From: Candidatus Micrarchaeia archaeon
GTDB lineage: Archaea; Micrarchaeota; Micrarchaeia; CABMEP01
Reading direction: 5' to 3'
Length of the DNA: 64,000 bases
NCBI GenBank assembly: GCA_038881595.1
Contig: JAVZPM010000002.1
Location: 59,254-123,253 of the forward strand
Shown: piece by piece, positions 1 through 64,000 of the stretch
Position numbering within the stretch: the stretch's first letter is position 1
Layout: each line of letters begins with the position of its first letter
Notes under the pieces: generated by a model
Told to the model about the DNA's origin: nothing
Database searches by the model: none
What the model saw: only the letters and a program-made list of their open reading frames with translations
Made by a program: the position numbers and the translations under genes

Positions 1-48
1 ATTACAAGTTGTATTGATAGGTTTGATGAGGGCAGGAAGGCCTATAAT

Positions 49-1101
49 ATGAGAAGGGATTGTATGATATTTAGTAATCTGCTAAAAAATTTAGAAGACA
101 GGGTACCAATGTATATTAAAAAAAAGATTCAAAAATTGCTTTTATATGCAGGGGAGGAAGAAGCGCCAGAATCTTGGTTTATAAAGAATTTAATAGTTTC
201 ATTGCTCTTTGGCCTTGCTTTTCTCTCTGCACCAACTATATTCTTTAGTTATCTATCTGAAGCAGGCTTGAATCTTACAGAGACAAGGTTTCTCATATTA
301 TCGTTTATAATTGGGTTGACTGCATTCATTGTTTACTGGATATTTGTTTTTTCAGCATTGTATCTTAAAATAGAATATAGAAAAAGAAGAACAAATGAAA
401 TATTACCTGATTTTCTTTCAAGCGTTGCAATGAATATAAGGGCAGGAATGGAACCGATTTCAGCACTCTATGTTTCTTTAAGGCCTGATTTTGATCCAAT
501 AACATCTGAAATGATGAAGATAAGGTCTTTAGCCATAGGATCAAAATCAATATTGGATCAGCTGTCTTATCTTACTTCTAAGATTGATTCTAATGCACTT
601 AGAAGAACAGTTGCAATTATAGATAGAGCATCAAGGTCTGGAGGAGAGTTAGGAAGACTGTTGCTATCTGTAGCTGATGATTTAAGAGATACAAATAGAG
701 TACAGAAAGAATTAGAGACGTCAACAAGAGGATACGTATATTTCATTTCATTCCTTACTATATTGGGAATTCCGTTGCTTCTTTCTGTTTCATCAGTTTT
801 CATTAGTGCAACTGCAAAACAAAGCCAACAGTTTACTGGGGGATTCGGAGGTTTAATAAGCGTGATTCCAATATCAAATGTAGTTACTTCTCAAACTTTA
901 GATCCATCAGCAGTTTTAACTATATTCATAATTCTTATATCTATAGGTGCTATCTCCGCTTCACTTATGTTGGGTGTATTATGGCATGGAGAGGTAAAGC
1001 AAGGGTTTAGATATTCAATAATATTATTACCCTTAGCGATTATTGCATTTTTAATATTTAGATCTGCCATGTTCTCTCTAATCGCCTCTTTTGGAATCTA
1101 A
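49..1101 (+). CDS. Type IV pilus/archaellum assembly membrane protein, TadC/FlaJ-like (T2SS-F domain); frame is open to window start, so possibly 5'-partial
   Basis: Polytopic membrane protein with a T2SS-F-like cytoplasmic segment (NIRAGMEPISALYVSL...LRRTVAIIDRASRSGGELGRLL); no in-frame stop between position 1 and the first ATG at 49; followed by a pilin gene. Confidence 0.6.
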   Translation: MRRDCMIFSNLLKNLEDRVPMYIKKKIQKLLLYAGEEEAPESWFIKNLIVSLLFGLAFLSAPTIFFSYLSEAGLNLTETRFLILSFIIGLTAFIVYWIFVFSALYLKIEYRKRRTNEILPDFLSSVAMNIRAGMEPISALYVSLRPDFDPITSEMMKIRSLAIGSKSILDQLSYLTSKIDSNALRRTVAIIDRASRSGGELGRLLLSVADDLRDTNRVQKELETSTRGYVYFISFLTILGIPLLLSVSSVFISATAKQSQQFTGGFGGLISVIPISNVVTSQTLDPSAVLTIFIILISIGAISASLMLGVLWHGEVKQGFRYSIILLPLAIIAFLIFRSAMFSLIASFGI

Positions 1102-1199
1102 AAAAAAGATTTTTATACCTTGCATTATAATCATAATAATCAGTAAACATATCGGTAAAAAATATCACGATATGTGGAAAATTTAATTGAGGTGGATAT

Positions 1200-1682
1200 A
1201 TGTTTGGAAAGAAAAAAGGTCAGGCAACAATTGAATATTTGGTTTTGCTTGCAGTGGCAATAATAATTGCACTGGTAATATTTGCATTTATGGGATGGAT
1301 ACCTGGCTTTGCAGGTAGCCTAAAGGAAAGACAAGTCAAACTCTACTGGTCTTCTCAATACCCAATACAAATAAGAGAATACAAGTTTTTCAATCAAAGT
1401 GGTGATGGTAATTTAACATTACAAGTACAAAATGTTGCTGACTATCAAATAAATATAACAGGTTTTTCAACTAGAAGCGCTTCAAACAATACACCAACCT
1501 ATATATTATTACCTGGTGAAACAAAAGTAATTTCATATATATTGGGTTCTTACAATACCATTTGTAGTAAAGTCGGAGATCCATACGAATTAACAGAAGT
1601 AAAAATAAACTATACGATTATTGGTGGAATTCAAAATATGGTAGAAACTGGTGATAGACCACTTGTAGGAACCTGCCAGTAA
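1200..1682 (+). CDS. Archaeal type IV pilin-like protein (class III signal peptide)
   Basis: N-terminus MFGKKKG|QATIEYLVLLAVAIIIALVIF: basic stretch, G-Q cleavage motif, E at +5, hydrophobic helix; sits immediately downstream of the TadC-like gene. Confidence 0.6.
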   Translation: MFGKKKGQATIEYLVLLAVAIIIALVIFAFMGWIPGFAGSLKERQVKLYWSSQYPIQIREYKFFNQSGDGNLTLQVQNVADYQINITGFSTRSASNNTPTYILLPGETKVISYILGSYNTICSKVGDPYELTEVKINYTIIGGIQNMVETGDRPLVGTCQ

Positions 1683-1868
1683 ATTAATTAGTTAGTTTTT
1701 TTATTTTTATTTTTTATTCTTTTATTAATTTTTCGTGTGCTCTGGTTTTGATCTTATTTTTGATTTTATTTAACTATTTAAATGTCCAGTCCACTATTGG
1801 ACTATTTACTTTTTTATAGCTAGCTAGTTATTTTAGTCATATTTTATTGTAATCTTATTTTTGTTTTT

Positions 1869-2996
1869 TCATTTCAAATATTCTTGCAATTCTTTTTTCA
1901 TATTCTCTATGTTTAGAATAAAATCAGCGTATCCTATCCATTCTCCATCTTCAAAACTATACATGTCACTGTCACTTATCACGATCATTAATTCATTTAT
2001 TCCATTTTTTAAAACAGGCAGTTTAATCTCTTTTCCTATCTCTCCCATATATGAACCATCTTGCGGTTCAATTAGTTCAGCCCCATTAAGAAGATTAATT
2101 TGAGAGCTATTATTTATTTTATATTGAGAAAAGGCAACTACACAATGTCCTAGCGAAGGTTCTTTTAGATAACAAACAACATAAGGATAAATATTTCCTG
2201 GTTTAAGCTCTTTTGCTTCTACATCTCTAATGAACCAGGTATTTCTATTGTTTATGAAATATCTATTACCGTTTTCTATTGGAATGTATGACTCAATAAT
2301 TATCTTTTTATTGCTGCATTTGCTTAATACATTATTCATTTCTGCCTTAAAAAACAGGGAATAATCTTCACAATCGCCCCCTTTATTTGCAATAAATTCT
2401 TCTAATGAACTTAGTTTATCTTTTTTATTATAAAGAGAGGTATCTGAAATATACTTCAGCCCATAAAATTCATCATTAACCAGATAAAAGCAAGCAGTTT
2501 TGATTCTGCATTCATCAAAAACTATTTTATAGCATTCTGTTTTAAGATCGCTTATTAGGCTTGTTTTTAGGCTATTATTCATCTTTTCAATATTTGAATT
2601 TTGAGAAAACCAGCTCATGGATTCATTTATTTTTTGTGAATATTCATCTAACTTTGCTAATAATGCATTTGCTTCATCTTTCAGTTGTTCATATCTGCTT
2701 CCTAAAAGAGTATAATTTTGAGTCAACATCTGATATTCATTTTGCAGCTTAGAGTAATTTTCTTCAGTTTCACTAAGCTTTTTTTTCAAATTTTCATTTT
2801 TTTCTAAAGCAGATTGAAGAGAAGTGATAAGTTGTTGCTTTTCTGAATTTAATTTCTCTATATTTGAAGTTGTATTTTCTACATATTTAAGATGCAGTTC
2901 TCTAAGGGAATTGTAACTGTTGAACTGATATATATTCAATAAAATAAGGAAGAGAACTGCGACTGCAAGAATTTTTTCATTTTCCATTTTATTCAA
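1869..2996 (-). CDS. Membrane-anchored coiled-coil protein with a putative transglutaminase-like (Cys-His-Asp) domain
   Basis: N-terminal TM anchor, about 100 aa heptad-like coiled coil, then GGDCEDYSLFF (Cys motif), LGHCVVAF (His) and a downstream Asp; pattern resembles the transglutaminase-like cysteine protease core. Confidence 0.35.
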   Translation of the reverse strand: MNKMENEKILAVAVLFLILLNIYQFNSYNSLRELHLKYVENTTSNIEKLNSEKQQLITSLQSALEKNENLKKKLSETEENYSKLQNEYQMLTQNYTLLGSRYEQLKDEANALLAKLDEYSQKINESMSWFSQNSNIEKMNNSLKTSLISDLKTECYKIVFDECRIKTACFYLVNDEFYGLKYISDTSLYNKKDKLSSLEEFIANKGGDCEDYSLFFKAEMNNVLSKCSNKKIIIESYIPIENGNRYFINNRNTWFIRDVEAKELKPGNIYPYVVCYLKEPSLGHCVVAFSQYKINNSSQINLLNGAELIEPQDGSYMGEIGKEIKLPVLKNGINELMIVISDSDMYSFEDGEWIGYADFILNIENMKKELQEYLK

Positions 2997-3010
2997 CTTT
3001 TAATGTTTAA

Positions 3011-3083
3011 TAGCCCCGACCGGATTCGAACCGGTGTCTCGGGCTCCAAAGGCCCGCATACTTGACCGCTATACGACGGGGCT
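3011..3083 (-). tRNA. tRNA-Gln (anticodon UUG), no intron
   Basis: Reverse complement folds as a 73-nt cloverleaf: acceptor AGCCCCG/CGGGGCT, anticodon stem CGGGC/GCCCG, loop CTTTGGA, T-loop TTCGAAT; CCA not encoded. Confidence 0.85.
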
Positions 3084-3128
3084 ATACAATTATTTATAGC
3101 TAATCAAAATTTTAAATACTTGCTTATT

Positions 3129-3656
3129 TCACCAAGGTACACTTTTGAGCTTTAGTTTATATGCAATTATATTTGACAAATAATGAATTATTAAAGTTAT
3201 TATTGCCAATATTGATAGTATTATCAAATCAAATTCCTTTGGTAAGTATGGAGAAGCAAATAAAAGTGCAAAAACATAGAAGCTAAGCTGATCAAGAATT
3301 GGGACAGATTTTCCACTCTTTACATTTATTCTTCTTTTTATAAAGCTACCAACCGCATCTCCAGTCATTGTACCGACTGAAAGCAGAAATGCAACCAGGA
3401 CGTGGGTTTCAAATGTAGAATACATATTAAGGATGCCTAAAAACCAGGTAATTATTCCAATAATCGTACCAGTTAAAATTCCAATAAAGAATCCAGTCCA
3501 TGTTTTTCCTTTCCCCAATATTCTCCTGCTGTCATAAAACTTTACTCCATAATCCATCGGTGTTTTGCTTGTTCCAGTTTTGAATAAAACTGGTGCTGCG
3601 TTCGCAAAATATGCAGGAAGTATGAATATAATTGCCTTAATAATTAAATCAATCAT
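3129..3656 (-). CDS. carS: CDP-archaeol synthase (CarS family, DUF46)
   Basis: Motifs PAYFANAAPVL, GKTWTGF and GDAVGSFIKRR in a polytopic membrane protein; start chosen at the internal Met (MIDLIIKA) to avoid overlap with the divergent sppA. Confidence 0.7.
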   Translation of the reverse strand: MIDLIIKAIIFILPAYFANAAPVLFKTGTSKTPMDYGVKFYDSRRILGKGKTWTGFFIGILTGTIIGIITWFLGILNMYSTFETHVLVAFLLSVGTMTGDAVGSFIKRRINVKSGKSVPILDQLSFYVFALLFASPYLPKEFDLIILSILAIITLIIHYLSNIIAYKLKLKSVPW

Positions 3657-3717
3657 TTTTTCACTTATTAGCATTAATAGCATAAATATTTTTAAATATA
3701 CCAAACAATCTATTAAT

Positions 3718-4641
3718 ATGCGATCAACACAACACATAATAAAGCAAGATGGTGCAACCACTATCAGTGCTGGAACAATAATTCTTTATATAATTGCAAT
3801 ATTAGTTATTGCAATGTTCCTTCTCAATTTCTTATCAGTTGTAGGAGTTGGAGGGTGCGTTGGGGTAATAGAGGTAAATGGAGAGATTTCCACTTCTAAA
3901 GGATATGGATTAGTTTCTTCATCTGAAATTATTAGTTTGCTTAAGGAAGTAGAATCCAGGCCAGATATAAGAAGTGTTGTTTTAGTAATGAATACTCCTG
4001 GCGGTTCAGCAGTTGCTTCTAATGAAATTTATTTATATCTAAAAGGCATGAAGAAGCCAACTGTTACATATATAAGTGAAATGGCAACTTCCGGAGGATA
4101 TTTCATATCTCTTGGAACAGATTATATCTATTCAAATCCCTATGCAGTTACAGGGAGCATAGGTGCAAGAACTGGGTGGGTCATTGACATGTCAAGATGG
4201 CTAAATAATACAGGAATAAATATGAGTGTGATAAAAAGCGGAGAGATGAAAGATTCCGGTGATATTTATAGACCTATGACAGAAGAAGAGAAAAAAGTAT
4301 TTCAAGAAATAATTGATGAAATAGGAGGTTCTTTCCTCAATCTTACAATATCAGAAAGATCTAAGAATGCAAGATTTAGCCAGAATTCCATATCTTTAAT
4401 ATCTGACGCAAGGATATTTACAGGAAAACAAGCATTTGAAATTGGATTGGTTGATGAACTTGGAACAAGGCAAGATGCAATAAATAAGGCTGCAGCAATG
4501 GGAGGATTAGACCAGAGCCCGAGCATCTGCGTTCTTGAGACAAAGAAAGATTTCTTAAGTACTATGTTTAATGAGATGGGAAGAGGTATAGGTGAAACTT
4601 TAAGCAATAAGTTATCATTTAATAGTCTTCGTATACAATAA
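3718..4641 (+). CDS. sppA: Signal peptide peptidase SppA (S49 family)
   Basis: VLVMNTPGGSAVASNEIY...SEMATSGGYFISLGTDYIYSNPYAVTGSIGA is typical of SppA/ClpP-fold S49 peptidases; TM anchor after Met at 3718; TTTAAATATA box about 25 bp upstream. Confidence 0.75.
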   Translation: MRSTQHIIKQDGATTISAGTIILYIIAILVIAMFLLNFLSVVGVGGCVGVIEVNGEISTSKGYGLVSSSEIISLLKEVESRPDIRSVVLVMNTPGGSAVASNEIYLYLKGMKKPTVTYISEMATSGGYFISLGTDYIYSNPYAVTGSIGARTGWVIDMSRWLNNTGINMSVIKSGEMKDSGDIYRPMTEEEKKVFQEIIDEIGGSFLNLTISERSKNARFSQNSISLISDARIFTGKQAFEIGLVDELGTRQDAINKAAAMGGLDQSPSICVLETKKDFLSTMFNEMGRGIGETLSNKLSFNSLRIQ

Positions 4642-4695
4642 ATATCAATAAATATAAATAGCCTAGGATAAAAGGCAATCTAACCAAGTGAGAAA

Positions 4696-5268
4696 ATGGG
4701 AAAAAATAAGAAAAATGCATTTATATTCACAACAGATGCATTTCTTGCTCTCCCACTAGTTGTTTTGGCAGTGTCTACATTTATTGCATTTTCAGTTACT
4801 CTTCGAGATAATATTACTGTACAAGAATATGCCTACATAATTGCAAAAGATGCAATAAATGTTTTAATCGATTCAAACCCACAGCATATCGGGGGATCTG
4901 GAGATAATTCATTTGCTTATATAATTGCGCAGAATATTGTTGATTCAGATTTAAATAGCGCAAACAGTACTGCATCTGTTATCGATTCCATTGTTCCTTC
5001 TAATGCAGCGTATATACTTGAATATAAATCCGCTTCTGATAACCAATGGAAAGAGATAAGGATTTTAGACAGAGGGAACAAGATAGCGCAAAACAAATAT
5101 TCAATTCAGGTCTCAAGTACAAGGTTAATCGCAGATATCTCGCAACCAAGACTTAATCCAAGTGGCGACTGTCCAAGTGAAATAGTATGTTCTTTCCCAT
5201 CAATATCACAGTATACACCAGGTTCAACAGTTGGTCCACTACTACTCAGGATAAGGGTATTCATATAA
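4696..5268 (+). CDS. Hypothetical membrane-anchored extracellular protein (possible pilus-associated)
   Basis: Basic N-terminus followed by a hydrophobic helix (KKNAFIFTTDAFLALPLVVLAV); first gene of a co-directional cluster of pilin-like genes. Confidence 0.3.
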   Translation: MGKNKKNAFIFTTDAFLALPLVVLAVSTFIAFSVTLRDNITVQEYAYIIAKDAINVLIDSNPQHIGGSGDNSFAYIIAQNIVDSDLNSANSTASVIDSIVPSNAAYILEYKSASDNQWKEIRILDRGNKIAQNKYSIQVSSTRLIADISQPRLNPSGDCPSEIVCSFPSISQYTPGSTVGPLLLRIRVFI

Positions 5269-5296
5269 TAAATATATTCAAAGGATAAGTGTTTAT

Positions 5297-6715
5297 ATGT
5301 TAGGAAAAGAAAATTTCAAAACAAAAAAATCAAAAATGCAATATAGTAAGCAGAGAAAGGGATTTGTATTTACAATCCTAACCTTAGTTATAATAGTATT
5401 CATGATTATAGAACTTAACATATATTTCAGGACATACGAATTGAAACTTGCTAATGAGCCAACGAAATTAAGGCTTCAGGTAATACAGGATTTCATAAGA
5501 GCATATTCTCCAAACTATTTCAATGAAACTGCATATTCTTTCATTTATTCCTCTTTATATGAACTTAACAAAGATTCAATCCAATATCCACCATCCCAAT
5601 CAAGTTTAGCTGAATTAATTTGGAATATATCTTATTCAGGAAAGAGAACAGACAGCCGTACAGTACAGCTAATAGATCAGACTAAAACACTATCATCTTA
5701 TGATTCAAATCTATCTGCTCTTGCAAAGTCAATGAATATTGATTTGGTTGTTAATTATAAGGATTTCAACATCACACAAATAGATTATTGGACTGTACAG
5801 TACAATTTTACAATTGCAGTTTCAATAAATGATAAAGCATCCAGTACAAGTGTTAAGTTCACTTCTCCTATTTCATTAAACATCTCAATAATTGGATTTG
5901 AAGATCCTTGGCTCGCAAGAATGGGATTCAGAAATAAGAGTATAATACCTGTAGATCAGATTCAGATTGATCAGATAAGGCCTTCCCTTTTAATGAACGG
6001 GACAAGAGGAAGAGGATGGTTTTATGGCGAACCAATAATAGTGACAAGCTGTCCTTCTGCTGATTTTGAATTCAGTGATTCTTTCTTAGAGAATAAGACC
6101 AAGATAATGGTTACAGACAACACAGGAGTTGCTAGGGAATGCGGTCAGCTTTTTGGAGCAGTTATAGTAGTATCTGATCAAAACGCAAACACAAATCCAT
6201 TTGTTGGATTAGATGTCCCATTATTCATAAACTCTTCAGCAAAAATCTCAGATATTCCAAGGCAACCTATCTTAATAGTTTCAGATAACGATACAGTAAT
6301 AACAGATGACAGTTCAGGTCATTATCATTACATGCTTGACATAAACAATCTAAGAAGTGGAATAGAATGCGGAAGATATTTTGTAAGGCCATATAATAAT
6401 TATGGCTATCTAAGAAGGCTCACAAACAACGTTACTGGAGTTTTTGATGAATTTGGTATAGAAACCATTCTGTCAGGTACAACACAAGCAATCCCAACTT
6501 CGAGATCCTCTTATAGTTTTGTTGACAGAGAATACAACTCATCCATCCCCGGTAATCTAATTAAGGGTCTTCCAGGTTGCAGTAATCAATTGATATGCAA
6601 TTATACAAAGGATTATCATTCTTCTTCAATACCTTATCCGACACGATTAAGTACGGATGCAGCTAGATATTATTTAGGTTTATTTAACTCCTCAATGATT
6701 ATAAAAAGAGATTAG
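5297..6715 (+). CDS. Large pilin-like or pilus-associated secreted protein
   Basis: N-terminus RKG|FVFTILTLVIIVFMII resembles a class III signal peptide; large Ser/Thr/Asn-rich ectodomain; co-directional with the following pilin-like genes. Confidence 0.35.
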   Translation: MLGKENFKTKKSKMQYSKQRKGFVFTILTLVIIVFMIIELNIYFRTYELKLANEPTKLRLQVIQDFIRAYSPNYFNETAYSFIYSSLYELNKDSIQYPPSQSSLAELIWNISYSGKRTDSRTVQLIDQTKTLSSYDSNLSALAKSMNIDLVVNYKDFNITQIDYWTVQYNFTIAVSINDKASSTSVKFTSPISLNISIIGFEDPWLARMGFRNKSIIPVDQIQIDQIRPSLLMNGTRGRGWFYGEPIIVTSCPSADFEFSDSFLENKTKIMVTDNTGVARECGQLFGAVIVVSDQNANTNPFVGLDVPLFINSSAKISDIPRQPILIVSDNDTVITDDSSGHYHYMLDINNLRSGIECGRYFVRPYNNYGYLRRLTNNVTGVFDEFGIETILSGTTQAIPTSRSSYSFVDREYNSSIPGNLIKGLPGCSNQLICNYTKDYHSSSIPYPTRLSTDAARYYLGLFNSSMIIKRD

Positions 6716-6716
6716 G

Positions 6717-7169
6717 ATGATAACAATGGGAAATGAATTGTTGTTTAAAGGTCAAATAATGCTTGAAACTCTAATAATAGTCTCATTCCTCTTGCTTATC
6801 CTAATTCCTACTGTAATTTACATCTTGTCTGTTCTTTCCACCGAGTCATGGAAGACAGATGCAAATCAAGCATATTCAACATTGACAAAAATCGTTTCGA
6901 TATCTAACAAGCTAGCAATGCTAGGCAATGGTTCATCTTCTTATGAATCTATATTTCTTCCATCAAGCACTCAACGAATGAATGTATCAAGTGATGGAAG
7001 AGAAATCTTCATTACTTTAAAAGGACCTAAATCAGATGATTTGCAAGTTGTTGCTTTAAGTCCAGTCATTATAAGATTGAATTCAACTCAAGACTGGACC
7101 AATATTAAAGGAGCACAAACACTTATGTTTGTTGTTCAAGATGGAGAGGTAATAATATCAAAAACATAA
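6717..7169 (+). CDS. Archaeal type IV pilin-like protein
   Basis: N-terminus ...FKG|QIMLETLIIVSFLLLIL (G-Q, E at +5, hydrophobic helix). Confidence 0.5.
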   Translation: MITMGNELLFKGQIMLETLIIVSFLLLILIPTVIYILSVLSTESWKTDANQAYSTLTKIVSISNKLAMLGNGSSSYESIFLPSSTQRMNVSSDGREIFITLKGPKSDDLQVVALSPVIIRLNSTQDWTNIKGAQTLMFVVQDGEVIISKT

Positions 7170-7242
7170 TATATTCTAATAGAAAGATTAGTAATTTGAA
7201 TATCAGAATTAGCAATGTTTATTTTATTAATGGTGTGGTTTC

Positions 7243-7695
7243 ATGAAGAAAATTAATAATCTCGTAAAAAAAGGACAAGTTGCATTTGAATTCCTTCTCA
7301 TTTATAGCTTTTTCATATTTGTATTTCTTTCTTCGCTTTATATAATCTCTGGACAGGCAGTTCAACAACAAAGGTATGCAGAAGGATTGTATGCGAGAGA
7401 ATTTATTGTAACAATTGCAGATGAGATAAACGCAGCAGCTATGATTGAAGGCTACGAAAAGAATTTAAATATTCCAACTACAATGAGCAGCGTCCCATAT
7501 CAACTATATGTATATAAAGGTATGATTGGATTAAATTACAGCTCAATAACGAATATAGATCTACTATATCCTTTAGCAACAGATAAAGTATTTGTAAATG
7601 GAGTAGATACATCTAAGTACATTGGATATATTAATACAGCAAAAGGAAAGTTAAAAATAATAAGCTCACAGGGCATGGTGATCTTAAATGACTAA
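7243..7695 (+). CDS. Archaeal type IV pilin-like protein
   Basis: N-terminus MKKINNLVKKG|QVAFEFLLIYSFFIFVFL (class III signal peptide pattern). Confidence 0.5.
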   Translation: MKKINNLVKKGQVAFEFLLIYSFFIFVFLSSLYIISGQAVQQQRYAEGLYAREFIVTIADEINAAAMIEGYEKNLNIPTTMSSVPYQLYVYKGMIGLNYSSITNIDLLYPLATDKVFVNGVDTSKYIGYINTAKGKLKIISSQGMVILND

Positions 7696-8200
7696 AATTT
7701 TTAATTCAAATGAAAACAAAATAAAATACAGAACTAAAAAAGGCCAGTTTTTTTCGTATGATGCGATAGTAGCTGGAATACTTTTCATTCTTCTTTTGAC
7801 AATACTTTATAATTATTGGAATTCATTAAGAACAACAGTTTCAATAAGGATTGATGATTCATCAAGAATTGCATTAAGTGTTTCGAACATGCTTCTGACA
7901 CCTGGTTATCCTTTAAATTGGAATTCATCTAACTTTAATCAGATAGGATTAACAGAAAACTATAATACAATAAAACTTAATGAAGCAAAGGTTTCAAATC
8001 TCACTCTTATTTCTTATATAAATTATGAATTGATGAAAGAAAGGCTGGGGGTAGGACCTTATGAGATATATATTACAATCGGAGATGAAAGAATAGGCAA
8101 TGCTCCTTTAAATCCGACATCCAAGGTCACAATAACAAGGCCAGCCATATATAAGGATAGATTAGAAAATTTATCCGTAACTATTTGGAGTACAAAATGA
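7688..8200 (+). CDS. Archaeal type IV pilin-like protein
   Basis: N-terminus ...YRTKKG|QFFSYDAIVAGILFILLLTIL; overlaps the preceding gene by 8 bp, consistent with an operon. Confidence 0.5.
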   Translation: MTKIFNSNENKIKYRTKKGQFFSYDAIVAGILFILLLTILYNYWNSLRTTVSIRIDDSSRIALSVSNMLLTPGYPLNWNSSNFNQIGLTENYNTIKLNEAKVSNLTLISYINYELMKERLGVGPYEIYITIGDERIGNAPLNPTSKVTITRPAIYKDRLENLSVTIWSTK

Positions 8201-8226
8201 TTTTTTGTATTTAGACTTATTTGGAC

Positions 8227-8733
8227 TTACTTATCTTTTTCTTTATTTAAAAAGAATTTCATTCTGTCTATTAATCCTATATTTTCATTTTTTCTAGATT
8301 CTGCTTCGATTTCATCTTTGACATTTGTTTTTTGACTCGTTTCTTCTATTTTTACTTTATCTTCTTCGTTCTTTCTTTTATATTCAGAGTAAAACTTTTC
8401 AACTGTTCTCCTGTTGACATAATCGTGCTGCCTGAATCCTCCTCCGAATGATTTAGGTATGTGCAGCAACTCATGAATCAATACTTTCGTTCTTTCTTCT
8501 TCATTCATTTTGTCGAATCTCTCACTAATTACCTCTATAACATAAAAAGGATCTGTATTCATCCCAAGTTGCATCACTTTCGGTAGTCCATGACATCTAG
8601 CAATTACTCTTCTTGAGTTAGTTCCATAGCTTCTAAAACAAGCAATCCTCTCTATGTTTACATAGTTGATATTTAGTTTTTCAACTATGTCTTTTATCTT
8701 TTCTTCCAAGTCCCTTGCTCTTTCGTATTTCAT
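8227..8733 (-). CDS. Predicted Zn-dependent metallopeptidase (HExxH motif, SprT/DUF45-like)
   Basis: HELLHIPKSFGGGFRQH motif within a small soluble protein; exact family not resolved. Confidence 0.4.
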   Translation of the reverse strand: MKYERARDLEEKIKDIVEKLNINYVNIERIACFRSYGTNSRRVIARCHGLPKVMQLGMNTDPFYVIEVISERFDKMNEEERTKVLIHELLHIPKSFGGGFRQHDYVNRRTVEKFYSEYKRKNEEDKVKIEETSQKTNVKDEIEAESRKNENIGLIDRMKFFLNKEKDK

Positions 8734-8808
8734 AAAATAAGATTTGATGTAAATGATTTTAAATCTAGAGTTAATTTTATTTCCAATAAGATGAGTTTAA
8801 AATATGAT

Positions 8809-9261
8809 TTACCAGTTTGGATATTTGGATTTTAGTTCATTAAGATAAAATTTATATGCTTCAATAGAATCCATATTGTGGTTTCTTGTGAATCTTTCAT
8901 TCATTTTATGTGGATTCAGCATTGCATTTATTGTCTTCAACAATGCCATCTCTTCTATTGTTATTTTTTCATTCCTATTGACGATCTTCTTTCTTATTAT
9001 CTGAAGAGAAGGATTCCAGGCCATATGAAAATTTTTAACACACCATCGTGCGCCACGATCAATTAGTATATTAACTATTTTTTCTGCTATATATCCGTTT
9101 TCTAGTCTTTCACTTTTATTTATTCTACCTCTACTTTCTTCTAACCTTTTTATCAAAGGCAAGAAGTCAATTATCTCTAGTTTATCCTGATGGGGCTCGC
9201 CAAAATTCTTATTCGATTTGGATGCATTACCGTCTTCCATGAATCTGAATTTTTCCATAAA
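8809..9261 (-). CDS. Hypothetical protein
   Basis: ORF with no recognisable motif; start placed at the internal Met (MEKFRF) to avoid overlap with ppdK. Confidence 0.3.
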   Translation of the reverse strand, partial: FMEKFRFMEDGNASKSNKNFGEPHQDKLEIIDFLPLIKRLEESRGRINKSERLENGYIAEKIVNILIDRGARWCVKNFHMAWNPSLQIIRKKIVNRNEKITIEEMALLKTINAMLNPHKMNERFTRNHNMDSIEAYKFYLNELKSKYPNW

Positions 9262-9376
9262 ACCACATATAAAGCCATCATAATATTTATAGAATTTAAA
9301 ACATTCAATCTTTATATTTCTTTCTATTTTATTATTATTGCTTATTTTATACAATTTAGATTTGAAAGTGATTATT

Positions 9377-12031
9377 ATGGCAAAAATAAAAGAGGTATAT
9401 CTGTTTAAAGAAGGTTCAAGCAAGATGAGGCAAATACTTGGGGGTAAAGGTTGTGAATTGTCTGAGATGACAAGAATCGGATTGCCAGTTCCACCTGGAA
9501 TTGTAATAACTACAGAACAGTGTCTTATTTATCAGAAGACCAAGAAAATCTCAAAAGATCTTGAAAATAAAATATTTAAAGCACTTTCAAGTGTTGAGAA
9601 GCAAGTTGGTAAGAAGTTTGGAGACGAAAAAAATCCACTTTTAATTTCAGTAAGATCCGGAGCACCAGTTTCAATGCCAGGTATGATGGATACGATTTTA
9701 AATCTAGGATTAAACGATAAGACAGTCATAGGTTTTGCAAAAAATACAAATGAAAGAACAGCTTATGATGCATATAGAAGATTGATACAGATGTTCGGAG
9801 AGGTTGTTCTTGGAATCAAGAAAGAAAAATTTGATAAAATATTTGATTCTGTAAAGGAAGAGCATGGAAGAAAGCAGGATATAGAATTAAGTGTTGATGA
9901 GCTTAAAGAGATAATTTCAAAATACAAGCATCTTGTTCATCAAGAAACTGGAAAGGAATTTCCAGACGATCCAAGAAAGCAGCTTTTAATGGCTGTGGAA
10001 GCAGTGTTTAACTCTTGGAACAATCCAAGAGCGATAACTTACAGAAACTTGTATAATATTCCACACGAGATGGGAACTGCAGTAGTCATCCAAGCAATGG
10101 TGTTTGGAAATAGTGGAGAAAAGAGTGGTACTGGAGTTGCATTTACAAGAAATCCATCAACGGGTGAGAAAAAGCTTTATGGCGAATATCTAATTAATGC
10201 ACAAGGAGAGGATGTAGTTGCAGGAATAAGAACACCACAACCTATAGAAAAAATGAAAAAAGAATTGCCACAGGCCTACAAAGAATTAGAAAAAATAGCA
10301 AAGCTTCTTGAAAAACACTATAGAGAAATGCAGGATATGGAGTTTACAATTGAAAATGGAAAGTTATGGATGCTCCAGACAAGAGCAGGTAAGAGAACTG
10401 CAGCTGCAGCTGTAAAGATTGCAGTAGATATGGTCAAAGAAAAACTAATAACAAAGGAAGAGGCAATAATGAGAGTTTCGCCCTCTCAGATAGATCAGTT
10501 GCTACATAGACAAATAGATCCAAGTGTTAAAGTCAATCCGATTGCAAAAGGATTGCCTGCAAGCCCAGGTGCAGCAACTGGAAAGATTGTATTTACAGCA
10601 GATGAAGCTGCAGAAAAAGGTAAGAAGGAAAAGGTAATTCTTGTTGCAGTTGAAACCACTCCAGATGACATCCATGGTATGATCGCATCTCAAGGAATTC
10701 TTACCAGCAGAGGAGGAATGACTTGTCATGCAGCAGTGGTAGCAAGAGGTCTAGGTCTACCATCAGTTGTAGGATGCGAGGCTGCAAAAGTAGATATCGA
10801 TAAGAAAATACTTACAATAAACGGAAAGGTATTCAAAGAAGGAGATTTGATCACTATTGATGGTTCAACAGGGAATGTGATAGAGGGAGAGGTAAAATTA
10901 GTTGAGCCATCAATCTCAGGTGAATTCGATGTATTTTTGAACTGGTGCGATTCAGTTGCAAGGATGAAAGTAAGAGCGAATGCAGACACTCCTTCTGCTG
11001 CAAAAGGAGCACGCAACTTTGGGGCAAAAGGAATTGGGTTATGCAGAACAGAAAGAATGTTCAACGATCCAGAGAGACTTCCTTTTGTACAAAAGATGAT
11101 TCTCTCAGAGACAGCAGAGGAGAGAAAGAAATGGCTAGCAAAGCTTAAGGAATTTCAGGTTAAGGATTTCTATGAGATTTTCCTTGCAATGGATGGTTTG
11201 CCAGTAACTGTCCGTTTGCTAGATCCACCACTTCATGAATTTCTGCCTAAGCTCGAAGAATTGCTTGCAGAAATAGCAGAACTCAGTTCAAAGAAGGTTG
11301 ATGAAAGAGTTATTGAGGAGAAGCAGGCAATGCTTAAGAAGGTAAGAGAGCTGCAGGAATTCAATCCAATGTTAGGCCATAGAGGATCAAGATTAGGAAT
11401 CACTTATCCAGAGATTTACGAAATGCAAGTCTCTGCAATATTTGAAGCAGTTGCAAGATTAAAGAAAGAGAAAAAGAATCCAATCGTAGAAGTGATGGTT
11501 CCATTGATAGGAAACATCAATGAACTAAAGATATTAAAGCCAATAATAAAGAAGACTGCTGATGAAATATTAGAAAGAGAAAAAGTAAAACTAAATTATA
11601 CGATTGGAACAATGATAGAGATCCCAAGAGCTGCATTAACAGCAGATGAAATAGCACAAGAGGCAGAGTTCTTCTCATTTGGAACCAATGACCTTACTCA
11701 AACAACACTTGGATTTAGCAGAGATGATGCAGAGGCCAAATTCTTGCAGCTTTATCTCAATAAAGGAATTTACAAGTCTAATCCATTTGAAGTAATAGAT
11801 TATGGGGTAGGAAAGCTTGTGGACATGGCAGTTAAGCTTGGAAGATCTACAAGAAAGAACCTTAAGGTCGGAGTATGTGGAGAAACAGGTGGAGAACCTA
11901 CTTCAATCAAATTTTATCATGATGTAGGATTAGATTATGTAAGCTGCTCTCAATACAGAGTTCCAATTGCAAGATTGGCTTGCGCTCAGGCAGCTTTAGC
12001 AGAAAAAATGAAAGTGAAAAATGCAGAATGA
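9377..12031 (+). CDS. ppdK: Pyruvate, phosphate dikinase
   Basis: Full-length match to PPDK architecture: N-terminal ATP-grasp (MAKIKEVYLF...GGKGCELSEMTRIGLPVPPG), central phospho-His domain (TSRGGMTCHAAVVARG), C-terminal PEP-utilizing TIM barrel. Confidence 0.95.
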   Translation: MAKIKEVYLFKEGSSKMRQILGGKGCELSEMTRIGLPVPPGIVITTEQCLIYQKTKKISKDLENKIFKALSSVEKQVGKKFGDEKNPLLISVRSGAPVSMPGMMDTILNLGLNDKTVIGFAKNTNERTAYDAYRRLIQMFGEVVLGIKKEKFDKIFDSVKEEHGRKQDIELSVDELKEIISKYKHLVHQETGKEFPDDPRKQLLMAVEAVFNSWNNPRAITYRNLYNIPHEMGTAVVIQAMVFGNSGEKSGTGVAFTRNPSTGEKKLYGEYLINAQGEDVVAGIRTPQPIEKMKKELPQAYKELEKIAKLLEKHYREMQDMEFTIENGKLWMLQTRAGKRTAAAAVKIAVDMVKEKLITKEEAIMRVSPSQIDQLLHRQIDPSVKVNPIAKGLPASPGAATGKIVFTADEAAEKGKKEKVILVAVETTPDDIHGMIASQGILTSRGGMTCHAAVVARGLGLPSVVGCEAAKVDIDKKILTINGKVFKEGDLITIDGSTGNVIEGEVKLVEPSISGEFDVFLNWCDSVARMKVRANADTPSAAKGARNFGAKGIGLCRTERMFNDPERLPFVQKMILSETAEERKKWLAKLKEFQVKDFYEIFLAMDGLPVTVRLLDPPLHEFLPKLEELLAEIAELSSKKVDERVIEEKQAMLKKVRELQEFNPMLGHRGSRLGITYPEIYEMQVSAIFEAVARLKKEKKNPIVEVMVPLIGNINELKILKPIIKKTADEILEREKVKLNYTIGTMIEIPRAALTADEIAQEAEFFSFGTNDLTQTTLGFSRDDAEAKFLQLYLNKGIYKSNPFEVIDYGVGKLVDMAVKLGRSTRKNLKVGVCGETGGEPTSIKFYHDVGLDYVSCSQYRVPIARLACAQAALAEKMKVKNAE

Positions 12032-12155
12032 ATGATAGATTCAAAATGTTTGATAGATAATTTTTTTGTTTTTGTTTTTTATTTTAGTTATTTTTTTATT
12101 AGTCTTTATCTCTTTTATTTTTTATTTTCTTTCTTTTTTGTTGTCTATTATCTTA

Positions 12156-12923
12156 TTATCTAACGTCTTCGTATTCCTGCTTCGACTTTCCAGTAAGGGT
12201 GTATTTTATTAGATTTGTGGCATGGAAGAAAAAGAACTTCTTGTATCCCCAGTGCTTGAGTCGCCTCGCTGAAGTATATGTTACTGCATCAACAAATCTT
12301 ATCTTTCCTTTTTTCTTTATTCTGTTAAAGAGGTCTATGTCTTCTGCAGTTTTAAGATCAAGATTGAATCCTCCTATTTGATTAAAAGCGTCTTTTCTGA
12401 CAGCCATGTTCATTCCTGCAACAGCAGGCTTTCCAATTAGATCAGTGAATCTTATATAAGGTGTGAATAATCTTGCCAGTATATTATCTATCTTGCTTCC
12501 ATCTCTCATCAAAACTCTTCCATAAACAGCTACAACTTTTTCATCTTTAGAGAATGCATCCGCTATTTTCCTCAACCAATCCTTCTCTGCGATTGTGTCA
12601 GAATCAATAAATGCAATTATCTTTCCTTTAGCTATTTCAGCTCCCTTCTGTCTCTCTGCTGCTGCAGATCTCCTTTTTTCAATTATCACTTTGTCTGCAT
12701 ACTTTCTTGCAATTTCTCTTGTTTTATCTTCGCTGTTTCCGTCGCATACAATTATCTCTAAAGGTTTGTAAGATTGGTTCTTTAACGATTTTAAGCATGA
12801 TTCTATATATTTCTCTTCATTCAATGCAGGAACTACAACACTTATTTCAAGCTTATTATTCGTCTTTCTTTTTTCTTTTTTTTCTTGCACCTTTTCATTA
12901 TCTCTTTTTTTATCTTTTTTCAT
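12156..12923 (-). CDS. Family 2 glycosyltransferase (dolichyl-phosphate sugar transferase-like)
   Basis: ISVVVPALNEEKYI...IIVCDGNSEDKT...IAFIDSDT motifs typical of GT2 (DxD). Confidence 0.8.
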   Translation of the reverse strand: MKKDKKRDNEKVQEKKEKRKTNNKLEISVVVPALNEEKYIESCLKSLKNQSYKPLEIIVCDGNSEDKTREIARKYADKVIIEKRRSAAAERQKGAEIAKGKIIAFIDSDTIAEKDWLRKIADAFSKDEKVVAVYGRVLMRDGSKIDNILARLFTPYIRFTDLIGKPAVAGMNMAVRKDAFNQIGGFNLDLKTAEDIDLFNRIKKKGKIRFVDAVTYTSARRLKHWGYKKFFFFHATNLIKYTLTGKSKQEYEDVR

Positions 12924-12987
12924 TTAGGCACCTTAAAATTTTAAAAGAAAGATCGAATTAAAAATAAATAAAATAAAAACAGAAAAA

Positions 12988-15180
12988 TTAGTCCATAAAG
13001 TCCTTTGCTGTTGGAGGTTCTTTAGGTTCCCCTTTTCTTTCACGGACTTTGGTTACTAATTCGTTCTGCAGTGAAGTTGGAACGAGCTCGTATCCTGCAT
13101 ATTCATGATACCAGATTGCTCTTCCCTGTGATGCAGATCTTAAATCATTGGACATTCCAAATGTCTCTGATACTGGCAGCTTTGCCTTAACAGTGGATAA
13201 GTCTCCTTCCTGTCCAATCTCAAGTATTTCACCACGTCTTCCCTGCAATGCAGTTATTATGTTTCCTGCATATTCCTGTGGTGATTGTACAAGGAATATT
13301 TGCTTAGGTTCCATGAGCCTTACTCCAGAGGTAAGCATGCTTGCATAGATAGGTCTTTTTATTGCAGGCATAATTTGTGCAGGACCTCTGTGTGCAGGAT
13401 CTTCGTGAATTATTGCATCTGTTAACAATACCTTCACACCAACAACCTTTTCTTTTGCAAGAGGTCCCTTATCTACTGCTTCCTCGAATGCCTTGAGCAC
13501 TAATTCCATAATTTCCTGCATGTACTGTACTCCTTTCGTTGCATCCACAAGCACGCATCTGTTCTTTATGTCTAGGACCTTCTTTGCCTGATCTCTTTCC
13601 ATTCCTGCCTCTACAAGCGCATCAACAATAGCCTTTCCTTTAGGTCTTCCCTCAGGAATCTTTCCTTCTACTATTGCATTGTAAACTCCTTCTTCAAGAG
13701 GTTCAACTTTTATCTTGAATTTGTTGTGTTTATTAGGTGATTTTCCTTCAAGTTCAGGCCCTGGTTTGAGTATTGTTTCTCTGTAAACCACGATTGGTGG
13801 TGATGTTTCTATTTCCACTCCTTTCTCCTTTGAAATTTTGTATTCTACAATCTCAAGATGCAGTTCACCCATACCACTTATAAGGTGCTCACCGGTTTCC
13901 TGGTTGATCTCTACTTTAAGGGTTGGGTCTTCTTTTGACATCTGTCTTAGAACTTCAATTAACTTGACAAGATCTTTTGTGTTCTTTGCTTCTATAGACT
14001 TTGTAACTACAGGTTCAGAGTAGTGTTTTATCTGTTCGAATGGTTCAAAGTTCGGATTTTCACTTATTGTTTCTCCAACATAAAGATCTCTCAATCCCAC
14101 TATCGCAGCAATGTTTCCTGCCGGCACTTCTTCTGCAGGGATTCTGTCTGGACCCATGTAAATTCCTACTTGTTGAACCTTTGCTGAAGTGTGTTTTGAT
14201 GCAACAGTTAATTCTGTACCTTTTCTTACTGTTCCGCTGAATATTCTTGCAACTCCTACTTCTCCAGCATGCTTGTCTACAACCACACCGAATATAATTC
14301 CACATACCTTTGCATTAGGGTCAGTATTTAACATTGCCTTTCCATCTTCTGTGTTTAAATCACCGTGCCACAAGATTGGAATTCTATATACTTGTGCCTC
14401 TTGTGGGTTTGGAAGATGTTGGATTACCATTGTAAGAACGACCTCATCTATTGGTGCCTTTTCAACCAATGTTTTGTGATCATTTTTAGTACACAACTCA
14501 TATATATCTGTAAATTTAACTCCCTTTGACTTCATATATGCAAACGATGTAGCCCACTTATTGAAAGCAGATCCGAAAGCAATGTTTCCTTTTTCTACAT
14601 TTATCTTCCATTCATCTTTCTTGTCTGCAGGTGCATATTTGTCTATTAGCTTGTTTATATCTGTAATCAGTTTGACTAGTCTTTCTTGAGTCTGCTGTGG
14701 TGTGTATTTTAACTCATTGATTAATCTATCAATCTTATTAATGAATACTGTTGGCTTTGATTTTTCCTTTAAAGCCTGTCTTAATACCGTTTCGGTTTGA
14801 GGCATAATACCTTCAACTGCGTCTACTACTAAAATAATTCCATCTACCGCTCTCATTGCTCTTGTAACATGACCTCCGAAGTCTACGTGTCCTGGAGTGT
14901 CAATAAGATTGATGACATATGGCTCTCCGTTATACTCAAAACCGAGAGAGATGTTTGCAGATTTAATTGTAATTCCTCTCTTCTGTTCAAGTTCCTCAAA
15001 GTCCATGACTCTCTGTTCTCCTGCAAGCTCTTTGCTAATCAAGCCTGCCCTTGCTACTAGAGAATCTGCTAGTGTTGACTTACCATGATCTACGTGTGCC
15101 ACTATAGCAATGTTTCTCACATACTTTAGATTTTTCATAATTTTCTGTACTTCTTCTACAACTAATTCTTTTCTTACCAT
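12988..15180 (-). CDS. fusA: Translation elongation factor 2 (aEF-2)
   Basis: G domain AHVDHGKSTL, DTPGHVDF, 730 aa; conserved position downstream of S7. Confidence 0.95.
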   Translation of the reverse strand: MVRKELVVEEVQKIMKNLKYVRNIAIVAHVDHGKSTLADSLVARAGLISKELAGEQRVMDFEELEQKRGITIKSANISLGFEYNGEPYVINLIDTPGHVDFGGHVTRAMRAVDGIILVVDAVEGIMPQTETVLRQALKEKSKPTVFINKIDRLINELKYTPQQTQERLVKLITDINKLIDKYAPADKKDEWKINVEKGNIAFGSAFNKWATSFAYMKSKGVKFTDIYELCTKNDHKTLVEKAPIDEVVLTMVIQHLPNPQEAQVYRIPILWHGDLNTEDGKAMLNTDPNAKVCGIIFGVVVDKHAGEVGVARIFSGTVRKGTELTVASKHTSAKVQQVGIYMGPDRIPAEEVPAGNIAAIVGLRDLYVGETISENPNFEPFEQIKHYSEPVVTKSIEAKNTKDLVKLIEVLRQMSKEDPTLKVEINQETGEHLISGMGELHLEIVEYKISKEKGVEIETSPPIVVYRETILKPGPELEGKSPNKHNKFKIKVEPLEEGVYNAIVEGKIPEGRPKGKAIVDALVEAGMERDQAKKVLDIKNRCVLVDATKGVQYMQEIMELVLKAFEEAVDKGPLAKEKVVGVKVLLTDAIIHEDPAHRGPAQIMPAIKRPIYASMLTSGVRLMEPKQIFLVQSPQEYAGNIITALQGRRGEILEIGQEGDLSTVKAKLPVSETFGMSNDLRSASQGRAIWYHEYAGYELVPTSLQNELVTKVRERKGEPKEPPTAKDFMD

Positions 15181-15249
15181 AATACCTACCTTTATATCAA
15201 TATAAATGAGAAAAGCGAGCGAAAGCCCGCATGAAAATAAAAGAAGAAT

Positions 15250-15855
15250 TTATCTTGCGCTTCTTGCCATTCTTTCTGTTTCATCCTTCTTCTTTATTGC
15301 ATAGCTGTTTACATCTCCAGTTGCTGCAAGTATTATTTCATTTGCAAGCGCTTCTGCGAGTGTGGCTTTCTTATCGAAAGATGAAATTATTGCTGCAAGG
15401 CTTATGTTTCTAAGAGCCATGTCCACTCTTCTCTTTGGAGAAACGTCTACTGCAACCTGGTATCTTACTCCTCCGTATTCCACTCTTGTCACATCTTCTC
15501 TTGGAGCGCTGTTTTCTATTGCTTTTATGAGGTACTGGATTGGGTTTTGCTTTGTTTTTTCATGGATGATGTCGAAAGCTTCTTCTACTATTTTTATTAC
15601 TCTTGTCTTTTTGCCTTGCAATTTTCCATGGGTTCTTATGAGCTTTCCTCCTACCTTTTCACCAGTTCCTCCTCTCATCAGCTTGTTTACGAGTCTTTCC
15701 ACTATATTCTTTTCTATTCTTTTCTTTCTTTTTCCAACTCTACCAAAAGTGTGAGGCATTACTGAAGGTCTTAAATTTATGTAATCCTTCATTGTCTCAT
15801 CAGTGATTTGTACATTGTAATCATATTTGTTGAAAAGCTTATCATTGATTTCCAT
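15250..15855 (-). CDS. rps7: 30S ribosomal protein S7 (uS7)
   Basis: Sequence characteristic of archaeal S7; located between S12 and EF-2. Confidence 0.95.
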   Translation of the reverse strand: MEINDKLFNKYDYNVQITDETMKDYINLRPSVMPHTFGRVGKRKKRIEKNIVERLVNKLMRGGTGEKVGGKLIRTHGKLQGKKTRVIKIVEEAFDIIHEKTKQNPIQYLIKAIENSAPREDVTRVEYGGVRYQVAVDVSPKRRVDMALRNISLAAIISSFDKKATLAEALANEIILAATGDVNSYAIKKKDETERMARSAR

Positions 15856-15893
15856 ATTATCACTCTATTAAATTAAATTAAGAGAATAGAAAA

Positions 15894-16316
15894 TCATCTT
15901 CTCGGTTTTTCTTTCTTACCTCTTCTTATCTCTTCAAGAGAAGTATTGTTTACGGCGATCACCTTGTATCTGACGCCAGGAATTGAACCCATCTGTCCTC
16001 TTTGTGATCCACCAAGTCCTTCTACTAAAACTTCATCATGTTCATCTATGTGATTTATCGCTCCGTCTCTGGGTGCGAATGCAGTGATTATCTTTCCATT
16101 CTTTATCAACTGGATCTTTACACATTTGATAAGACCAGAGTGAGGCTGCTTTTGCTCAAGCACTTTCTTTTCTAACACTATTCCTCTTGCTGCATGAGCT
16201 CCCTCGAGAGGATCGTATTTCTCTTTGAGTTTTTCAACCTTTCTTCTCCATGTTTTCTTTAACCATCTGTATTTCTTTCTTTTCTTTAATATATCTCTTC
16301 CAGAGAATTCTCCCAT
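15894..16316 (-). CDS. rps12: 30S ribosomal protein S12 (uS12)
   Basis: Conserved S12 core ([18 protein letters not shown]...[22 protein letters not shown]). Confidence 0.95.
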
Positions 16317-16528
16317 ATAATTACACCTTATAATGTTTAACAGCTTCAGCTGATAAACTTAAGAACACTCATTTAGAGTGTTATAAGCATAAGTGTATTA
16401 ACATATTAAGCCCGATGCACAGAAAAAGTTCTGTAAGGGCAGCATTGATGAAATTTGAATATATATTAGAGATGATACATAATATATATGTTTGTAGTGT
16501 TTTTAAATCTTATTTTATTACTCTTCAA

Positions 16529-16930
16529 TCATGCTCTTATCTCAATTTTCTTAAAGTTTCTTTCAACAAGTATATTTGCGAGCTTTATTTTATTTCCACC
16601 TCTTCCGATGACATACTTCCTATCTTCAGAGCTAGTTATTATCTTAGCAGTGTTACCTTCTATTACAACATTCACTTTTATAGGTGCAAATATGTTGCTA
16701 ATAAATCTTTCGAGTTCTTCAGACCATTCTACAACTACTATATCTCTTTTAAGTTTCTTTTTAAGACTATTAATCATCTTTCCTCCAGGTCCTATAACCT
16801 TTCCAACATCTCCTTCTGCAACTACTATAGCAAGCGTTTTCCCATCATCATATACATCTCTTATTGCTGCGCGAGTTGCATCCTGAAGGAACATCATCAT
16901 TTTAATGTCTTCATTAGATAGTTTTGTCAT
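16529..16930 (-). CDS. nusA: Archaeal NusA-like protein (two KH domains)
   Basis: Two KH-type GxxG motifs (VIGPGGKMIN, VIGRGGNKIK); conserved position between L30e and S12. Confidence 0.85.
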   Translation of the reverse strand: MTKLSNEDIKMMMFLQDATRAAIRDVYDDGKTLAIVVAEGDVGKVIGPGGKMINSLKKKLKRDIVVVEWSEELERFISNIFAPIKVNVVIEGNTAKIITSSEDRKYVIGRGGNKIKLANILVERNFKKIEIRA

Positions 16931-16953
16931 TAGATCTCCTTTTTTTTTATACT

Positions 16954-17256
16954 TTACTCAGCGATTTTTAGAATCTCTGAATCACCAGGTTCTATTATGG
17001 CCATCATAAGTACAGGAAAAGGTTTTCCAGCTAATGATCCTAACTCTAGTGATGGATAATTCAATTCCTTATAAGGAACTTTGGAATTTTTACATATTTC
17101 TATTATTTCATTCTTCAAATTTTTTGGGCAATTTCCAGCTAAAAGTATAAGCTTTGCATTTCCACGTGCAGCTAGATATTTGCAGGTTCTTGTTCCAAAT
17201 TCTACCTTTCCAGTGTCAACGCATATTCTTATTGATTTTTCAATATCTATATTCAT
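16954..17256 (-). CDS. rpl30e: 50S ribosomal protein L30e (eL30)
   Basis: 100 aa, L30e/L7Ae-fold sequence; conserved position after rpoA''. Confidence 0.9.
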   Translation of the reverse strand: MNIDIEKSIRICVDTGKVEFGTRTCKYLAARGNAKLILLAGNCPKNLKNEIIEICKNSKVPYKELNYPSLELGSLAGKPFPVLMMAIIEPGDSEILKIAE

Positions 17257-17283
17257 ATTTTCACCCTATAGTAAAATCAATTT

Positions 17284-18345
17284 TTATTTAGTTTCATGTT
17301 TCATTGTAAGCTTAACAAGACCAGTTCCTAATGGAACAGGTTGTCCTATTAGTATGTTTTCAGTTACTCCTTTCAATCTATCTTCTTCTCCATTTATTGC
17401 AGCATTAACTAAGTGTTTAACAGTTTCTTCAAATGCTGCTCTTGCAAGAACAGACGGTTTTCTTCCGCTAAGACCATGTCTTCCTACTGAAATAACCTCT
17501 CCATCAACAGTCATCGCGTCCGCAAGAAGACAGATATGTCTTATATCAACATCTGTTTTCTGAATTTTCATAGTAGTATATATCTCATTAACTATTGCAT
17601 TTCTTGCAGCTTCTATTCCAAATAAATTGTAGATTTCAATTATGTCATTTGTAATGGATCTGGTAGGATCTACATATGGTAATTTAAATAATTCTGTAAG
17701 GTTTGATCCTCCTGCAATAATTATCCATTCACCATTTTCATCTTGGGTTACAACTGGTTTTGTTATTCCACTAACACCTTTAATATGTAGATTTTTCAAT
17801 TTATTTGTGAATTTTCTTAACATTCTTAATGGTGTATTTTTGGCTATAAGAAGAACTTTATCAGCTTGATGTTTCATTGTAATGTTAGGTTCTAATTCTG
17901 CCTTTATTTTCTTCTTTACTTGAATCAGATCTATATTTCTTTGCTTTATTTCATTTTTGTCTATCTTTATCAATACTTGTTTCTTTTTAAAGTCTTCAGA
18001 AAAAGTTGCAATATCATTGAGTATAACTTGGTCTATCTCATTTGCTATTTCTTCTACTTTTTTCTTGTCTTTATATTTCTCTTTGAGGTATATCATAACG
18101 ATGGGTTTTTTAGGTTTCTTTTTTGCATCTACTATTTCAATGAGTCTTGGAAGACCAGTTGGTACTGCCTCGACTACACCAGGAAGGTGGAAGGTACGCA
18201 TAGTCATTTGTGTTCCAGGTTCACCTAAGGAATGTGCAGTAAGTATCCCTACTCCTTCTCCAGGGGTTATCATAATATCTTTTTTCTCTTTATCAATATG
18301 CTTTGTCATTATATCACCATTATATTTATTCTTTTTCAGGTACAC
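17284..18345 (-). CDS. rpoA2: DNA-directed RNA polymerase subunit A'' (true start may be the internal Met near 18309)
   Basis: Conserved A''/Rpb1 C-terminal region (PGEGVGILTAHSLGEPGTQMTMRTFH); the first ATG overlaps the rpoA' stop by 20 bp. Confidence 0.9.
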   Translation of the reverse strand: MYLKKNKYNGDIMTKHIDKEKKDIMITPGEGVGILTAHSLGEPGTQMTMRTFHLPGVVEAVPTGLPRLIEIVDAKKKPKKPIVMIYLKEKYKDKKKVEEIANEIDQVILNDIATFSEDFKKKQVLIKIDKNEIKQRNIDLIQVKKKIKAELEPNITMKHQADKVLLIAKNTPLRMLRKFTNKLKNLHIKGVSGITKPVVTQDENGEWIIIAGGSNLTELFKLPYVDPTRSITNDIIEIYNLFGIEAARNAIVNEIYTTMKIQKTDVDIRHICLLADAMTVDGEVISVGRHGLSGRKPSVLARAAFEETVKHLVNAAINGEEDRLKGVTENILIGQPVPLGTGLVKLTMKHETK

Positions 18346-20920
18346 CTACAGGTGTTAATAGCTCTTCTTTTATTTTCTTTATTTTCATAGTGTCTCTTCC
18401 ATCTCCACCGTATATGAATTGTATTATCTTTCCACTTCCGTCTCTAACACTGTAATCATCTTTTACAACTAAGTCCTGAAGTGCATTAATCATTCTTCTT
18501 TGCATGTATCCTGATCTTGCAGTTCTTATTGCAGTGTTAACTATAGATTCTCTTGCAGACATGGATTGGAAGAAGTACTCAATTGGATTAAGACCATCTA
18601 TGAAATTGGATCTAATAAATCCTCGAGCTACAGCACTTAAATCCTTTGGTTTGAAGTGAGAGAGCGTTCTATATCTATACCCTCTATGTAATCTTTTTTC
18701 TCTTACTACTTGCTGTGCGATTGCTCCAGACATCTGAGTAACGTTTGTCATAGAACCTCTTGCTCCGATCTTTGCTATTATAATCGCCTTATTTTCCTGA
18801 CCTAAGTCCTCTTCTAATACTTTACTTATATCGTTTCTAATTTTTCCAAGAGTATCAACTGATTTACTCTCTAAGGTTTCTTTAAGGCTCTTTCCAGGTT
18901 CTCTTTCAAGAGTTTTATTCTTATATTGCATTATGTATACATTTACTTGCTTTTCTGCATTTTCAACAATTTCTTTGATCTTTTTCTTTCCTTCTTCAGA
19001 TATAGTATAATCCTTCAAACTTACAGTCATTCCCTTTATAGTTATAATTTCAGCTGCAATTCTTCCGATAGCATCTATGAATTTTCTTGCTTCTTCATTT
19101 CCATAATTTAGGGTTATTGCTTCTACAATCGCATTTAACGATTTCTTTTCAAAGTATCCACTTATTACTTTTCCATCTTTTATTTCAACAATGCTTTTAT
19201 CACTTCCTTTCTTTCCAATTTTAGATTCAACTCTAAGATTCAATCCCTTTGGCAAAATTTGAGAGAGTATCAATTTTCCACTATATCTATCTTTTACATC
19301 TGGTTTAGGAAGTTCATATATTCCTGCCATAGCTAAAAGGTCTGCTGCTTGACTTTTTGTAAAGGTTGTTTCATCCAGCGATAAGAGATAGGTTCCAGTT
19401 ATACGATCTTGTGTTGGTCCGATTATTGCATGTCCATGACGTGGTGAAATGATTTGTTTCTCTACTAGCATTAATGTTTCGGCCTCTGCTCTTGCCTCTT
19501 CTTTCTGAGGAACATGTATATTCATTTCATCTCCATCGAAATCAGCATTGTATGGAGTTGTAACAGATGGCGGAACTCTGAATGTTTTTCCAGGTAATAT
19601 CTTTACTCTGTGGGCCATTATAGACATTCTGTGGAGTGATGGATAACGATTGAATAATACTATATCTCCATCCATGAGTTGTCTTTCAACAGTCCATCCA
19701 GCAGCAATTTCCTTTATTAATTCTTCTTTATTAGCATCTGTAACCTTTCTTCTTCTTCCGTTTGGAGAGGTTACATAAATAGCTCTTGGTTTTTCGTTTG
19801 AATTTATCATTTTCTTGCATTCTTCAAGGTTCCAGTCAGTAACTTTTACAGGTACAGTTAATTCATCAGCTATCTGTTGTGGCACTCCTACTTCATTTAT
19901 AGATATACATCCATCTGGAGATACTACAGTTCTTGCACTGAAGTTTACTCTCTTTCCAGAAAGGTTATATCTGAATCTTCCCTCCTTCCCTTTGAGACGT
20001 TGTGCCAATGTTTTTAATGGCATTCCTGATCTGTGTGTTGCAGGAGGTATGTTAGGACTTTCATTATTGAAATAAGTAGTAACATGGTATTGTAAGAGTT
20101 CCCATAAATCTTCTATGATAAGTTGTGGCGCTCCTGCGTTTATATTAGATTCCAATCTCTGATTTATTCTCAAAACTTCTACAAGTTTATGAGTAAGGTT
20201 GTCTTCGCTTCTTTCACCGCTTTCAAGAGTTATAGAAGGTCTCACATTGACAGGTGGGACAGGTAAAACAGTGAGAACTGCCCATTCGGGTCTGCTGTAT
20301 TCTGGATCAAAGCCAAGTTCTCTTAAGTCGTCATCTGAAATCTTTGCAAGCCTATCTCTTACCTCTGTAGGAAGCATTAATCTGTCATCTTCATAGAAGT
20401 TGGTTGGTCTTTCAAACTTTATTTCTTTTTGTTCAGTTTGACAGTGAGGACATTTTTTAACTTTCTTAGTTCTTGCAAGAAATGTTGCAATCATTTCATC
20501 TCTTGTCATTAAGCTACTTTTTATTTCATCTATTTCCTCCTTTGCAAGTAGTACCTTTCCACATGAATTACAAGTTGACCTTAGAAACATATATATCATT
20601 GGAGCAAATTCTGGATGTATCACAGGCCTTATCAGTTCTATTGAACCAAAGTGACCAGGGCAAGTTCTGACTGTTCCTCCACATGTCTTGCATCTTAAAC
20701 CAGGATCTATAACACCCATTCTTAAGTCTGCAAACCCTCCTTCGATAGGATACCCATCATCATTATATGTATCAGGTACAAAAAGTTTTACTGCAGACAT
20801 TTTTCTAATCATCTCTGGAGAGAAAAGAGTGAATTTTATCTTACTTATGTATTTTTCTAAAATTTCATTTTCATCCAATGTAACCACGATACCACCATTA
20901 ATGTTATAAAAACTATTCAT
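18326..20920 (-). CDS. rpoA1: DNA-directed RNA polymerase subunit A'
   Basis: 864 aa with Zn-binding Cys clusters and the NADFDGDEMN catalytic motif. Confidence 0.95.
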   Translation of the reverse strand: MNSFYNINGGIVVTLDENEILEKYISKIKFTLFSPEMIRKMSAVKLFVPDTYNDDGYPIEGGFADLRMGVIDPGLRCKTCGGTVRTCPGHFGSIELIRPVIHPEFAPMIYMFLRSTCNSCGKVLLAKEEIDEIKSSLMTRDEMIATFLARTKKVKKCPHCQTEQKEIKFERPTNFYEDDRLMLPTEVRDRLAKISDDDLRELGFDPEYSRPEWAVLTVLPVPPVNVRPSITLESGERSEDNLTHKLVEVLRINQRLESNINAGAPQLIIEDLWELLQYHVTTYFNNESPNIPPATHRSGMPLKTLAQRLKGKEGRFRYNLSGKRVNFSARTVVSPDGCISINEVGVPQQIADELTVPVKVTDWNLEECKKMINSNEKPRAIYVTSPNGRRRKVTDANKEELIKEIAAGWTVERQLMDGDIVLFNRYPSLHRMSIMAHRVKILPGKTFRVPPSVTTPYNADFDGDEMNIHVPQKEEARAEAETLMLVEKQIISPRHGHAIIGPTQDRITGTYLLSLDETTFTKSQAADLLAMAGIYELPKPDVKDRYSGKLILSQILPKGLNLRVESKIGKKGSDKSIVEIKDGKVISGYFEKKSLNAIVEAITLNYGNEEARKFIDAIGRIAAEIITIKGMTVSLKDYTISEEGKKKIKEIVENAEKQVNVYIMQYKNKTLEREPGKSLKETLESKSVDTLGKIRNDISKVLEEDLGQENKAIIIAKIGARGSMTNVTQMSGAIAQQVVREKRLHRGYRYRTLSHFKPKDLSAVARGFIRSNFIDGLNPIEYFFQSMSARESIVNTAIRTARSGYMQRRMINALQDLVVKDDYSVRDGSGKIIQFIYGGDGRDTMKIKKIKEELLTPVGVPEKE

Positions 20921-22751
20921 CTGTCTTATTGCTTGTAATCATTCTCGGGAATATTCCAAGTGATTTTATTTCATCAATTAGGAGTTTGAATGCATAAGAC
21001 ATTTCTACTTGTGAGAAGTTTGTAGAATCGCAGATAGGACAGATTGGTTTGTTCTTTAGATAGTCATAATATGCAAATGATCCACAATCATTGCAGATTA
21101 TTTGGACTGTTTTATCAGATTCATCCATTAAACGCTCTTTTAGTAGCATTGTTGCTCCATATCCTATAATACAGTCTCTTTCCATTTCACCTAATCTAAG
21201 ACCACCTTCTCTTGATCTTCCTTCTGTTGGTTGGTGGGTCAAAAGTTGTACTGGACCTCTGCTTCTTGCATGTATTTTGTTAGAGACAAGATGCTGTAGT
21301 CTTTGATAGTAGATTACACCTATGAATATTTCTGCTTCAATTCTTTCTCCTGTAACACCATCATAAAGAACTTCATAACCATCAGATTCAAATCCATATT
21401 TCTTTAAAGTTTCTTTGGCCTCCTCCAAATTCGCTGGTGTGAAAGTAGTTCCATCAACACGTTTTCCTTCGAAACAAGCAGCCTTTCCTAAGAGTGTTTC
21501 AAGAAGATGACCAACTGTCATACGAGAAGGAATTGCATGTGGGTTAATAATCAAATCAGGTACGATACCGTCTTTTGTAAATGGCATACTCTCCTGAGGC
21601 ACAAGTAACCCTATAACTCCTTTTTGTCCATGTCTAGATGCAACTTTATCACCATTTTCTGGTATTTTAGTTTCTCTTACTCTAACTTTTACCATTTTGT
21701 TTCCAGATGGACTTTGAGTAATAAGAACAGAGTCAACAATTCCTTTTTCTTCTGCCTTAAGGGTAACCGAACTTTCTTTCTTTTTCTCTTCAGCAATTCC
21801 AAATGCGCTTACTTCTTCAAGGAATCTTGGAGGAGAGGTTTTTCCTATTAACACATCTCTTCCTCCTACTTCTACCCCTGGTGAGATTAATCCGTCCTCA
21901 TCTAAATACTTATATGCTGTCTCTCCTCTATATCCGTTAACTGTAGGAGCAGGAATTTCAAATCTATCCTTTTGTCCTCCTGGATATCTTCTTTCCTCTG
22001 TTGAATATGTTTTAAACATTTCAACTCTAAGTAATCCTCTATCTACAGCAGATTTGTTAACAACAACCGCATCTTCCATGTTGAATCCTCTATAACTCAT
22101 TACTGCAACAACCAAATTATTTCCTCCGATTCTTTTATCAGTTCCAAGTATTCTTTGAGGTCTAGTTGTTACAATTGGAGTTTGAGGATAAAACATTACA
22201 TATGCCTTTGTATCATATCTTAATGAATAATTGGAAGCAAATAACCCAAGTGCCTGTTTAGCCATAGAGCAAGCCATGGTAGTTCTTGGTGATGAATTGT
22301 ATTCTTGCATTGGCAGTTGAGATGTGACAAAACTGAGTATACCTACAGGATCAATTTCAAGATGTGTATGCTCTGGTGTTATGTCTTCTTCTCTAACTGC
22401 TATGTAAGAAAGAGTATCTTCCTCTCCTGGATCCAAATATTCTATTATACCGTTTCTTATTAAATCCTTCCATTCGATTTCGTTGTTTTTTATTTTTGCT
22501 TTGATTTCTGGGGTTAGTTTTGATTTTCCATTTTCTACTATTATTAAAGGTCTTCTGCTTCTGCCTCCATCGCTGTTTATGTAGACTTCTTTAAGCTTCG
22601 GATAAAATTCTACATTAACCTCGTGATTTATTTCTCCATTTCTTCTTTTTCTAATTATTTCACGTACAAGCTCTTCACCATTTGGATGAGAACCAACAAT
22701 TTTACCATTAAGATATACTATGAATTCATCATTTTTCTTTGCCACGTTCAC
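20913..22751 (-). CDS. rpoB1: DNA-directed RNA polymerase subunit B' (C-terminal half of split RpoB)
   Basis: Rpb2 C-terminal domains including GEMERDC and a C-terminal Cys4 Zn ribbon. Confidence 0.95.
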   Translation of the reverse strand: MNVAKKNDEFIVYLNGKIVGSHPNGEELVREIIRKRRNGEINHEVNVEFYPKLKEVYINSDGGRSRRPLIIVENGKSKLTPEIKAKIKNNEIEWKDLIRNGIIEYLDPGEEDTLSYIAVREEDITPEHTHLEIDPVGILSFVTSQLPMQEYNSSPRTTMACSMAKQALGLFASNYSLRYDTKAYVMFYPQTPIVTTRPQRILGTDKRIGGNNLVVAVMSYRGFNMEDAVVVNKSAVDRGLLRVEMFKTYSTEERRYPGGQKDRFEIPAPTVNGYRGETAYKYLDEDGLISPGVEVGGRDVLIGKTSPPRFLEEVSAFGIAEEKKKESSVTLKAEEKGIVDSVLITQSPSGNKMVKVRVRETKIPENGDKVASRHGQKGVIGLLVPQESMPFTKDGIVPDLIINPHAIPSRMTVGHLLETLLGKAACFEGKRVDGTTFTPANLEEAKETLKKYGFESDGYEVLYDGVTGERIEAEIFIGVIYYQRLQHLVSNKIHARSRGPVQLLTHQPTEGRSREGGLRLGEMERDCIIGYGATMLLKERLMDESDKTVQIICNDCGSFAYYDYLKNKPICPICDSTNFSQVEMSYAFKLLIDEIKSLGIFPRMITSNKTDE

Positions 22752-22798
22752 ACCTTTTAATTTAGTATTAACATTAAATATTGAAATTTATCATCGAC

Positions 22799-24265
22799 TC
22801 ATTTCATAGCTTTTACTCCAATTTTCTTTAGAATACTTTCCACTTCTTTTTCATCTACTCCAATTGAAATCTCATTTGTTAAGGCCATATTCTTAACTAG
22901 AGAGGCAGATGAGCCTTCAGGAGTTTCGTTTGGACATAATCTTCCAAATTGAGTTCCATGCAGATCTCTTGCTTCAAAGTGAGGATGCACTCTGCTAAGT
23001 GGTGAATTGATTCTTCTTAAATGGGAAACTGTCGCTAGATAAGAGACTCTATCAAGAAGCTGACATACTCCGGTTTGCCCCGCTATCCAGTTTCCAGTAG
23101 CCATCGCATATCTTATTCTATCACTTAAAGAATCAGGTCTAACAAATGTTTGTACATCTTGCAACCTTCTTCCTCTTGCAACAGCTCTTTCTGCTTGGTA
23201 GGCTATATCTCTTACCAAGAACTGGAATGAGTATCTAAATAACTCTTCCATCAAAACTCCACTTAATTTAATTCTTTTATTTCCATAATGATCTTTATCA
23301 TCTGCAGGATATTTCTTGTTTGCTACAAGTGTTGTTCTTTGTGCCATTAATGCAAGGAATTTTGCTTTAAGATGCTTTGCAGCAGGAGTAGTTCCAAAGT
23401 GAGGTAGTAAATAATTGTTTAATAACACTTCTACTCTTTTGTCTCTATATTCTTTGGGTTGTCCAGGAACTGCTTTTTTACCGATCTCATCTATTGCATC
23501 ATCAACAGTCTTTACCTCACCAATTTCTATATTTAAAAGCACATCATTGATTACATGCTTATCATCGTCAAATAATTCAAGTATATCATCATCTTTCTTT
23601 ATTCCAAGAGCACGAAGTACAACCATAAATGGTAGTTTAGGTGGAGCAGCTGGAAATTCAATAGTCCATGTACCATCTTCTGATCTGTTTACCGCACATC
23701 TCATTCTTGCTCCGCCGCTCTGTGAAAATATTTTCGCTGTGATTATCGATCCTTGTTTTTCTTTGGTTACCATAATTCTATTTGCAATCAAATCTTCTAT
23801 TCCGATTAAAACTCTCTCTGTTCCATTTATGATCATATATCCTCCTGGATCCATTGGGTCTTCTCCTGCTTTTATCAGTTCTCCTCTGGACATTCCTTCG
23901 GTATAACATATTTTTGACCTTACCATAGCAGGGACATCTCCGATATAAGCAATTGTGGTTTTTCTTTCAATATCATTTATTATAGGGGTTATTTCCATGT
24001 ATACTCTTCCAGCATAAGTAAGATCTCTTTGCCTAGCTTCCATAGGTAAAATAGGTCTTGTTGCAGAATCAGATTCGATAACAATAGGTTTTTCAACCCA
24101 GGCCCTCCCAAGTTTAAGTTCATAATTCGGAACATTAGGTCTTATTACTCCAACTGAACTTACTATTTTTTGTATCCCTTCTTCTATAAATCTATTATAT
24201 GAGTCAAGATGCTGCTTGACTAATTTATTTTCATTTAAATATTTCTCTAATAGATCCTTTGTCAC
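22799..24265 (-). CDS. rpoB2: DNA-directed RNA polymerase subunit B'' (N-terminal half of split RpoB)
   Basis: Rpb2 N-terminal protrusion/lobe region; immediately upstream of B'. Confidence 0.95.
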   Translation of the reverse strand: MTKDLLEKYLNENKLVKQHLDSYNRFIEEGIQKIVSSVGVIRPNVPNYELKLGRAWVEKPIVIESDSATRPILPMEARQRDLTYAGRVYMEITPIINDIERKTTIAYIGDVPAMVRSKICYTEGMSRGELIKAGEDPMDPGGYMIINGTERVLIGIEDLIANRIMVTKEKQGSIITAKIFSQSGGARMRCAVNRSEDGTWTIEFPAAPPKLPFMVVLRALGIKKDDDILELFDDDKHVINDVLLNIEIGEVKTVDDAIDEIGKKAVPGQPKEYRDKRVEVLLNNYLLPHFGTTPAAKHLKAKFLALMAQRTTLVANKKYPADDKDHYGNKRIKLSGVLMEELFRYSFQFLVRDIAYQAERAVARGRRLQDVQTFVRPDSLSDRIRYAMATGNWIAGQTGVCQLLDRVSYLATVSHLRRINSPLSRVHPHFEARDLHGTQFGRLCPNETPEGSSASLVKNMALTNEISIGVDEKEVESILKKIGVKAMK

Positions 24266-24350
24266 GTAATCATCCCCATGAGCTAGATTTTATATTTTTT
24301 AGATCTCATTCGAGATCTAAACTTTTAGATCGAGATCAAAATAAGACTCA

Positions 24351-24617
24351 TCAAACAACTACTCTGTAATAAATGTTTTTTGCATGTTTTTCTTCTCTGT
24401 GTATTCTTATTATGTCTCCTTTTTTCGGATTAAGATGCCTTATAGCTGGATCATCTATTTTTATTTTTGGTAACTGTTCCTTTGTAGCATTAAGGCTCTC
24501 CAGTAACTTTTTTTCATCTTCTTCTTTTACTATTTCATGTTTAGGAATTAGTTTATGCACTATAGGTTCATTTTCAAAATTCGAAATTTTGGGTTTTTTA
24601 ACCTTAGTTTTGGCCAA
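24351..24617 (-). CDS. rpoH: DNA-directed RNA polymerase subunit H (Rpb5-like)
   Basis: 88 aa, HKLIPKHEIV...YRVVV matches RpoH; first gene of the RNAP operon. Confidence 0.85.
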   Translation of the reverse strand: MAKTKVKKPKISNFENEPIVHKLIPKHEIVKEEDEKKLLESLNATKEQLPKIKIDDPAIRHLNPKKGDIIRIHREEKHAKNIYYRVVV

Positions 24618-24845
24618 ATTATCACCATAGAATGCCGGTTAGATATCACTAAGGATAGCCTAACAACTAGCATTTCTTTCAGAGATCTAGATCTAAAAGC
24701 AAATTATATTAGTTATTAAGATTTATAAATATTTTGTTACTTTTAGATTTTTTTCTTTTTAATCTACCAGTGATATTTTTTGGTTAGTTTTTTAAAACTC
24801 ACTATATATTTCAATAATATAATTTAATGTTTAATCAGTGATAAG

Positions 24846-25214
24846 ATGAACGATATAGGAGAGCAGCTTTCTTTAGTACTTAAAGAAATTAAAAGTTCAG
24901 GAGATGTCGAGGCTTCTGTTATAATGAGAAGAGATGGAATAATTATATCTTCAGATTTTCAAGATATTTCTTCAAAAAATCTTTCAGTTATGTCCTCACT
25001 TATTTCAGTTGCTGAGTTATCTTCTTTAGAATTAAAACGTGGCGTTTTTCAAGAGATGATGATTGAAAGTGAAAATGGTAAGATTATTTTGATCAATGCA
25101 GGAAAAAATGCAGTTTTACTTTCATTTGTTAAAAAAGAAGGAAATATAGGTTTTATTTTAATTACTTTAGAAAGTGCAGCAAAAAAAATACAAAGTATAA
25201 TTGATAAAATTTAG
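24846..25214 (+). CDS. Roadblock/LC7 (MglB-like) domain protein
   Basis: About 120 aa with a Roadblock-like pattern (ASVIMRRDGIIISS ... KIILINAGKNAVLLSFV). Confidence 0.55.
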   Translation: MNDIGEQLSLVLKEIKSSGDVEASVIMRRDGIIISSDFQDISSKNLSVMSSLISVAELSSLELKRGVFQEMMIESENGKIILINAGKNAVLLSFVKKEGNIGFILITLESAAKKIQSIIDKI

Positions 25215-25230
25215 ATATTATATTTGATAG

Positions 25231-25977
25231 GTGGATCGAATGGAAAATACAGTAAAGAAAAAGTTATTCTTTACCTCTCTTCCTAGGGTTCCTTCAGGTA
25301 TATTTGGACTTGATGACATGATGGAGGGAGGTTTCGAAAAAAACAGTTTAAATCTCATATGTGGAGAATCGGGTTCAGGAAAAACTTTGTTTGCAATGCA
25401 ATTCATTTTCTTCGGTGCACAAAAATATAACGACAATTCATTATTCATATCATTTGAAGAGACAAAGGATGAATTAAAAAGGAGAATGGCGAGATTCGGA
25501 TTTGATCTTACAGCACAAGAGGCGAGTGGAAAACTTTTGATTTATTCTTATTCTCTAAGAGAAGTAAACAAATTTATTGAAGATCTTCCTAATATAGAAA
25601 GTTTGATAAAAAAGAATAAAATATCTAGAATAGCATTTGATTCTCTTACAACCTACTCTGCTTTCTTCGATAATCCTTCAAGAAGAACACTTGAGATAAT
25701 TTCATTGATCGATAAATTCAAAAAACTAGATTGCACAATTGTTATCACTTCTGATCTTAAAATACCTTCTAAGACATTAGAAGCAGAGGAAGGATTGATC
25801 AATGAATATTTAGTTGATTCGGTAATTTCACTTTATTCTGTGAGAAGGGGAGATATTAGAGATTTTGGACTTGAGATAATAAAAATGAGGGGTACAAATC
25901 ATAGCAGAAAAATTGTTCCAATGAGAATAGTACCTACGGGGATGATAGTATATCCAGATATGCCATTTATTAAGTAA
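25231..25977 (+). CDS. KaiC-like RecA-superfamily ATPase
   Basis: VPSGIFGLDDMMEGGF...ICGESGSGKTLFAMQF (Walker A) plus a downstream hydrophobic-Asp Walker B; single KaiC-type domain. Confidence 0.7.
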   Translation: MDRMENTVKKKLFFTSLPRVPSGIFGLDDMMEGGFEKNSLNLICGESGSGKTLFAMQFIFFGAQKYNDNSLFISFEETKDELKRRMARFGFDLTAQEASGKLLIYSYSLREVNKFIEDLPNIESLIKKNKISRIAFDSLTTYSAFFDNPSRRTLEIISLIDKFKKLDCTIVITSDLKIPSKTLEAEEGLINEYLVDSVISLYSVRRGDIRDFGLEIIKMRGTNHSRKIVPMRIVPTGMIVYPDMPFIK

Positions 25978-26016
25978 TTCTAGAACGATTTGTTTTAATT
26001 GTAAGTTATTTTTTAA

Positions 26017-28041
26017 TTAGACTTTTAGTTCTTTTCTTAGTTCTTTTATTAACTTCTCTTTTCTCTTACTGTCTTTGATTGCATGTTCAATTACATCTAT
26101 GAGGTTGTTTACAGCTATTATCTCTATTTTCTTTCTTTTTTCTTCATCCAATACGATATCATCTAAATTCTCTTTCGGAACAATTACTGCTTTTAATCCT
26201 GCATCAACAGCAGCTTCAACTTTAGCTGTAACTCCGCCTACTGGAAGAACTTCTCCTCTTACGCTTAATGAACCAGTCATTGCAACATCTTGTCTTATTG
26301 CAACTCCTTCCATTGCGCTTAAGACCGCAAGAGCAACAGAAATAGAGGCGCTATCTCCTTCTACACCTTCGTATGTTTGTAAAAATTGAATATGTATGTC
26401 ATAACCAGTTACATCTTTTTTCATATGTTTCTTTATTATTGCACTTACATTGTCAACTGCTTCTTTTGCAATTTCCCCAAGTTTTCCGGTTGCTATAACC
26501 TTTCCTTCGAATTTAGATGAAGCAGGAGTCACTTCTGCAACTATCGGCATTACCAATCCACTGCTTCCATCACCTATCACCGCTAACCCATTCACTCTTC
26601 CGACTTTCGCACCATGAGTCTCTAAAACACTGTATTCTTTCTTTTGTTCAATCATCATATGTGCAATTTGTTGTTCTATTGTTTTTGCAACTCCTTTTGC
26701 CTTAAGTACATGTGATACGTCAGTCACAGGAGAGTTTTCACTTTTTGCTATATCTCCAGCAGCCCTTATAAGACCACCTAGTTCTCTTAATTTTAATGTA
26801 AGTCTTCTTTTTCTACCAGCTTTTCTTTTTGCCTCTTTGATTATTTCTATAACAGCATCTCTTGTGAAGTGAGGTATTTTTCCGTCCTTCTTTACCTCCT
26901 GTGCAACGAATCTAACTAATTTCTCCCTATTTTCCTTAGTGTCCGGCATAGTGTCATTAAGGTATACTTCATATCCGTATCCTCTTATTCTTGATCTTAA
27001 TGCAGGGTGCATATTTTGAAGATCATTTAAATTTCCTGCTGCAACGAGAACAAAGTCACATGGAACTGGTTCAGTTCTAGTTAAAGCACCACTTGACATC
27101 TCACTTTGACCTGTAATTGGGAATTTCTTTTCCTGCATTGCAGTGAGCAGATCTTGTTGTGATTTTGGATTTAACGTTCCAATTTCATCTATATAAAGAA
27201 CACCCATATCAGCTCTATGAATCGCTCCACTCTCAACTCTGAGATGTGCCGGAGTACCCAAACCCCCTGTTTGTAGTGGATCATGTCGTACGTCTCCAAA
27301 AAGGGCTCCTGCTTTAGCACCAGTAGCTTCGATGAAAGGTGCGGTTCTTCTTCCAGTGTTGTCAACTATAAGCTTTGGTTCATTATATTCTTCCCTTCTG
27401 ATTCCACTTTGAAGTCTTGACGTAAACATCCACATTGCAAGAAAGAACAATCCTCCAAGTACAATAGCAGCAATTATTGAAGAGTATTTCTCAATTTCTG
27501 AAAGTACTGAAAGGTCTACGAATTGAAATATTAGCAAACCGATTATGAGAATGATAAGTAATGTAGTTATCCAAGATATGCCACTTTGTTTTTTTGGCAT
27601 TAGTTTTTGCATCTTGCTTGCAAGTATTATTTTTCTTCCTTGTCCAATTTTTTCCTCTTCAGGCGCATTTTCAGGTGGAAGTCCATTAGGGTAGGTAAGT
27701 ACTGTTTTAATCTTTGGATTATTTTCATCGAATTCATTTGGATATACTAATACATCTCTCAGGTTTTCTGCAGGCATTAATTCAGCCATTCCTTGTGCAA
27801 GCATACTTTTCCCAGTACCTGGAGAACCAAGAAGAAGAACGTTTCTTCTCTGTGCAGCAGCTTTCTTTACTATTTCTACTGCCTTATCCTGTCCTATTAT
27901 TTGATCGATTATTTTTTCAGGTATTTTTATTTCTGCGGTTGTATTAAATTTAGGAATAGTTTTTTCAATATCTTCTAAATCTTCACTTATTTTTCTTGTT
28001 TTTTTATTTTCTTTTTTTAATTTTAAAGTTTTCTCTTTCAT
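26017..28041 (-). CDS. lonB: ATP-dependent Lon protease, archaeal membrane-bound LonB type
   Basis: AAA+ Walker [17 protein letters not shown] insertion within the ATPase domain, C-terminal Lon proteolytic domain. Confidence 0.9.
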
Positions 28042-28122
28042 TAAATCACATTATTAATCATATAATATTAATCTAAAAATTTAAAAAAAATATATTTTCA
28101 AAAATATTACATTTTCATCACT

Positions 28123-28911
28123 TTATTTCAATCTTGAAAAAGCAGTATCTCCAGATGGCAGAAGATGAAGTAATTCATCTTTTTTAACATTTAGTTGCTT
28201 TGCGATTTTTTCTGCAACTATATCTTTTGAATATCTTCCAGGTTGCAGAGTAAAACAAATCTTGAATTTATCGGCTCCACTCTCTTCTGGAAGACACAGA
28301 AGTTCACCATTTTCATTTAATCCGATAAGTAATTTTAATTGAACTCCTCTGAAGTAATTTTTTCTTCCTGAAATAAAAAAACTTCCTTTTTGTAGATATT
28401 CTCCAGATGGCGGGGATTTACTTACTTGATCTTTCGTTACATAATAGACATCGACACTTCCATATCCTGTCTTCCATGCGGATGAATAACAAGCAGCAAA
28501 TTGAGCAGTTTGTTTAAGAGAGGATTCTGGTGCATTTTTCCCTTTTTTAAGTACTACAGCAGGAGCTCCAATTATGTCAGCGTGAAAAAATAAATCATCG
28601 TTCTCAAGCCTTTTTTTGACTATTTCTTCATTCTGTCCTGCGCTTTTTCCACCTATTGCTAAAAATCCATCTGTTGTAAAGAACCAATGATACTGACTAT
28701 ACCATTCTTTCTTCTCTTGTTTTTTTTCTTGTTTCTTCTCTTTTTTTTCTTTTAGTCTTTCCGTTTCTTTTTCCATTTCTTTTTTCGTTTCTTCTATTGC
28801 TTTTTTCGTTTCTTCCAGTTTTCTTTTCAACTTTTTGGCATTTTCAAAATAAGTATTTGCATTGTCAAAAACTTCCTTATTTGGATCGATTATTATTTCC
28901 ATATCTATCAA
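28123..28911 (-). CDS. NFACT-R (DUF814) domain protein with N-terminal coiled coil
   Basis: WFFTTDGFLAIGGKSAGQNEEIVKK...LFFHADIIGAPAVVLKKG...AAC YSSAW pattern of the NFACT-R/DUF814 domain; Lys/Glu-rich coiled coil. Confidence 0.55.
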   Translation of the reverse strand: MIDMEIIIDPNKEVFDNANTYFENAKKLKRKLEETKKAIEETKKEMEKETERLKEKKEKKQEKKQEKKEWYSQYHWFFTTDGFLAIGGKSAGQNEEIVKKRLENDDLFFHADIIGAPAVVLKKGKNAPESSLKQTAQFAACYSSAWKTGYGSVDVYYVTKDQVSKSPPSGEYLQKGSFFISGRKNYFRGVQLKLLIGLNENGELLCLPEESGADKFKICFTLQPGRYSKDIVAEKIAKQLNVKKDELLHLLPSGDTAFSRLK

Positions 28912-28969
28912 TACTCGAAATATTATAAATCAGATATTAAGAAGAAAATAAAGATCTTAAAATAAGTCT

Positions 28970-29158
28970 TTATTCTTTTATTTTTGCTGCATATCTACCT
29001 GGGGACTTTATACCTAATTTCTTTGCGATCTCAGAAACTTCTGGATTAATTATTATTACCTCTCCACTCCATCTATCTGTTAATCGTTCGCTTCCACAGA
29101 GCGGACACTTGTTTTGACCTTTTGAAATATATTTACAATCTTTGCATGCTTTTTCCAT
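28970..29158 (-). CDS. spt4: Transcription elongation factor Spt4 / RNAP subunit E''
   Basis: 62 aa Zn ribbon (CKDC...CPLCGS) with C-terminal RYA; adjacent to rpoE. Confidence 0.8.
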   Translation of the reverse strand: MEKACKDCKYISKGQNKCPLCGSERLTDRWSGEVIIINPEVSEIAKKLGIKSPGRYAAKIKE

Positions 29159-29186
29159 ATAAACACCTGTGATTCTTTATATTAAA

Positions 29187-29813
29187 TTATTTTTTCTTTC
29201 CTTTTTCAGTTTTCTTCTCTTTATCTTCTTCTTTTTCTACTTTCTTTGTTTTCTTTCCTTTCTCTTCTTCATATAACCAAGTTAAATTTCCTAATCCATC
29301 TCCCTTCATTGTCATTGCAATCTTAGTTTCAGGAATTGTTGGTTTCATACTAACAGATACTATTCTTGCTCTTACAATATCTCCTTTCTTTACAGTATGT
29401 TTGCTTCCTTTTAGAAGAAGGCTTCCTGTTTTTTTATCAAATGTTATAAAGTCATTTGCGATTTGAGATAAGTGAACAAGTCCATCAAATGGGCCTATAT
29501 TTATAAATATTCCAAAATCCATAACCTCTGTTACTTCTCCATTAACAATTTCATGTGTTTCTGGAATATATACAAGTACATTATATTTGACGTCGTAGTA
29601 TGCAGCTCCATCACCTAATACAACCTTTCCTCCTTTTATGTCATGTATATTCCATATTTTTAATACAACTCCATATTCTAGGTCAACTTTTCTTTCGTAT
29701 TTGTCTTGTAATATTCTTAATATGGAATCATTAAGTTCCATTGTGAAATATGAAGGAGGCACTCTGATTGTATCAGAAATCGTTATAACTTTGTACATAA
29801 GATCAAACCTCAC
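29187..29813 (-). CDS. rpoE: DNA-directed RNA polymerase subunit E' (Rpb7-like, S1 domain)
   Basis: MYKVITISDTIRVPPSYF N-terminus and S1 domain; Lys/Glu-rich tail; upstream of spt4. Confidence 0.85.
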   Translation of the reverse strand: MRFDLMYKVITISDTIRVPPSYFTMELNDSILRILQDKYERKVDLEYGVVLKIWNIHDIKGGKVVLGDGAAYYDVKYNVLVYIPETHEIVNGEVTEVMDFGIFINIGPFDGLVHLSQIANDFITFDKKTGSLLLKGSKHTVKKGDIVRARIVSVSMKPTIPETKIAMTMKGDGLGNLTWLYEEEKGKKTKKVEKEEDKEKKTEKGKKK

Positions 29814-29950
29814 GATTCAAATCAATGTTTTATATTTGGCAAAATCCAGTAGGACATTGCCATATAATTAATACAATACCTGACTAGCCACTTATAATAG
29901 GAATATATTAAATACTATATTTGATTCAGAAAATTTTAAATTGTATTGAT

Positions 29951-30370
29951 TTAGTCTCTAAGCATTATAATTTGTGCGCCCAACCTTTTTAAATATTGCT
30001 TGAGTTTTTTATCGTACGTTACTATAGATAGTTTTTGTTTCTTTGCTATTTTTATGAACCATCTATCTAAAGGTGGGTCTGCTTTCTCTACGTTTATTTT
30101 CTTGTCAGTTTCCCATTTTTTGATTATTTTTAGTGCTATAGTTGCATTTCTTTTTTCAGACAAACTACTCTTCTTTGAGTTGATAATTTTTTCTAATTCA
30201 TCATATATTCCAGAAGGAATTACTACAATTGATTTGATCCCTCTAATTTTTTTATGGAGTGTTTCTAAAATGTCAATCTTTTTTTGTATAGAATAAATAA
30301 TCGCATTGGTATCAAACGTCAATATTTGTTTTTCTTCTTTCCTTTCTATCTCTTTATTTTCAAATTTCAT
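29951..30370 (-). CDS. PIN-domain protein (putative ribonuclease)
   Basis: ILTFDTNAII (N-terminal acidic motif) and a later acidic residue in VTYD; about 140 aa. Confidence 0.45.
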   Translation of the reverse strand: MKFENKEIERKEEKQILTFDTNAIIYSIQKKIDILETLHKKIRGIKSIVVIPSGIYDELEKIINSKKSSLSEKRNATIALKIIKKWETDKKINVEKADPPLDRWFIKIAKKQKLSIVTYDKKLKQYLKRLGAQIIMLRD

Positions 30371-30374
30371 TTAA

Positions 30375-32978
30375 TCACTGTTTCGTTTTTATTAGACGTT
30401 TCTTAGCTTCGAATATTATTGTAATAATTACAATAAGAGGAATAATGTACATCCATTGCATCATAGTAAGAGGTTTAAGTTCAAATAAAGATGACAAAAA
30501 TGGTATGTAAAATGCAGCAAATAGAATTAGAAATGTTAAACAAATAGAGAGAATAGTATCTGCAGAAATATGTTTCCATGATTCAAGTAAGCTATCTTTT
30601 ATTGATATTGAGTTTATAGATATTGTTAATACAGTTATAGATAATATTGCTATTGCTAATGTTCTACTATATCCTTCAAATATTGGGATTAATGTTAAAT
30701 ATCCAAAGTATATTGATACAACTAGTGCAATTAAAAGCATCGCAAGGTATTCATTCGTTTCAGGAAATCTTTTTGATGTTTTAATTGCCAATGATTTTTC
30801 ATATAATCTTTCCTTCGAGAAATTTGTTGCAATTGCAACATCTGCAATTAAATTTATAAGCAGTATCTGGGTTGCAGTCATCATGTCTCCTGTAAATACT
30901 ATTGCGCTTATCATAACAGTAAAAAATATTGCCATATCTGATGCTGATAAAGCATAAAAAGTTCTTTCTATATTTCTTCTCATATCCCTGGATTCCTCTA
31001 TTAGATCTGCTATACTTTCATATCTATCGTTCTTTATTATTCCATCGGCATTATTCTTTATTATTCCTGGAGCACTCTCAACTGCCAGAGACACATTCGT
31101 GTATAATAATGGACTGTAGTCTGTTCCTATGGATTCGATGTATGTGACATGATGCCCTTCTTTTTTAAGCGTATCTAATATCATAGCCTCATATTCTTCT
31201 GTAGATTCCGAGAAAACAACGGATTCAAGTATTCTTTTTGTTCTTTCTTCAGCTCTCATATATTTTAGTTCTTCACATATAACTGCTTTGTCTTTTTCAG
31301 TCATTATTCCAATTTCTCTTGCAAAGCTTACTGCCTCTCCACTTTTTGCTTTAGTTATTATAATTGGCTTTATTCCTGCTTCTTTAAGTTCTTGTACTGT
31401 TTTTTTGACTTCTTGCTTTGGTGGATCATATATACCTAATAAAGAAAGGAATGTAAAGTATTTCGGCTCTTCTTTTTTCCAGGCAAATGCAATTGCATAT
31501 GGTGTTTGTCCATTTGCAGTCATTTTGATTTCTTGATTTTCTATTTCTTCTTTAATTTTTTCATCAATCTTTAGGAATTTTCCATTCGAGTAGAGTGATT
31601 TGCATCTTTCTTTTACTTTTTCAGAAGGTCCAAACATAACAAATGCAATTCTGTTTCTTTTCTTTATCTTAACAATTTTTACATCTTCTGTTTCTTTACT
31701 TTCAAGCAACACCCATTCTCCTCTTATATTTGTTATTGGAATTCTATTTTTCATTGCCATTACTACTAGTGCACCTTCGATTGGATCGCCGTCAAGATAG
31801 GGTATATTATCTTTGTACTCTAGTGTTGCTTCTGTAGCAGCTGCAGCCATTTCTGTCATCATATCTATAGTTGCGTAATTTTTTGTTCCTTTGAAAATAC
31901 CAAGAACATCCCATCCATCTCCAGTTACATATACTTCTTTTCTATCTATCCATATTCTTCTTACTGTAGGTTCGTTTCTTGTCAGTGATTTTAACATTTC
32001 TGTAACTACAACTGTAGTCCTGCCAATTTTATCTGCCGCAGCTTCTCTTCTAAGCACAATGAATTTAGACATCCTTTCTATCGTCGATGCATATATATAA
32101 GTTGCAACACTAAATATAGTGTCAGGGATTGCAGCTACTGCAGCGGCAGCAGCGATTACGATTGCATTAAATAATGGCATTCCGTCTGCAACTAGTTGAA
32201 ATACGATAATAAGTGAAGCGAGATACACCACATTTCCAAAAGAATCAGTGGCTCTCTTTACTCTGCTTATCGAATCGTTTTTCTTTGGATCTGTTGATAA
32301 AATGTTTTTAATTCCAAAAACAGTATAGTATTTCGTATTCTTTCCTGTAGCTGTGACTGTTATTGTACATTCTCCCTTTTTAATAAAAGTTCCGGCATAA
32401 ACAGACGACGGATCTGATTTATATGGCCTAAAGGTTTTTTCTACTTCCATTTCTGGTACTTTTTCTACAATTCCTCTTTGGAATATGTTTTCATCAACCA
32501 AACAGTTTTTAGCTTTAATAACTATTCCATCTGCAGGAACAAGCATTCCTTCTTCAAGTATTAATATGTCACCTGGAACGATCTCTTCTATATCAAGTCT
32601 AATTATCTTTCCATTTCTGTATGCTTTTACATACCCATAAAATTCTTTAAGATTTTTTATTATTTTTTCTTCACTTTCTCTATTTCTTATCCAATTTATG
32701 GAAACTGTTAGCAAGATTATCGAGATGATTAATAGACTATGAGCAATATTCACTGTAGCAAGAAATATAGCTGCAAGAATTAGAATAATAATAGGATAGC
32801 TAAATTGTGAAAAAAGTAGTTCCAATTCACCTGTTCTCGCATATTGATAAATAACGTTTTTTCCATTTCTCTTGAGTCGTTCATTCGCTTCTTCTGTTGT
32901 TAATCCAATAGGTAGATTTTTAATTTCATTACTAATTTTTTCTTTTTTTTCATTTATTTCTTTTTTTCTCTCCGCCAT
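30375..32978 (-). CDS. P-type ATPase homolog with divergent catalytic motifs
   Basis: Cation-ATPase N-terminus (GLTTEEANERLKRNGKN), PGD..PADG actuator segment, DPPK and a polytopic C-terminus; DKTGT, TGES, TGD and GDGxND positions are altered. Confidence 0.7.
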   Translation of the reverse strand: MAERKKEINEKKEKISNEIKNLPIGLTTEEANERLKRNGKNVIYQYARTGELELLFSQFSYPIIILILAAIFLATVNIAHSLLIISIILLTVSINWIRNRESEEKIIKNLKEFYGYVKAYRNGKIIRLDIEEIVPGDILILEEGMLVPADGIVIKAKNCLVDENIFQRGIVEKVPEMEVEKTFRPYKSDPSSVYAGTFIKKGECTITVTATGKNTKYYTVFGIKNILSTDPKKNDSISRVKRATDSFGNVVYLASLIIVFQLVADGMPLFNAIVIAAAAAVAAIPDTIFSVATYIYASTIERMSKFIVLRREAAADKIGRTTVVVTEMLKSLTRNEPTVRRIWIDRKEVYVTGDGWDVLGIFKGTKNYATIDMMTEMAAAATEATLEYKDNIPYLDGDPIEGALVVMAMKNRIPITNIRGEWVLLESKETEDVKIVKIKKRNRIAFVMFGPSEKVKERCKSLYSNGKFLKIDEKIKEEIENQEIKMTANGQTPYAIAFAWKKEEPKYFTFLSLLGIYDPPKQEVKKTVQELKEAGIKPIIITKAKSGEAVSFAREIGIMTEKDKAVICEELKYMRAEERTKRILESVVFSESTEEYEAMILDTLKKEGHHVTYIESIGTDYSPLLYTNVSLAVESAPGIIKNNADGIIKNDRYESIADLIEESRDMRRNIERTFYALSASDMAIFFTVMISAIVFTGDMMTATQILLINLIADVAIATNFSKERLYEKSLAIKTSKRFPETNEYLAMLLIALVVSIYFGYLTLIPIFEGYSRTLAIAILSITVLTISINSISIKDSLLESWKHISADTILSICLTFLILFAAFYIPFLSSLFELKPLTMMQWMYIIPLIVIITIIFEAKKRLIKTKQ

Positions 32979-33003
32979 ATAGATCAGCTAGTAAAAGCAT
33001 TTA

Positions 33004-34227
33004 TTACTTTACAATTATTCTTTCTCCTACGCTGCTTATTCTCTCAAGTTTTATAGGTATTTTTGTTCCTACAGGAGTCTGTGCTATCGCAGTTCCCGCT
33101 TTTTTATCTATTCCTATTACTTTTCCGATATATGCACCTATCTCTGTTATTATCTCCTTTCCTTCTAATCTTATCTTCGCTGCGACCCTTATCTTTAACG
33201 TTCTAGCAAATTCTGTTGCAAGTAATGTTACGATTATAGAGAGAATTATGGCGATTAAAAATTCATAGAACCACGCCTCTCCTACTATCCAAGAGAGAGC
33301 AAGATATGATAAGAAAGAGACAACTATCCCATTAAATGAATATAATCCACTATCTATAAGTTCAAACAAACTTCCTTTTGGATAAAGTTCAATCGCCCTT
33401 CCAATCATTATTAAAATTATTATAAATACTGCAAAGGGCCATAGTATAGGTCGTAGTCCAAATGATAAAGATTCAAAAAAGCTATAGCCATTTGAGCTTG
33501 CATTAATAAATTCATTTACACCTATTGAGATAGATATCAAAGCTAATGCGAATATAGGCACATAAACCACAAGTGTAGTTCTTGTAGAGGATGAAAACAA
33601 ATTTCTAACTGTATTTATAATAAAATCTTCTATACCAAATCCTTTAAGTAAGAGATATAAACCAACAATACCCACTATAGGTCTCCATCCATATCCAAGC
33701 ATATCGCTAATAAGAAAAGAAATCAATATTAAAGCAGGAACTCCGAAGAAAAGTTTTGCATAATATGGCTCTTTTAGTTTGCTTAAAAGAGTAACGTATG
33801 TTTTTTCAAGCTCTTTTGCTTGCTTCATAACTACGGTTTTCTTTGAGTCAAGTTTTACTCTTGAAGAGATTAAAGGAAGCAGTTCTTCGTCATCAGCTCC
33901 ATCAGTTACAAAAATACATGATGTTGCATGAAACTGTTGAAGAATAGACTCTAATTGTGTAACTATTTTCTTATCTGCATGATACCCTAATCGACTATCT
34001 CCAGTAATAGTTACAACCTCTGCTTTTTTAGTTTTTATTATTTCATCATAGATCTTTACTGCCTGAAACATTGCATTTGCATCTGTATCTTCTGGATCGT
34101 TTAGAAGAAGATTAGTTGCAGCATGTATATTTGCTTGTCTTCCTATTACTGGCCCAGTTATTCGTGCTTTTTTACCTAAATCATCATCACGATCTACACA
34201 TAATATTAGTATATTTTCTTTCGTCAT
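33004..34227 (-). CDS. Archaeal membrane protein, DUF373-like
   Basis: Soluble N-terminal domain (ILILCVDRDDDLGKK...) followed by multiple TM helices; family assignment from memory of the N-terminal pattern. Confidence 0.4.
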   Translation of the reverse strand: MTKENILILCVDRDDDLGKKARITGPVIGRQANIHAATNLLLNDPEDTDANAMFQAVKIYDEIIKTKKAEVVTITGDSRLGYHADKKIVTQLESILQQFHATSCIFVTDGADDEELLPLISSRVKLDSKKTVVMKQAKELEKTYVTLLSKLKEPYYAKLFFGVPALILISFLISDMLGYGWRPIVGIVGLYLLLKGFGIEDFIINTVRNLFSSSTRTTLVVYVPIFALALISISIGVNEFINASSNGYSFFESLSFGLRPILWPFAVFIIILIMIGRAIELYPKGSLFELIDSGLYSFNGIVVSFLSYLALSWIVGEAWFYEFLIAIILSIIVTLLATEFARTLKIRVAAKIRLEGKEIITEIGAYIGKVIGIDKKAGTAIAQTPVGTKIPIKLERISSVGERIIVK

Positions 34228-34369
34228 TCAAGCACCATTGAGTTTTTTTTCTATGAATAAATGTTATTAAATATTTATAAATTCTATTATTGTATATAAT
34301 ATAATCTTACGTAATTATAAATCTAAGACCTATTTTAATTGATTAATAATTTAAGAGTTAATTTTAAAG

Positions 34370-35086
34370 TTGGTAGTTATGGAAAAAGATAGAGAAGTTA
34401 TAGCTGTTCCTGGAGATATACTTGGAACAGAAGAGGAATTTCTTCCTGGAGAGGGAACATATACAGATAAAGATGGAAATATTCGTGCATTAAACGCAGG
34501 AATTGTTGAAATCAGCGATGATAGGCGAATATCTGTTTTTTCAGATAGAGAACCTGAAAAACTTAAACCAGGTGATGTAGTTTATGGTAGAGTAGAAGAA
34601 ATGTTTGAGTCAGTCGCATTCCTTACTATCGAGCATCCAAATTCTTCAAGTATAGAACGAATTGATAGGATGTCAGCAGTTATTCCAATTTCAGAGATAA
34701 AAGAAGGATATGTTAAATCAATACGAGATGCAATTCATGTTGGTGATATCATAATTGGTGCAGTTAAAGAAGTTACTCCATTAAGAATAATTGTTACTCT
34801 TAAACCAAAAGGAATGGGCGTAGTAATGGCGTATTGTAGTTACGATCGAAAGCCAATGTTATTGAAAGGAAGGTCTCTTATTTGTAGTAAATGTGGACAA
34901 AAAGAGGAACGTCTTATTGCAGATAGCTATGGAAAATTTGAATACATTGAATCTGCACAAATAATTCCAGAAAGAAAAGATAGATTTCAGAAATTAAGAT
35001 TAGTAAAAGGAAGGTTTTCTGGAAGAAAGAAATATAGATATTTTCAGGAAAAATTTCAATTTAAAAAAAGAAGATCAAGATTCTAA
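34370..35086 (+). CDS. csl4: Exosome complex RNA-binding protein Csl4
   Basis: N-terminal domain, S1 domain and C-terminal Zn ribbon (CSYD...CSKCG); conserved neighbourhood with rpoL. Confidence 0.8.
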   Translation: MVVMEKDREVIAVPGDILGTEEEFLPGEGTYTDKDGNIRALNAGIVEISDDRRISVFSDREPEKLKPGDVVYGRVEEMFESVAFLTIEHPNSSSIERIDRMSAVIPISEIKEGYVKSIRDAIHVGDIIIGAVKEVTPLRIIVTLKPKGMGVVMAYCSYDRKPMLLKGRSLICSKCGQKEERLIADSYGKFEYIESAQIIPERKDRFQKLRLVKGRFSGRKKYRYFQEKFQFKKRRSRF

Positions 35087-35151
35087 TAGTTTTAGTATTT
35101 TAAAGTTTTGTCTACAATAGTTTTAATATTGTATAATAATGAGGTGTTTAA

Positions 35152-35415
35152 ATGTCTGAATTAAAGGTTAATAAAGTAGATAAGAATCATGTAGAGATTC
35201 ATTTTTTTGGTGAGGACATTGCTTTTGTTCATGCTCTTAGAGAATTTGTTATCGAAAACGATGATGTTGAGTTTGCAGCAGTTAAGCAGGAACACATAGA
35301 AGTGGGAGAACCTATTCTTGTTGTGAAAACAAAGAAAGGAAATCCAATCCCTATCGTTGCAAAAGCTGCTGCAAAGCTTGCAAAGACAGCTGAAGATCTT
35401 GTAAAATCAATTTAA
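35152..35415 (+). CDS. rpoL: DNA-directed RNA polymerase subunit L (Rpb11-like)
   Basis: 87 aa with characteristic RpoL sequence (HFFGEDIAFVHALREF). Confidence 0.85.
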   Translation: MSELKVNKVDKNHVEIHFFGEDIAFVHALREFVIENDDVEFAAVKQEHIEVGEPILVVKTKKGNPIPIVAKAAAKLAKTAEDLVKSI

Positions 35416-35453
35416 TAGATAAATCAAATAATCTAATAGAATTATCTGATTAG

Positions 35454-36044
35454 ATGACAAATCTTGTCCGGAAAGAAAGTATAAAAATAGACAAAAATAT
35501 TAGAATTCTTGCAGTGGACGATTCCCCTAGAATCAATTCTTCTTCCTTTCTTATAGGGATTGTTTATAGGAATGGAATTGTAGAAGGAGCTGTCAGTACT
35601 AATATAACATACGATGGAGATGATAGTACAGAACAAATAATAAAGATGGTAAAGAGATCTCGTTTTTCAAATCAAATAAAATTAATTCTGCTAAATAGCA
35701 TTACAATGGGAGGTTTAAATATAATAGATATATCTGAATTGTCTAATTCTCTTTCAATACCTGTTATTGCAATCACTCGTCACTTGCCAAGAGTTTCTGA
35801 ACTAGAGAAAGCAGTTGATAGGCTTGAGATTTCGAAAGAGGAAAAAGAAAGAAAACTTAATGCAATCAAGAATGCTGGAGAACCGTTTAAAATCAAAACA
35901 AAGCCAATACTCTATGCTCAGGTAGCAGGCATAGACAGGTTTAAGGCAATGGAAGCAATCAAAGATATAGGCATAGAACCTTTGAGATTATCACATATAA
36001 TTGCTTCTGCGCTTGTTTTAGGAGAATCAAAGGGAAGATTCTAA
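35454..36044 (+). CDS. DUF99/UPF0215 family protein
   Basis: About 195 aa; conserved archaeal family commonly next to csl4/rpoL; assignment by context and pattern. Confidence 0.45.
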   Translation: MTNLVRKESIKIDKNIRILAVDDSPRINSSSFLIGIVYRNGIVEGAVSTNITYDGDDSTEQIIKMVKRSRFSNQIKLILLNSITMGGLNIIDISELSNSLSIPVIAITRHLPRVSELEKAVDRLEISKEEKERKLNAIKNAGEPFKIKTKPILYAQVAGIDRFKAMEAIKDIGIEPLRLSHIIASALVLGESKGRF

Positions 36045-36306
36045 TTAATTTTAATTTTTGCAATATTGTTTCTAAAGTAGTGCCACCCAGATATAAGTAG
36101 AGCAAATAAATCTTATTTTGTGGTTTGGATCTAGATCTAATATCTTTTTTATATCTTTTTCTTTTATATCGCATTTCTTTTATCCTAATACTTAACTGCA
36201 TACTTTTTTATTTAATATTTAATTTTACTTTTTAGTTTTTGTTTTCAGTTATATTTATCTATTTTTTTATTTATAATTATTTTATCCGTAATTAATAGAT
36301 CTTAAT

Positions 36307-36486
36307 GGGCCAGTAGCTCAGAGGTAGAGCGCTTCGTTCGCATAAACTTTCTTAGAAAGAGAGTTTGATCAAGGAATTTTCTAAGAAACTCTTTATCAAA
36401 TAGTTTCATCAAAATAAGTGATTGAACTTTCCTAACATGAAAGTAGTAAAGTTTCGGAAAACGAAGAGGTCGCGAGTTCGAATCTC
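36307..36486 (+). tRNA. tRNA-Ala (anticodon CGC) with an approximately 108-nt intron at the canonical 37/38 position
   Basis: Exon 1 36307-36342 (GGGCCAG...CTTCG TTCGCA), exon 2 36451-36486 (A CGAAG...CTGGTCC A); G3:U70 Ala identity pair; T-loop TTCGAAT. Confidence 0.8.
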
Positions 36487-36528
36487 GCCTGGTCCATAAT
36501 TAGTATATAATCAATTAGAGAGGTTAAC

Positions 36529-37773
36529 ATGAAAAAAAATGAAGGAAAAAAGAATACTAAAAGTAATGTCTTTTGGCTTGGGATCGTAAGCCTTCTTGCA
36601 GATGCTTCTTCAGAGATGATCGCTCCGGTTATGCCACTATTTCTATCTAGTGTTCTTGGGGCAAGTGGATTTATGATAGGATTAATTGAAGGGATTGCAA
36701 AATCTGCTGAGAGACTACTCTCATTTGTTTTTGGATGGTATTCTGATAAGATTGGAAAAAGAAAGCCTGTGATTGCGTTTGGTTACTTTCTTTCATCAAT
36801 TATGAAGGGAGCATTCGCATTCACAACTGTATGGACTGAATTTTTGTTTGCAAGAGTTATTGAAAGAACAGGAAAGGCAATAAGAGATGCACCAAGAGAC
36901 GCATTGCTTGCTTCTTCAACCGGAGATTCACTTGAGGAGAGAAGAAAGGGATTTGCACTGCATAGAATGTTAGATACGCTTGGTGCCATCATCGGTCCTC
37001 TGATAGCACTTCTTTTTGTAGCCTCTCTAACGCTAGATTTCGAAAGTACTGTAAGGAATCTTTTCATTCTTTCACTTATACCTGGTCTTCTTGGTGTCTT
37101 AATAGTATTAATTTTTGTAAAAGATGTTGAGCTGAAGAAATCAGAAAGAACTAAGAAATCAATCTCAAAATCATTTTCTATAGAGTATGGAGATAGCTAC
37201 AAGCAATTTTTATTTTCCTTAGTTCCGTTTTTCCTTTTTGCCCCTCCGCTTGCATTCATATATCTGCAAGCTAGCGAATTCGGTCTTGTTCTATCAGGGG
37301 TGATAACGCTTGGCTTTTTGTATTCCGTCTTTTACATATTAGGAGCAAATCTAATCAATTTTGCTTCAGATAAATTTAAGATGAAAATAGGAAGAAAGCA
37401 GGGAATTGAGATTTCACTTTTGTTTGTGATGCTTTCGTTCTTAGTAGTTTTTCTTGTCCAATATTTGCAATTAGATCAGGGCAATGCTCTTACGTTTATT
37501 TTTCTTATTTTAGCATTAGTTCTTTATGGAATAGGTATGGGTATGTTTGAAGTGGAATCTAAATCCTATATCTCTCTTCTTGTAGAGAAAAAAGAAATGG
37601 GCGGAGCATTCGGCGCATATCAAACCATCAGCGGAGTAATGATAATATTCTCTGGCTTGATATTTGGATTTATTTGGGACTTTTCACCTGGATTTGCATT
37701 TTTGTTGGCCGGAATTAGTACATTTGTATCGCTCTTTTTATTTAGATTTTTCACATACACTACAGTAAAATAA
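36529..37773 (+). CDS. Major facilitator superfamily transporter
   Basis: About 12 predicted TM helices, MFS-like loop motif (GWYSDKIGKRKP). Confidence 0.75.
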   Translation: MKKNEGKKNTKSNVFWLGIVSLLADASSEMIAPVMPLFLSSVLGASGFMIGLIEGIAKSAERLLSFVFGWYSDKIGKRKPVIAFGYFLSSIMKGAFAFTTVWTEFLFARVIERTGKAIRDAPRDALLASSTGDSLEERRKGFALHRMLDTLGAIIGPLIALLFVASLTLDFESTVRNLFILSLIPGLLGVLIVLIFVKDVELKKSERTKKSISKSFSIEYGDSYKQFLFSLVPFFLFAPPLAFIYLQASEFGLVLSGVITLGFLYSVFYILGANLINFASDKFKMKIGRKQGIEISLLFVMLSFLVVFLVQYLQLDQGNALTFIFLILALVLYGIGMGMFEVESKSYISLLVEKKEMGGAFGAYQTISGVMIIFSGLIFGFIWDFSPGFAFLLAGISTFVSLFLFRFFTYTTVK

Positions 37774-37851
37774 ACAGTAAAATAAAAGTTTAAATTTAAA
37801 TTTTCTAAATTTCATCAATCAATATTGTGGATGAATTGCAAAAATCTTGTT

Positions 37852-38349
37852 TTATTTTTTGAGATCGTTTATTCCATCTTCTTCATTCACATCTCTTATT
37901 TTATCCATCGGAGCATTTTCTGGCTTTGGTTGGAAGTTTATTTCATTTTCAAAGTAAGTCTCTCTAGGATTTTCTTTTCTCTCTCCTTTTTCTTTCATCT
38001 TTTCCTCTTCTAATTCTCTTATTACTTCTTTTTTTATTTTGTCCCATATTTCCTTCCATGTCATTTTGTCATTCGAATCTTCATTTTCTTTTTCATTTTT
38101 TTCTTTTAAATCCCTTATTTCTTCATGTAAGACATCGCTTTTTCTTTTTTTCTCTGGAATTTCATCGCATTCCTTAAAACGTTTATAATTATTATTAGAA
38201 GATTCATCACTAGAATCTTTTTTCTCTCTGAACATGAACCATTCCATAACATCACTAAATAACATAGCATTTTTTAAATATATAAATATTTCGTTTTGGT
38301 GGCTTTGTAGAAATCCTATGGAGGTAAAACAGTTTCTCTTAGATGTCAC
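37852..38349 (-). CDS. Hypothetical highly charged (Glu/Lys-rich) protein
   Basis: ORF only; low-complexity charged sequence. Confidence 0.25.
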   Translation of the reverse strand: MTSKRNCFTSIGFLQSHQNEIFIYLKNAMLFSDVMEWFMFREKKDSSDESSNNNYKRFKECDEIPEKKRKSDVLHEEIRDLKEKNEKENEDSNDKMTWKEIWDKIKKEVIRELEEEKMKEKGERKENPRETYFENEINFQPKPENAPMDKIRDVNEEDGINDLKK

Positions 38350-38470
38350 TTTTATCGTGATAAGTCATAAGAGATACCTAATAATTTAAAAAATCCTGTA
38401 GAACCACTCAGATTTACTTTTTTCTCTGGTTTTGAATGAGGGTGCTACGAAAGTAGACGTTATAATATAA

Positions 38471-39370
38471 TTAATGTAGCAAAATTGTGTCGCATCCTTC
38501 TGGTTCTCCATAATATGCAGGACCGCTTATAACTAGTTTTACATATCCAAGTATCGGTATTCTGAAGATTACCTTTCCTTTTATGTCACTTTCTCTAACA
38601 ATATCAAAATAGCTAATGTCCATGTAGTTATTGTTGTCTCCCTTTGTTAGCAGATAATAACTTTCTCCCACTTTGAGCTTAAGAAATACCCTGTGGACTA
38701 TATCCATGTTTGTATAAGTTCCATTTACATGTGATGCGTAAACTATGACATCATTAGTGAGATTTTCATTTATTTCTTTTCCATTAATATATATTGATCT
38801 AACGCATTCGGGGGAATAACCTATCAGTTTCTTTGTTGATGAAGAAATTCTTGGACACATGCTCTGGCATTTGTAAGTGATACTTCCATTCTTGCTAGTA
38901 CCACATAGAACTTTAGAATTGTTTATGTCATTCAATTCTTCTTCTGTTATTTCAATTGTAGGCGCATTGATATCTTTTGCCTTTATTCCCTGCACTATTA
39001 CAAAGTCTCCTCTCTCATATGATGGCAGGAGAGAGCATGAAACCACTCCACTGATTGGGACAGAGGTTCCAAGCAAAAATGATATAGATGAAAATATAAT
39101 TATTGCAAGTGCAGCAGCCTTCAATATCTCAATTATTTCTTGTTTCCAGCTTGTTTGCGATGCACTTACGTAAATGTCAACAAAAAAATACGCAATAAGG
39201 GAAAAGCCTGAAAGAAATGCGAAGATTATGGACTTTGTCAAAAGATAAAGCACGAACGATATTCCAAAAACAATCAGTAGCAGATTGCTTTTATGTAGTT
39301 CTGTTAGTTTTTCTTTCTGTTTCTCTTCCTTTTCTATTTTTTTTGCATTTTTTTCTAATTTGTCTTCCAT
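38471..39370 (-). CDS. Signal peptidase I, archaeal Sec11 type, with a Cys-containing insertion
   Basis: N-terminal TM anchor; catalytic boxes VVSCSLLPSYERGD (Ser box), DIVHRV (His) and TKGDNNNYMD. Confidence 0.7.
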   Translation of the reverse strand: MEDKLEKNAKKIEKEEKQKEKLTELHKSNLLLIVFGISFVLYLLTKSIIFAFLSGFSLIAYFFVDIYVSASQTSWKQEIIEILKAAALAIIIFSSISFLLGTSVPISGVVSCSLLPSYERGDFVIVQGIKAKDINAPTIEITEEELNDINNSKVLCGTSKNGSITYKCQSMCPRISSSTKKLIGYSPECVRSIYINGKEINENLTNDVIVYASHVNGTYTNMDIVHRVFLKLKVGESYYLLTKGDNNNYMDISYFDIVRESDIKGKVIFRIPILGYVKLVISGPAYYGEPEGCDTILLH

Positions 39371-39510
39371 GATTATATTTGTTTGTAAAGTAATTAAAAT
39401 ATATCTTAAATATCTTAAAAATAGAATTAAGAAAAATAAACGATTGAAATAAAAAATAGAATATAAAAAAAGAAAAAATTAAGGCGATTGCAATGACAGA
39501 CTAGTTATGT

Positions 39511-40605
39511 TTACCACATAACTTCTTCTATCATTTCATATGCCTTGTGTTCCTGTTTCTGTGGTTCAAGGTTTCCAAGCAATGATGTGGAGGTAACTCC
39601 GGTCATGATTGCAGTGACAACAACCTTGTCTCCAAGTTCTGGCATGAGTCTTGCTCCCCAGATGACATTTGCATTGTTGTCAAATGCTGCAGTTATTCCT
39701 TCACCAATCTTGGTTGCCTCACCCAATGTAAGATTTGGACCACCTGCTATGTGGATAAGCGCTCCCTTTGCACCTTCATAGCTCACATCAAGCAATGGGT
39801 GTTCTAATGTGCTCTTTATTGCATCCTCAACCTTGTTTGTTCCCTTTCCTTCTCCAACAGAGAGCATTGCAACTCCACCGTTGCCCATGATTGCTCTTAT
39901 GTCGGCAAAGTCAATGTTGATAAGGGATGGGGTCATTATAGTATCAGATATTCCCTTTATTGCTCTTGCAAGTATTTCATCTGCTACATTGAATGCCTCG
40001 TTCATAGGTAAGTTTGGCACGTACTGAACTAATCTGTTGTTGTCAATTACAACTACAGTGTCACATGTTTTTCTTAATTCTTCCAATCCCCATCTTGCCT
40101 TTTCTGTTCTTGCTCTCTCAAGAGAAAATGGGTATGTAACCATACCAACTACTATTGCACCCTCTCTCTTTGCAACCTCTGCAACAACTGGTGCAGCACC
40201 TGTACCTGTACCTCCTCCCATACCTGCTGTAATGAATACTAAATCTGCTCCACTTAATGCCTCTGCAAGCTTGTCTTTTGATGCCTCAGCTGCCTTTCTT
40301 GCAACCTCCGGATATCCTCCAGCACCAAGACCTCTTGTTATGGACTGACCAATTAAGAGTCTCTTGTGAGCCTCTGTTATCTTCAGGTGGTTGACATCAG
40401 TGTTAATTGCTATCGTGTCTGCGGTTTTTATTCCAGATCTCATTATTCTAGTGATGCTGTTGCATCCTCCTCCACCTACTCCTACTACAGTAATTCTGAT
40501 CTTGTCTGATCCAAGGTAATCCTTCTCCGGTGCCTTGGTCGCCTTAACTGTGGTTCCAGATGTAAACGAACTTAGGAAACTTTCCATTTCAACACCCTGC
40601 CTCAA
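39511..40605 (-). CDS. ftsZ: Cell division GTPase FtsZ (paralog A)
   Basis: Tubulin/FtsZ signature [24 protein letters not shown]. Confidence 0.95.
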
Positions 40606-40668
40606 ATTAAATATTATTTTCCACTAAAAAATTAAGTGGAATGGCTGCAAAGCAGCCACTTAACAAAT

Positions 40669-41730
40669 TTAACCAATTATTTCAATGTCACCATATATTG
40701 GTGATTCTACTTTTTGCTCTTCAAGTGGTACTCCAACAACACTTGCACCCTTTACTCCAGTTACGATTGCAACTATTTCTATCTTGCCATCATATCCTGG
40801 AATGAGTCTTGCACCCCACTTGACGCTTGCCGTTGAATCCATTCTTTCAGTTATTATTTCTCCTGCCTTGATTGCATCTCCTAATGTCAGGTCGTTTCCA
40901 CCAGAGATGTGGATCAAAGCACCTTTTGCTCCTTCGAAGTCAACATCAAGCAATCTGTTCTTTAGAACTCCTTCTGCAGCTGCCTGAACCTTGTTTGTTC
41001 CTCTTCCTTCACCTACCGCAATGAAACCAACATCACCTTGAGACATAATTGCTCTTACATCTGCAAAGTCAATGTTGATTAATGAAGGTTGTGTTATCGT
41101 CCAGACAAGTCCACCAATTGCTCTTGCAAGTATCTCATCTGCAACTCCAAAAGCCTCATTCATTGGGAGATTTGGAACCAATTGAACCAGTCTGTTGTTG
41201 TCAATTATAATAACACTGTCTGCATGTTTTCTAAGCATCTGAATTCCTTCGTCTGCTTTGCTTCTTCTTGCCTTTTCAAGTGCGAATGGGTAGGTAACCA
41301 TAGCAACTACTATTGCACCTTGTTCTTTTGCAATTTCTGCAACAACAGGAGCACTTCCTGTACCTGTACCTCCTCCCATACCTGCACAGATAAAAACTAA
41401 TTGTGCATCTTTTAGTGCTCTTTCGATTAAAGGCTTGTCAATTTCTGCAGCCTTTCTCCCTACATCAACATATCCTCCAGCACCAAGACCTCTTGTTATA
41501 GATTTACCTATAAGAATCTTTTGAATCCTTTCATCTAATGTCAATAAGTGCTGATTATCTGTATTAATTGCAATCAGATCAGCACCCTTAACACCATATC
41601 TAAGAAGTCTCTGAAGGGTGTTGTTTCCTCCACCACCGCAGCCCACGACTGCGATCTTAATTCTTTCAACTGGACCAAGATTTGACTCAGCCTCAGTGTG
41701 TCCTGTAACAGATTTGATTAAGCTTTCCAT
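40669..41730 (-). CDS. ftsZ: Cell division GTPase FtsZ (paralog B)
   Basis: [25 protein letters not shown]; second FtsZ directly upstream of the first. Confidence 0.95.
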
Positions 41731-41895
41731 TACAATCGCCTCAATATTGCTATTAATATATAATATTTAAATATGTTTCTTTTTTTCTTTTTTCTTCGTC
41801 GTAAATTTTTTGAAAAATTTTCAATTTTGAAGAAAGAAAATAACTATTTCATACATTTTCAGTTTTTTTGACGGCTCAAAAATAAAAAGATAATT

Positions 41896-41962
41896 TTAAA
41901 AATTTTGAATTATAATTCTTATCATTATATATAAAATTATTAAAAATTTTGAATTATAATTC
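41896..41962. promoter_or_regulatory. Two exact copies of a 23-bp direct repeat (TTAAAAATTTTGAATTATAATTC), 44 bp apart, in a divergent promoter region
   Basis: Copies at 41896-41918 and 41940-41962, between ftsZ (minus) and the DUF134 gene (plus). Confidence 0.4.
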
Positions 41963-42016
41963 ATTTAACTTGTATATTATGTGCTGTCAAAATATAGTTA
42001 GTATTCAAGTGATTAA

Positions 42017-42298
42017 ATGCCAAAAAAGAGAAAATATAGAAAGATAGGTTCAATTCCTAATGTAAGATTATTCAAGCCATTCGGAAATAAAGTAAATCAT
42101 TTAGATGAGATCATATTAACAATCGATGAATTCGAAGCACTAAGACTTAGTGAATTAAACAACCTTAAACAGAAACAAGCAGCAAATAGAATGTGGATTT
42201 CTCAATCTACTTTCAATCGTCTTCTTAAATCTGCTAGAAAAAAGATTGCTTTGGCAATTATAGCAGGAAAACAAATTAGAATTGAATCAAGCAAATAA
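42017..42298 (+). CDS. DUF134/UPF0251 family DNA-binding protein (sigma-70 region 4-like HTH)
   Basis: 93 aa; LTIDEFEALRLSELNNLKQKQAANRMWISQSTFNRLLKSARKK matches the DUF134 pattern. Confidence 0.6.
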   Translation: MPKKRKYRKIGSIPNVRLFKPFGNKVNHLDEIILTIDEFEALRLSELNNLKQKQAANRMWISQSTFNRLLKSARKKIALAIIAGKQIRIESSK

Positions 42299-42322
42299 AT
42301 AAAAAGTAAAAGAATTTAGAGA

Positions 42323-43468
42323 TTAGATTATTTCTTCAATATTACCATCTGCAGCTTTTTCGATTCTTTCCATTATCGCTCTTCCAATTCCAAATTCATA
42401 AACCCCTTCAATTAATATAACATCGAAATTATTTTTATCGGCATTTCTCAACTCTTTAAATAGACAACGTGCCATTTGAATATGATTTTCATATTCCGTA
42501 ACGCTTCCTAATTTAGAAAATTCTTTCTTCATTTTTTCAGGGATTGGTTCTGAGAATATTATCTTTACTTTTTTCTTTTTATTGGATAATTTTTCTGCAG
42601 CATATGCCATATTAATTATTGTTTTTATCCTTCCATCTTTTCTTCTTCCTATAAATACCTTTGCATCTGGAGAATAATTTTTATATTTCATACCTGGTGA
42701 AAGATGTTTTTCACAGTCTTTTTTACAGATTTCAATATTCTTTTTGAGTTCATTCTCTATTTGCTCTTTTGTTATATATCCTTCTCTTAAAATAGTATAG
42801 GGTTCAGATACCATATTAATTACAGTTGATTCAATACCTATCTTACATTGACCGCCATCTATAATTAATGGAACCTTTCCTTGAAGATCAGAAAATGCAT
42901 CCTTTGCATTGGTAGCACTTGGTTTTCCTGAAAGATTAGCAGAAGGAGCAGCTATAGGAAATCCTGATGTTTCGATTATGTCTAATGCAACAGAGTGATT
43001 TGGCATTCTTATTGCAATAGTATCTAATCCTGCAGTTGTTATCTCTGGTACTAAATTATTTTTCTTTAATATCAAAGTTAAAGGACCTGGCCAAAATTTA
43101 TTTATTAGTCTATTAGCATCTTCACTTATCTCCTCAACTAAGAATTTTAGCATTTCTACAGATGATATATGAACAATTAATGGATTGTCTTTAGGTCTAT
43201 TCTTAATTTTAAATATCTTAGAAACAGCACTAGAGTCAAATGCATTTGCACCTAATCCATATACAGTTTCAGTTGGAAATACTATAACTTCTCCAGAATT
43301 TAGTAACGAGGAAACTTCTTCGATTATTCTTTTATATTCAAGTGCATGTAGTTTTCTTACATCGATTATTTTAGTGTTGATAATTTGTTCTTCTTTTGGA
43401 TTGAGAATTTGCTTATCTTTATTTTTTCCTTTTATCTCTTTCTCTTTTTTATTTCTTTTCAAATCCAT
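42323..43468 (-). CDS. sua5: L-threonylcarbamoyladenylate synthase (Sua5/YrdC with C-terminal Sua5 domain)
   Basis: YrdC motifs VIVFPTETVYGLGANAF, PLIVHIS; about 380 aa including the Sua5 C-terminal domain. Confidence 0.9.
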   Translation of the reverse strand: MDLKRNKKEKEIKGKNKDKQILNPKEEQIINTKIIDVRKLHALEYKRIIEEVSSLLNSGEVIVFPTETVYGLGANAFDSSAVSKIFKIKNRPKDNPLIVHISSVEMLKFLVEEISEDANRLINKFWPGPLTLILKKNNLVPEITTAGLDTIAIRMPNHSVALDIIETSGFPIAAPSANLSGKPSATNAKDAFSDLQGKVPLIIDGGQCKIGIESTVINMVSEPYTILREGYITKEQIENELKKNIEICKKDCEKHLSPGMKYKNYSPDAKVFIGRRKDGRIKTIINMAYAAEKLSNKKKKVKIIFSEPIPEKMKKEFSKLGSVTEYENHIQMARCLFKELRNADKNNFDVILIEGVYEFGIGRAIMERIEKAADGNIEEII

Positions 43469-43570
43469 AATCTACACCATACAATATGGCAGAACTAATT
43501 TTAACTTAAAATTTAACGATTATGTTCTTTATATATTTAACGATTTGTTCAATATAATGTAAAATTAGAT

Positions 43571-44500
43571 CTAGACTTTTATTTTTCCAATTATTCTCAT
43601 CTTTCCTTCTGGCTTCAATAAAAGATATTCATTTCCAGGAATGATTGCAATATCTCTATCTGATTTAAGTTTTATTTTTCCTTCTGAAATGCTTACAACA
43701 TCAACTTGCCTGTATTGAAGATGTGCAGCAATAAATATTTTGCTGTTTTCTTTTAATTCTTCTGTATAGTACTTATTCTTTATGAAATCGCCCTCTATTT
43801 CTCTTATAGATTTTAATTCCTGTTTTGAAAATAAATGCCCTCGTTCTACATCTTCAACACTGACTCCTTTTAGAGCCAGGCCTACTCTTTCTCCTATTTC
43901 AGCGGATTTTACATCTTTATCATGGACTTGTATAGAACGGATAGTTACTTTTTTTCCTCCAGGATATATTCCAAATTCATCATGGACATTTACATTCCCT
44001 CTTGCAACACCAAGAACAACAGTCCCAACACTTTTAACATCGAAAGCAGAATCTATTATTATGTATTCTATTTCTGATTTTTTATTTTCAAATTTTGCAA
44101 TTCTTGGATATATTTCAGATGGAACCTTATCCACAATTATAAACGATTCAAGAACAGTTCCTCTTACTAGATTTACAAATTTGTCTTTTTCGACGTAGTC
44201 ATCAAATATTATCAATCCTTTTTTTATTCCTAAAAGGTCAAGTGCAATTATGTATTCTCCCAATTCTTTATCTAATTTTTTAACAACTAAAATTGCTGCA
44301 TCAGCCATTGCTAAACAATGTGTAAGAGATTGGAGTTTTTCTGGATAGCTTGTAGGAACTAAGAAAGTTGCAGTTAGTTCTCCACCTTGCATGTCACTTC
44401 CTTTGTAATTATATATTGTAAAATCAGTAACAGTTCCTTTTTTTCCTAGTTCTTTTGCAAATTCGTTGTCTCCTAAAATTACTACATTTATATTTTTCAT
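43571..44500 (-). CDS. EF-Tu/SelB/aIF2-gamma-fold protein with degenerate G domain (putative pseudo-GTPase)
   Basis: Domain II beta-barrel pattern (VGTVVLGVARGNVNV...GERVGLALKGVSVEDVERG); the N-terminal region lacks the GHVDHGK P-loop and DxxG. Confidence 0.5.
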   Translation of the reverse strand: MKNINVVILGDNEFAKELGKKGTVTDFTIYNYKGSDMQGGELTATFLVPTSYPEKLQSLTHCLAMADAAILVVKKLDKELGEYIIALDLLGIKKGLIIFDDYVEKDKFVNLVRGTVLESFIIVDKVPSEIYPRIAKFENKKSEIEYIIIDSAFDVKSVGTVVLGVARGNVNVHDEFGIYPGGKKVTIRSIQVHDKDVKSAEIGERVGLALKGVSVEDVERGHLFSKQELKSIREIEGDFIKNKYYTEELKENSKIFIAAHLQYRQVDVVSISEGKIKLKSDRDIAIIPGNEYLLLKPEGKMRIIGKIKV

Positions 44501-44603
44501 TTTTCACACCATAGATAAGATTTACAAAATAGATAATAATTAGTAAATTATAATTGAAATTAATATTTATAATGTTTAGCAAGCTAATTTTTCTGTTGAT
44601 TCT

Positions 44604-45338
44604 ATGGCTCAGTTTGTAAAATTACATAAATTTTCGAATATTTCAGTTTCACAACTTTGGTCGTTTACTGTAGCTGCAAGAAAGATGCCTAAAGGGTTTT
44701 ATCAACTTAATCCAATTTCGTTTGTAAAAGAAAATGATGGAGAGATGTTTATATTGGGAAAGGATTTAGAAAATTTTTCTAAATCTTTTTCTGGACCTAT
44801 GTCTTCAAATGAAGTTCAAAATGCATTGATTCAAAATTTCTTTTCAGAATGGCTTAAATCTTACGAATCAGCAAAAATTTCGCTTAATGATCTTAATGGG
44901 CTTTCATTTTCTTCCCTTTCAAATGATGTCCTTTATAAAGTTTATTCTATAATAAGTACACAAAGCAGTGATGTTGGAAGAATGCTTTTCTTTTCAAAAA
45001 TTCTTGAAGCAGCAAATAAAGATGCTTATTTAAAATTGAGAGATCTCCTTTCAAATAAATCAATATCTTACGAAGAAATTTTTTCTCTTTCTTTGAACCT
45101 ATTTAAAGATGATTTATTTGAAGAGATAGGAAAGCGAATATACAAGAATAAAAAAGAAACATTATTGTTGTCTCCAGAAGAGTTTTATTCTTCCTTATAT
45201 GGCGGAGTATTCGATGAACAGGAAATCGAAGAAAGAAAAACAAATTACATAATGGTTTATGATCTTGAAAAGGATGCGCCACATATCTATAGCGGAGAAA
45301 AAGCAAGGGCAATGGAAGCCTCTTTATTGAAAAGTTAA
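44604..45338 (+). CDS. Hypothetical protein
   Basis: ORF only, no recognised motif. Confidence 0.3.
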   Translation: MAQFVKLHKFSNISVSQLWSFTVAARKMPKGFYQLNPISFVKENDGEMFILGKDLENFSKSFSGPMSSNEVQNALIQNFFSEWLKSYESAKISLNDLNGLSFSSLSNDVLYKVYSIISTQSSDVGRMLFFSKILEAANKDAYLKLRDLLSNKSISYEEIFSLSLNLFKDDLFEEIGKRIYKNKKETLLLSPEEFYSSLYGGVFDEQEIEERKTNYIMVYDLEKDAPHIYSGEKARAMEASLLKS

Positions 45339-45362
45339 TTATGTATATTTCAGGGTGGTAAT

Positions 45363-45647
45363 ATGATGTCTAAAATCCCTATAAAATTGGATAAAGTGAA
45401 TAAGAAAGATATAGATAAAGAAATTTTAAGAGCAGGAATAATTGCAGAACTTGATGCAATAAATCTATATGAGCAAATGGCAGCATTGGCTCAAGACAAA
45501 AATATAAAAGCTATACTTCTTGACATTGCAAAAGAAGAGAAGACCCATGTCGGCGAGTTTCAAAGGCTTCTTTTGAATCGAGATAAGCAACAGGCAGAAG
45601 AATTAGAAAAAGGAAAGGAAGAAGTAATGAAAGAAGTAGGAGAATAG
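45363..45647 (+). CDS. Small ferritin/rubrerythrin-like helical-hairpin protein
   Basis: AELDAINLYEQMA and EEKTHVGEF (ExxH) suggest a half-ferritin diiron-type hairpin; tentative. Confidence 0.35.
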   Translation: MMSKIPIKLDKVNKKDIDKEILRAGIIAELDAINLYEQMAALAQDKNIKAILLDIAKEEKTHVGEFQRLLLNRDKQQAEELEKGKEEVMKEVGE

Positions 45648-45676
45648 CATTATTTTAAAGAAAACAGAAAACAAAG

Positions 45677-45787
45677 GGCCGCAGAGGGGAATCGAACCCC
45701 TGCTTGGAGGTTTCTGCATTTTTGATGAAACTTTCTTTTAGAAAGTTTCTCCACAGCCTCCCGTCCTACCATTAGACGACCGCGGCC
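45677..45787 (-). tRNA. tRNA-His (anticodon GUG) with an encoded G-1 and an approximately 38-nt intron in the anticodon loop
   Basis: Reverse complement: G-1 + GCCGCGG acceptor, anticodon stem GGAGG/CCTCC, loop CTGTGG|intron|A, T-arm AGGGG TTCGATT CCCCT, discriminator C. Confidence 0.75.
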
Positions 45788-45847
45788 ATATTTTATGATT
45801 TCAATGTCCTTTAAAACTAAATTATATTATTTTTAAAAGATATAAAC

Positions 45848-46942
45848 TTATCTGGTTATCTTTGCATTTTCAATTACCTGTTTTGTTTCTGCAGCTTCCT
45901 TATTTTTCTTGAAATATTCTCTGATCGGTTCAAGTATTTCTATTAAATTTTCTGCAATTGAATTTTTAAGATCCATCGGATGAAGTTTTCCTTGAGAATA
46001 AATATTTGTTAGTTCCTCAAAAGACTGAATCTCAATCTTCCCTCCAAATTTGGCAGGTCTTTCTATTATCATTTCATTTTTTTCTCTAAAGATGACGTGT
46101 TTTGCAAGATCCATCATTGGATTATTTTCGACTTCCTTTTCTGGACAGAATGCCTTTGAAATCTTTATTCTTATATCTTCTGGTTCATCATAAATGAATA
46201 TTGCTGTATTCGGTTTTGATTTTGACATCTTTACTGCACTTAGTGCTTCCTTTCTTTCAGTTGGATTTTTTGGCAAAGGCCAAATTGGAGGTTTTACAAG
46301 ACCTTGCAATAGATGGTGATGGACAGGAACAGGTTTCCAGAATCCTATCTTTTCTCCAACCTCCATTGCAACTACATTTGCCTTTCTCTGGTCCATTCCT
46401 AATTGAGGAATCTGAACACCAAAATGAAATATGTCTGCAACCTGCATTGGAGTGTAAAGAAGAGAAGCAAGTTTCAAACCTTCGCTTTCTTTTCTTCCAG
46501 CTATTTCCAATGTTCTTATTCCTCTTGCAAGTGTCATTTCTTTCGCAACCTTTACAACTATCTCCCAGTAATCAAGGTCATCATAAAGTTGGTCTGGCCA
46601 GATGAATTCTATTTTATCTTCAGGCACTCCTAATGAGACCCATGAATGCTTAAAGTGAAGAGCAGCCTTCTTAATTAATTCTCTGTCTCCACCAAGCTTG
46701 TCATTGATCCAGGCATGCCAAGTTGCAAGATATACCTTGAATTTTATTCCTGCCTGAATGAAATCCTTCATTTTGTAAGAACATATCAAACCAGTTCCTA
46801 GATGAACTTTTCCCGATGGTTCAAATCCATTATATGCTACTGGCCTGTCGTTTGTCTCTAGAAGTTCTCTTAATGCCTGGATAGTTATAATTTCATCTGT
46901 AGGTGATCTTGCAATCAGTTCAATTTTTGTTTCAATATCCAT
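45848..46942 (-). CDS. tyrS: Tyrosyl-tRNA synthetase (archaeal type)
   Basis: Class I motifs GFEPSGKVHLG (HIGH-type) and KMSKS. Confidence 0.85.
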   Translation of the reverse strand: MDIETKIELIARSPTDEIITIQALRELLETNDRPVAYNGFEPSGKVHLGTGLICSYKMKDFIQAGIKFKVYLATWHAWINDKLGGDRELIKKAALHFKHSWVSLGVPEDKIEFIWPDQLYDDLDYWEIVVKVAKEMTLARGIRTLEIAGRKESEGLKLASLLYTPMQVADIFHFGVQIPQLGMDQRKANVVAMEVGEKIGFWKPVPVHHHLLQGLVKPPIWPLPKNPTERKEALSAVKMSKSKPNTAIFIYDEPEDIRIKISKAFCPEKEVENNPMMDLAKHVIFREKNEMIIERPAKFGGKIEIQSFEELTNIYSQGKLHPMDLKNSIAENLIEILEPIREYFKKNKEAAETKQVIENAKITR

Positions 46943-47385
46943 AAGCTATTTTTCTAGCTAAGACTTATAAATATTTAACAGCTAAAGAAAGATATAAAAA
47001 TTAATTTATACAAATATATCTGAACATTCAAAATTTTTATTAGGTGATTATTTGGGTTCTAGACCAAGAAAATGGAAGAAAAAAGGAAAAATGAGATGGA
47101 AATGGATCAAGAAGAGAAGAAAGAAAATGAGAAGAATGCAAAAGAGAAGAGTAGGAGAACTGTAAGGTGTTTTTATGACAAGAAGCTTCATAAAAAACAT
47201 GTCTTCATGGTTCAAGTCAACTTTTTGGGATAGGGTTTTCTCTAAAAAAACCAGAATCATATTCCAAAAAGAAAAAAACACCTAAACAGTACTATAAAGG
47301 AAAAGAACGCCAACAAATCTCTTCCATGAAAAAGAAAAGATAATTTTTTAGATTTTTATTTTATATTTTTAAATCGGCGTGTCTT

Positions 47386-48192
47386 ATGGTAAAAAGATCA
47401 ATAAAAATAAAAGGTAAATCTGCAAAAAGCAATACTCATTCTAATTCTTCAAAAAAGGAATACAGCCTTTATAAGCTTATAACAAGCAGAAATATCGGTG
47501 CATTGTCTGAAAAGGAACAGGATATTCTTTTTAATGCAAAGATTGCAGTTGTCGGCTGCGGTGGTCTTGGAGGGATTGCTATAGATCTCCTTGCAAGGGC
47601 AGGAGTTGGAAACCTGACCATTGCAGATGGAGATGTATTTGAAATTTCAAATCTAAACAGACAGATCTTTAGTAGCTATTCAGTAATTGGCAAAAAGAAA
47701 GTGGATATAATAAAGAAAAGAGTATTAGATATTTCTCCTTCGACTAAGATTAAAACTTATGACAAATTTGTTGATTCAGAAGAAGCAGCGTTTAATCTAT
47801 TGAAAGGTCATGATGTAGTAGTTGATGGTTTAGATAATGTTCTTTCAAGAATCTATCTTTCAAGAGCAGCAAAGGACTTGCAGATACCTTATGTCTTTGG
47901 TGCAGCAGAAAAGACGAGAGGATATTCAACCATATTCCTTCCAAAAGGTCAGAGCTACGAATCAATATTCATGCTTCCTTCAAATGGTAAGAAAATAGAT
48001 GAAAAATTGAAAGAAAGGTTGCAAAAGGCAGGGGGCTGTTATTCCATACTTGGCATAACTGCAAATATCATAGGTTCAATAGAAGCAATGCAGACCATTA
48101 ATCTTCTCTTAAATAAGCCATATGTGTGCGCTCCAGATTTTATTCATTTTTCTTTATTTGATTCAGTTCCATTTAGAATTTCACCTCTCTAA
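47386..48192 (+). CDS. ThiF/MoeB/HesA-family E1-like protein
   Basis: Nucleotide-binding VGCGGLGG and downstream RQ motif typical of E1-like adenylyltransferases. Confidence 0.85.
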   Translation: MVKRSIKIKGKSAKSNTHSNSSKKEYSLYKLITSRNIGALSEKEQDILFNAKIAVVGCGGLGGIAIDLLARAGVGNLTIADGDVFEISNLNRQIFSSYSVIGKKKVDIIKKRVLDISPSTKIKTYDKFVDSEEAAFNLLKGHDVVVDGLDNVLSRIYLSRAAKDLQIPYVFGAAEKTRGYSTIFLPKGQSYESIFMLPSNGKKIDEKLKERLQKAGGCYSILGITANIIGSIEAMQTINLLLNKPYVCAPDFIHFSLFDSVPFRISPL

Positions 48193-48236
48193 TCAAAACA
48201 ACTTTAACTCAAATAGTTAATTAAATTAGTGATTTT

Positions 48237-49067
48237 ATGAAATTTGGCACAGCTGGAGTTCCAATCTCATGTGAAAAAAGAGATTCAATTTCTGGAATAG
48301 AATGTGTTTATAACTTAGGTTTAGATGCATTTGAGTTAGAATTCGTGCATGGATGTAGAATGAATGAAGGAAGTGCCAAGGAAGTAGGACAGATTGCTAA
48401 AAAATATAACATAGTTCTAAGCGCTCATGCTTCTTATTACTTGAATCTACTTTCTGAAGAAAAGCTGAAATATAAGAAAACAGTAGATGAAATAATTAAG
48501 ACAGCAAAGATACTTCATATCGCAGGAGGAGACAGGCTAGTGTTTCATCCTGGTTTTTTCTTAAAGATGGGTCATGATAAGGCATATGAGCGAATGAAAG
48601 GAGAATTTAAGTCTCTTGCAAAGCAGATAAAAGAAAATAATTTTCATGTTCATCTTGCTCCAGAGACAACTGGAAAACCAACTGCATTCGGTTCATTTGA
48701 AGATCTTTTTTCTCTTGCAGAAGAAATTGGATATGATTTAATAAGGCCAACGATTGATTGGGCACACATGCATGCAAGAGAAAATGGAAGGTTTAGAACA
48801 AAAGAAGATTATGTTAAGGTATTAGAGTTTGTAGAGAAAAAAGTAGGAAAAGAAGGATTAAAGACACTTCATTGTCACATGTCATCAATCAACTTCACTT
48901 CTAAAGGAGAGAGGAATCATCTTACAATGGATAATGACATTCCTCCAGTCAAACCTCTTTTTGAAGCATTACATGAATTCAAATGCGACGGTGTGATAAT
49001 ATCTGAATCACCAAACATTGAAAAAGATGCAATATATATGAAGAGATTATTCAATTCTATAAAGTAG
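48237..49067 (+). CDS. AP endonuclease family 2 / endonuclease IV-like TIM-barrel protein
   Basis: SAHASYYLNL resembles the Endo IV HAPYLINL motif, with several conserved His/Glu/Asp positions. Confidence 0.5.
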   Translation: MKFGTAGVPISCEKRDSISGIECVYNLGLDAFELEFVHGCRMNEGSAKEVGQIAKKYNIVLSAHASYYLNLLSEEKLKYKKTVDEIIKTAKILHIAGGDRLVFHPGFFLKMGHDKAYERMKGEFKSLAKQIKENNFHVHLAPETTGKPTAFGSFEDLFSLAEEIGYDLIRPTIDWAHMHARENGRFRTKEDYVKVLEFVEKKVGKEGLKTLHCHMSSINFTSKGERNHLTMDNDIPPVKPLFEALHEFKCDGVIISESPNIEKDAIYMKRLFNSIK

Positions 49068-49142
49068 ATACATTCTATAAATATTATTTGCGTCACAATT
49101 GATTGGACATCACTTTTTTAAATTATATCACTAAATCATTTT

Positions 49143-50357
49143 ATGGCAAAGAGAATCAAACCTTCTGGCAAATCTAAATCAGTAGGTCCAAAGAGGCCTA
49201 GATCTTTAATTTCAAAACGCATTCCTGAGAGCAGGAGTGAAAGAAAAGATCTTGTTTTCATGGATTATGCATCATCTACACCAATACGCGAAGAAGTTTT
49301 AGAGGCAATGCAACCATATTTTAAATATAAGTTCGGAAATCCATCATCCCTTCATTCTTATGGCCGTGATGCAAAGTTGGCAATAGAACAATCAAAGGAA
49401 ATAATTGCAAAGACAATTAATGCATCACCAGATGAAATTGTTTTCACCTCAGGTTCAACAGAATCTTCAGTTCTTGCAATAAGAGGAGTAGCCAAAGCAA
49501 AGATCGCATATGGTAGTCATATATTATCTTCAGCAATAGAACACGATCCAGTTTTTTCAACATGTAAATCACTAGTTACAGAAGGTTATACCCTTTCAAG
49601 TCTTCTTGTAGATGTTGATGGAATGATAAGTATAGCGGATTTAAGATCAAAGATAACTCCAAAGACAATACTTGTGTCTATACAGCATTCAAACGGAGAG
49701 ATAGGAACAATTCAGCAGATAGAGGACGTAGGAAGAATAACTAAAGAAAAAAACGTGACTTTACATACCGATGCAACATTTTCTTATGGCTGGGTTCCAT
49801 TAGATGTAAAAAAGATGAATGTAGATCTAATGAGTTTCGATGCACACCACTCTTATGGTCCTAAGGGAATAGGTGCACTCTATGTAAAGAACGGAACTCC
49901 TATAAAGCCGATATTTCCAAATAGAGAGAACATTCTCCGCCCAGGTACACTAAGTGTTGCATCTATAGTAGGTTTTGCCGTTGCAGCAGAGTTAGCACAT
50001 AAGGAAATGAGTAAGACTCAAAAGAATCTAATTAAGCTTCAAAAGATGTTCATTGATTATGTAGAAGAAAACATAAAATTCGTGAAACTTAATGGTCATC
50101 TTACAAAAAGATTGCCAAATAATGTCAACTTTAGTTTCAGTGGGATAACCGGTACGGAACTTGTTAAGCAACTCGAGGAGAAAGGATTTATTACCTCAAC
50201 TTGCATAGATTGCAGAGTTCTTGAGGCGATAGGTGTCAAGGGAGAGAAATTTACTGGATCTGTAAGATTTACATTTGGAAAAGACACAACTCCTGAAGAA
50301 GTAAAAAGTTTGTCTATAACATTGAAGTCACTAGTGGAAACAGCGAGACAGGGCTAA
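49143..50357 (+). CDS. NifS/IscS-like class V aminotransferase-fold protein lacking the PLP-binding lysine
   Basis: Overall IscS-like (FGNPSSLHSYGR, TSGSTES, GSVRFTFG), but the SxHK site reads DAHHSYGPKG and the catalytic Cys loop is replaced by TSTCIDCRV. Confidence 0.7.
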   Translation: MAKRIKPSGKSKSVGPKRPRSLISKRIPESRSERKDLVFMDYASSTPIREEVLEAMQPYFKYKFGNPSSLHSYGRDAKLAIEQSKEIIAKTINASPDEIVFTSGSTESSVLAIRGVAKAKIAYGSHILSSAIEHDPVFSTCKSLVTEGYTLSSLLVDVDGMISIADLRSKITPKTILVSIQHSNGEIGTIQQIEDVGRITKEKNVTLHTDATFSYGWVPLDVKKMNVDLMSFDAHHSYGPKGIGALYVKNGTPIKPIFPNRENILRPGTLSVASIVGFAVAAELAHKEMSKTQKNLIKLQKMFIDYVEENIKFVKLNGHLTKRLPNNVNFSFSGITGTELVKQLEEKGFITSTCIDCRVLEAIGVKGEKFTGSVRFTFGKDTTPEEVKSLSITLKSLVETARQG

Positions 50358-50390
50358 CGTATTTAATTTTTTATCTATTTTTAATTTAAT

Positions 50391-52514
50391 TTGATAATTT
50401 GTGATTTAATGGTTGGAATAAAAGAAGTTCAAAAAAGAGACGGTTCAATAGTGAAATTTGATCAATCTAAAATCACAAATGCAGTTTACAAAGCAACTGA
50501 GGCTGCTAAAACGCCAGATATGAAATTTGCACAAAAGATTTCAGATAGAGTGGTTAAAAAACTATCTGCTATTTTTAAAAATAAAATACCTTCAGTTGAA
50601 GAGATACAAGATATCGTTGTAGAGGAACTTTTAAAGGAGAATAAAAAAATTGCAAAACTTTACATCAATTACAGGAGGGAGAGAGCAGAGATAAGAGAAA
50701 AGAAAAAAGTTCTTTTTGGCGTTTATGATGATCTTAAATTAGATCTAAATGCAACTAAGGTATTAGCTTCAAGATATCTACAGAAGGATGTTAGCGGAAA
50801 AATTATAGAGACTCCAAAGCAAATGTTTAAACGAGTCGCAAAGAAAATTGCAGAATCAGATCGTATTTATGGAGAAGATGTGAAAAAATCAGAAAAAATT
50901 TTCTATGAAATGATGAGTAATCTTGAATTCCTACCAAATTCACCAACTTTAATGAATGCAGGAACGAGATTAGGACAGCTTTCTGCGTGTTTTGTTCTTC
51001 CAATAGATGATTCTTTAGAAAGTATTTTTGAGACATTGAAGTATGCAGCCCTTATACATCAAAGTGGAGGAGGGACTGGTTTTTCATTTTCAAAAATTAG
51101 GCCAAAAGGTGACTTAGTACGTTCTACAATGTCAATTGCATCAGGTCCTGTTTCATTCATGAAGATATATGATGCGATGACAGAAACGATAAAACAAGGG
51201 GGAAGAAGACGCGGTGCAAACATGGGTGTTCTTAGATGTGATCATCCAGATATAATTGAATTTATTAATTCCAAAAAACAAGGTGGACTGAAAAACTTTA
51301 ACATTTCAGTAGCAGCAACAGATAATTTCATGAAAGCAGTTCAAAAAGATGACGATTATGAATTAATAAATCCAAGAACTGGGGAAGTAACTAAAACAAT
51401 CTCTGCAAGGGAAGTTTTTAATCTTGTAGCTGAGCAAGCTTGGGAAATAGGTGACCCGGGTCTTATATTTATAGATAGAATTAATAAATTACATCCATTA
51501 AGAAAAATTGGAGAAATAGAGGCTACAAATCCTTGTGGTGAGCAGCCTTTATTACCATATGAATCTTGTAATTTAGGAAGCATAAATCTTACTAAATTCA
51601 TACTTTCAGATGGAAGTGATTTTGATTGGGATAGATTAGAAATTGCAGTTCAAAACGCAGTGCATTTTTTAGACAATGTTATTGATGCAAATTCAATTCC
51701 TATTCGTGAAATAGACCAAGTTACAAAAGCAAATAGAAAGATAGGATTAGGTATAATGGGATGGGCAGATTCTCTCATTCTTCTTGGAATTAGATACGAT
51801 AGTAAAGAAGCGATTTTAATGGCTGAAAAGCTAATGAGATTTATAAGACAGATATCATATAATACTTCTATAGATCTTGCAAATGAAAGAGGAAGCTATC
51901 CTAATTTTAAGTTTTCGATTTATCCATCAAAATATAAGCGATTAAGAAACGCAACATTAAATACTATTGCACCAACAGGTTCACTTTCAATAATTGCAGG
52001 TGTATCTTCTGGAATCGAACCTTTATTTGCAGTTGCTTATTATAGACAAGTTCTAGAAAATATGAAGCTAATAGAAATAAACAGAATCTTTCATTCTATG
52101 TCTATTGAAAGAGGTTTCTATAGCAGATCATTAATGGAAAAGATCTCACATGGTTTATCAATACAGAAAATGAGTGAAATTCCAAGGGATGTAAGAGATT
52201 TGTTTGTTACTGCTTATGATATTGAACCTATATGGCATTTAAAAATGCAAGCAGCTTTCCAAAAATATGTTGATAATGCAGTTTCAAAAACAATAAATTT
52301 ACCTTATGAAGCGACCGTTGAAGAGGTACAGGATATTTATATGAAAGCTTATGAATTAGGAATAAAGGGAATAACAATCTATAGATATGGAAGTAAAACA
52401 GAACAAGTTATATATTTAGGTCTTCCAAAAGAAGCTAGTGAAGAGCAGAAAAGAAAGATTACTGTTTCTTCTGAATTTGCAGGTCACTGTTCTTCAGGTA
52501 TTTGTCAAATTTAA
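50391..52514 (+). CDS. nrdJ: Ribonucleoside reductase, class II (adenosylcobalamin-dependent) with N-terminal ATP-cone
   Basis: ATP-cone (VQKRDGSIVKFDQSKI), active-site NPCGEQPL, C-terminal Cys pair; single-chain about 700 aa. Confidence 0.9.
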   Translation: MIICDLMVGIKEVQKRDGSIVKFDQSKITNAVYKATEAAKTPDMKFAQKISDRVVKKLSAIFKNKIPSVEEIQDIVVEELLKENKKIAKLYINYRRERAEIREKKKVLFGVYDDLKLDLNATKVLASRYLQKDVSGKIIETPKQMFKRVAKKIAESDRIYGEDVKKSEKIFYEMMSNLEFLPNSPTLMNAGTRLGQLSACFVLPIDDSLESIFETLKYAALIHQSGGGTGFSFSKIRPKGDLVRSTMSIASGPVSFMKIYDAMTETIKQGGRRRGANMGVLRCDHPDIIEFINSKKQGGLKNFNISVAATDNFMKAVQKDDDYELINPRTGEVTKTISAREVFNLVAEQAWEIGDPGLIFIDRINKLHPLRKIGEIEATNPCGEQPLLPYESCNLGSINLTKFILSDGSDFDWDRLEIAVQNAVHFLDNVIDANSIPIREIDQVTKANRKIGLGIMGWADSLILLGIRYDSKEAILMAEKLMRFIRQISYNTSIDLANERGSYPNFKFSIYPSKYKRLRNATLNTIAPTGSLSIIAGVSSGIEPLFAVAYYRQVLENMKLIEINRIFHSMSIERGFYSRSLMEKISHGLSIQKMSEIPRDVRDLFVTAYDIEPIWHLKMQAAFQKYVDNAVSKTINLPYEATVEEVQDIYMKAYELGIKGITIYRYGSKTEQVIYLGLPKEASEEQKRKITVSSEFAGHCSSGICQI

Positions 52515-52561
52515 TTTTGAATTAAACATTATCCTGAAAACTTTTTTGTTTCTTTGTGCGT

Positions 52562-53179
52562 TCATTCGCTTTCTTCATCTTTATCTCCTTTTCTTTTCTG
52601 ATATCTGCCTCTCTTCTCTATTTCATCCATTTGTCTTACTACTTTTTTCCATTCTTTAAATGTTTTGTACCCTTCTAAAAAATGTTTGAAATTTTTTCCT
52701 ATCGATCTTTTCATTAATAAAACATCTATTGCTCTCTCTTCTGGATCATTTGAAAATTCTGCTAAACCAAAATCTATAATATATGGTTCGTTTTTTACAA
52801 ACATTACATTCGCTGGGGTGAAGTCACCATGTGTTATTCCTATTGAATGAAGTTTAGATAGTATCTTTCCGACTTCTTTGTAATCCTTAGTAGAATTTTT
52901 TCTATCTTTCATTAATTTTCCTTCAAGCCTTTCAAGAATCAACTCGTATCTGCCGGCATGATATATTTTTGGAACATTTATACTACTTTTTAATGCATGA
53001 AGTATACATCTTGCTTCTGTTTTGTTCCTCATTTTTCTAAGTATTTCATCTAATTCGCTTATTCTGTATTCTTTTTTGTCTCTAACTTTTACAACAACAG
53101 GAAGACCGAATAATTCAGAGAAATAGACTTTTGCTTCTGCACCTCTGCTTTTGTAATTCTTTTGTTTACTTTGGCTCAC
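52562..53179 (-). CDS. bud32: Bud32/PRPK-like kinase (KEOPS subunit)
   Basis: Small atypical kinase: GAEAKVY, catalytic HGDFTPANVMF, IIDFGLA. Confidence 0.8.
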   Translation of the reverse strand: MSQSKQKNYKSRGAEAKVYFSELFGLPVVVKVRDKKEYRISELDEILRKMRNKTEARCILHALKSSINVPKIYHAGRYELILERLEGKLMKDRKNSTKDYKEVGKILSKLHSIGITHGDFTPANVMFVKNEPYIIDFGLAEFSNDPEERAIDVLLMKRSIGKNFKHFLEGYKTFKEWKKVVRQMDEIEKRGRYQKRKGDKDEESE

Positions 53180-53862
53180 TCTTCTCCCTTCTTTTCTTTC
53201 AGAACAGTCGGTCCTCTCTTTAAAAATTCACCCAAGCTCTTTGCTCCGCTTTTTGTTATGATGTAAGAACCTGTGAATACTATTGCTGCGACAAATGGAT
53301 TTAATCCGAGTGCCAATGCGCCTATGCTTCCTCCGCCTATCAAGGGTAAAGAGGGTGAAGTGAGCAACTCGGCTATTTTTTCACTTAGCGTAGGTGGCGT
53401 TTTAGTGAATGGATTTATTTCTATTAATGTCTTTCCATTCTTCATAATCCTTACAGCACCATCTTCTTCACTTGAGATTATAGAAATAGTTCCTGGCACT
53501 TCAGATATTCCAAGTGCAGCGCTATGTCTTGTGCCATGTCCTTTGTAATGTTTCGTTTTTTTAATTTGGGCTCCATATGCAATAAGATATCCTTCTTCGT
53601 CAATTATTATTGCACCATCAAGTTCAGCAAGCTTCTTTATTACTGGAAGTATTTTTTTATTGTTTATTTTAACCTTAGTCTTTTCAAGTATATCTGTATA
53701 TAACCATGAATAATATGGTTTAAGATTTCTATTAGTAATTATGAAGAACGAACCTTTTTTTTCCTGTCCAAATTCCATTGCTAGATCAATAACTAACTTA
53801 ACAACGTTCTTCTCTAAATCTATGTCATTAATTATCTTTTCTTTAGTTTTTTTATCTACCAT
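53176..53862 (-). CDS. dacZ: Diadenylate cyclase (DAC/DisA_N domain, DacZ-like)
   Basis: DAC motifs LDGAIIIDEEG (DGA) and GHGTRHSAALGISE (RHR-type); hydrophobic C-terminal region. Confidence 0.8.
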   Translation of the reverse strand: MVDKKTKEKIINDIDLEKNVVKLVIDLAMEFGQEKKGSFFIITNRNLKPYYSWLYTDILEKTKVKINNKKILPVIKKLAELDGAIIIDEEGYLIAYGAQIKKTKHYKGHGTRHSAALGISEVPGTISIISSEEDGAVRIMKNGKTLIEINPFTKTPPTLSEKIAELLTSPSLPLIGGGSIGALALGLNPFVAAIVFTGSYIITKSGAKSLGEFLKRGPTVLKEKKGEE

Positions 53863-53970
53863 TATTTCCCTCTAAAGCAATCTAATATCTATCGTATCAA
53901 ATTGGTCGTATATTATTAATTAGTAGACAAACGTATATAAACTTTAATACTATTTTTTAAAATTTGCAAG

Positions 53971-54969
53971 CTATTTCCATTTTACTAAAAATTCATCAGT
54001 TCTGAACTTAGGTTTTGGAATGATTTTGTTTGGAGATAAAAGGTATTTTCTTTGATTATTCTCATCTAATTTCGATATTAGATAACCGACATATGCAATC
54101 ATTCCACCATTATCTGCATTGAATTCATTTGGTGCTACTCCGAATTTACAGTTCCATTCTTTTGCCATTTCTGAAAGCATTTTTTGCAATCTTTTATTTT
54201 GCGCAACCCCTCCACAGATCGTTATTTCTTTTTTTCCAGTTAACGCTAGTGCTCTTTCTGTTATTTCACACAATGCTGCATACGATGTTTCTTGTAATGA
54301 GTAGCATATATCTTCTATTTTCTCTTTTCCTATTAGTTTTTCTGAATGTGTCAATATCCCGCTGAATGAAGCATCCATTCCTTTTACAGAATATGGCATT
54401 GGTATATACTTCTTTCCATTCAGGGCTTTTTCTTCCACATCTTTTGCATTTTTTAACCCTGCAGATCTTGCAAATGTATCTAACATATTTCCAATTCCAA
54501 TATCAAGTGTTTCTCCAAGAATATGATATTTATTTTCCTTCTTAATAAGTATCTGTGTATTTCCACCACTTACGTAAAGAACAAGAGGATCTTTAAATCC
54601 AGTGAAATATTTAGAGATCTCTATATGTGCAACACAGTGGTTAACACCTACAACAGGTTTATTGAATGAAATTGTAAACGTTCTTGCTGCTATAGATGAG
54701 ATTCTTAGACAAGGCCCTATTCCTGGTCCCTGAGAGAATGATATTAAATCAACATCTTGTAATTTAATTCCAGCTTTTTTAAGAGCCGTTTCCATCACTT
54801 GTTGGAATGCATCTGCATGGTGATCTGCTGTCTTTCTTGGATGGATTCCATACTCAAAAAGCATACTTTTTTCGTTTGCAATTATTCTTCCATTTTTCAC
54901 TATACCTACTCCTAGTGTATGTGCAGTACTTTCAATTCCTAGTACTACTTTTATTCTATTCAGCTTCAT
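53971..54969 (-). CDS. kae1: tRNA N6-adenosine threonylcarbamoyltransferase Kae1
   Basis: LGIESTAHTLGVGIV, FSQGPGIGPCLR and ASKH-fold motifs of Kae1/TsaD. Confidence 0.95.
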   Translation of the reverse strand: MKLNRIKVVLGIESTAHTLGVGIVKNGRIIANEKSMLFEYGIHPRKTADHHADAFQQVMETALKKAGIKLQDVDLISFSQGPGIGPCLRISSIAARTFTISFNKPVVGVNHCVAHIEISKYFTGFKDPLVLYVSGGNTQILIKKENKYHILGETLDIGIGNMLDTFARSAGLKNAKDVEEKALNGKKYIPMPYSVKGMDASFSGILTHSEKLIGKEKIEDICYSLQETSYAALCEITERALALTGKKEITICGGVAQNKRLQKMLSEMAKEWNCKFGVAPNEFNADNGGMIAYVGYLISKLDENNQRKYLLSPNKIIPKPKFRTDEFLVKWK

Positions 54970-55027
54970 ACCTACCTATTCATCTTTAATCCGAGCAATT
55001 TAAATTGTTTTCTGGTTTATTTATATT

Positions 55028-55096
55028 AGATGATGACAATGGATGAATCTGAGTTCTAGTTTGCTAGGACAGTGACGAATGATTGGCGGTCTGATA
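55028..55096 (+). ncRNA. Candidate C/D box sRNA (2'-O-methylation guide)
   Basis: C box AGATGATGA (55028-55036), 12-nt guide, D' CTGA (55049-55052), C'-like TGACGA (55073-55078), 12-nt guide, D box CTGA (55091-55094); intergenic. Confidence 0.4.
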
Positions 55097-55150
55097 AAAT
55101 GAATCATTAAATTATTATATCTTTAAATTTCTTTTTGTCAATATAACTTC

Positions 55151-56731
55151 ATGCTATTTGAACTGATATTTATTCTTGCAGGAGTTGCAATATTTATCTA
55201 TAGTATTGAACAGCTTAGTGATCAGCTCCTGAGAGTTTCAAAAGAAAGACTTAAAGAAATACTTCAAAGATTTACAGATAAACCTATAAAAGCATTAGGG
55301 ACAGGTTTAATAGTAACTGCAATTATTCAGTCCAGTACTGCAACTACTTCTATCTTAGTTTCTCTTGTCAATGCAGGTTTAATATCGTTTGAACAAAGTC
55401 TCGGTGTCATAGCCGGTGCACATATAGGAACAACAGTTACAGCACAACTTGTGGCGTTTAGATTTATGGGATTTGCACCTGTTTTTATATTATTAGGGTT
55501 CCTATTAAGTTTGTTCCAGAGATATAACCTTCTAGGGAAGTCAATCTTTCTTTTTGGTCTTGTATTTTTTGCACTTTCTATAATATCAGAAGCAACAGGT
55601 CCATTTAAAGAGAGCCAAGAATTAAAGGACTTGCTTGTTTCTTTAGATAATCCATTATATTCTATTATTGCAGGTATTGTTTTAACCTTATTACTTCAAT
55701 CCAGCTCAATAGTCACTGCGCTTGCAGTTTTGCTTACGATGGAAGGTTTGATTCCTGTATCCATATCAATTCCATTAGTATTGGGAAGTAACATAGGAAC
55801 CACATCTACAGTTTTATTTGTTTCAAAGAATATGGACATATATGCAAAGAGGACTGCTTACGCGCATTTTCTTTTCAGCACTGTAGGTGTCATTCTTATT
55901 TATCCTTTTCTTAGTGACTTCACTTATTTTGTAAATTCTATAAGTTTTAATGAAGGTTCAGCTGTTGCAAATGCACATACGATATTTAATGTGATGATGG
56001 CTGTTATATTTCTCTTTTCATTGCCTTTTTTCATAAAATTAATAGAGAAATTAACTCCGACTACAGAAAAGCAGATTTTATTCACACCTAAATATATAAA
56101 GAAAATACCACGTGATACAGATCTCGCAATAGAAAAAATAAAACTCGAGTTAATTAATCATTTACAAATATCTAAAGAGATGTTTACAATTGCAACTGAT
56201 ATGATTGCAAATAAGGACATATCAAAATTGCAAACAATAGAGAAGTATGAATCTTTAAGCGACTATCTAGACTCTAAGATAACCAGTGCGCTTGTTGAGC
56301 TTTCTCAAAGAAATCTTACAGAAAGGCAATCTTCTCAGATCGTTATTCTTTCGAAAATATCCAATGAAATTGAAAGATTGGCAGACACTGCTCATGATTA
56401 TGCATATATAACGCAAAAATTGAATGAGAACAATTTAGAGTTTTCAAAAGATTCCATCAGGGACATATTGAAAATAAAGTTCGCTCTTGATGAAATTTAT
56501 GATTTTATTGAATTCAATTTCAATTCAATTAATAATTCTAAATTATCAAAGATAATCAAAATGAGAAAAAATGTAGATAAGCTTATATCTTCTTCGCATA
56601 GATTAAGAATTAAACTGCTTTCAGATGAAAAGATCGGTACGTACTCCACTGTTTTATTTATTGATGCAATTTCTTCTTTTGAGGAAGCAGTTTCAGTTTT
56701 GGTAAGAATATCAAAGAATCTAAAAATGTAA
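55151..56731 (+). CDS. Na+/phosphate cotransporter (NptA type II-like) with C-terminal PhoU-like region
   Basis: Duplicated Na/Pi cotransporter motifs (IIQSSTATTSILVSL and LLQSSSIVTALAVLL) and a C-terminal helical domain. Confidence 0.85.
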   Translation: MLFELIFILAGVAIFIYSIEQLSDQLLRVSKERLKEILQRFTDKPIKALGTGLIVTAIIQSSTATTSILVSLVNAGLISFEQSLGVIAGAHIGTTVTAQLVAFRFMGFAPVFILLGFLLSLFQRYNLLGKSIFLFGLVFFALSIISEATGPFKESQELKDLLVSLDNPLYSIIAGIVLTLLLQSSSIVTALAVLLTMEGLIPVSISIPLVLGSNIGTTSTVLFVSKNMDIYAKRTAYAHFLFSTVGVILIYPFLSDFTYFVNSISFNEGSAVANAHTIFNVMMAVIFLFSLPFFIKLIEKLTPTTEKQILFTPKYIKKIPRDTDLAIEKIKLELINHLQISKEMFTIATDMIANKDISKLQTIEKYESLSDYLDSKITSALVELSQRNLTERQSSQIVILSKISNEIERLADTAHDYAYITQKLNENNLEFSKDSIRDILKIKFALDEIYDFIEFNFNSINNSKLSKIIKMRKNVDKLISSSHRLRIKLLSDEKIGTYSTVLFIDAISSFEEAVSVLVRISKNLKM

Positions 56732-56807
56732 TTATTTTAAGATAAATTTGAATATATTAATTCAACTACTTTATGTTTGGTTAATGATTATGTTTGGTTA
56801 ATGAAGA

Positions 56808-57398
56808 TTAGTAATCGACCCCCCATCTTGCAAGAATTCCTTTGTCAAATGGGTGCTTTATTTTTTTAACTTCACTGACTAAATCGGCGATTTCGATTAT
56901 TTTTTCATTAGGCTTAAACCCAGTGAGTATAACTTCTGTATACTTATTTTTTTTCTTTAGAATATCAAGTATTTCATCGTATGTGAAATGCCCAAATGCA
57001 GCTGCAGTATTTATCTCGTCTAAAATAACTAAATCATATTCCCCTGAAGAAAGAAGTTTTTTGCTTAGTTTTAAACCTTTCTTAGATTTTTCAATTATGT
57101 GTTTATCATAATCAAAATAAATCTTAGTAATTTTCGCTTTTCCATCTCTTACAAGTTTATCATATTCTTTTCCAGCAGAAGGCCCCAATTCAAATATTTT
57201 TATTTTGTGTTTTTTAAGATAGTTAAATTCTCCGCTTATTCCTCCATCTTTAAGAAATTGAACTACCGCAACTTTTAATCCATGCCCAGCTGCTCTGATC
57301 GCGGTTCCAATTGCCGCGCTTGTCTTTCCTCTTCCATCACCATAAAATACCTGGATTAATCCAATTTCTAATTTTTTCTTTTTATTATTCTTTTCCAT
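56808..57398 (-). CDS. cobA: Cob(I)yrinic acid a,c-diamide / corrinoid adenosyltransferase (CobA/BtuR)
   Basis: GLIQVFYGDGRGKTSAAIG P-loop and the length are typical of CobA/BtuR. Confidence 0.85.
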   Translation of the reverse strand: MEKNNKKKKLEIGLIQVFYGDGRGKTSAAIGTAIRAAGHGLKVAVVQFLKDGGISGEFNYLKKHKIKIFELGPSAGKEYDKLVRDGKAKITKIYFDYDKHIIEKSKKGLKLSKKLLSSGEYDLVILDEINTAAAFGHFTYDEILDILKKKNKYTEVILTGFKPNEKIIEIADLVSEVKKIKHPFDKGILARWGVDY

Positions 57399-57488
57399 GT
57401 TTTAATTATGATGTGTTCATTTTAAATCCTTTATGGATTTGTTATTGCAATGTTAAAGGTTTAAAAACTTAACAGTGTAAAGTTATTT

Positions 57489-57857
57489 ATGATACCTTGC
57501 GAATTCATGGTTACTGAACTTCTTCCTACAATAAGAAAGGAAACTGTGAAGTTTCTTATTTCAAAAAATTACTCTCAAAGAGAGGTTTCAAAAATGATAG
57601 GTATTTCAGAAGCGGCAGTTTCATTATACTTGAAAAAGAAAAGAGGATTGCATAAGAAGGAATTAGAAAAAATTATTACAGATTACATTCAAAAAAACTA
57701 TGATTTCAATAGAACATTCACTGAGAATGTTTGTAATCTTTGCAATGATTTTAGAAAATCCGGTTATTTCTGTAAAAGCCATAGAATAATATCAAAAATA
57801 CCTAAAGAAGAGTGCAAAGGTTGTTTCATAAATCATAAAGATGGTGAGATTAAATGA
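57489..57857 (+). CDS. HTH transcriptional regulator with C-terminal Cys cluster (putative Fe-S/Zn-binding)
   Basis: HTH-like segment (YSQREVSKMIGISEAAVSLYLKKKRG) and C-terminal CNLC...C...C..C; overlaps the iscS start by 4 bp. Confidence 0.45.
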   Translation: MIPCEFMVTELLPTIRKETVKFLISKNYSQREVSKMIGISEAAVSLYLKKKRGLHKKELEKIITDYIQKNYDFNRTFTENVCNLCNDFRKSGYFCKSHRIISKIPKEECKGCFINHKDGEIK

Positions 57858-59026
57858 AAAGAATATATCTTGATTATGCAGCCACTACTCCTGTAAGAGA
57901 TGAAGTTATTAAGGAAATGTTGCCTTATTTTAACAAGAATTTTGGAAATGCTTCTTCTCTTCATATGGATGGAAGAATTGCTGCAAATGCATTAAAAAAA
58001 GCAAGAGAAAAAATTGCAAATATAATAAATGTCTTACCGGAAGAGATAGTATTTACTTCAGGAGGGACGGAATCTGATAATCTTGCAATAAAAGGAATTG
58101 CTTATGCAAATAAAGACAAAGGAAATCATATAATAACTTCTTCAATTGAACATCATGCTGTACTAAATACGGTAAAGGAGTTAGAAAAAGAAGGCTTTAA
58201 AGTTACTTTTCTTCCCGTTAATAAATTCGGAGAAGTGAGTCCTAAAGATGTTGAGAATGCAATAACGGATAAGACAATATTAATTTCTATTATGCATGCA
58301 AATAATGAGATAGGTACAATCCAGCCTATAGATAAGATAGGTAAGGTAGCAAAGAAGTATAATATTCCTTTTCATGTAGATGCAGTTCAGAGTTTTTGCC
58401 ACATTCCAGTTGATGTAAAGAAAATGAATATCTCTCTTTTATCAGTCTCATCACACAAAATTGGGGGGCCAAAAGGAGTAGGAGCACTTTATGTCAGAAA
58501 AGATTTAAAATTGAAACCTCTGCTTACTGGCGGGCCGCATGAATTCAATAAAAGAGCAGGAACAGAAAATATTCCAGGAATTGTTGGCTTTGCAAAAGCA
58601 GCTGAAATATCATCAAATGAAATGGAGAAGGAAAGCAAAAGGTTGTCAAGGCTTAGAGACAAACTAATCAAATCAATTCTTTCAGAAGTTCCAGGATCAA
58701 GATTAAATGGACATCCTAAGAATAGGCTTCCAAACAATGTAAATTTTGGTTTTATTGGCGTAGAAGGAGAGGCATTACTTCTAATGCTTGATTCTTTAGG
58801 AATTTCAGCTTCAACAGGATCTGCATGTTCATCACATGATCTTTCACCTTCTCATGTATTACTTGCATTAGATCCCGATCCAGTTAAGGCGCATGGTTCT
58901 CTTAGATTAACATTAGGATATAAAACAAAAGAAGAAGAAATAGATAAAGTAATAAAGGTCATTCCTAAGATTGTTAATCAGATAAGAAAGATTACACCAA
59001 GAATAGAGGGGGTAACTACTTACTGA
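57854..59026 (+). CDS. iscS: Cysteine desulfurase (IscS/NifS)
   Basis: Canonical PLP site SSHKIGGPKG and catalytic loop STGSACSSHDLSPSHVL. Confidence 0.9.
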   Translation: MKRIYLDYAATTPVRDEVIKEMLPYFNKNFGNASSLHMDGRIAANALKKAREKIANIINVLPEEIVFTSGGTESDNLAIKGIAYANKDKGNHIITSSIEHHAVLNTVKELEKEGFKVTFLPVNKFGEVSPKDVENAITDKTILISIMHANNEIGTIQPIDKIGKVAKKYNIPFHVDAVQSFCHIPVDVKKMNISLLSVSSHKIGGPKGVGALYVRKDLKLKPLLTGGPHEFNKRAGTENIPGIVGFAKAAEISSNEMEKESKRLSRLRDKLIKSILSEVPGSRLNGHPKNRLPNNVNFGFIGVEGEALLLMLDSLGISASTGSACSSHDLSPSHVLLALDPDPVKAHGSLRLTLGYKTKEEEIDKVIKVIPKIVNQIRKITPRIEGVTTY

Positions 59027-59050
59027 TATAAAATCTAAAATGGTGATTAT

Positions 59051-59503
59051 ATGGTAAAAAATGAGCGTACAAAAAAGAACAAAAGCGCAGAGAAGACCAA
59101 AAGTCAGGAAATTACAAATTCATCTCTTTATACTCAAAAAGTAATGGAACATTTCATGAATCCGCATAATATGGGTGAGATAAAGGACGCAGATGCAATT
59201 GGAGAGGCAGGCAATGCAGTCTGCGGAGATGTTATGTATCTTTATCTGAAGATCAAGGATAATAGGATAAAAGACATAAAATTTAAGACACTGGGATGCG
59301 CTGCAGCTATAGCAACCAGTAGTATGGTGACGGATTTGGCGAAGGGAAAAACATTGGAGGAAGCGATTAAGATAACAAACAAAGAAGTTGCAGAAGAACT
59401 TGGTGGTCTTCCAGCTGTTAAAATGCATTGCTCTGTACTTGCACAGCAAGCATTAAAGAATGCAATTGAAAACTATTGGAAGAAACAGAAAAAGAAAGAA
59501 TAG
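59051..59503 (+). CDS. iscU: Fe-S cluster assembly scaffold IscU/NifU-like
   Basis: Three conserved Cys (AVCGDVMYL, LGCAAAIA, MHCSVLA) in the IscU pattern. Confidence 0.9.
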   Translation: MVKNERTKKNKSAEKTKSQEITNSSLYTQKVMEHFMNPHNMGEIKDADAIGEAGNAVCGDVMYLYLKIKDNRIKDIKFKTLGCAAAIATSSMVTDLAKGKTLEEAIKITNKEVAEELGGLPAVKMHCSVLAQQALKNAIENYWKKQKKKE

Positions 59504-59549
59504 AGATTTTTGTAATCTATAAAAACAAATATTTATATATTAAGATGTA

Positions 59550-60038
59550 GTGTTATTTTTTATGCAAAATCAAAATTTCAAGCAAACAAATCAAAATAGT
59601 TTAAATTTAGGAGTTCGTTGCTATTCAAAATTTACAAAATTATTAGAAGAAGGATATATTAGTTCAGTGGAGTATATTAAAAATAATCCAGCGAGAGTTT
59701 TAAAATTAGGTTCTACCACTATTCTTTTTTCATTTATGCTAGGATATGTTTTAGGAACTAAGAATGTTAGTGAAAATATGGTTAGATCTGTCAATTCCAC
59801 TCTCTCATCTATTGATAGACAGAATCTTAAGATTATTTCAAAATTAGAAGAGATATCTGTAATGCAGAATAATTTGAATGAAAGAGTAAAGTCTTTGGAA
59901 CAGCAATCTAAAGCTAGATTAGATACTATAGAAAACAAAATTCAGTTCCAAAAAGCATCGGAAGAAGGTCAAAAAAAGGTAGAAGAAATCAAAAAGAAAA
60001 ATAAGTGGAAGAAATTGCTTCCATGGAATTGGTTCTAA
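59550..60038 (+). CDS. Hypothetical membrane-anchored coiled-coil protein
   Basis: ORF with one predicted TM segment and a coiled-coil C-terminus. Confidence 0.3.
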   Translation: MLFFMQNQNFKQTNQNSLNLGVRCYSKFTKLLEEGYISSVEYIKNNPARVLKLGSTTILFSFMLGYVLGTKNVSENMVRSVNSTLSSIDRQNLKIISKLEEISVMQNNLNERVKSLEQQSKARLDTIENKIQFQKASEEGQKKVEEIKKKNKWKKLLPWNWF

Positions 60039-60106
60039 AAATATTGTATTAGTAAGGGAGTTGTTTTTAATTCTTTTTTTACATATTATTTTCATTATTA
60101 TTTGAT

Positions 60107-60213
60107 GCCCCTGTAGCTCAGCTTGGATAGAGCGACTGTCAGACTTAACTTGTTGTTTTGTCTGGTCGAACCTCCTAAGCAGTAGGTCGAGGGTTCAAAT
60201 CCCTCCGGGGGCG
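60107..60213 (+). tRNA. tRNA, probably Arg (anticodon CCU), with a 32-nt intron at a non-canonical position (32/33)
   Basis: Acceptor GCCCCTG/CGGGGGC, D-arm GCTC...GAGC, anticodon stem ACTGT/GCAGT, T-arm GAGGG TTCAAAT CCCTC; a canonical loop (CTCCTAA) forms only if 60141-60172 is spliced out. Confidence 0.6.
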
Positions 60214-60277
60214 CTAAAAACCCCTTTTATTTAAATTCTACAGAATAAGATAATTATTTAAATATTTCCGAATATAT

Positions 60278-60481
60278 ATGTATGAGGCAGATAAAATGGA
60301 AAAGGTAAAGATAGGTATCCAGGTTCGTAAATCAAAGCAGACTCTTTTGCAAAGAAGCATAGGGACATTAGAGCGAGGCATAAGGACCTTTAAATCGATA
60401 GCAGTTGAAGGCATCTTTAAGAAAAAGAAATTTACAAAAGAAGAATTAGAGCAAGCTGAACAAGCTTGGATCAGGGGCTGA
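60278..60481 (+). CDS. Small hypothetical basic protein
   Basis: 67-aa ORF between a tRNA and fibrillarin; no motif recognised. Confidence 0.2.
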   Translation: MYEADKMEKVKIGIQVRKSKQTLLQRSIGTLERGIRTFKSIAVEGIFKKKKFTKEELEQAEQAWIRG

Positions 60482-60612
60482 ACACTAATTTTCATTATAC
60501 ATTAATTCCATTATATATTTATATTCATTTAAAGTTATTTCACTTGCTTTTTCCTTTCATGATTTTCTAGAATAAAATCAACATTTTTAAAATTATTGAT
60601 TAAACTATTCTT

Positions 60613-61305
60613 ATGAATAAAAAAGAAAAAAGATCCAAACACGATTTGCTTCAGATATTTCCAGGCATATTCAAAATAGACGACAAGTTAGCTACTCTTA
60701 ATGCCTACCCTGGAAATACAGTTTATGGTGAGCGATTAATAGATGTAGAAGATAAAGAATATAGATTATGGGATCCATTCAGATCAAAGCTTGCAGGAGC
60801 AATAAAAAAAGGTCTTAAATCGAGCGGGATAAAGAAAGGAGATTCCGTGCTTTATCTTGGAGCTGCAAGCGGAACAACTTGTTCTCATATTTCAGATATC
60901 ATAGGAAAGAATGGCATTATTTACTGTGTTGAGTTTTCAGAGAGGCCTTTGAGAGATCTTATCTCAGTCTGCGAAATAAGAGACAACATGATTCCGATAT
61001 TGGGTGATGCACGAAAACCTCAAGAATATAAGAAGTATATTGAAAGTAAGGTAGATTTCATATATCAAGATGTTGCACAGCCAGATCAGATAAGAATATT
61101 CAAGCTTAACTCTGACATGTTTTTGAAGGAAGGTGGAGAAGGATTCATATGCATAAAGTCTCAATCAATTGATGTCACAAAGGCATCAAAAGAAGTATAT
61201 AAGGAATCATTAAAAGAACTTAAAGATTATGGTTTTACGATTTTACAGGTGATTGAGCTTTCCCCTTATGATTTAAATCATCTTTTTGTTCATGTTAAAA
61301 AATAA
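60613..61305 (+). CDS. flpA: Fibrillarin-like rRNA/tRNA 2'-O-methyltransferase
   Basis: SAM-binding LYLGAASGTTCSHISDI and a conserved fibrillarin C-terminal region. Confidence 0.9.
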   Translation: MNKKEKRSKHDLLQIFPGIFKIDDKLATLNAYPGNTVYGERLIDVEDKEYRLWDPFRSKLAGAIKKGLKSSGIKKGDSVLYLGAASGTTCSHISDIIGKNGIIYCVEFSERPLRDLISVCEIRDNMIPILGDARKPQEYKKYIESKVDFIYQDVAQPDQIRIFKLNSDMFLKEGGEGFICIKSQSIDVTKASKEVYKESLKELKDYGFTILQVIELSPYDLNHLFVHVKK

Positions 61306-61349
61306 TAAAATAGACAAGAATAATAAAAAAATAAAGTCTTCTATTTTTA

Positions 61350-62297
61350 TTATTCTTTACATTGTTCCAGTTTTGGATATAAGTAACAATAGGCATTGTT
61401 TATGTATGCTGGATAAATTATATACATGCAATCTACAACAATCATTGGGGTTGTTGGTTTGCCAATAAATGTTTCTGCAAATCTTTCATCAGTTCTTAAT
61501 TCTCCTTTCGGATAGTCATCATTTACACATTTCTTTATCAAATCTATATTTCCTCCGTTTTGTTGAATACACGTTAAAAGTTCTTCTTCAGAAAGGAATT
61601 CTTTCTTTTCATTGTATCTGTTTATTACGCAGGTTTTGAATTCATTGAAATAGTCTTTATCTTTTGTGCATTCATAATATAAAAGCGCAATATATGCAGA
61701 GGAATTTACATTTTCTGTTATGTCTTTATAGGTGTATGTTGAAAGAATCCTGTAGTTTAGTCGTATGTCTTCATTGAATGTTTGAATGAATTTTTTGATT
61801 TCGCTATCGTATTTTATTGACCACGGATCATATGGATCAATATAAACATCAACCGTCTTTTTATCTCCAACGCTGCATCCAATTTCTTTTCCAGTTTTTC
61901 TAATGGTGGAAGGTTCTGATGGTATTACTAGATTTTGGCTTACTTTGTTAATCGTAAAATCATTTGCATTCATCCATAAATCAATATTTACTATTCCATC
62001 TGTTGAGTATCCGTTAATATTTATTTTCCATATTCCATTTTCAAGAGTTTTATTGTTTATAGTGATATTTACTATGCCATAGTATAGATTAAGGAAACGT
62101 ATAGCTCTGTTGTCGATAATAGCCGATGGCCCTTCGTCTCCAAATGGAATTTTGATTCCAAGAACAAATAAAGCAAAAATAAATGCGAATATTACAAAAA
62201 ATAGTAAGTATGGAAAGCTTATTTTTTCTTTTACTTTTTCTTTTACCGAGTGTAGTACCTGTCTTATCTTTGATTTGTTCTGTCTTCTTGATTTCAT
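61350..62297 (-). CDS. Membrane-anchored extracytoplasmic protein with a DsbA/thioredoxin-like region (non-canonical active site)
   Basis: N-terminal TM anchor; VDVYIDPYDPWS aligns to the DsbA-type FxDxxCPxC region with DPWS in place of CPxC; cis-Pro-like TTPMIVV. Confidence 0.35.
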   Translation of the reverse strand: MKSRRQNKSKIRQVLHSVKEKVKEKISFPYLLFFVIFAFIFALFVLGIKIPFGDEGPSAIIDNRAIRFLNLYYGIVNITINNKTLENGIWKININGYSTDGIVNIDLWMNANDFTINKVSQNLVIPSEPSTIRKTGKEIGCSVGDKKTVDVYIDPYDPWSIKYDSEIKKFIQTFNEDIRLNYRILSTYTYKDITENVNSSAYIALLYYECTKDKDYFNEFKTCVINRYNEKKEFLSEEELLTCIQQNGGNIDLIKKCVNDDYPKGELRTDERFAETFIGKPTTPMIVVDCMYIIYPAYINNAYCYLYPKLEQCKE

Positions 62298-62319
62298 TTA
62301 ACCACCTTTCTGTATATCT

Positions 62320-62865
62320 TTATCTGCATTGCGATAGAAATAAGTTTAATTCAGATTCTGAATTAAAACTTCCAATATGTATCTGAGAATTTTTCAAGCA
62401 TATATATGTAGGAGTGCCTTCCAATTCAAATGAGTTCATGCAATTCATGAATTTGATCAGCTGTTCAGTATTTTCTGTACTTATCATTCTTATATTATAT
62501 TCAGTTTTCATTTTAGCTATCCAAGGGGTGTTCTTCTGTGAATAAACACAATCCTCTCCGTATATATAAATAACTGACTCATTAATTCCATATCCAGTTA
62601 GACATTCTGTAGTTGTTTTTCCAGCACTTTGCTTTATAATTATTGAAACGTTAGTTTTATTCACATTATTAATCTGGCCTTCTTGATTCTCTCTGAATAA
62701 TATAATCAAAGATATAAATGCAATAAACACTAATATAATTAGAACTGCAATTATACTTCTATTCTTGTTATTTATATTACTTGTATTTCTGTTTATTTCC
62801 TCATCCCTTTTCTTGCTTTCTAGCTCTTTAGCTGTTTTTTTCTTTTTATTCTTTTTCTTTGCCAT
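62320..62865 (-). CDS. Membrane-anchored thioredoxin-like protein with CxxS motif
   Basis: N-terminal TM anchor; GEDCVYS (CxxS) and a GTPTYICL cis-Pro loop in thioredoxin-like spacing. Confidence 0.4.
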   Translation of the reverse strand: MAKKKNKKKKTAKELESKKRDEEINRNTSNINNKNRSIIAVLIILVFIAFISLIILFRENQEGQINNVNKTNVSIIIKQSAGKTTTECLTGYGINESVIYIYGEDCVYSQKNTPWIAKMKTEYNIRMISTENTEQLIKFMNCMNSFELEGTPTYICLKNSQIHIGSFNSESELNLFLSQCR

Positions 62866-63003
62866 AATCTAAATTGAATATAAAGGATTAAAAATTTAAA
62901 GTAGATAATATAATAAAACATATATGGATAACTATCGTGGTTAGAGCAATAATTTAATATTTTTACTTACAGATATATATTTATGTAATGGGTTGAGCGT
63001 CAT

Positions 63004-63115
63004 CCCACCGTAGCTCAATCTGGCAGAGCATCTCGCTGTAGTCCAGCCTGTCAGATCCTCTGACAGTCGTTTTGTAGAAACGAGAGGGTTGCTGGTTCAA
63101 ATCCGGCCGGTGGGA
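63004..63115 (+). tRNA. tRNA-Tyr (anticodon GUA) with an approximately 38-nt intron at 37/38
   Basis: Acceptor CCCACCG/CGGTGGG (C1:G72), anticodon stem TCTCG/CGAGA, loop CTGTAG|intron|A, T-arm GCTGG TTCAAAT CCGGC. Confidence 0.75.
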
Positions 63116-63129
63116 CTTGAAAAAAATGC

Positions 63130-63239
63130 GCTTGGGTGGTGTAGAACCTTGTTGCGCAGGTTCTGCGCACATGGTGCACAGTGGTCTAGCATTGCGGCCT
63201 GTCACGCCGCCGACCCGGGTTCGAATCCCGGCCCAGGCG
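63130..63239 (+). tRNA. tRNA-Asp (anticodon GUC) with an approximately 37-nt intron in the D-loop
   Basis: Exon 1 GCTTGGGTGGTGTAG, exon 2 TGGTCTAGCAT T GCGGC CTGTCAC GCCGC...CCGGG TTCGAAT CCCGG CCCAGGC G; the mature 73-nt cloverleaf requires removing 63145-63181. Confidence 0.65.
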
Positions 63240-63324
63240 CTTTTATATTCATTTTTATATTCTTATTTTTATAAATAAGAATAATTAAATTTAAGAATAA
63301 CTAAATTAAGTCATTTTCATTAAC

Positions 63325-63660
63325 TTATTTTGGGCATTCTCCTTCTGTCCAATATTCAACTTTAGGATCTTGGCATGCGAAACATTTATTAGAATACGTT
63401 GCTGCACAAGGATATCTCACACATTTTATTGATTCATTAAACCATCCACATACTGGCTCATATAAAGCAATGCAAACCTCTGCTTTTCTTGACTCTGGCG
63501 TACAATAATTCTGTTTTTTATAATCAAAATGATCAGAATTTTCTTTAATCACTTTATCTGCAATGTAAATTAAAGCAGCTATTGCAATTATAGCTATCAC
63601 AAAGTAGAAAACAATTTTCATTTTTTTATACATTTTAATTTTCACTTCCTTTCCCTTCAT
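63325..63660 (-). CDS. Membrane-anchored Kazal-like domain protein (putative protease inhibitor)
   Basis: N-terminal TM anchor; Cys pattern with PVCG and TYSNKCFAC resembles the Kazal-type core. Confidence 0.5.
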   Translation of the reverse strand: MKGKEVKIKMYKKMKIVFYFVIAIIAIAALIYIADKVIKENSDHFDYKKQNYCTPESRKAEVCIALYEPVCGWFNESIKCVRYPCAATYSNKCFACQDPKVEYWTEGECPK

Positions 63661-63700
63661 AAGATCACTCTCAGATATTTTACAAATAACTCCATAAATA

Positions 63701-64000
63701 TTATCTTTTAGAAAACCATTCTATTAGTTTTTTGAAATCCATTGTATTTAAAATATCATTCTTTTCACACCACCCTCTTCTTGCCACTCCAATTCCATAT
63801 TCTATATAATTAAGATGGTCAACTGCATGTGCGTCAGTGTTTATACATAATTTTATTCCCATCTCCTTTGCTTTTCTTGCATATATGTCATTTAAGTCTA
63901 ATCTTAATGGAAAGCTATTTATTTCCATTGCTATCTTTCTCTCTTTACATACTTCCATAATCTGATCCATGTCAACTTCATAAGGCATTCTTTCATTTAT
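63701..64000 (-). CDS. PHP-domain phosphoesterase, C-terminal part (gene continues beyond window end)
   Basis: INTDAHAVDHL...GVARRGW resembles the C-terminal metal-binding region of PHP-family hydrolases; the ORF is too short to be complete. Confidence 0.4.
   Translation of the reverse strand: MNERMPYEVDMDQIMEVCKERKIAMEINSFPLRLDLNDIYARKAKEMGIKLCINTDAHAVDHLNYIEYGIGVARRGWCEKNDILNTMDFKKLIEWFSKR

Follow-up and report, generated by a model that had tools for sequence, protein, structure and literature searches.

Predicted DUF134 promoter-operator pair beside a tandem FtsZ2-type gene pair in Micrarchaeota

Related systems and the locus

Several negatively autoregulated archaeal repressors (MDR1, LrpA, Phr, NrpR, and TrmB) have operators located downstream of the TATA box and upstream of the transcription start. 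The locus described here is like these systems in that a predicted palindromic operator lies just downstream of a TATA-like box at the regulator's own gene, in that there are two such operators per promoter, and in that binding is predicted to block recruitment of RNA polymerase. It is unlike them in the predicted binder, which is a DUF134 (UPF0251) protein whose helix-turn-helix is like that of sigma-70 region 4. Small DNA-binding proteins of the DUF134/UPF0251 family are widespread among archaea and bacteria; our literature search found no paper that characterises the family. The arrangement also differs within the family: here the unit of TATA-like box and operator is present twice, as 23-bp direct repeats spaced by 44 bp, whereas at distant DUF134 loci two boxes lie 24 bp apart around one transcription start.

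The other part of the locus is a pair of FtsZ genes, here called ftsZ-A and ftsZ-B. The T6-H6 triplet is DNN in FtsZ2 proteins and of the PN[DE] type in FtsZ1 and in bacterial FtsZ; the FtsZ2 N-tail is short and ends in a D/E-rich motif with F-G, and FtsZ1 has the H0 motif DEELxxxL (Liao et al., supplement). Published identities average 54% within a family and 44% between families, and a published listing gives FtsZ2 only for Lokiarchaeum and two FtsZ1 plus two FtsZ2 for ARMAN-2. Both of our proteins resemble archaeal FtsZ2 (H. volcanii HVO_0581; Liao et al.) in domain architecture, the DNN triplet, an N-terminal amphipathic motif, a short N-tail ending in an aromatic or aliphatic residue plus Gly, and within-family levels of identity. 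What sets this locus apart is that there are two FtsZ2-type genes in tandem, and that their C-terminal tails differ (YGDIEIIG in A, EMIEEVMW in B).

A small DNA-binding protein gene also adjoins an FtsZ2-type gene in Halobacteria: there, the ribbon-helix-helix regulator CdrS is encoded upstream of ftsZ2 and co-transcribed with it (PMC7439475). Compared with this module, DUF134 is modeled as a helix-turn-helix, its gene is on the opposite strand and divergent from ftsZ-A, it has its own predicted operators, and outside this clade it is not linked to ftsZ. On the fold and the gene orientation, we rejected a cdrS-ftsZ2 type module.

The window, by which we mean the whole 64,000-nucleotide stretch of DNA that was analyzed, comes from a Micrarchaeia genome assembly (Micrarchaeota, DPANN). 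Its features at this locus are given in Table 1. An Rfam search of the region found no RNA family, and a scan for sigma-70 promoters and terminators was uninformative because the host is an archaeon. The gene order DUF134, ftsZ-A, ftsZ-B was retained in 14 of 14 loci of this clade; outside the clade, the upstream neighbors of ftsZ-A are unrelated genes and include no DUF134. The locus most likely comprises two independent features, an FtsZ pair and a DUF134 promoter-operator, that are neighbors only in this clade. Taken jointly, a self-repressing DUF134 promoter-operator pair and an old tandem pair of FtsZ2-type genes probably account for what we found.

Table 1. Features of the locus (positions in the window)
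Feature	Position	Strand	Description
ftsZ-B	39511-40587	minus	downstream FtsZ2-type paralogue; 358 aa from the ATG at 40587 (MESFLSS...)
Two adjacent hairpins	40621-40659	minus	ftsZ-A/ftsZ-B spacer; one at 40621-40639 (5-bp stem, T6 run in loop), one at 40641-40659 (G+C-rich 9-bp stem)
ftsZ-A	40669-41730	minus	upstream FtsZ2-type paralogue; 353 aa; G-box and T7 motifs intact
Predicted TATA box TTTAAATA	41764-41771	minus	ftsZ-A core promoter
Conserved element CTTCGTCGTAAA	41794-41805		upstream of the ftsZ-A TATA box
Palindrome TTTTTGA-CGGC-TCAAAAA	41865-41882		left of the operator pair
23-mer copy 1, predicted distal promoter-operator module	41896-41918	plus	TATA-like TTTAAAAA at 41895-41902; DUF134 box TGAATTATAATTC at 41906-41918, including a 12-bp perfect palindrome at 41907-41918
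23-mer copy 2, predicted proximal module	41940-41962	plus	TATA-like ATTAAAAA at 41939-41946; DUF134 box TGAATTATAATTCA at 41950-41963, a 14-bp perfect palindrome
Conserved element TGTGCTGTCAAAA	41980-41992		resembles part of the 41865-41882 element in inverted orientation; within the predicted DUF134 leader
DUF134 (UPF0251) gene	42017-42298	plus	93 aa; divergent from ftsZ-A; preceded by Shine-Dalgarno-like GTGAT at 42009-42013

The repeat and the DUF134 box

The 23-mer TTAAAAATTTTGAATTATAATTC occurs as two exact copies with a start-to-start distance of 44 bp, as the original prediction had stated. There were no further copies with up to 3 mismatches in the window, and none of 100 dinucleotide shuffles gave two matches. 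Among exact direct repeats with copies no more than 200 bp apart, this one is the longest in the window; the longest such repeat in 100 shuffles that kept composition in 500-bp blocks was 17 bp. With only two copies in the window, the 23-mer is not a common simple repeat. Each copy is laid out as a TATA-like box, 3 nt, and a 14-bp palindrome, TGAATTATAATTC(A), and both modules face DUF134.

The product of the divergent gene scored 80.4 bits against PF02001 (cut-off, 27) and 71 against the NCBIfam equivalog PRK04217, below the cut-off of 115; there was also a weak Pfam match to Sigma70_r4_2, below the curated cut-off. In the structural model, the helix-turn-helix superposes on the DNA-binding domains of sigma-70 region 4, LuxR, and SorC at 0.6 to 0.9 A over ~47 residues, with LuxR/GerE and sigma-70 region 4 as the best matches. 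LuxR-type dimers also bind inverted repeats, as we propose for DUF134. Unlike LuxR and sigma-70, DUF134 has its own flanking beta-strands and has neither a receiver nor a sigma region 2 domain, and its sequence similarity to LuxR and sigma-70 region 4 is below family thresholds. The recognition helix of DUF134 is WISQSTFNRLL.

The box is not peculiar to this locus. In about 70 unrelated metagenomic loci, TGAAT-N4-ATTCA is a mark of the promoters of DUF134 genes or DUF134 operons. The general form TGAxy-N4-y'x'TCA occurred 32 times in 28 of 85 distinct 200-bp regions upstream of DUF134, whereas shuffling gave an expectation of 0.48 +/- 0.67 (maximum, 3). Across 77 distant loci, 102 of 123 boxes were ≤1 kb upstream of DUF134 and 9 were downstream. 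We found 25 distinct box pairs, most of them in one stereotyped promoter with the order BRE/TATA, N6, box, N10, box, Shine-Dalgarno, ATG. Two features set this clade apart: the gap from TATA to box is 3 to 5 nt, compared to 6 nt in the stereotyped promoters, and the boxes begin 55 to 212 bp before the DUF134 ATG, whereas at distant loci they overlap a short DUF134 leader.

DUF134 is the only gene common to all contexts in which the box was found: the gene is monocistronic here, the box directly precedes DUF134 in 13 loci, and it precedes DUF5320-DUF134 operons in about 25. (The window contains no homologue of DUF5320.) In addition, there is covariation between the half-site and one position of the DUF134 recognition helix, which is Gln or Arg. 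TGAAT boxes accompany proteins with ISQPTF, and TGAGC or TGAAC boxes accompany those with ISRPTF, ISRQTF, or VSRPTY. The family-wide association of the box with DUF134 promoters, this covariation, and conservation of the pair in orthologous loci (below) support the proposal that the 23-mers are a transcription factor binding pair and make the adjacent DUF134 protein the best candidate binder, as had been suggested.

Some other matches were rejected. Those to GAAT-N4-ATTC at 47959 and 62147 fall within ORFs, do not have the outer T/A, and are no more than chance would give. The look-alike TAAATTATAATTGA (44546-44559), upstream of a unit with an EncFtn-like gene, was rejected as a DUF134 box because relatives do not preserve it as a box. 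Elsewhere, box-bearing operons lie among iron- or Fe-S-related genes, such as those for EncFtn-like proteins and, at some loci, FeoAB, ZIP, NifX-like, and Mrp/NUBPL proteins.

From this sequence evidence, the repeat is most likely a pair of autoregulatory operators with which DUF134 switches off its own gene. A DUF134 dimer would bind each palindrome via the helix-turn-helix. The palindromes lie between the TATA-like boxes and predicted transcription starts at about 41925 and about 41969, so that binding there would block recruitment of RNA polymerase, and DUF134 would consequently repress, rather than activate, its own gene. Because the boxes lie far before the DUF134 ATG, the model requires leaders of ~48 and ~92 nt. 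We do not favor a model of strict helical phasing of the two boxes, or of looping between them, because their spacing varies from 42 to 45 bp among relatives and because each box has its own TATA-like element.

The original prediction had placed the repeat in a promoter region shared with the FtsZ genes, and a box pair that also lets DUF134 control ftsZ-A and ftsZ-B would make DUF134 a cell division regulator analogous to CdrS. The invariant gene order in the clade fits this possibility, as does the presence, in some distant lineages, of DUF134 box pairs in divergent intergenic regions adjoining feoAB or ZIP transporter genes, and regulatory genes adjoining ftsZ2 are a known theme. However, the boxes are 177 to 232 bp upstream of the ftsZ-A ATG and about 130 bp or more from the TATA box of ftsZ-A, which has its own conserved promoter element, and the TATA-like elements flanking the boxes all face away from ftsZ, toward DUF134. 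Outside the clade ftsZ-A has other neighbors, and elsewhere the boxes track DUF134 and not ftsZ; moreover, DUF134 is of the helix-turn-helix rather than the ribbon-helix-helix type and does not share a transcript with ftsZ. We therefore do not regard the repeat as an ftsZ promoter and think shared control unlikely. A fuller version, in which Micrarchaeum-like DPANN archaea recruited a sensor-less DUF134 beside twin FtsZ2 genes and so coupled the expression of division genes to DUF134's signal via a shared 286-bp control region, seems quite unlikely.

The palindromes could instead be operators of another transcription factor encoded elsewhere, with DUF134 as the regulated target, since A+T-rich palindromes are recognized by many regulators. 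A factor of that kind would explain neither why DUF134 is the sole gene that accompanies the box in every context nor the covariation of the half-site with a recognition-helix residue of DUF134, and we consider it very unlikely. Autoregulation by DUF134 would yield the first operator motif (TGAAT-N4-ATTCA) proposed for this uncharacterised regulator family, which is a useful but ordinary result, along with a candidate specificity residue (the Gln or Arg of the recognition helix) and a stereotyped promoter layout. Neither this nor the FtsZ result below overturns current understanding.

The FtsZ pair

As originally predicted, two full-length FtsZ genes lie head to tail; both ORFs are complete and are on the minus strand. 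The distance of 63 bp given for them applies only to the mechanical ORF of ftsZ-B (39511-40605), which begins with TTG. Because homologues conserve the ATG at 40587, the spacer is 81 bp. The two proteins are 59% identical and therefore not the near-identical copies that an assembly duplication would give. Both contain the Tubulin and FtsZ_C domains (PF00091 and PF12327) and score 369 and 417 bits against TIGR00065 (cut-off, 295).

We assign both proteins to FtsZ2 on motifs, identity levels, and context. Each has the DNN triplet (IIDNNRL in ftsZ-A, VIDNNRL in ftsZ-B); the same alignment column has PNE in M. jannaschii FtsZ1. Each has a short FtsZ2-type N-tail ending in [F/Y/L]G (...AESNLGP in ftsZ-A and ...QDSFGSD in its orthologues; ...EKDYLGSD in ftsZ-B), and neither has the FtsZ1 H0 motif. 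With respect to the FtsZ2 C-terminal motif LGIDVIR, ftsZ-A has a related end, YGDIEIIG, that is conserved phylum-wide; ftsZ-B ends in YEMIEEVMW, in which a resemblance is not recognizable.

A third FtsZ is encoded at another locus of a relative (L030), beside a gene that, read by eye, we take to be Spt5/NusG. Neighboring genes for translation or transcription were among our criteria for FtsZ1. This protein has the H0 motif, as DEELLKFL, together with the triplet PND, and shows 59% core identity to M. jannaschii FtsZ1. The identities of ftsZ-A and ftsZ-B are 44 to 48% to M. jannaschii FtsZ1 and 39 to 42% to the L030 protein, and the core identity of ftsZ-A and ftsZ-B is 54 to 64%. The values for A and B against the two FtsZ1 proteins, and the 59% between those two, match the published averages between and within families, respectively, and the A-B identity is at the within-family level. 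A and B are also 52 to 56% identical to a DNN-type FtsZ in a cluster that includes Lokiarchaeota proteins, the exception among nearest 50%-identity cluster representatives, of which almost none are labelled. In a neighbor-joining tree (100 bootstraps), the ftsZ-A orthologues formed a clade with support of 100, and A and B fell among DNN-type sequences without being recovered as sister clades; since its deep nodes lack support, the tree adds little to the assignment.

It had been implied that the genes might represent FtsZ1 and FtsZ2. Most archaea have one of each family, two public annotations name A-type orthologues "FtsZ 1" (these are automatic names), and the best match of both proteins among solved structures is M. 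jannaschii FtsZ1 (there is no FtsZ2 structure among the matches listed). Set against these points are the DNN triplet and FtsZ2-type N-tail in both copies, the low identity of both to the L030 FtsZ1, and their within-family identity to each other, and a side-by-side FtsZ1 and FtsZ2 is most improbable. By these sequence criteria both belong to the FtsZ2 type, and a canonical FtsZ1 is probably encoded elsewhere, as it is in the relative (L030).

Nor is the tandem layout unusual in this phylum, as had been supposed. Of 80 Micrarchaeota species loci, 37 have the pair in tandem (≤400 bp), and so the duplication is old; in 7 more of the 80 a second copy is within about 4 kb. Identities among orthologues across these loci are 68 to 100% for A and 51 to 100% for B, compared to 59% between A and B, and ftsZ-B is the faster evolving. 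Judged from these comparisons, the FtsZ2 duplication predates the diversification of the sampled Micrarchaeota, which would have an old tandem FtsZ2-type pair in addition to FtsZ1. The different C-terminal tails may point to a heteropolymer or to divided roles in anchoring and constriction.

Conserved noncoding elements

Both palindromes of the DUF134 box pair persist at the spacing given above in 11 orthologous loci (this and the other counts of conserved loci come from mutually related loci, not from independent events). Their mean pairwise identities are 0.93 and 0.89, compared to 0.48 to 0.65 in the flanks and spacer, and three relatives have an identical A-to-T change in both copies. Of 21 modules, 16 have a TATA-like TT[TAG]AAAA no more than 16 nt away on the DUF134-upstream side, and none of the 21 has it on the opposite side. 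That the 23-mers are a neutral recent micro-duplication or a low-complexity coincidence is scarcely credible: the high A+T content of the region and the identity of the two copies in this strain would fit such an origin, but the pair is kept in 11 species-level loci despite divergence of the flanks and of the 21 bp between the copies, and the shuffles put the repeat far beyond chance.

The predicted TATA box of ftsZ-A, ~35 bp before the ATG, is fully conserved, and the block at 41731-41785 has a mean pairwise identity of 0.91 (7 loci). The consensus TTTAAATA agrees with the stereotyped DUF134 promoters in distant loci. We infer that ftsZ-A transcription starts near 41741, giving a leader of ~11 nt that contains GAGG. 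Farther upstream, the block at 41793-41806 around CTTCGTCGTAAA has an identity of 0.85, compared to about 0.6 in neighboring sequence, and CTTCGTCGTAAA is a candidate ftsZ-specific regulatory site.

ftsZ-A and ftsZ-B are probably co-transcribed from the conserved ftsZ-A promoter. We read the spacer hairpins as an intercistronic stabilizer or a partial terminator; the conserved hairpin and T run probably tune the A:B ratio. The fold of the single spacer sequence was not significant (z = -1.67), and RNAalifold gave no consensus for nine ftsZ-A/B spacers because the hairpins of distant species differ. For six close relatives it gave a two-hairpin consensus, with compensatory changes at three pairs, and more distant relatives have a different G+C-rich hairpin at the same position in the spacer.

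Anatomy and conservation of the 23-bp repeat

As the original prediction stated, the 23-mer TTAAAAATTTTGAATTATAATTC is present in two exact copies in the region between the DUF134 gene and ftsZ-A, and the repeat is real and nonrandom. Two matches occurred in none of 100 dinucleotide shuffles. Among exact direct repeats whose copies are <200 bp apart, none in the whole window is longer than the 23-mer; the runner-up was 17 bp, as was the longest close direct repeat in 100 shuffles that kept local composition. It does not behave as a common repeat: no further copy with ≤3 mismatches was found elsewhere in the 64-kb window.

The 3′ end of each copy is a perfect palindrome, GAATTATAATTC, and the second copy plus its flanks forms a 14-bp palindrome, TGAATTATAATTCA. 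We compared the orthologous DUF134-ftsZ intergenic regions of 11 distinct loci (L002 to L006, L082, L083, and L162 to L165). Both palindromes were kept in all 11, with a center-to-center spacing of 42 to 45 bp. In a seven-sequence alignment the mean pairwise identity was 0.93 and 0.89 for the palindromes versus 0.52 for the 21-bp spacer between them and 0.48 to 0.65 for the flanks. L002, L004, and L005 carry an identical A-to-T change in both palindrome copies. The element TT[TAG]AAAA lies directly 5′ of the palindrome, in the direction of DUF134, in 16 of 21 modules and on the opposite side in none of the 21 (these loci are related, and the counts are descriptive). Because the element is on one side only, the module is directional, which accounts for a direct repeat with a length of 23 bp and not 12 bp. 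The 23-mer thus reads as an operator plus a TATA-like box. A Shine-Dalgarno-like GTGAT precedes the DUF134 ATG in all orthologues, so a leader is required in any case.

Two further elements flank the operator pair and are kept across the orthologous loci: on the left the palindrome TTTTTGA-CGGC-TCAAAAA and on the right a partial inverted copy of it, TGTGCTGTCAAAA.

Features of the window, with transcription starts and leaders predicted from sequence
Feature	Position	Strand	Remark
S26-like gene	38471-39370	minus	signal-peptidase-like
FtsZ-B	39511-40587	minus	358 aa
FtsZ-B tail	39511-39540	minus
FtsZ-A	40669-41730	minus	353 aa
FtsZ-A tail motif	40669-40700	minus
ftsZ-A promoter block	41731-41785
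TTTAAATA	41771-41764	minus
CTTCGTCGTAAA	41794-41805
Palindrome left of operator pair	41865-41882
23-mer, copy 1	41896-41918
23-mer, copy 2	41940-41962
Module 1 (distal), TATA-like TTTAAAAA	41895-41902		predicted start ~41925; predicted leader ~92 nt
Module 1, DUF134 box	41906-41919
Module 2 (proximal), TATA-like ATTAAAAA	41939-41946		predicted start ~41969; predicted leader ~48 nt
Module 2, DUF134 box	41950-41963
Partial inverted copy TGTGCTGTCAAAA	41980-41992
GTGAT	42009-42013		Shine-Dalgarno-like
DUF134 gene	42017-42298	plus	93 aa
24-bp × 2 repeat	43511-43556		86% matching
EncFtn-like gene	45363-45647		ferritin-like
Exact 17-bp × 2 tandem repeat	56771-56804
Rfam tRNA matches	36307-36496, 45677-45786, 60107-60213, 63004-63115, 63172-63231

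The DUF134 box across the protein family

The proposal that the 23-mers are transcription factor sites is well supported by comparative evidence. Beyond the orthologous loci, we collected 80 loci from metagenomes that encode DUF134 relatives. Among 82 distinct 200-bp regions upstream of DUF134, GAAT-N4-ATTC occurred 26 times versus 0.7 expected (200 shuffles, maximum 4); the 14-bp form TGAxy-N4-y′x′TCA occurred 32 times, in 28 of 85 upstream regions, versus 0.48 expected. The 77 distant loci contain 123 boxes, of which 102 precede DUF134 by ≤1 kb and 9 follow it. The box goes with DUF134 and not with ftsZ.

Thirteen distant loci have one box each, 15 to 18 nt ahead of the DUF134 ATG and directly after a TTTAAATA box. 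Paired boxes are exactly 24 bp apart in 18 of 25 distinct pairs, and most pairs have the layout cGAAAgcTTTAAATA-N6-TGAATATATATTCA-N10-TGAATnnnnATTCA-N5-GGAGGTG-N7-ATG. In the loci whose genes were checked, this layout leads into a small DUF5320 gene and then DUF134, sometimes with an EncFtn-like gene between them. The gap between the TATA-like element and the box is 3 to 5 nt in the window's clade versus 6 nt in the canonical layout. In archaea the distance from TATA to start is usually ~26 nt, which in the canonical layout would place box 1 between TATA and the start and box 2 just past the start, as expected of a repressor.

The boxes also vary with the protein. The recognition helix ISQPTF pairs with TGAAT boxes, and the few proteins with ISRPTF, ISRQTF, or VSRPTY have TGAGC or TGAAC boxes behind bacterial-type −35/−10 promoters. 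The AlphaFold model of the window's DUF134 protein (pLDDT 79, and >90 over the helix-turn-helix) superposes on the DNA-binding domains of sigma-70 region 4, LuxR/NarL, and SorC/DeoR. No paper characterizing DUF134 or UPF0251 was found in the library searched. In kind the system is ordinary: a helix-turn-helix protein that probably represses its own gene, next to a duplicated pair of cytoskeletal genes. What it adds is modestly new, in that a regulator family not yet characterized gains an operator motif, a promoter layout, and a specificity residue.

Some DUF134 proteins (L006 3157-3672; P0298 and P0300) have, beside a Gly/Arg-rich linker, a CxxC...CxxC domain at the C terminus that could be a metal sensor. 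The window's protein is without this domain; “Ca. Micrarchaeum” sp. (L006) has both short and long forms. The window has an EncFtn-like gene 3 kb from DUF134, and in distant lineages such a gene is within the box-controlled DUF5320-DUF134 operon (L087 2758-3000); the proximity in the window may be a remnant of ancestral linkage.

Possible control of ftsZ

That DUF134 controls the adjacent ftsZ genes through the boxes is unlikely, and the evidence points away from it. ftsZ-A has its own promoter block, with an identity of 0.91 across seven loci and a minus-strand TTTAAATA about 37 nt ahead of the ATG, and the DUF134 boxes are 177 to 232 bp from that ATG. Furthermore, DUF134 adjoins ftsZ only in this genus-level clade (14 loci). 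In other Micrarchaeota, ftsZ-A is preceded by DNA ligase, PIN/antitoxin pairs, or other genes, and box-bearing operons in other lineages adjoin genes for FeoAB, ZIP, NifX-like proteins, and Mrp/NUBPL Fe-S ATPases. As a candidate regulatory site specific to ftsZ, CTTCGTCGTAAA is preferable to the 23-mers. It lies ~25 nt ahead of the ftsZ-A TATA box and is kept even in the more distant relatives L006, L083, and L162 to L165.

The tandem FtsZ genes and other window features

Both FtsZ genes are complete, as predicted, each with Tubulin and FtsZ_C domains and a score above the FtsZ equivalog cutoff. The 63-bp gap originally assigned to them did not hold: it came from a mechanical TTG start at 40605, and the ATG at 40587, which is the public-record gene call and gives an N terminus (MESFLSS) conserved among homologues, makes the gap 81 bp. 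Assembly duplication is excluded since the two proteins are 59% identical.

Contig JAVZDM010000001.1 (assembly GCA_038873915.1) encodes FtsZ-A. The close relatives are all metagenome-assembled genomes of Micrarchaeota (DPANN), and several of these genomes bear the isolate prefixes JZ, DRTY, and QQ. Scanning one genome per species gave 80 Micrarchaeota loci: a B-type gene lies ≤400 bp downstream of ftsZ-A on the same strand in 37, a second copy lies 0.4 to 4.2 kb downstream in 7, no second copy is present downstream in 30 (flank of at least 1.5 kb), and in 6 the flank is too short to tell. Orthologues are 68 to 100% identical to the window's FtsZ-A and 51 to 100% identical to its FtsZ-B, each nearer its own type than the other. 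In a neighbor-joining tree the A clade had a bootstrap value of 100 and the B clade was weakly supported, with deep nodes unresolved. The tandem pair arose long ago and is shared by many members of the phylum.

Liao et al. distinguish FtsZ2 by a DNN triplet in T6-H6, which differs in FtsZ1 and bacterial FtsZ, and by its N-tail. The FtsZ2 N-tail is short and finishes in a D/E-rich motif with F-G; FtsZ1 has the H0 motif DEELEEVLEDLK there. FtsZ-A (IIDNNRL; N-tail ...SNLGP, ...DSFGSD in orthologues) and FtsZ-B (VIDNNRL; N-tail ...KDYLGSD) both have the FtsZ2 states. A third FtsZ gene, ~4 kb upstream of the tandem pair in the Micrarchaeota locus L030, carries AEDEELLKFLESTK and IPNDKL. From its sequence we take the adjoining ORF to be Spt5/NusG; if so, the third copy would have the kind of neighborhood, with translation/transcription genes, that has been reported for ftsZ1. 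In the core, this copy is 59% identical to Methanocaldococcus jannaschii FtsZ1, and A or B is 44 to 48% identical to that FtsZ1, 39 to 42% to the third copy, and 52 to 56% to one DNN-type FtsZ (from a cluster with Lokiarchaeota proteins among its members); A versus B is 54 to 64%. Published overall averages are 54% within FtsZ1, 51% within FtsZ2, and 44% between them, and the published table with these values credits Lokiarchaeum with an FtsZ2 alone and “Ca. Micrarchaeum acidiphilum” ARMAN-2 with two of each. From motif states and identity levels, both window genes probably belong to FtsZ2, and no FtsZ1 gene was found within the window. In two annotations, A-type proteins carry the automatically assigned name “FtsZ 1.” The original framing, of paralogues usually at separate loci, needs correction: the pair appears to be two paralogues of the FtsZ2 type, of ancient origin and with a wide distribution in the phylum, and recognizing tandem FtsZ2 genes in Micrarchaeota is of modest novelty.

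The FtsZ-A tail, Y-x-D-I-E-[IV]-I-G, is kept across Micrarchaeota and resembles the archaeal SepF-binding “GID” motif; FtsZ-B tails differ from it and are variable, a difference that points to anchoring of just one of the two paralogues.

Directly past the ftsZ-A stop codon is a 9-bp G+C-rich hairpin, followed by a 5-bp hairpin that carries a run of T6-7 in the loop; six close relatives have compensatory changes at three pairs. More distant species have another G+C-rich hairpin at the junction, and in some the spacer is 17 to 27 nt and holds just a Shine-Dalgarno sequence. The conserved GAGGCAGGGTG preceding the ftsZ-B ATG argues that ftsZ-B is translated from a transcript starting upstream. 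We infer that the two genes are cotranscribed and that the hairpin is a stabilizer or partial terminator.

A conserved ORF of 28 to 31 codons (e.g., MEIKERKVALRSLLESMNRELEEDDESG), absent from the window, lies between ftsZ-A and ftsZ-B in several Micrarchaeota loci, namely, L010 (between 3432 and 3726), L012 and L015 (between ~7062 and 7224). Three cluster representatives of 744 to 840 aa (P0121, P0122, and P0123) have two FtsZ cores per polypeptide, and so in some cases tandem genes have fused or gene calling has merged them. Past ftsZ-B, on the same strand, the S26-like gene follows in all close relatives with enough flank (L001 to L004, L006, L162, L164, and L165).

Rfam gave five further tRNA matches, none of which was recovered by ARAGORN. 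Four span 107 to 190 nt, far above normal tRNA length, and presumably contain long or unusual introns; the fifth (63172-63231) is a 60-nt partial match. Two other repeats were seen in the window, the exact 17-bp tandem repeat between two convergent ORFs and the 24-bp repeat upstream of the sua5 gene.

Follow-up and report, generated by a model that had tools for sequence, protein, structure and literature searches.

The window, that is, the whole 64-kb stretch of DNA that was analysed, encodes a canonical NifS together with its NifU scaffold and, about 8 kb upstream of this pair, a NifS-like paralog. The genes that matter for the paralog are listed below with the evidence for each assignment.

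47386..48192, + strand: ThiF/MoeB-type adenylation-domain protein (PF00899, 4.6e-50; best PDB match E. coli MoeB, 82 bits)
48237..49067, + strand: AP_endonuc_2 or xylose-isomerase-like TIM-barrel protein with weak Endo IV similarity (PF01261, 4.3e-32)
49143..50357, + strand: NifS/IscS-fold paralog of 404 amino acids without the Schiff-base Lys and the persulfide loop (ORF and Pfam PF00266)
50391..52514, + strand: class II (adenosylcobalamin) ribonucleotide reductase NrdJ, directly downstream of the paralog (TIGR02504, 727 bits against a cutoff of 400)
57854..59026, + strand: canonical NifS (MIS-type), an intact copy with the SSHK and GSAC motifs (TIGR03402, 542 bits against a cutoff of 530.75)
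59051..59503, + strand: NifU/IscU scaffold paired with the canonical NifS (TIGR03419, 201 bits against a cutoff of 187.9; PF01592)

The AP_endonuc_2 protein scores 54.9 bits with the nfo model, below its cutoff of 129.65, and matches endonuclease 4 in the PDB at 5.8e-07. No NifU gene adjoins the paralog; the nearest one lies 8.7 kb away and is paired with the canonical NifS.

The paralog matches the Pfam family Aminotran_5 (PF00266) at 3.8e-63 over profile positions 1-371 of 371. The original prediction described it as a close paralog of the canonical gene, and BLASTP bears this out (43% identity, E=1e-102). The AlphaFold2 model (pLDDT 90.3, pTM 0.86) has a confident IscS-like fold, which Foldseek superimposes on NFS1, E. 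coli IscS and A. fulgidus IscS with TM scores of 0.87-0.88 and rmsd values of 1.5-1.8 Å. With a full-length PF00266 match and a predicted IscS-like fold, the protein belongs to the NifS/IscS group of the class V aminotransferase fold. All of its NCBIfam equivalog scores fall below the cutoffs (NifS, 350.5 vs 530.75; IscS, 316 vs 643; DndA, 291 vs 480). The canonical NifS contains K206, the C328 loop and the C-terminal tail (E. coli IscS numbering), whereas the paralog has none of them. The features of the paralog that are discussed below are located as follows.

49143..49253, + strand: Lys/Arg-rich N-terminal tail (residues 1-37), predicted disordered (pLDDT below 50 for residues 1-34)
49695..49697, + strand: G185, which replaces the invariant Asn of the HxNNE motif (E. 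coli N155; alignment)
49779..49781, + strand: F213, which replaces the invariant Gln of the HxDAxQ motif (E. coli Q183; alignment)
49839..49850, + strand: D233-A234-H235-H236, equivalent to S203-G204-H205-K206 of E. coli IscS (BLASTP, MAFFT alignment and codons)
50193..50216, + strand: remnant of the Cys328 loop, T351-R358 (TSTCIDCR), with an 8-residue deletion (alignments)
50346..50357, + strand: early C-terminus, two residues past the Arg equivalent to E. coli R381, with the SP tail and helix α12 missing

The N-terminal tail has a net charge of +9 over its first 30 amino acids, the highest among the 51 long ORFs of the window. It is present in orthologs with at least 70% identity and missing from the distant members P0012-P0016. 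We considered and rejected the tail as a specific signal of nucleic acid binding, because Lys-rich tails occur widely in this genome, for instance on ThiF and NifU, and the distant orthologs do without it.

The Schiff-base position and the PLP pocket

In E. coli IscS, PLP is carried by K206 (PMC2854127). The paralog had been predicted to contain a histidine at this position, and both alignments place it there: BLASTP pairs SSHK of the canonical NifS with DAHH of the paralog, and a MAFFT alignment that includes E. coli IscS sets H236 opposite K206. The four codons (49839-49850) read GAT GCA CAC CAC. H236 is encoded by CAC at 49848-49850, which differs from a Lys codon (AAA or AAG) by two base changes, and D233 stands in place of the phosphate-binding Ser. 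Both D233 and H236 are absent from canonical sequences and invariant across the group of orthologs that share the histidine, hereafter the His subclade. Histidine occupies the Schiff-base position in all 14 protein clusters of this subclade (P0001-P0013 and P0121), in three further genomes (L011-L013) and in metagenome contigs. The substitution is thus conserved rather than a sequencing error and, with the lysine absent, the usual internal aldimine cannot form, as the original prediction had stated.

The original prediction named the lysine of the adjacent GPKG motif as a possible Schiff-base residue. This lysine is the homolog of E. coli K211 and is 99% conserved in canonical enzymes, and since it coexists there with K206, it is not a displaced Schiff-base lysine. 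Nor have the members of the His subclade gained a lysine of their own elsewhere in the alignment, which, together with the K211 homology, rules out a relocated anchor.

Other residues of the pocket are changed as well. The N155 column, which is Asn in 100% of 105 canonical sequences, is Gly in 16/16 His-clade sequences and Ala in P0121, and the Q183 column, Gln in 100% of the canonical sequences, is Phe in 16/16 and Tyr in P0121. Of the 90 columns in which the 105 canonical NifS/IscS sequences agree to at least 95%, 51 are retained in the His clade and 39 are altered, among them N155, Q183, K206, E309/E311 and all of the Cys loop. A two-residue deletion in the GG loop is a further fixed change. 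The equivalents of H104, D180, H205, T243 and R354, which contact PLP or the substrate, are invariant in the clade, except that T243 is Met in P0121.

The retained residues were weighed as a sign of PLP binding and set aside. Nine of 364 homologs outside the clade also lack the lysine (D, T, Q, G, M, P or S instead), and because most of these keep H104, D180 and T243 too, their retention is not diagnostic. R354 is mostly lost from these nine homologs, whereas the His clade keeps it. Two substitutions would speak against ordinary PLP binding, namely the Asp next to the phosphate site and the aromatic residue in place of the O3´-binding Gln, and PLP binding has probably been lost in the paralog.

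The persulfide loop and the IscU-docking face

Canonical enzymes bear the persulfide Cys on a mobile loop (C328 in loop 322-336 of E. coli IscS), and the paralog lacks a conserved Cys of this kind. The original prediction held that the loop had been replaced by another sequence. The change is a deletion of 8 residues and not a wholesale replacement. C357, the second Cys of STCIDC, is aligned with C328 in BLASTP and unaligned in MAFFT, depending on where the gap is placed. Neither C354 nor C357 is conserved in the clade, in which the segment reads STCIDC, STCIDG, STSIDG, TTCANC, TTSLND or STSSNS. Throughout the His subclade, R358 takes the place of the His of the SHVL motif. In E. coli IscS, sulfur transfer depends on the length of the Cys328 loop (PMC2854127).

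E. coli IscU contacts IscS at helix α8 (E309-A316) and the C-terminal helix α12 (R379-K391), and a truncated IscS (Δ376-404) does not bind IscU (PMC2854127). In the His clade, E309 of helix α8 is changed to Thr and E311 is variable, and the chain ends before helix α12. IscU docking is presumably lost in the paralog clade.

Without the lysine and without a conserved Cys, the known mechanism of sulfur mobilisation is not available to the paralog, which is very probably not a cysteine desulfurase. Nor would the organism depend on it for this purpose, since the intact NifS, with NifU, is found downstream in every paralog-bearing contig that reaches far enough.

Orthologs, selection and the order of the losses

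Orthologs with 53-95% identity fall into about 17 clusters, with intact ORFs in more than 12 independent assemblies, and are assigned to Micrarchaeota wherever the source is named; the paralog itself is 100% identical to a protein of a 'Candidatus Micrarchaeia' MAG. An exhaustive search of 1.84 billion representatives clustered at 50% identity returned the whole clade as one representative (430 bits) followed by a drop to 304 bits for the next match, which indicates a small, isolated family. Two members are interrupted: the distant L009/P0016 contains an in-frame stop, and contig L014 a frameshift.

The paralog is under purifying selection about as strong as that on the real NifS. Between genome pairs with 94-95% protein identity, the paralog has dN/dS values of 0.06-0.15 and the canonical NifS of the same pairs 0.04-0.08; for a deeper genome pair, dN is 0.208 and 0.207, respectively.

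In a neighbor-joining tree, midpoint-rooted and drawn without support values, the 19 sequences form one clade in which the His group and a smaller K/R group are sister subclades. P0015 and P0016 of the K/R group retain the Schiff-base Lys and P0014 has Arg at this position. All three keep N155, Q183 and S203, and all three already show the loop deletion without Cys, the α8 change and the truncated C-terminus. Because these sister sequences have lost the loop but still have Lys or Arg, the most parsimonious reading places the loss of the sulfur-transfer and IscU-docking face before that of the PLP anchor. By the same reading, the anchor would have been lost at least twice independently, once to His and once to Arg.

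Gene order is largely shared. In the His subclade it runs TyrRS (- strand), a small basic ORF, ThiF, AP_endonuc_2, in some loci MgtC (- strand), the paralog and NrdJ, followed by Bud32, DAC, Kae1 and CobA (all on the - strand), an HTH protein, NifS and NifU. ThiF lies upstream in all His-subclade loci, whereas PadR takes its place in the sister K/R subclade (L007-L009). The paralog and NrdJ are adjacent in 14/15 clade loci and overlap in L007; the exception is L009, in which the paralog carries the stop. As the whole 13-kb block is collinear, the NrdJ adjacency is weak evidence of a functional link, and the ThiF linkage may likewise be inherited and not selected.

Possible functions of the paralog

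We consider it probable that the paralog is a selected, non-catalytic protein derived from NifS, converted stepwise from a duplicate and acting by binding. That the protein is a pseudoenzyme was one suggestion of the original prediction, and it is the best reading of the present data, in which N155, Q183 and S203 are changed, the loop is deleted, its Cys is not conserved and dN/dS is low. The protein would have arisen as a Micrarchaeota-specific duplicate of the organism's own NifS, a cysteine desulfurase of the MIS type (nomenclature from PMC13066941). The canonical pair, NifS/MisS and NifU/MisU (57854-59503), would represent the source of the duplication, as its NifS has the same fold and lies in the same neighbourhood. 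In a first, clade-wide step, the persulfide loop would have been shortened by 8 residues, the α8 Glu lost and the C-terminal helix truncated, which together remove the sulfur-carrying and IscU-docking parts. In a second step, the Schiff-base Lys would have been exchanged in sub-lineages, for His here and for Arg in another, and further PLP contacts would have changed in the His lineage (N155G/A, Q183F/Y and S203D). The product may be a folded, probably dimeric structural or regulatory subunit, with the Fe-S work done by the intact NifS-NifU pair 8 kb away. A binding role is suggested by the intact predicted fold together with selection like that on real NifS. In contrast, D233, H236, F213 and R358 are fixed, which would equally fit a remodelled, functional ligand pocket and counts against a purely binding role.

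Genome-reduced DPANN archaea normally lose useless genes fast. Although stripped of the loop, the IscU-docking elements and the PLP anchor, the paralog is conserved in such archaea like a real enzyme. Living sister lineages hold the intermediates (loop gone with Lys present, Lys to Arg, Lys to His), so that the trajectory from enzyme to pseudoenzyme may be readable and ready-made constructs for testing it are at hand. Identification of the partner would uncover a use of the desulfurase scaffold that involves no catalysis. Ranked by contextual support, the candidate partners are NrdJ, the canonical NifS (as a heterodimer) and ThiF. [quoted passage not shown] However, the B. subtilis paralogs are active desulfurases, whereas the Micrarchaeota paralog lacks the catalytic residues.

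Among the alternatives, altered chemistry survives best, although we regard it as unlikely. PLP or PMP would be held non-covalently in a remodelled pocket, and a Cys-independent reaction on an amino acid would use His236 as general base. The equivalents of H104, D180, H205, T243 and of R354, the Arg that binds the substrate carboxylate, are invariant in the clade as this would require, and R354 is the one that other Lys-less homologs usually lose. D233, H236, F213 and R358 are fixed and not variable, and the transitional P0015 and P0016, in which the Lys and the PLP site are intact and the Cys is missing, could have had a Cys-independent activity. On the other side, four PLP contacts are changed, including S203 to Asp beside the phosphate site and Q183 to Phe or Tyr, and even T243 has become Met in P0121. 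H104 and D180 carry little weight because most other Lys-less homologs keep them. The lysine was also lost separately, to Arg in P0014, so that no particular residue seems to be required at this position, and the independent changes to Arg and to His argue against a His-specific catalytic role.

A related and more doubtful possibility is that the PLP pocket has been rebuilt as a ligand or metal site. The paralog could then serve as an accessory factor of NrdJ, or carry out a PLP-independent or non-covalent-PLP chemistry with a His base. Residues that are fixed rather than drifting, together with the retained R354, leave room for such a pocket. Candidate residues are the fixed D233, H235, H236, R358 and the aromatic residue at 213, plus the retained H134, D210 and R375. 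If this were true, the protein would be a neofunctionalised enzyme or chaperone on a desulfurase scaffold.

The original prediction also proposed that the paralog works with the ThiF-type protein in a sulfur relay or a protein-modifier pathway, in the manner of CsdA-CsdE-TcdA or Nfs1-Uba4. Pairing of E1-like proteins with desulfurases is an established theme (CsdA with TcdA, Nfs1 with Uba4). Every His-subclade locus, including those at 54-57% identity, has ThiF on the strand of the paralog and two genes ahead of it. The proposal nevertheless fared poorly, and we judge it highly improbable. The sister subclade has PadR instead of ThiF, and the AP_endonuc_2 gene, in some loci with a reverse-strand MgtC, separates ThiF from the paralog. 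The ThiF protein is generically MoeB-like: its segment aligned to the Cys-containing stretch of MoeB has zero cysteines, and an assignment as TcdA, UbaA or MoeB proper was rejected because all scores lie under the curated cutoffs. Within the 64-kb window, no credible ORF of 45-130 amino acids ending in GG was found that could encode a ubiquitin-like or ThiS/MoaD-type carrier. The small ORF upstream of ThiF (47175-47285), considered as such a carrier, encodes a conserved basic peptide that is not a β-grasp protein and has no GG end. Moreover, both residues for persulfide formation are missing from the paralog.

Lys-less IscS homologs, which the original prediction did not mention, are already known. 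They set a precedent for this fold without desulfurase activity, and they also define another alternative to a non-catalytic binding subunit. According to PMC7585200, A. fulgidus IscS has Asp in place of the Lys, has no desulfurase activity and uses its loop Cys to ligate a [2Fe-2S] cluster on IscU. The same source describes Methanosarcina acetivorans IscS1 as one of several IscS copies, without the catalytic Lys and suspected to be non-catalytic. The paralog would, by analogy with A. fulgidus, bind IscU/NifU and provide a Cys ligand in Fe-S assembly from free sulfide. A. fulgidus IscS (PDB codes: 4EB5 and 4HVK; D199K mutant, 4R5F) is a close match (261 bits, TM 0.87) and, like the paralog, a natural IscS/NifS fold without the Schiff-base Lys. 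As far as the PDB titles and PMC7585200 describe its residues, it combines the Lys-to-Asp change with a retained loop Cys and an IscU partner. The paralog, in contrast, has His in place of the Lys, an 8-residue loop deletion, no conserved Cys and no IscU-docking C-terminal helix, and it is encoded without an adjacent IscU and alongside an intact NifS-NifU pair. Thus, of the features of the A. fulgidus type, the absence of the Lys is found in the paralog; the conserved loop Cys, the linkage to IscU and, as predicted from the sequence, the docking helices are not. M. acetivorans IscS1 differs in being encoded with its own IscU1, and the description used for the comparison mentions no loop deletion.

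Histidine at the Schiff-base position is not confined to the Micrarchaeota clade. A metagenome scan for HHxYGPKG recovered at least 13 NifS-like loci with this His, at least 4 of them in the clade and at least 9 unrelated. The unrelated loci have a GC content of 49-68% and keep the Cys loop and the tail; among the matches listed, the genes adjoin NifU/IscU in the three contigs that are long enough. Four of these proteins (L071, L086, L122 and L101) share HHFYGPKG and the changes at N155 and Q183 with the paralog at 26-41% identity, yet have a full-length Cys loop, the SP tail and NifU/IscU neighbours, to which L071 adds IscA and ApbC. Given what they keep, these proteins are A. fulgidus-like and not doubly degenerate. 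The Lys-to-His change therefore recurs in the IscS family, usually, among the matches listed, with an A. fulgidus-like IscU partnership. These lineages, which adjoin NifU and retain the Cys, together with the shared fold and Lys absence, are what an A. fulgidus-type role for the paralog can draw on. With its loop 8 residues shorter and without a conserved Cys, with the α8 Glu and the α12 tail that contact IscU in E. coli gone, and with the sole nearby NifU 8.7 kb off and paired with the canonical NifS, such a role is very hard to credit.

That the gene is a pseudogene in decay, or an error of sequencing or assembly, as the stop in L009/P0016 and the frameshift in L014 might suggest, is scarcely conceivable: more than 12 independent assemblies have the ORF intact, the dN/dS values are NifS-like, the codon has changed by two bases and the predicted fold is confident.

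Our literature search on this clade, on Lys-to-His desulfurases and on desulfurase pseudoenzymes found nothing specific. The Lys-less IscS homologs discussed so far are treated as IscU partners that still use the loop Cys, and a non-catalytic binding subunit without that Cys would represent a further stage. Public records name the clade proteins 'cysteine desulfurase'; metabolic reconstructions of DPANN genomes ought to leave these proteins out of the sulfur-mobilising capacity.

Lys-to-His substitutions and the closest solved structures

Among PDB structures, the best sequence match to the paralog (307 bits) is a 406-aa 'cysteine desulfurase' that scores above A. fulgidus IscS and is represented by seven point variants of one protein (PDB 9wep, 9wer, 9wew, 9wf8, 9wfb, 9wfe and 9wfy). 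This protein keeps the Lys and the Cys. The Lys-to-His change, as HHFYGPKG, also occurs in IscS-like genes of unrelated metagenome lineages with high GC (57–67%), on these contigs:

L071:6047-7570 (-), IscS-like gene with Lys-to-His; NifU at 7398-7823
L101:4360-5559, IscS-like gene with Lys-to-His
L086 and L122, IscS-like genes with Lys-to-His

The Cys loop and the C-terminal tail are both retained in all four, and NifU/IscU adjoins the gene in L071, L086 and L122; L071 additionally encodes IscA and ApbC/Mrp nearby. Together with NifU/IscU, these genes look like undescribed pairs of the A. fulgidus type, in which a Lys-less IscS that keeps the loop Cys partners IscU.

Interrupted paralog orthologs and NrdJ genes

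Two orthologs of the paralog are interrupted. The P0016 ortholog, from the K/R sister subclade (L009:2227-3339), carries an in-frame stop (SVRISL*KDTTE) beyond which homology resumes, and a frameshift divides the gene in L014 (5095-6259); lineage-specific decay, recoding or assembly errors could account for both. The NrdJ gene 3´ of the paralog is also interrupted in some genomes:

L014:6319-9528, two homologous halves with a gap of ~1 kb between them
L002:7222-9306, two neighbouring ORFs
L006:4203-6318, two neighbouring ORFs

These could reflect an intein, another insertion or frameshifts.

Other genes of the window

Four further genes of the window are as follows:

43571-44500 (-), SelB/EF-Tu domain II/III-like protein, 309 aa
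45363-45647 (+), EncFtn-like/rubrerythrin-like ferritin-fold protein, 94 aa
47175-47285 (+), small basic ORF, 36 aa
57489-57857 (+), HTH protein, 122 aa

The 309-aa protein resembles SelB and EF-Tu (TIGR00475, 69.7 bits) only in their domains II/III, over residues 138–293; its N-terminal ~135 residues, the expected place of a GTPase domain, have no match. No obvious encapsulin shell gene adjoins the EncFtn-like protein (PF22277, 4.7e-08).

The small basic ORF, with the N-terminus MTRSF(I/V)K(N/S)M.SW(F/L)K, lies directly 5´ of ThiF and is conserved there across several genomes of Micrarchaeota. It matches no family, and its C-terminus is not GG. The window copy may be truncated, since its relatives are 55–83 aa (L003:3572-3823, L005:4108-4275 and L006:1127-1300).

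The HTH gene runs into the 5´ end of the canonical NifS gene and is syntenic in relatives. Its product matches no NCBIfam model and has a Cys-rich C-terminus (CNLCN...CKSH...CKGC). The protein is a candidate for an Fe-S sensor that regulates the pair NifS-NifU.

Many proteins of this genome, across the window, start with Lys-rich N-terminal extensions (e.g. 47386, 49143, 59051, 62865(-) and 12923(-)), which are probably disordered. Related canonical NifS proteins (clusters P0017 and P0123-P0125) have even longer K-rich N-terminal tails, plus acidic C-terminal tails.

Follow-up and report, generated by a model that had tools for sequence, protein, structure and literature searches.

The kae1 and bud32 genes of KEOPS, the tRNA t6A synthesis machinery, are separated by a gene for a diadenylate cyclase (DAC) in a 64,000-nucleotide stretch of DNA from Candidatus Micrarchaeia archaeon (contig JAVZPM010000002.1; the whole stretch is referred to here as the window), and this arrangement is conserved in one clade of Micrarchaeota and is unreported. 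The gene is probably that of a genuine cyclase, translated jointly with bud32 within a housekeeping locus, which it may have entered by a neutral or weakly advantageous insertion, with no coupling to t6A synthesis apparent.

Gene content of the locus

The trio consists of three ORFs on the minus strand, in the order kae1-DAC-bud32:
53971..54969, minus strand: kae1, KEOPS N6-L-threonylcarbamoyladenine synthase, 332 aa (TIGR03722, PF00814, HCVAH motif)
53176..53862, minus strand: DPANN-type diadenylate cyclase (DAC) gene, 228 aa (PF02457, AlphaFold, Foldseek)
52562..53179, minus strand: bud32, KEOPS kinase/ATPase, 205 aa (TIGR03724, catalytic motifs)

That a DAC-domain gene stands between kae1 and bud32 on the same strand had been proposed in the initial annotation, and the three ORFs were found at exactly the positions it gave, each with a profile match. 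Kae1 matched TIGR03722 (arch_KAE1) at the equivalog level, with 424.3 bits against a cutoff of 375, as well as PF00814 (E=8.8e-70), and its translation shows the HCVAH metal-binding motif. Bud32 also gave an equivalog-level match (TIGR03724, arch_bud32, 172.9 bits, cutoff 125) and contains the HGDFTPAN catalytic loop and the DFG motif. The product of 53176-53862, for which a comparison with the DAC profile had been suggested, matched Pfam DAC PF02457 at 60.1 bits (cutoff 27), its residues 31-144 corresponding to profile positions 7-118/119. As the window derives from a metagenome-assembled lineage, one might suspect an artefact of assembly or binning, or an ORF that arose by chance, but this can be given practically no credence: all three ORFs have strong profile matches, and the same gene order recurs on 25 or more independent contigs, obtained from different samples and with different assemblers, some of them 88-327 kb long. 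Recurrence in independent assemblies refutes an assembly artefact.

Like the archaeal kae1-bud32 pair or fusion (PRK09605), the window carries intact copies of both genes, in the canonical order on one strand, and Kae1 and Bud32 each match the corresponding half of the fusion model. It differs in that a 687-bp unrelated gene and a 108-bp spacer lie between them, and that bud32 appears to be coupled to the inserted gene and not to kae1. Other archaea and some sister Micrarchaeota have kae1 and bud32 fused (530 aa) or directly adjacent. The assumption that the two genes are normally adjacent, however, holds poorly in Micrarchaeota: among six sister Micrarchaeota they were adjacent in two, interrupted by other genes in one and unlinked in three. 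The junction is often broken in this group, and thus the site tolerates disruption. Neither the window nor any of the syntenic flanks contains the block that usually lies upstream of kae1 (eIF5A-S24e-S27ae-Rce1-like).

A probable diadenylate cyclase family of DPANN archaea

The following features were located within the DAC gene:
53431..53772, minus strand: DAC catalytic domain, residues 31-144 (PF02457, AlphaFold, Foldseek)
53611..53619, minus strand: DGA motif, D82 G83 A84 (alignment of 63 family members)
53521..53529, minus strand: R-H-S replacing the canonical RHR, R112 H113 S114 (alignment)
53458..53472, minus strand: S-E-E-D-G motif, residues 131-135 (aligns with SEE(T/S)G of CdaA/DacM)
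53218..53349, minus strand: hydrophobic C-terminal module, residues ~172-215, putative membrane-association segment (hydropathy, conservation)

The middle gene probably encodes a genuine and active c-di-AMP synthase. The AlphaFold model shows a DAC core with pLDDT above 90 over residues 18-150, and the mixed alpha/beta fold is that of DAC proteins, the top 50 Foldseek matches in the PDB all being DAC structures (DacM, CdaM, CdaA, DacA and CdaS, with CdaA/CdaM as the top matches) at a probability of 1.0. In the alignment of 63 family members D82, G83, H113, S131, E132, E133 and D134 are invariant, and conservation is at least 90% for A84, R112 and S114. The DGA and RHR-type motifs had been described as intact; this is correct for the former, D82-G83-A84, but the latter reads R112-H113-S114, in the context G-T-R-H-S, so that the first R and H are kept and Ser, at least 90% conserved, occupies the place of the second Arg. 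The aligned position of the solved CdaA and DacM structures is RHR. The third position varies naturally in other DPANN/CPR DACs, being A in L025, H in L027 and L in L026, and Ser is therefore unlikely to mark inactivation. The RHS family thus provides a natural experiment on whether cyclases can do without the second Arg of RHR.

The C-terminal module has a peak KD19 hydropathy with a median of 1.77, located at the same offset in 60 of the 63 family members, and N188-P189, A192, F196-T-G-S199, T203, G206 and F213 are invariant or nearly so. AlphaFold confidence is low over this region, and it has no Pfam match. An exhaustive search outside the DAC-family proteins matched only long repetitive proteins, with multiple matched stretches, which were rejected as compositional. 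The module probably tethers the DAC protein to the membrane. It is equally well conserved in family members without KEOPS linkage.

The DAC of the window belongs to a DPANN-specific family of proteins of ~220-250 aa, with the DAC core at the N-terminus and the hydrophobic module at the C-terminus, found in Micrarchaeota, Iainarchaeota/Diapherotrites, and Marsarchaeota-labelled and unclassified MAGs. Altogether 84 homologues of 196-262 aa were found; none of the homologues, whose lengths are 129-262 aa overall, is fused to Kae1 or Bud32. A classification of DAC proteins into 22 families was reportedly made by Galperin in 2023. To our knowledge, DacZ-type enzymes of Euryarchaeota are the only ones through which archaeal c-di-AMP signalling has been characterised.

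Against the curated models of CdaA, DacZ, DisA, CdaS and CdaM the protein scored far below every cutoff. The CdaA model (TIGR00159) gave 39.2 bits against a cutoff of 188.8, and the hydropathy peak is C-terminal, with no N-terminal hydrophobic segment. CdaA/DacA of Firmicutes (PDB 4rv7, 6hvl, 6gyw, 8ofg) resembles it in the DAC fold (Foldseek probability 1.0, TM-score ~0.6-0.7), in the active-site elements DGA, T-R-H and S-E-E and, probably, in being membrane-associated; however, in CdaA three N-terminal TM helices precede the DAC domain, the motif is RHR and the gene is in a cdaR/glmM operon context, whereas the protein of the window begins with the DAC domain, ends with the hydrophobic module, carries RHS and is encoded without cdaR/glmM. 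CdaM/DacM of Mycoplasma (PDB 7dfx, 7dg0, 8ofj) is the closest match in sequence and structure among the solved structures, and both are small single-domain cyclases of reduced genomes, but CdaM has an N-terminal TM helix and the canonical RHR, the identity is ~22-24%, and the CdaM model (NF038327) gave 27.7 bits. The score with the CdaS model was 28.5 bits; the NCBIfam exception-model cutoff is 225 for each of these two.

DacZ/CdaZ (Haloferax, Methanocaldococcus, Pyrococcus) is the characterised archaeal DAC enzyme, and of the NCBIfam models its own, NF041371, fits the DAC core best. This match nevertheless reached 53.3 bits against a cutoff of 430 and covered only positions 123-267 of the model, its C-terminal DAC part, and the N-terminal PK_C-like regulatory domain (DacZ_N) is missing from the protein of the window, which has only ~30 residues before the DAC domain. 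In Haloferax dacZ is co-transcribed with mscS2 (PMC12699388), and a 2025 paper reported dacZ to be absent from DPANN (PMC12699388). DisA combines an N-terminal DAC domain, a linker and a C-terminal HhH DNA-binding domain, in place of which the protein of the window has the hydrophobic module; the DisA model (NF010009) gave 15 bits against a cutoff of 201, with no HhH match at the C-terminus.

These scores, together with the nearly invariant RHS, might be explained if the DAC fold had, through the change from RHR to RHS, come to serve nucleotide binding or a structural role, perhaps as a lineage-specific accessory subunit of KEOPS or by tethering Bud32 to the membrane. Near the locus neither a Cgi121 nor a Pcc1 gene could be recognised, which would fit such a role. 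A triple mutation of RHR to AAA in DacA of M. tuberculosis abolishes ATP binding and activity (PMC3328451), but this mutant lost R and H too and is therefore silent on the third residue alone. We consider loss of cyclase activity very unlikely, given that D-G-A, G-T-R-H and S-E-E-D are invariant or nearly so, that other DAC lineages with A, H or L at the third position keep the rest of the site, that the fold matches active cyclases and that the family is widespread in DPANN without kae1/bud32 linkage, often beside genes typical of second-messenger signalling or ion homeostasis, among them RelA/SpoT and a Na/H exchanger.

The locus shows that DPANN archaea have a separate and well-conserved DAC family of their own, unusual in having the DAC domain first, the conserved hydrophobic module last and a systematic change of RHR to RHS. 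For ultra-small, host-dependent archaea it therefore supplies a concrete candidate c-di-AMP synthase.

Spacer, junction and possible co-expression

Five features of the spacer and of the DAC-bud32 junction were distinguished:
53863..53970, minus strand: kae1-to-DAC spacer, 108 bp, AT-rich (23% GC), candidate internal promoter region (sequence, relatives)
53934..53948, minus strand: BRE/TATA-like element ATTAAAG-TTTATATA, hypothetical promoter, 79 nt upstream of the DAC start (recurrence in relatives)
53868..53872, minus strand: Shine-Dalgarno-like GAGGG upstream of the DAC start (sequence, relatives)
53184..53188, minus strand: Shine-Dalgarno-like GGGAG for bud32, within the last DAC codons (sequence)
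53176..53179, minus strand: GTGA, the bud32 GTG start overlapping the DAC TGA stop (sequence, junctions of relatives)

The 4-bp overlap of the DAC stop with the bud32 start at 53176-53179, reported in the initial annotation, is present as GTGA, and no in-frame start other than this GTG precedes the region matched by the Bud32 model. Translational coupling had been proposed on this ground, and the anatomy fits it, with the overlap accompanied by a Shine-Dalgarno-like element in the 3' end of the DAC gene. Junctions of the same or a similar kind, with 4-11 bp of overlap or a gap of at most 9 bp, were found in L001-L008, L028, L037, L038, L042, L053 and L077, and the overlapping and abutting junctions of the clade have similar purine-rich elements 5-9 nt before the bud32 start. 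The DAC-bud32 junction is usually overlapping or tight, a type conserved across the clade (22 distinct sequences). Within the window just 5 of the 39 same-strand junctions (13%) overlap, and the DAC-bud32 overlap is therefore not simply the genome norm. The anatomy of the junction suggests that the DAC gene is co-expressed with bud32. Throughout the clade, the locus gives a clean example of how an unrelated gene may take over the translational coupling of a KEOPS subunit.

On the kae1 side, the spacer measures ~105-145 bp in most syntenic loci and 12-42 bp in L007, L038 and L008. Diverged spacers (L001, L003, L004, L005, L035, L036, L028, L077 and L042) also have TTTATATA, TTTAAATA or TTTATAAA after an A-rich stretch, at -48 to -103, and in most syntenic loci an (A/G)GGTG-type element precedes the DAC start by 6-9 nt. 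In the window the TATA 8-mer is ~2.5-fold enriched in intergenic DNA, with 3 matches at most 150 nt upstream of a same-strand gene start. This enrichment is weak, and the internal promoter therefore stays hypothetical, suggested mainly by its recurrence across species. A scan for sigma-70 promoters and intrinsic terminators was discarded as not applicable to an archaeon and performed no better than shuffles.

The co-expression with the t6A machinery that had been suggested for the DAC gene may thus hold for bud32, in keeping with the junction, and is uncertain for kae1, because most members of the clade have the 105-145 bp spacer with the BRE/TATA-like element and because DAC-bud32 occurs without kae1 in L040.

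Distribution of the trio and its relation to t6A synthesis

In a survey of 85 loci carrying DAC genes, kae1-DAC-bud32 characterises the whole of one monophyletic Micrarchaeota DAC clade (22 distinct sequences, at least 56% identical in DAC), where L040 keeps DAC-bud32 and has no kae1 upstream, and was found in none of ~40 distinct outgroup members of the DAC family. Identities of DAC/Kae1/Bud32 are 96/93/88% in the closest relatives and 63/57/50% in divergent ones; DAC is the best conserved protein of the trio, and its family is under strong purifying selection. A wider synteny, cobO-NaPi-kae1-DAC-bud32-RNR-cysDes, is conserved in close relatives, and descent therefore explains part of the persistence of the trio. 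In divergent members of the clade the flanks erode while the trio persists. In the outgroup the DAC gene neighbours a Na/H exchanger (9 loci), RelA/SpoT-TGS, an Obg-like GTPase, NreA, Mre11-Rad50/HerA and ornithine decarboxylase. The occurrence of the family in at least five unrelated DPANN contexts means that nothing shows a functional tie to t6A, and such heterogeneity is the pattern expected for a stand-alone signalling enzyme without a fixed partner.

The gene for the enzyme of the first t6A step is also present in the window:
42323..43468, minus strand: sua5, TC-AMP synthase (t6A step 1), context only, ~10 kb from the trio (PF01300 E=2.2e-64, PF03481)

In two unrelated, non-syntenic arrangement types of about 12, Sua5, which is likewise universal in t6A synthesis, is encoded 3-4 kb from DAC. 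The distances hint at a recurring DAC-t6A neighbourhood, with a borderline P of ~0.01 (Sua5 only) or ~0.1 (any t6A gene) by a rough post-hoc estimate. The Sua5 genes are several genes away, on the opposite strand in one arrangement type, and are therefore not operonic with DAC.

A functional coupling of c-di-AMP signalling with t6A/KEOPS, in which the cyclase and Bud32 would be made in fixed proportion and interact or one would regulate the other, could be imagined from these observations. For example, the ATPase/kinase Bud32 could control the cyclase, or c-di-AMP could tune the activity of KEOPS or Sua5, making tRNA modification and translation capacity follow the ion or osmotic status. DAC, Sua5 and Kae1/Bud32 all use ATP or adenylates. 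The tight or overlapping DAC-bud32 junction with its embedded Shine-Dalgarno-like element in 22 distinct lineages, even in L040, the trio outlasting its flanking synteny, and Sua5 lying 3-4 kb away in the two independent types and 10 kb in the window, would agree with such a coupling. However, the kae1/bud32 linkage arose once and is absent from all other lineages with this DAC family, fusion proteins are lacking among the homologues, the Sua5 statistic is post hoc and its genes are not operonic with DAC, the C-terminal module is as conserved where KEOPS linkage is missing, and no connection between KEOPS and c-di-AMP was reported in the literature searched. Functional coupling is thus regarded as unlikely. 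Decidedly unlikely is the bolder proposal that the Micrarchaeum-type cyclase is a functional partner of the t6A machinery, c-di-AMP synthesis or the membrane-tethered DAC itself being stoichiometrically coupled to Bud32, with the recurrent proximity of the family to sua5 in other DPANN lineages having the same cause. On present evidence a biochemical link between c-di-AMP and t6A is only a possibility; a coupling that proved functional would connect a cyclic dinucleotide messenger to the universal t6A pathway for the first time. Currently the arrangement points to co-expression with bud32 and to no functional link.

The insertion of a genuine cyclase into a housekeeping locus, which we prefer, might have proceeded as follows. 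In the ancestor of the Micrarchaeum-type clade a rearrangement would have separated kae1 from the eIF5A-S24e-S27ae-Rce1-like genes that usually surround it, with the DAC gene ending up between kae1 and bud32, after which DAC and bud32 may have formed a two-gene unit. Ribosomes ending the translation of DAC might reinitiate at, or be recruited to, the Shine-Dalgarno-like element and the overlapping GTG, and the pair would be driven, probably, by a promoter in the spacer, perhaps with read-through from kae1. The outcome would be a constitutive expression of the cyclase at a housekeeping level together with bud32, and the simplest account of the arrangement would be a neutral or weakly advantageous insertion, kept by descent and by operon inertia in a compact housekeeping locus. 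The junction kept in every sampled lineage of the clade, the trio outlasting its flanks and the rarity of overlaps amount to more persistence than a purely neutral insertion would strictly require.

As to other genes, two ORFs of 143 aa and 156 aa upstream of kae1 in L028 were considered as Cgi121/Pcc1 and rejected, as they are lineage-specific and carry a zinc ribbon and a TM segment; they have no counterpart in the window. Receptors or phosphodiesterases of c-di-AMP (RCK_C, CBS, DHH) were not detected among the ~45 of the 63 window ORFs that were scanned, which lie outside ~22.8-39.4 kb. Rfam recognised 6 tRNAs in the window and ARAGORN 1, the latter count being low because of introns.

The kae1-DAC-bud32 locus and its genome

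The three consecutive minus-strand ORFs of the initial annotation, with a diadenylate cyclase (DAC) gene between the KEOPS genes kae1 and bud32, were found at identical coordinates, and the product of the middle one matched the DAC profile:

53971-54969, minus strand: Kae1, 332 aa; TIGR03722 (arch_KAE1) 424.3 bits (cutoff 375), PF00814 E=8.8e-70
53176-53862, minus strand: DAC, 228 aa; Pfam DAC PF02457 60.1 bits (cutoff 27), residues 31-144, nearly the full profile
52562-53179, minus strand: Bud32, 205 aa; TIGR03724 (arch_bud32) 172.9 bits (cutoff 125)

The DAC stop (TGA) and the bud32 start (GTG) lie within ...aagGGGAGaagaGTGAgcc..., and since this GTG is the sole in-frame start codon 5' of the start of the Bud32 model alignment (residue 13), there is firm ground for the proposed 4-bp overlap (53176-53179). 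According to a crude gene call, the window has 39 same-strand junctions with a median gap of about 45 bp, and just 5 of them are overlapping, so the DAC/bud32 overlap is not simply the norm of this genome.

A word-index search retrieved 84 homologues of the DAC (129-262 aa), none of which carries a domain fusion; the few named ones are assigned to Micrarchaeota, 'archaeon' or Candidatus ainarchaeum. Among the 27 loci found in a scan of species-representative genomes, the closest (95-96% DAC identity) belong to Micrarchaeia MAGs from hot-spring samples, and the rest carry the labels Micrarchaeum, Iainarchaeum, Diapherotrites, Marsarchaeota or plain 'archaeon'. These labels and close relatives indicate that the window is a fragment of a Micrarchaeota (DPANN) genome, an assignment that fits its GC content of 31%, its intron-containing tRNAs and its archaeal core genes (RNA polymerase operon, EF-2, fibrillarin and two FtsZ paralogues). 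The FtsZ genes, encoding Tubulin and FtsZ_C domains, are arranged in tandem (39511-40605 and 40669-41730, minus strand). Rfam tRNA matches of 107-190 nt (36307-36496, 45677-45786, 60107-60213 and 63004-63115) point to intron-containing tRNA genes, with one intron of about 115 nt; the single find of ARAGORN in the window in default mode was an intron-less tRNA-Gln (3010-3084).

Catalytic motifs, fold and architecture of the probable cyclase

The DGA motif (D82-G83-A84) is intact, as had been claimed. The RHR motif was also said to be intact, but the actual second motif is G-T-R-H-S-A-A-L-G, that is, RHS. In a 63-member family alignment D82, G83, G110, T111, H113 and S131-E-E-D134 are invariant, and conservation reaches 90% or more at A84, R112 and S114; the serine thus characterises the family and is no sporadic mutation. 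Apart from this detail, the initial observation is real and reproducible. The published evidence for RHR being essential is a triple substitution, RHR to AAA, in DacA of M. tuberculosis (PMC3328451), and the CdaA literature handles the motif as one whole (PMC8573169); both sources are silent on the third residue taken alone. In three distant DACs, which retain D-G-A, R-H and SEEDG, this residue is Ala (L025, 4968-5588, an archaeal MAG, where the C-terminal module described below is also present), His (L027, 4716-5321, a Woesearchaeote) or Leu (L026, 4677-5348, a Saccharibacteria bacterium). The third position is thus probably permissive and the enzyme probably active, and RHR may be less strict than it is usually stated to be.

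AlphaFold2 with the 63-sequence alignment gave a confident core (pLDDT >90 for residues ~18-150) and a low-confidence tail (residues 171-228). The top 50 Foldseek matches in the PDB were diadenylate cyclases only (DacM, CdaM, CdaA, DacA and CdaS; probability 1.0), and phmmer against PDB sequences agreed. A non-cyclase role of this protein, with its deviating second motif, is considered very unlikely. None of the curated class models accepted the window DAC, which stayed far below every cutoff:

Scores of the window DAC with class models
DacZ: 53 bits, cutoff 430, failed
CdaA: 39 bits, cutoff 188.8, failed
CdaS: 28.5 bits, cutoff 225, failed
CdaM: 27.7 bits, cutoff 225, failed
DisA: 15 bits, cutoff 201, failed

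Unlike the known classes, this family places the DAC domain first, after ~30 residues, and follows it with a conserved segment of ~45 residues (172-215). In 60 of the 63 members this segment has its 19-residue Kyte-Doolittle hydropathy peak (median 1.77) at one common offset, and it contains invariant or near-invariant polar and small residues (N188-P189, A192, F196-T-G-S199, T203, G206 and F213). It may be an element that associates with or re-enters the membrane, and its specific role would go further than anchoring. An exhaustive phmmer search with residues 158-228 alone, against 1.84 billion representatives, matched DAC-family proteins or their fragments; other matches were long repetitive proteins aligned in multiple stretches, and were not counted as the module. 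DACs have reportedly been sorted into 22 families by Galperin in 2023, and this architecture may already bear a label among them. Orthologues of dacZ are stated to be absent from DPANN (PMC12699388), and the window family represents a distinct, non-DacZ lineage of probable cyclases in this group.

Conservation, origin and expression of the arrangement

Gene order was compared at 85 loci (the genome-scan set, 52 metagenomic loci and context look-ups), with Kae1, Bud32 and Sua5 placed by tblastn. Wherever the contig reaches, the genes of DACs at least 56% identical to that of the window follow kae1 and precede bud32, all on one strand, with the sole exception of locus L040, where iscS-iscU precede the DAC gene and bud32 still follows; at 49% identity or less, neither kae1 nor bud32 was found within 5-8 kb. 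That the arrangement is an artefact is, in view of this recurrence, extremely unlikely. A neighbour-joining tree built from 62 distinct DAC sequences places the 22 syntenic ones in a single exclusive clade, which indicates that the arrangement arose once and was kept in all sampled descendants. The lowest identities across this clade are ~56% for Kae1 and ~40-50% for Bud32, and within the trio it is always the DAC that shows the highest conservation. Relatives down to ~79% DAC identity also share the wider order HTH-cobO-NaPi-kae1-DAC-bud32-RNR-cysteine desulfurase; below this the trio stays together, whereas NaPi, RNR and cobO have disappeared or changed place. Selection on the three genes could account for such persistence, but so could operon inertia, given the generally good synteny of the clade.

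Genes of Fe-S assembly are recurrent neighbours of the locus: IscS-IscU genes flank the trio in locus L028 and directly precede the DAC in L040, and the window contains two class-V aminotransferase/cysteine desulfurase genes (49143-50357; 57854-59026, plus strand), the second followed by NifU_N/IscU (59051-59503, plus strand). Upstream of kae1, L028 also has two paralogous genes (2963-3433 and 3488-3919) whose products combine a zinc ribbon with a C-terminal TM segment. The second overlaps the kae1 start by 4 bp, and no counterpart of either was found in the window.

Six Kae1 loci of sister Micrarchaeota lineages share another upstream context, eIF5A-S24e-S27ae-Rce1-like-kae1, which is missing from the window and all syntenic flanks, indicating a rearrangement that relocated kae1 in the clade ancestor. 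At these sister loci, bud32 directly follows kae1 in two (gaps of 1 and 65 bp), is separated from it by two opposite-strand genes in one, and is absent within 4 kb of kae1 in three (Anstonellales, Gugararchaeum and a Micrarchaeia MAG). The kae1-bud32 junction is evidently permissive in this phylum, which weakens the case that any gene in between must be functionally related. At the locus of P0131, from another Micrarchaeota lineage, the two opposite-strand genes that separate kae1 from a Bud32-like kinase gene encode a TPD-domain protein and a product of 230 aa, an independent interruption of the junction.

The DAC and bud32 genes overlap by 4-11 bp or are at most 9 bp apart in the window, L001-L008, L028, L037, L038, L042, L053 and L077; the gap is 16-43 bp in L036, L040, L041, L043 and L044, and 70-105 bp in L035, L039 and L046. 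Where they overlap or abut, an SD-like purine-rich element (GGGAG, GGAGG or AAGGA) lies 5-9 nt 5' of the bud32 start, within the last DAC codons, and the DAC is presumably translationally coupled to bud32. From the kae1 stop to the DAC start, most lineages have a spacer of ~105-145 bp (window 108 bp, extremes 79-188 bp), and L007, L038 and L008 have one of just 12-42 bp. Most long spacers carry an A-rich stretch, then TTTATATA, TTTAAATA or TTTATAAA at -48 to -103 (53934-53948 in the window), a combination that resembles an archaeal BRE/TATA element. Across the window the TATA-like 8-mer shows just ~2.5-fold enrichment in intergenic sequence and is no general upstream signature; since it is so weakly distinctive, an internal kae1-DAC promoter is treated here as a hypothesis. 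DAC-bud32 is the stable unit, with kae1 possibly, but not necessarily, transcribed along with it.

Other gene contexts and the proposed link to t6A synthesis

Outside the syntenic clade, the DAC gene occurs in several other settings:

Other contexts of the DAC family
Divergent Na/H exchanger, with a small membrane protein downstream: 9 loci
RelA/SpoT-TGS directly upstream, same strand: L017 (3544-4944; DAC 5001-5627), Iainarchaeum MAG
YGR210-like Obg GTPase with TGS, immediately upstream, same strand: L023, L024, L082, Marsarchaeota- and Micrarchaeota-labelled MAGs
Archaeal NreA upstream: L015 (3724-4863), L055
Mre11-Rad50 upstream, HerA convergent: L009, L030 (Metallophos/Mre11-like 1475-2632, Rad50 2607-4970, DAC 5001-5696, DUF87/HerA-like 5679-7127)
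Small membrane proteins upstream and/or ornithine/arginine decarboxylase downstream: L054, L064, L065, L073, L075, L081

No partner is universal across these contexts. The RelA/SpoT and Obg-like neighbours may reflect clustering of nucleotide-messenger genes. DACs directly after Mre11-Rad50 or NreA, in two unrelated DPANN lineages, recall the DNA-integrity link of bacterial DisA, although they have no HhH domain. The cation exchanger, (p)ppGpp enzyme and DNA-repair neighbours echo c-di-AMP themes of bacteria and Haloferax (PMC10249747, PMC12699388), which by analogy supports the family being a bona fide signalling cyclase.

The gene for Sua5, the TC-AMP synthase that carries out the first t6A step, lies 3-4 kb from the DAC in two unrelated non-syntenic arrangement types, upstream on the same strand (L009/L030) or downstream on the opposite strand (L011, L014, L021, L022 and duplicates), and 10 kb from it in the window (42323-43468, minus strand). 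With ~12 independent arrangement types and genomes of ~0.9 Mb assumed, a rough post-hoc P is ~0.01 counting Sua5 alone and ~0.05-0.1 counting any t6A gene. This proximity favours the t6A link suggested by the initial annotation, with borderline, post-hoc significance; the two genes are not operonic. Full-text searches joining diadenylate cyclase/archaea/Kae1, KEOPS/c-di-AMP, Bud32/Micrarchaeota, Micrarchaeum/c-di-AMP or Micrarchaeota/diadenylate found nothing. Genuine coupling of c-di-AMP to t6A is considered unlikely, and co-expression by genomic hitch-hiking is the reading we lean towards. What the locus holds is the gene of a probable c-di-AMP synthase of the DPANN type, which in one Micrarchaeota clade came to lie between kae1 and bud32: a known kind of enzyme in a variant form, within a gene arrangement that is unreported but clade-restricted.

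Elsewhere in the window, an ORF at 8227-8733 (minus strand) matches PF18894, 'putative phage metallopeptidase' (E=4.6e-26), and is adjoined by five ORFs without a Pfam match (4696-8200); together they may be what is left of a small mobile element or virus.

Follow-up and report, generated by a model that had tools for sequence, protein, structure and literature searches.

The gap of 181 nt between kae1 and the gene of a Na/Pi cotransporter in the metagenome-assembled genome of a hot-spring Candidatus Micrarchaeia archaeon raises the question whether it holds a small RNA gene and, if so, of which class and for which target. The window, i.e. the whole stretch of 64 kb that was analysed, has a G+C content of 30-36 %. 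A sequence-only reading had proposed a C/D box sRNA at 55021-55104, based on the order of the boxes, a guide spacing of 12 nt and the presence of a fibrillarin gene. The features of the locus are compiled in Table 1.

Table 1. Coordinates of the features in the window, with observations on orthologs and database matches
Feature	Position	Strand	Remarks
Kae1/TsaD gene	53971-54969	-	Pfam, 236 bits
TATA-like element TTTAAATT	54999-55006	+	3' edge 23 nt upstream of box C; putative promoter
Box C, AUGAUGA	55030-55036	+	invariant in all orthologs (10 versions)
D' guide CAAUGGAUGAAU	55037-55048	+	12 nt; position 5 upstream of D' is U55044
Box D', CUGA	55049-55052	+	CUGA in 8 versions, CCGA in L052, UUGA in L040
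D'-C' spacer	55053-55072	+	20 nt; hairpin in 55053-55070
Spacer hairpin	55053-55070	+	minimum free energy hairpin; 7-bp stem, 55053-55059 with 55064-55070, loop UUUG
Box C', UGACGA	55073-55078	+	UGACGA, UGAGGA or UGAAAU in orthologs
D guide AUGAUUGGCGGU	55079-55090	+	12 nt; position 5 upstream of box D is G55086
Box D, CUGA	55091-55094	+	invariant in all orthologs
Na/Pi cotransporter gene	55151-56731	+	Pfam, 188 bits
Fibrillarin gene	60613-61305	+	PF01269, 298.9 bits, E 2e-89
L7Ae/L30e-superfamily ORF	16954-17256	-	100 aa
ORF next to fibrillarin	61350-62297	-	315 aa; no Pfam match
ORF next to fibrillarin	62320-62865	-	181 aa; no Pfam match
tRNA-Gln gene	3010-3084		Rfam and ARAGORN
tRNA match	36307-36496	+	Rfam
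tRNA match	45677-45786	-	Rfam
tRNA match	60107-60213	+	Rfam
tRNA match	63004-63115	+	Rfam
tRNA match	63172-63231	+	Rfam; model positions 8-63 only, 57 nt after another tRNA

Box architecture of the element

Box order and guide spacing proved to be exact in the sequence: the window reads AUGAUGA - 12 nt - CUGA - 20 nt - UGACGA - 12 nt - CUGA, and these 65 bases (55030-55094, plus strand) are the core of the interval proposed before. Both strands of the window were scanned for this architecture, with 10-13 nt allowed for the guides, 2-30 nt for the spacer and no more than one mismatch in box C', which returned 55030-55094 as single site; a looser scan again found only this site. The same architecture appeared in none of 300 block shuffles, thus the observation is real and not a chance motif.

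The element has a box C of the RUGAUGA type near its 5' end and a CUGA box D near its 3' end, the C/D motif presents the consensus G-A pairs, and the guides (12 nt each in the window, 11-12 nt in the orthologs) lie within the 10-12 nt of the class. Together with the GA dinucleotides of D' and C' and the register of the internal kink-turn (see below), all defining sequence features of archaeal C/D box sRNAs that were open to test are present. The terminal C/D stem has 0-3 bp and is not conserved, and the folding energies of the whole RNA are not unusual (z of -0.6 to -2.0). Short terminal stems are common in archaeal C/D sRNAs, and an unremarkable folding energy is normal for them. At gathering thresholds Rfam returned only six tRNAs for the window, with no family reaching the threshold at the element. 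Under relaxed thresholds almost all matches in the intergenic region were archaeal or eukaryotic C/D families, the best of these sub-threshold matches being sR2 (30.3 bits, E 4.7e-5), followed by sR3, sR9, sR12, sR5 and sR23. The Pyrococcus sR2 (RF01139) shares the box order, the 12-nt spacing and a similar D guide (GAUGGCGG versus GAUUGGCGG). Its gathering threshold is 42 bits, however, a hairpin of 16 nt is an insertion relative to the model and the D' guide is unrelated, therefore the element is not a member of RF01139. Taken together, the element is very probably an archaeal box C/D sRNA, that is a 2'-O-methylation guide for fibrillarin, encoded by an independently transcribed gene.

Conservation among related Micrarchaeota

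The element was present upstream of kae1 in 14 related contigs, in 10 distinct versions. The closest kae1 relatives of the window are metagenome-assembled genomes of 'Candidatus Micrarchaeia' from hot springs. Upstream of and divergent from kae1 it was located in seven genomes of the GTDB set (L002-L008) as well as in L038, L039, L051 and L052, contigs reached via Kae1 homologs; the Kae1 identity of these loci goes down to 63 %. A covariance model trained on nine versions detected an untrained and more divergent member in L040 and L041, again upstream of kae1 (37.6 bits, E 2e-7). The kae1 loci of two other Micrarchaeota lineages (L042 and L053) did not contain the element.

The alignment has 34 invariant columns, which are the boxes and the core of the D guide, while the flanking sequence has diverged across the genomes. 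In all versions the GA of D' and the UGA of C' are unchanged. The core of the D guide, UGAUUGGCGG, is identical in nine versions and reads UGAUUGGCAG in L040, a single change of G to A. The D' guide was replaced twice, so that three unrelated classes exist among the 10 versions: CAAUGGAUGAA(U/A) in the clade of the window, L007 and L052, CCCCUUA(G/U/A)A(C/U)G in L008, L038 and L051 (class 2), and UAAAGGUGAUCG in L040. Modular replacement of one guide with the other frozen is the described course of archaeal sRNA evolution (PMC7994747), and the ortholog series offers a clean small example of it. The 10 versions show, at the level of sequence, the pattern expected of a C/D box sRNA; fixed boxes and modular guides, next to the non-random architecture and the Rfam matches, support the earlier reading of the locus.

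The gene kind is an ordinary one, and the finding does not change the understanding of the C/D system. It is apparently the first C/D box sRNA described for Micrarchaeota: a literature search retrieved no paper that mentions both 'Micrarchaeota' and 'box sRNA', and among DPANN archaea C/D sRNAs were found only for Nanoarchaeum. For Nanoarchaeum equitans, likewise a DPANN archaeon with a small genome and fibrillarin, but of another phylum, 26 C/D box sRNAs were reported (PMC7994747). Since C/D sRNAs are essentially unannotated in DPANN besides Nanoarchaeum, a conserved syntenic family may serve as seed for finding the rest. These reduced genomes would still invest in guided rRNA methylation, with only one such gene in the 64 kb of the window.

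The internal hairpin and the C'/D' motif

The sequence-only reading had raised two doubts, the long D'-C' spacer and a mismatch in box C'. The first is resolved by a conserved hairpin in the spacer. In all 10 versions the first nucleotide of the hairpin follows directly after the A of D' and its last paired nucleotide stands 2 nt before the U of C', which yields in each case the geometry of a canonical stem, a bulge of 3 nt (NNU) and then the G-A of C'. The bulge of the window version consists of A55071, G55072 and U55073. As this register is kept, C'/D' is predicted to be a full kink-turn with the spacer hairpin as canonical stem, and not a K-loop. The mismatch in C' is likewise resolved, since it lies at the non-critical fourth position, which is C, G or A in the orthologs; the GA at positions 2-3 never changes.

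Nine versions close the hairpin with G-C, L040 with A-U. Two stem pairs change on both sides: column pair 33-51 is CG, UG or UA, and column pair 37-47 has AU in three cases, GC in three and GU in one. Of the stem cells 82.5 % are paired, compared to 29-44 % when one strand was slid against the other. The covariation score was equalled by 39 of 500 shuffles, a weak statistic with only 10 versions. In three contigs (L007 2841-2924; L052 4-87; L038 9867-9948, minus strand) the hairpin is interrupted by a conserved, symmetric internal loop in which G-A/A-G pairs stand in tandem, following the pattern GC-N-GA-GGC...GCC-GA-N-GC, which the window version lacks. This loop may possibly be an extra protein-binding motif.

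Most archaeal sRNAs have a K-loop at C'/D'; the element is thus of interest as an archaeal sRNA with a predicted complete kink-turn in place of the K-loop. The published sequences of MKAsR46 and MKAsR49 of Methanopyrus kandleri also have a stem directly after D' (PMC4644070, Additional file 1), and in MKAsR46 two nucleotides separate the end of this stem from the U of C', which would allow a full C'/D' kink-turn. The guides of these sRNAs are unrelated to those of the element and the organism is a GC-rich hyperthermophile. With this precedent, the full internal kink-turn is a known variant rather than a new one.

Closure of C'/D' by a helix instead of a short loop is also known from eukaryotic box C/D snoRNAs with an internal stem, which differ from the element in a usually degenerate C'/D', longer guides, a long terminal stem and the proteins Nop56, Nop58 and Snu13.

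Predicted targets in ribosomal RNA

Targets were sought on proxy rRNAs, namely those of Escherichia coli (L010) and Natrialba magadii (L037), and on alignments of seven archaeal species together with sRNA lists (PMC4644070 supplements). Contig extension beyond the end of the window and the fetched Micrarchaeota loci contained no rRNA in BLAST comparisons. A perfect target of the D guide reads 5'-ACCGCCAAUCA-3', with the fifth nucleotide, a C, as site of methylation. The favoured target is 16S rRNA helix 40 with Cm at E. coli position 1161, an assignment that we hold tentatively and to which we give somewhat less than an even chance. For the D 12-mer, E. coli 16S 1157-1168 was the top site in 16S and 23S rRNA, with 9 Watson-Crick and 2 G-U pairs; a site in the 5S rRNA scored equally. 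The seven archaeal 16S rRNAs read GGGGAC(U/C)GCC at helix 40 (AUCGCC in M. kandleri) and continue with a stem that varies, where the AAUCA part of the D pairing would lie. The sole variable position of the D core, G in nine versions and A in L040, faces a C/U polymorphism of this site, with ACCGC in M. maripaludis and ACUGC in the others. The targets of the class-2 D' guides (N4-UAAGGGG) fit the 16S segment directly 5' of the helix 40 site (..CUAGGGGG|ACUGCC..), and the D' guide of L040 forms 8 contiguous pairs, at its positions 2-9, with the universal 3' end of 16S rRNA, GAUCACCU. Unbiased tests, including a joint scoring of guide pairs on the rRNAs of E. coli and N. magadii, placed all candidate sites and models at chance level.

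A known guide RNA points to the same site. The dual-guide C/D sRNA sR412 of Ignicoccus hospitalis has a D guide that ends with ...GGUGGCAGU directly before box D, compared to ...AUUGGCGGU in the Micrarchaeota guides and ...AUUGGCAGU in L040; it takes the same register on 16S ACUGCC and predicts the same methylated C. It was assigned to 16S C1147, in its own numbering, at the helix 40 site (Dennis et al. 2015, PMC4644070 supplements). The 5' half of its guide differs because the stem of helix 40 is variable. sR412 comes from another phylum and has another D' guide and a different D'-C' spacer sequence; either homology or convergence may account for the likeness.

If the helix 40 assignment is true, the 16S rRNA of the lineage would read GGGGACCGCCAAUCA-loop-UGAUUGGAGGAAGG at helix 40, UAAGGGG would stand directly 5' of the site in the lineages of L008, L038 and L051, and the 16S rRNA of the L040 lineage would contain ACUGCCAAUCA. 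Sequences to be expected in the cognate rRNA are CCGCCAAUCA, UUCAUCCAUUG and N4-UAAGGGG.

Searches of further collections gave negative results. A scan of JGI metagenomes for ACCGCCAATCAT followed by GAGGAAGG (pattern ACCGCCAATCATN{2,20}GAGGAAGG) had 24 matches, all of them non-rRNA chance matches; as the pattern fixed guide position 12, which was later found to be variable, this is a weak negative. IMG/VR, which holds no rRNA, gave one non-rRNA match for a near-universal 16S 17-mer and none for a 23S pattern. Micrarchaeota 23S rRNA genes carry group I introns (PMC6125680), and the LAGLIDADG protein I-CreI and a profile of its relatives were used as a route to the 23S rRNA, which returned unlabelled proteins; two that were looked up were algal chloroplast genes. 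A full-text literature search for the guide sequences retrieved primers only. Neither guide matched the six tRNAs or anything else in the window, and for the D' guide of the window no convincing site was present in any of the proxy rRNAs. Other target sites were set aside. A D target near E. coli 23S 1071 (GCAGCCAUCAUU) was dropped since it would require an insertion into a strongly conserved region. 16S C1402 (ACCGCCCGUCAC), with 9 Watson-Crick pairs and 1 G-U pair, is unlikely due to an internal C-U mismatch to a sequence that does not vary; the fit becomes worse with the guide variant of L040. The 23S sequence GGGAAACCG followed by a variable helix, viewed by eye, conflicts with the conserved GAC..GCCCGCAG, and the strands of the 23S helix formed by E. 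coli 589-601 and 655-668 were considered by eye only.

The strongest competitor is a C/D box sRNA whose D guide acts on helix 35a of the 23S rRNA (E. coli 782-793, AAGGCCAAUCAA) with methylation of C786, and whose class-2 D' guide pairs with GAG-NN-UAAGGGG near E. coli 600. Here GCCAAUCA is a contiguous match of 8 nt in E. coli 23S rRNA, CCAAUC is kept in six of the seven archaeal 23S rRNAs, and methylation is known to cluster in helices 35 and 35a (PMC4644070, PMC7994747), with guides containing GAUUGG directed to helix 35a in Sac-sR120, Pca-sR59, Iho-sR207, Mka-sR73 and Mka-sR99. The D' target of L008, CGUCUAAGGGG, agrees at 10 of 11 positions with the 23S sequence AGUCUAAGGGG of Tte and Mka (conserved segment GAGUCUAAGGGG), the only place in the 23S alignment where UAAGGGG occurs. 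However, guide positions 2-3 are an unchanging GG that would be mismatched, lying opposite A-G or A-U in every archaeal sequence known, and the known helix 35a guides direct methylation to G784, G785 or U790, none of them in this register. Furthermore, some 180-220 nt lie between the two 23S sites, and the other guide of L040 points to 16S rRNA. An action on helix 35a, which would call for CCGCC in the Micrarchaeota 23S rRNA in contrast to AAGGCCAAUC or similar, is rather unlikely in our view.

A third possibility is a C/D-type RNA that mainly serves another purpose than methylation, e.g. a chaperone for rRNA folding on neighbouring 16S segments or an RNA acting on a tRNA or another target. 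Archaeal dual guides are assumed to link neighbouring segments of rRNA and to have a chaperone function (PMC7994747), the two predicted targets of the class-2 relatives would be directly adjacent on 16S rRNA, and the guides have no perfect match in the proxy rRNAs. On the other hand, the guide spacing is exactly 12 nt, the geometry of the fifth position is kept and fibrillarin is encoded nearby, and neither guide has a match in the six tRNAs or elsewhere in the window. Chaperone activity and methylation are not mutually exclusive, and a role of the first kind without the second as main function appears improbable.

A wider proposal joins both roles. The element would represent a first Micrarchaeota C/D family, locked to kae1, possibly with a bidirectional TATA element, with a D' guide swapped at least twice and a full internal kink-turn; in some lineages its guides would bind adjacent 16S segments at the junction of helices 39 and 40 and act, in addition to guiding methylation, as clamp or chaperone in the reduced small-subunit assembly of DPANN archaea. 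This proposal is speculative, and we see for it a limited chance, well below even.

Candidate protein partners and proposed action

The fibrillarin gene claimed for the window was confirmed by its Pfam match. The search of the 64 kb yielded neither Nop5 nor L7Ae. Usually nop5 and fibrillarin are adjacent in archaea, but in the window no nop5 gene adjoins fibrillarin, whose neighbours are two ORFs on the minus strand (Table 1). The single ORF of the L7Ae/L30e superfamily is situated between a gene resembling RNA polymerase A'' and a KH-domain (NusA-like) gene; its identity to an approximate L7Ae sequence of M. jannaschii is 30 %. By its position, the ORF most likely encodes ribosomal protein L30e and not L7Ae.

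Of the six tRNA genes detected by Rfam, ARAGORN reported only tRNA-Gln. The other five matches are 107-190 nt long or only partly matched, and these genes probably carry introns, one of which would be about 115 nt long. The scan for C/D motifs was negative in these five genes.

For the sRNA the following course of events is proposed. A transcript of about 55026-55098 (plus strand) would start a few nucleotides upstream of box C from the TATA-like element. Boxes C and D would form a terminal kink-turn with a stem of only 0-3 bp, and boxes D' and C' the second, complete kink-turn, with the spacer hairpin as stem and the A-G-U bulge. According to the established model for this RNA class, each kink-turn would bind L7Ae, and a Nop5 dimer would then place two fibrillarin molecules. 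Each 12-nt guide would pair with its target RNA, in which 2'-O-methylation would affect the nucleotide that faces guide position five, counted upstream from D or D'. With G55086 at this position of the D guide, a C is specified in the target. The D guide is thus predicted to act on the 5' side of 16S helix 40 in 5'-ACCG[Cm]CAAUCA-3' (Cm at E. coli 1161), and the D' guide of the window would direct methylation of the A in 5'-AUUC[Am]UCCAUUG-3'. The latter target is probably also located in rRNA, near the D target.

Putative promoter, gene neighbourhood and regulatory alternatives

All 10 versions have a TTTAAA(A)TT or ATTAAAAT whose end is 20-23 nt upstream of box C; the stretch between this TATA-like element and box C is not conserved. 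This arrangement suits an archaeal promoter from which the RNA would begin shortly before box C. The TATA-like element of the window, almost a palindrome, is separated from the start codon of kae1 by about 30 nt; it is probably shared with the divergent kae1 gene and may act in both directions. The transporter would have its own TATA-like promoter element in a second TTTAAATT, about 25 nt upstream of its ATG.

The position of the element, 56 nt upstream of the start codon of the transporter, could also suit a cis-acting kink-turn, bound by L7Ae in the shared promoter region of kae1 and the Na/Pi transporter and regulating a flanking gene. Archaeal L7Ae binds kink-turns in mRNA leaders (PMC5539422). 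Against a leader or cis role for the transporter speaks that the downstream gene is distant or different in relatives: in L007 the transporter lies about 300 nt further away, and L008, L038, L051 and L040 have a different downstream gene. The transporter also has its separate TATA-like TTTAAATT, and a simple site of protein binding has no use for two 12-nt guide modules that are each kept or exchanged as a whole, which leaves little probability for regulation in cis. Least of all can the element be regarded as a chance assembly of box motifs in AT-rich intergenic DNA: the boxes are short and the window has 32 % G+C, but the shuffles and the box-specific invariance amid diverged flanks have already refuted this, and its probability is negligible.

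Some observations on the gene neighbourhood may be added. In L040 the spacer between kae1 and the gene for a diadenylate cyclase (DAC) domain protein (6607-6726) contains a direct repeat of about 16 nt, GATGT(A/G)(T)GGAAATG, in three copies, and GATTGGCG comes after the third; this stretch was considered as a C/D sRNA and rejected, because it does not fit the C/D architecture. In L042 (9006-10001) fibrillarin is the divergent neighbour of kae1, with a tRNA gene and no C/D sRNA in the spacer of 330 nt. The order of kae1, the gene for the DAC-domain protein (PF02457) and the gene for a RIO/Bud32-like kinase is kept in all Micrarchaeota loci fetched, so that the DAC-domain gene stands between two KEOPS genes, in the window (52562-54969, minus strand) as well as in L038, L040, L042, L051 and L052.
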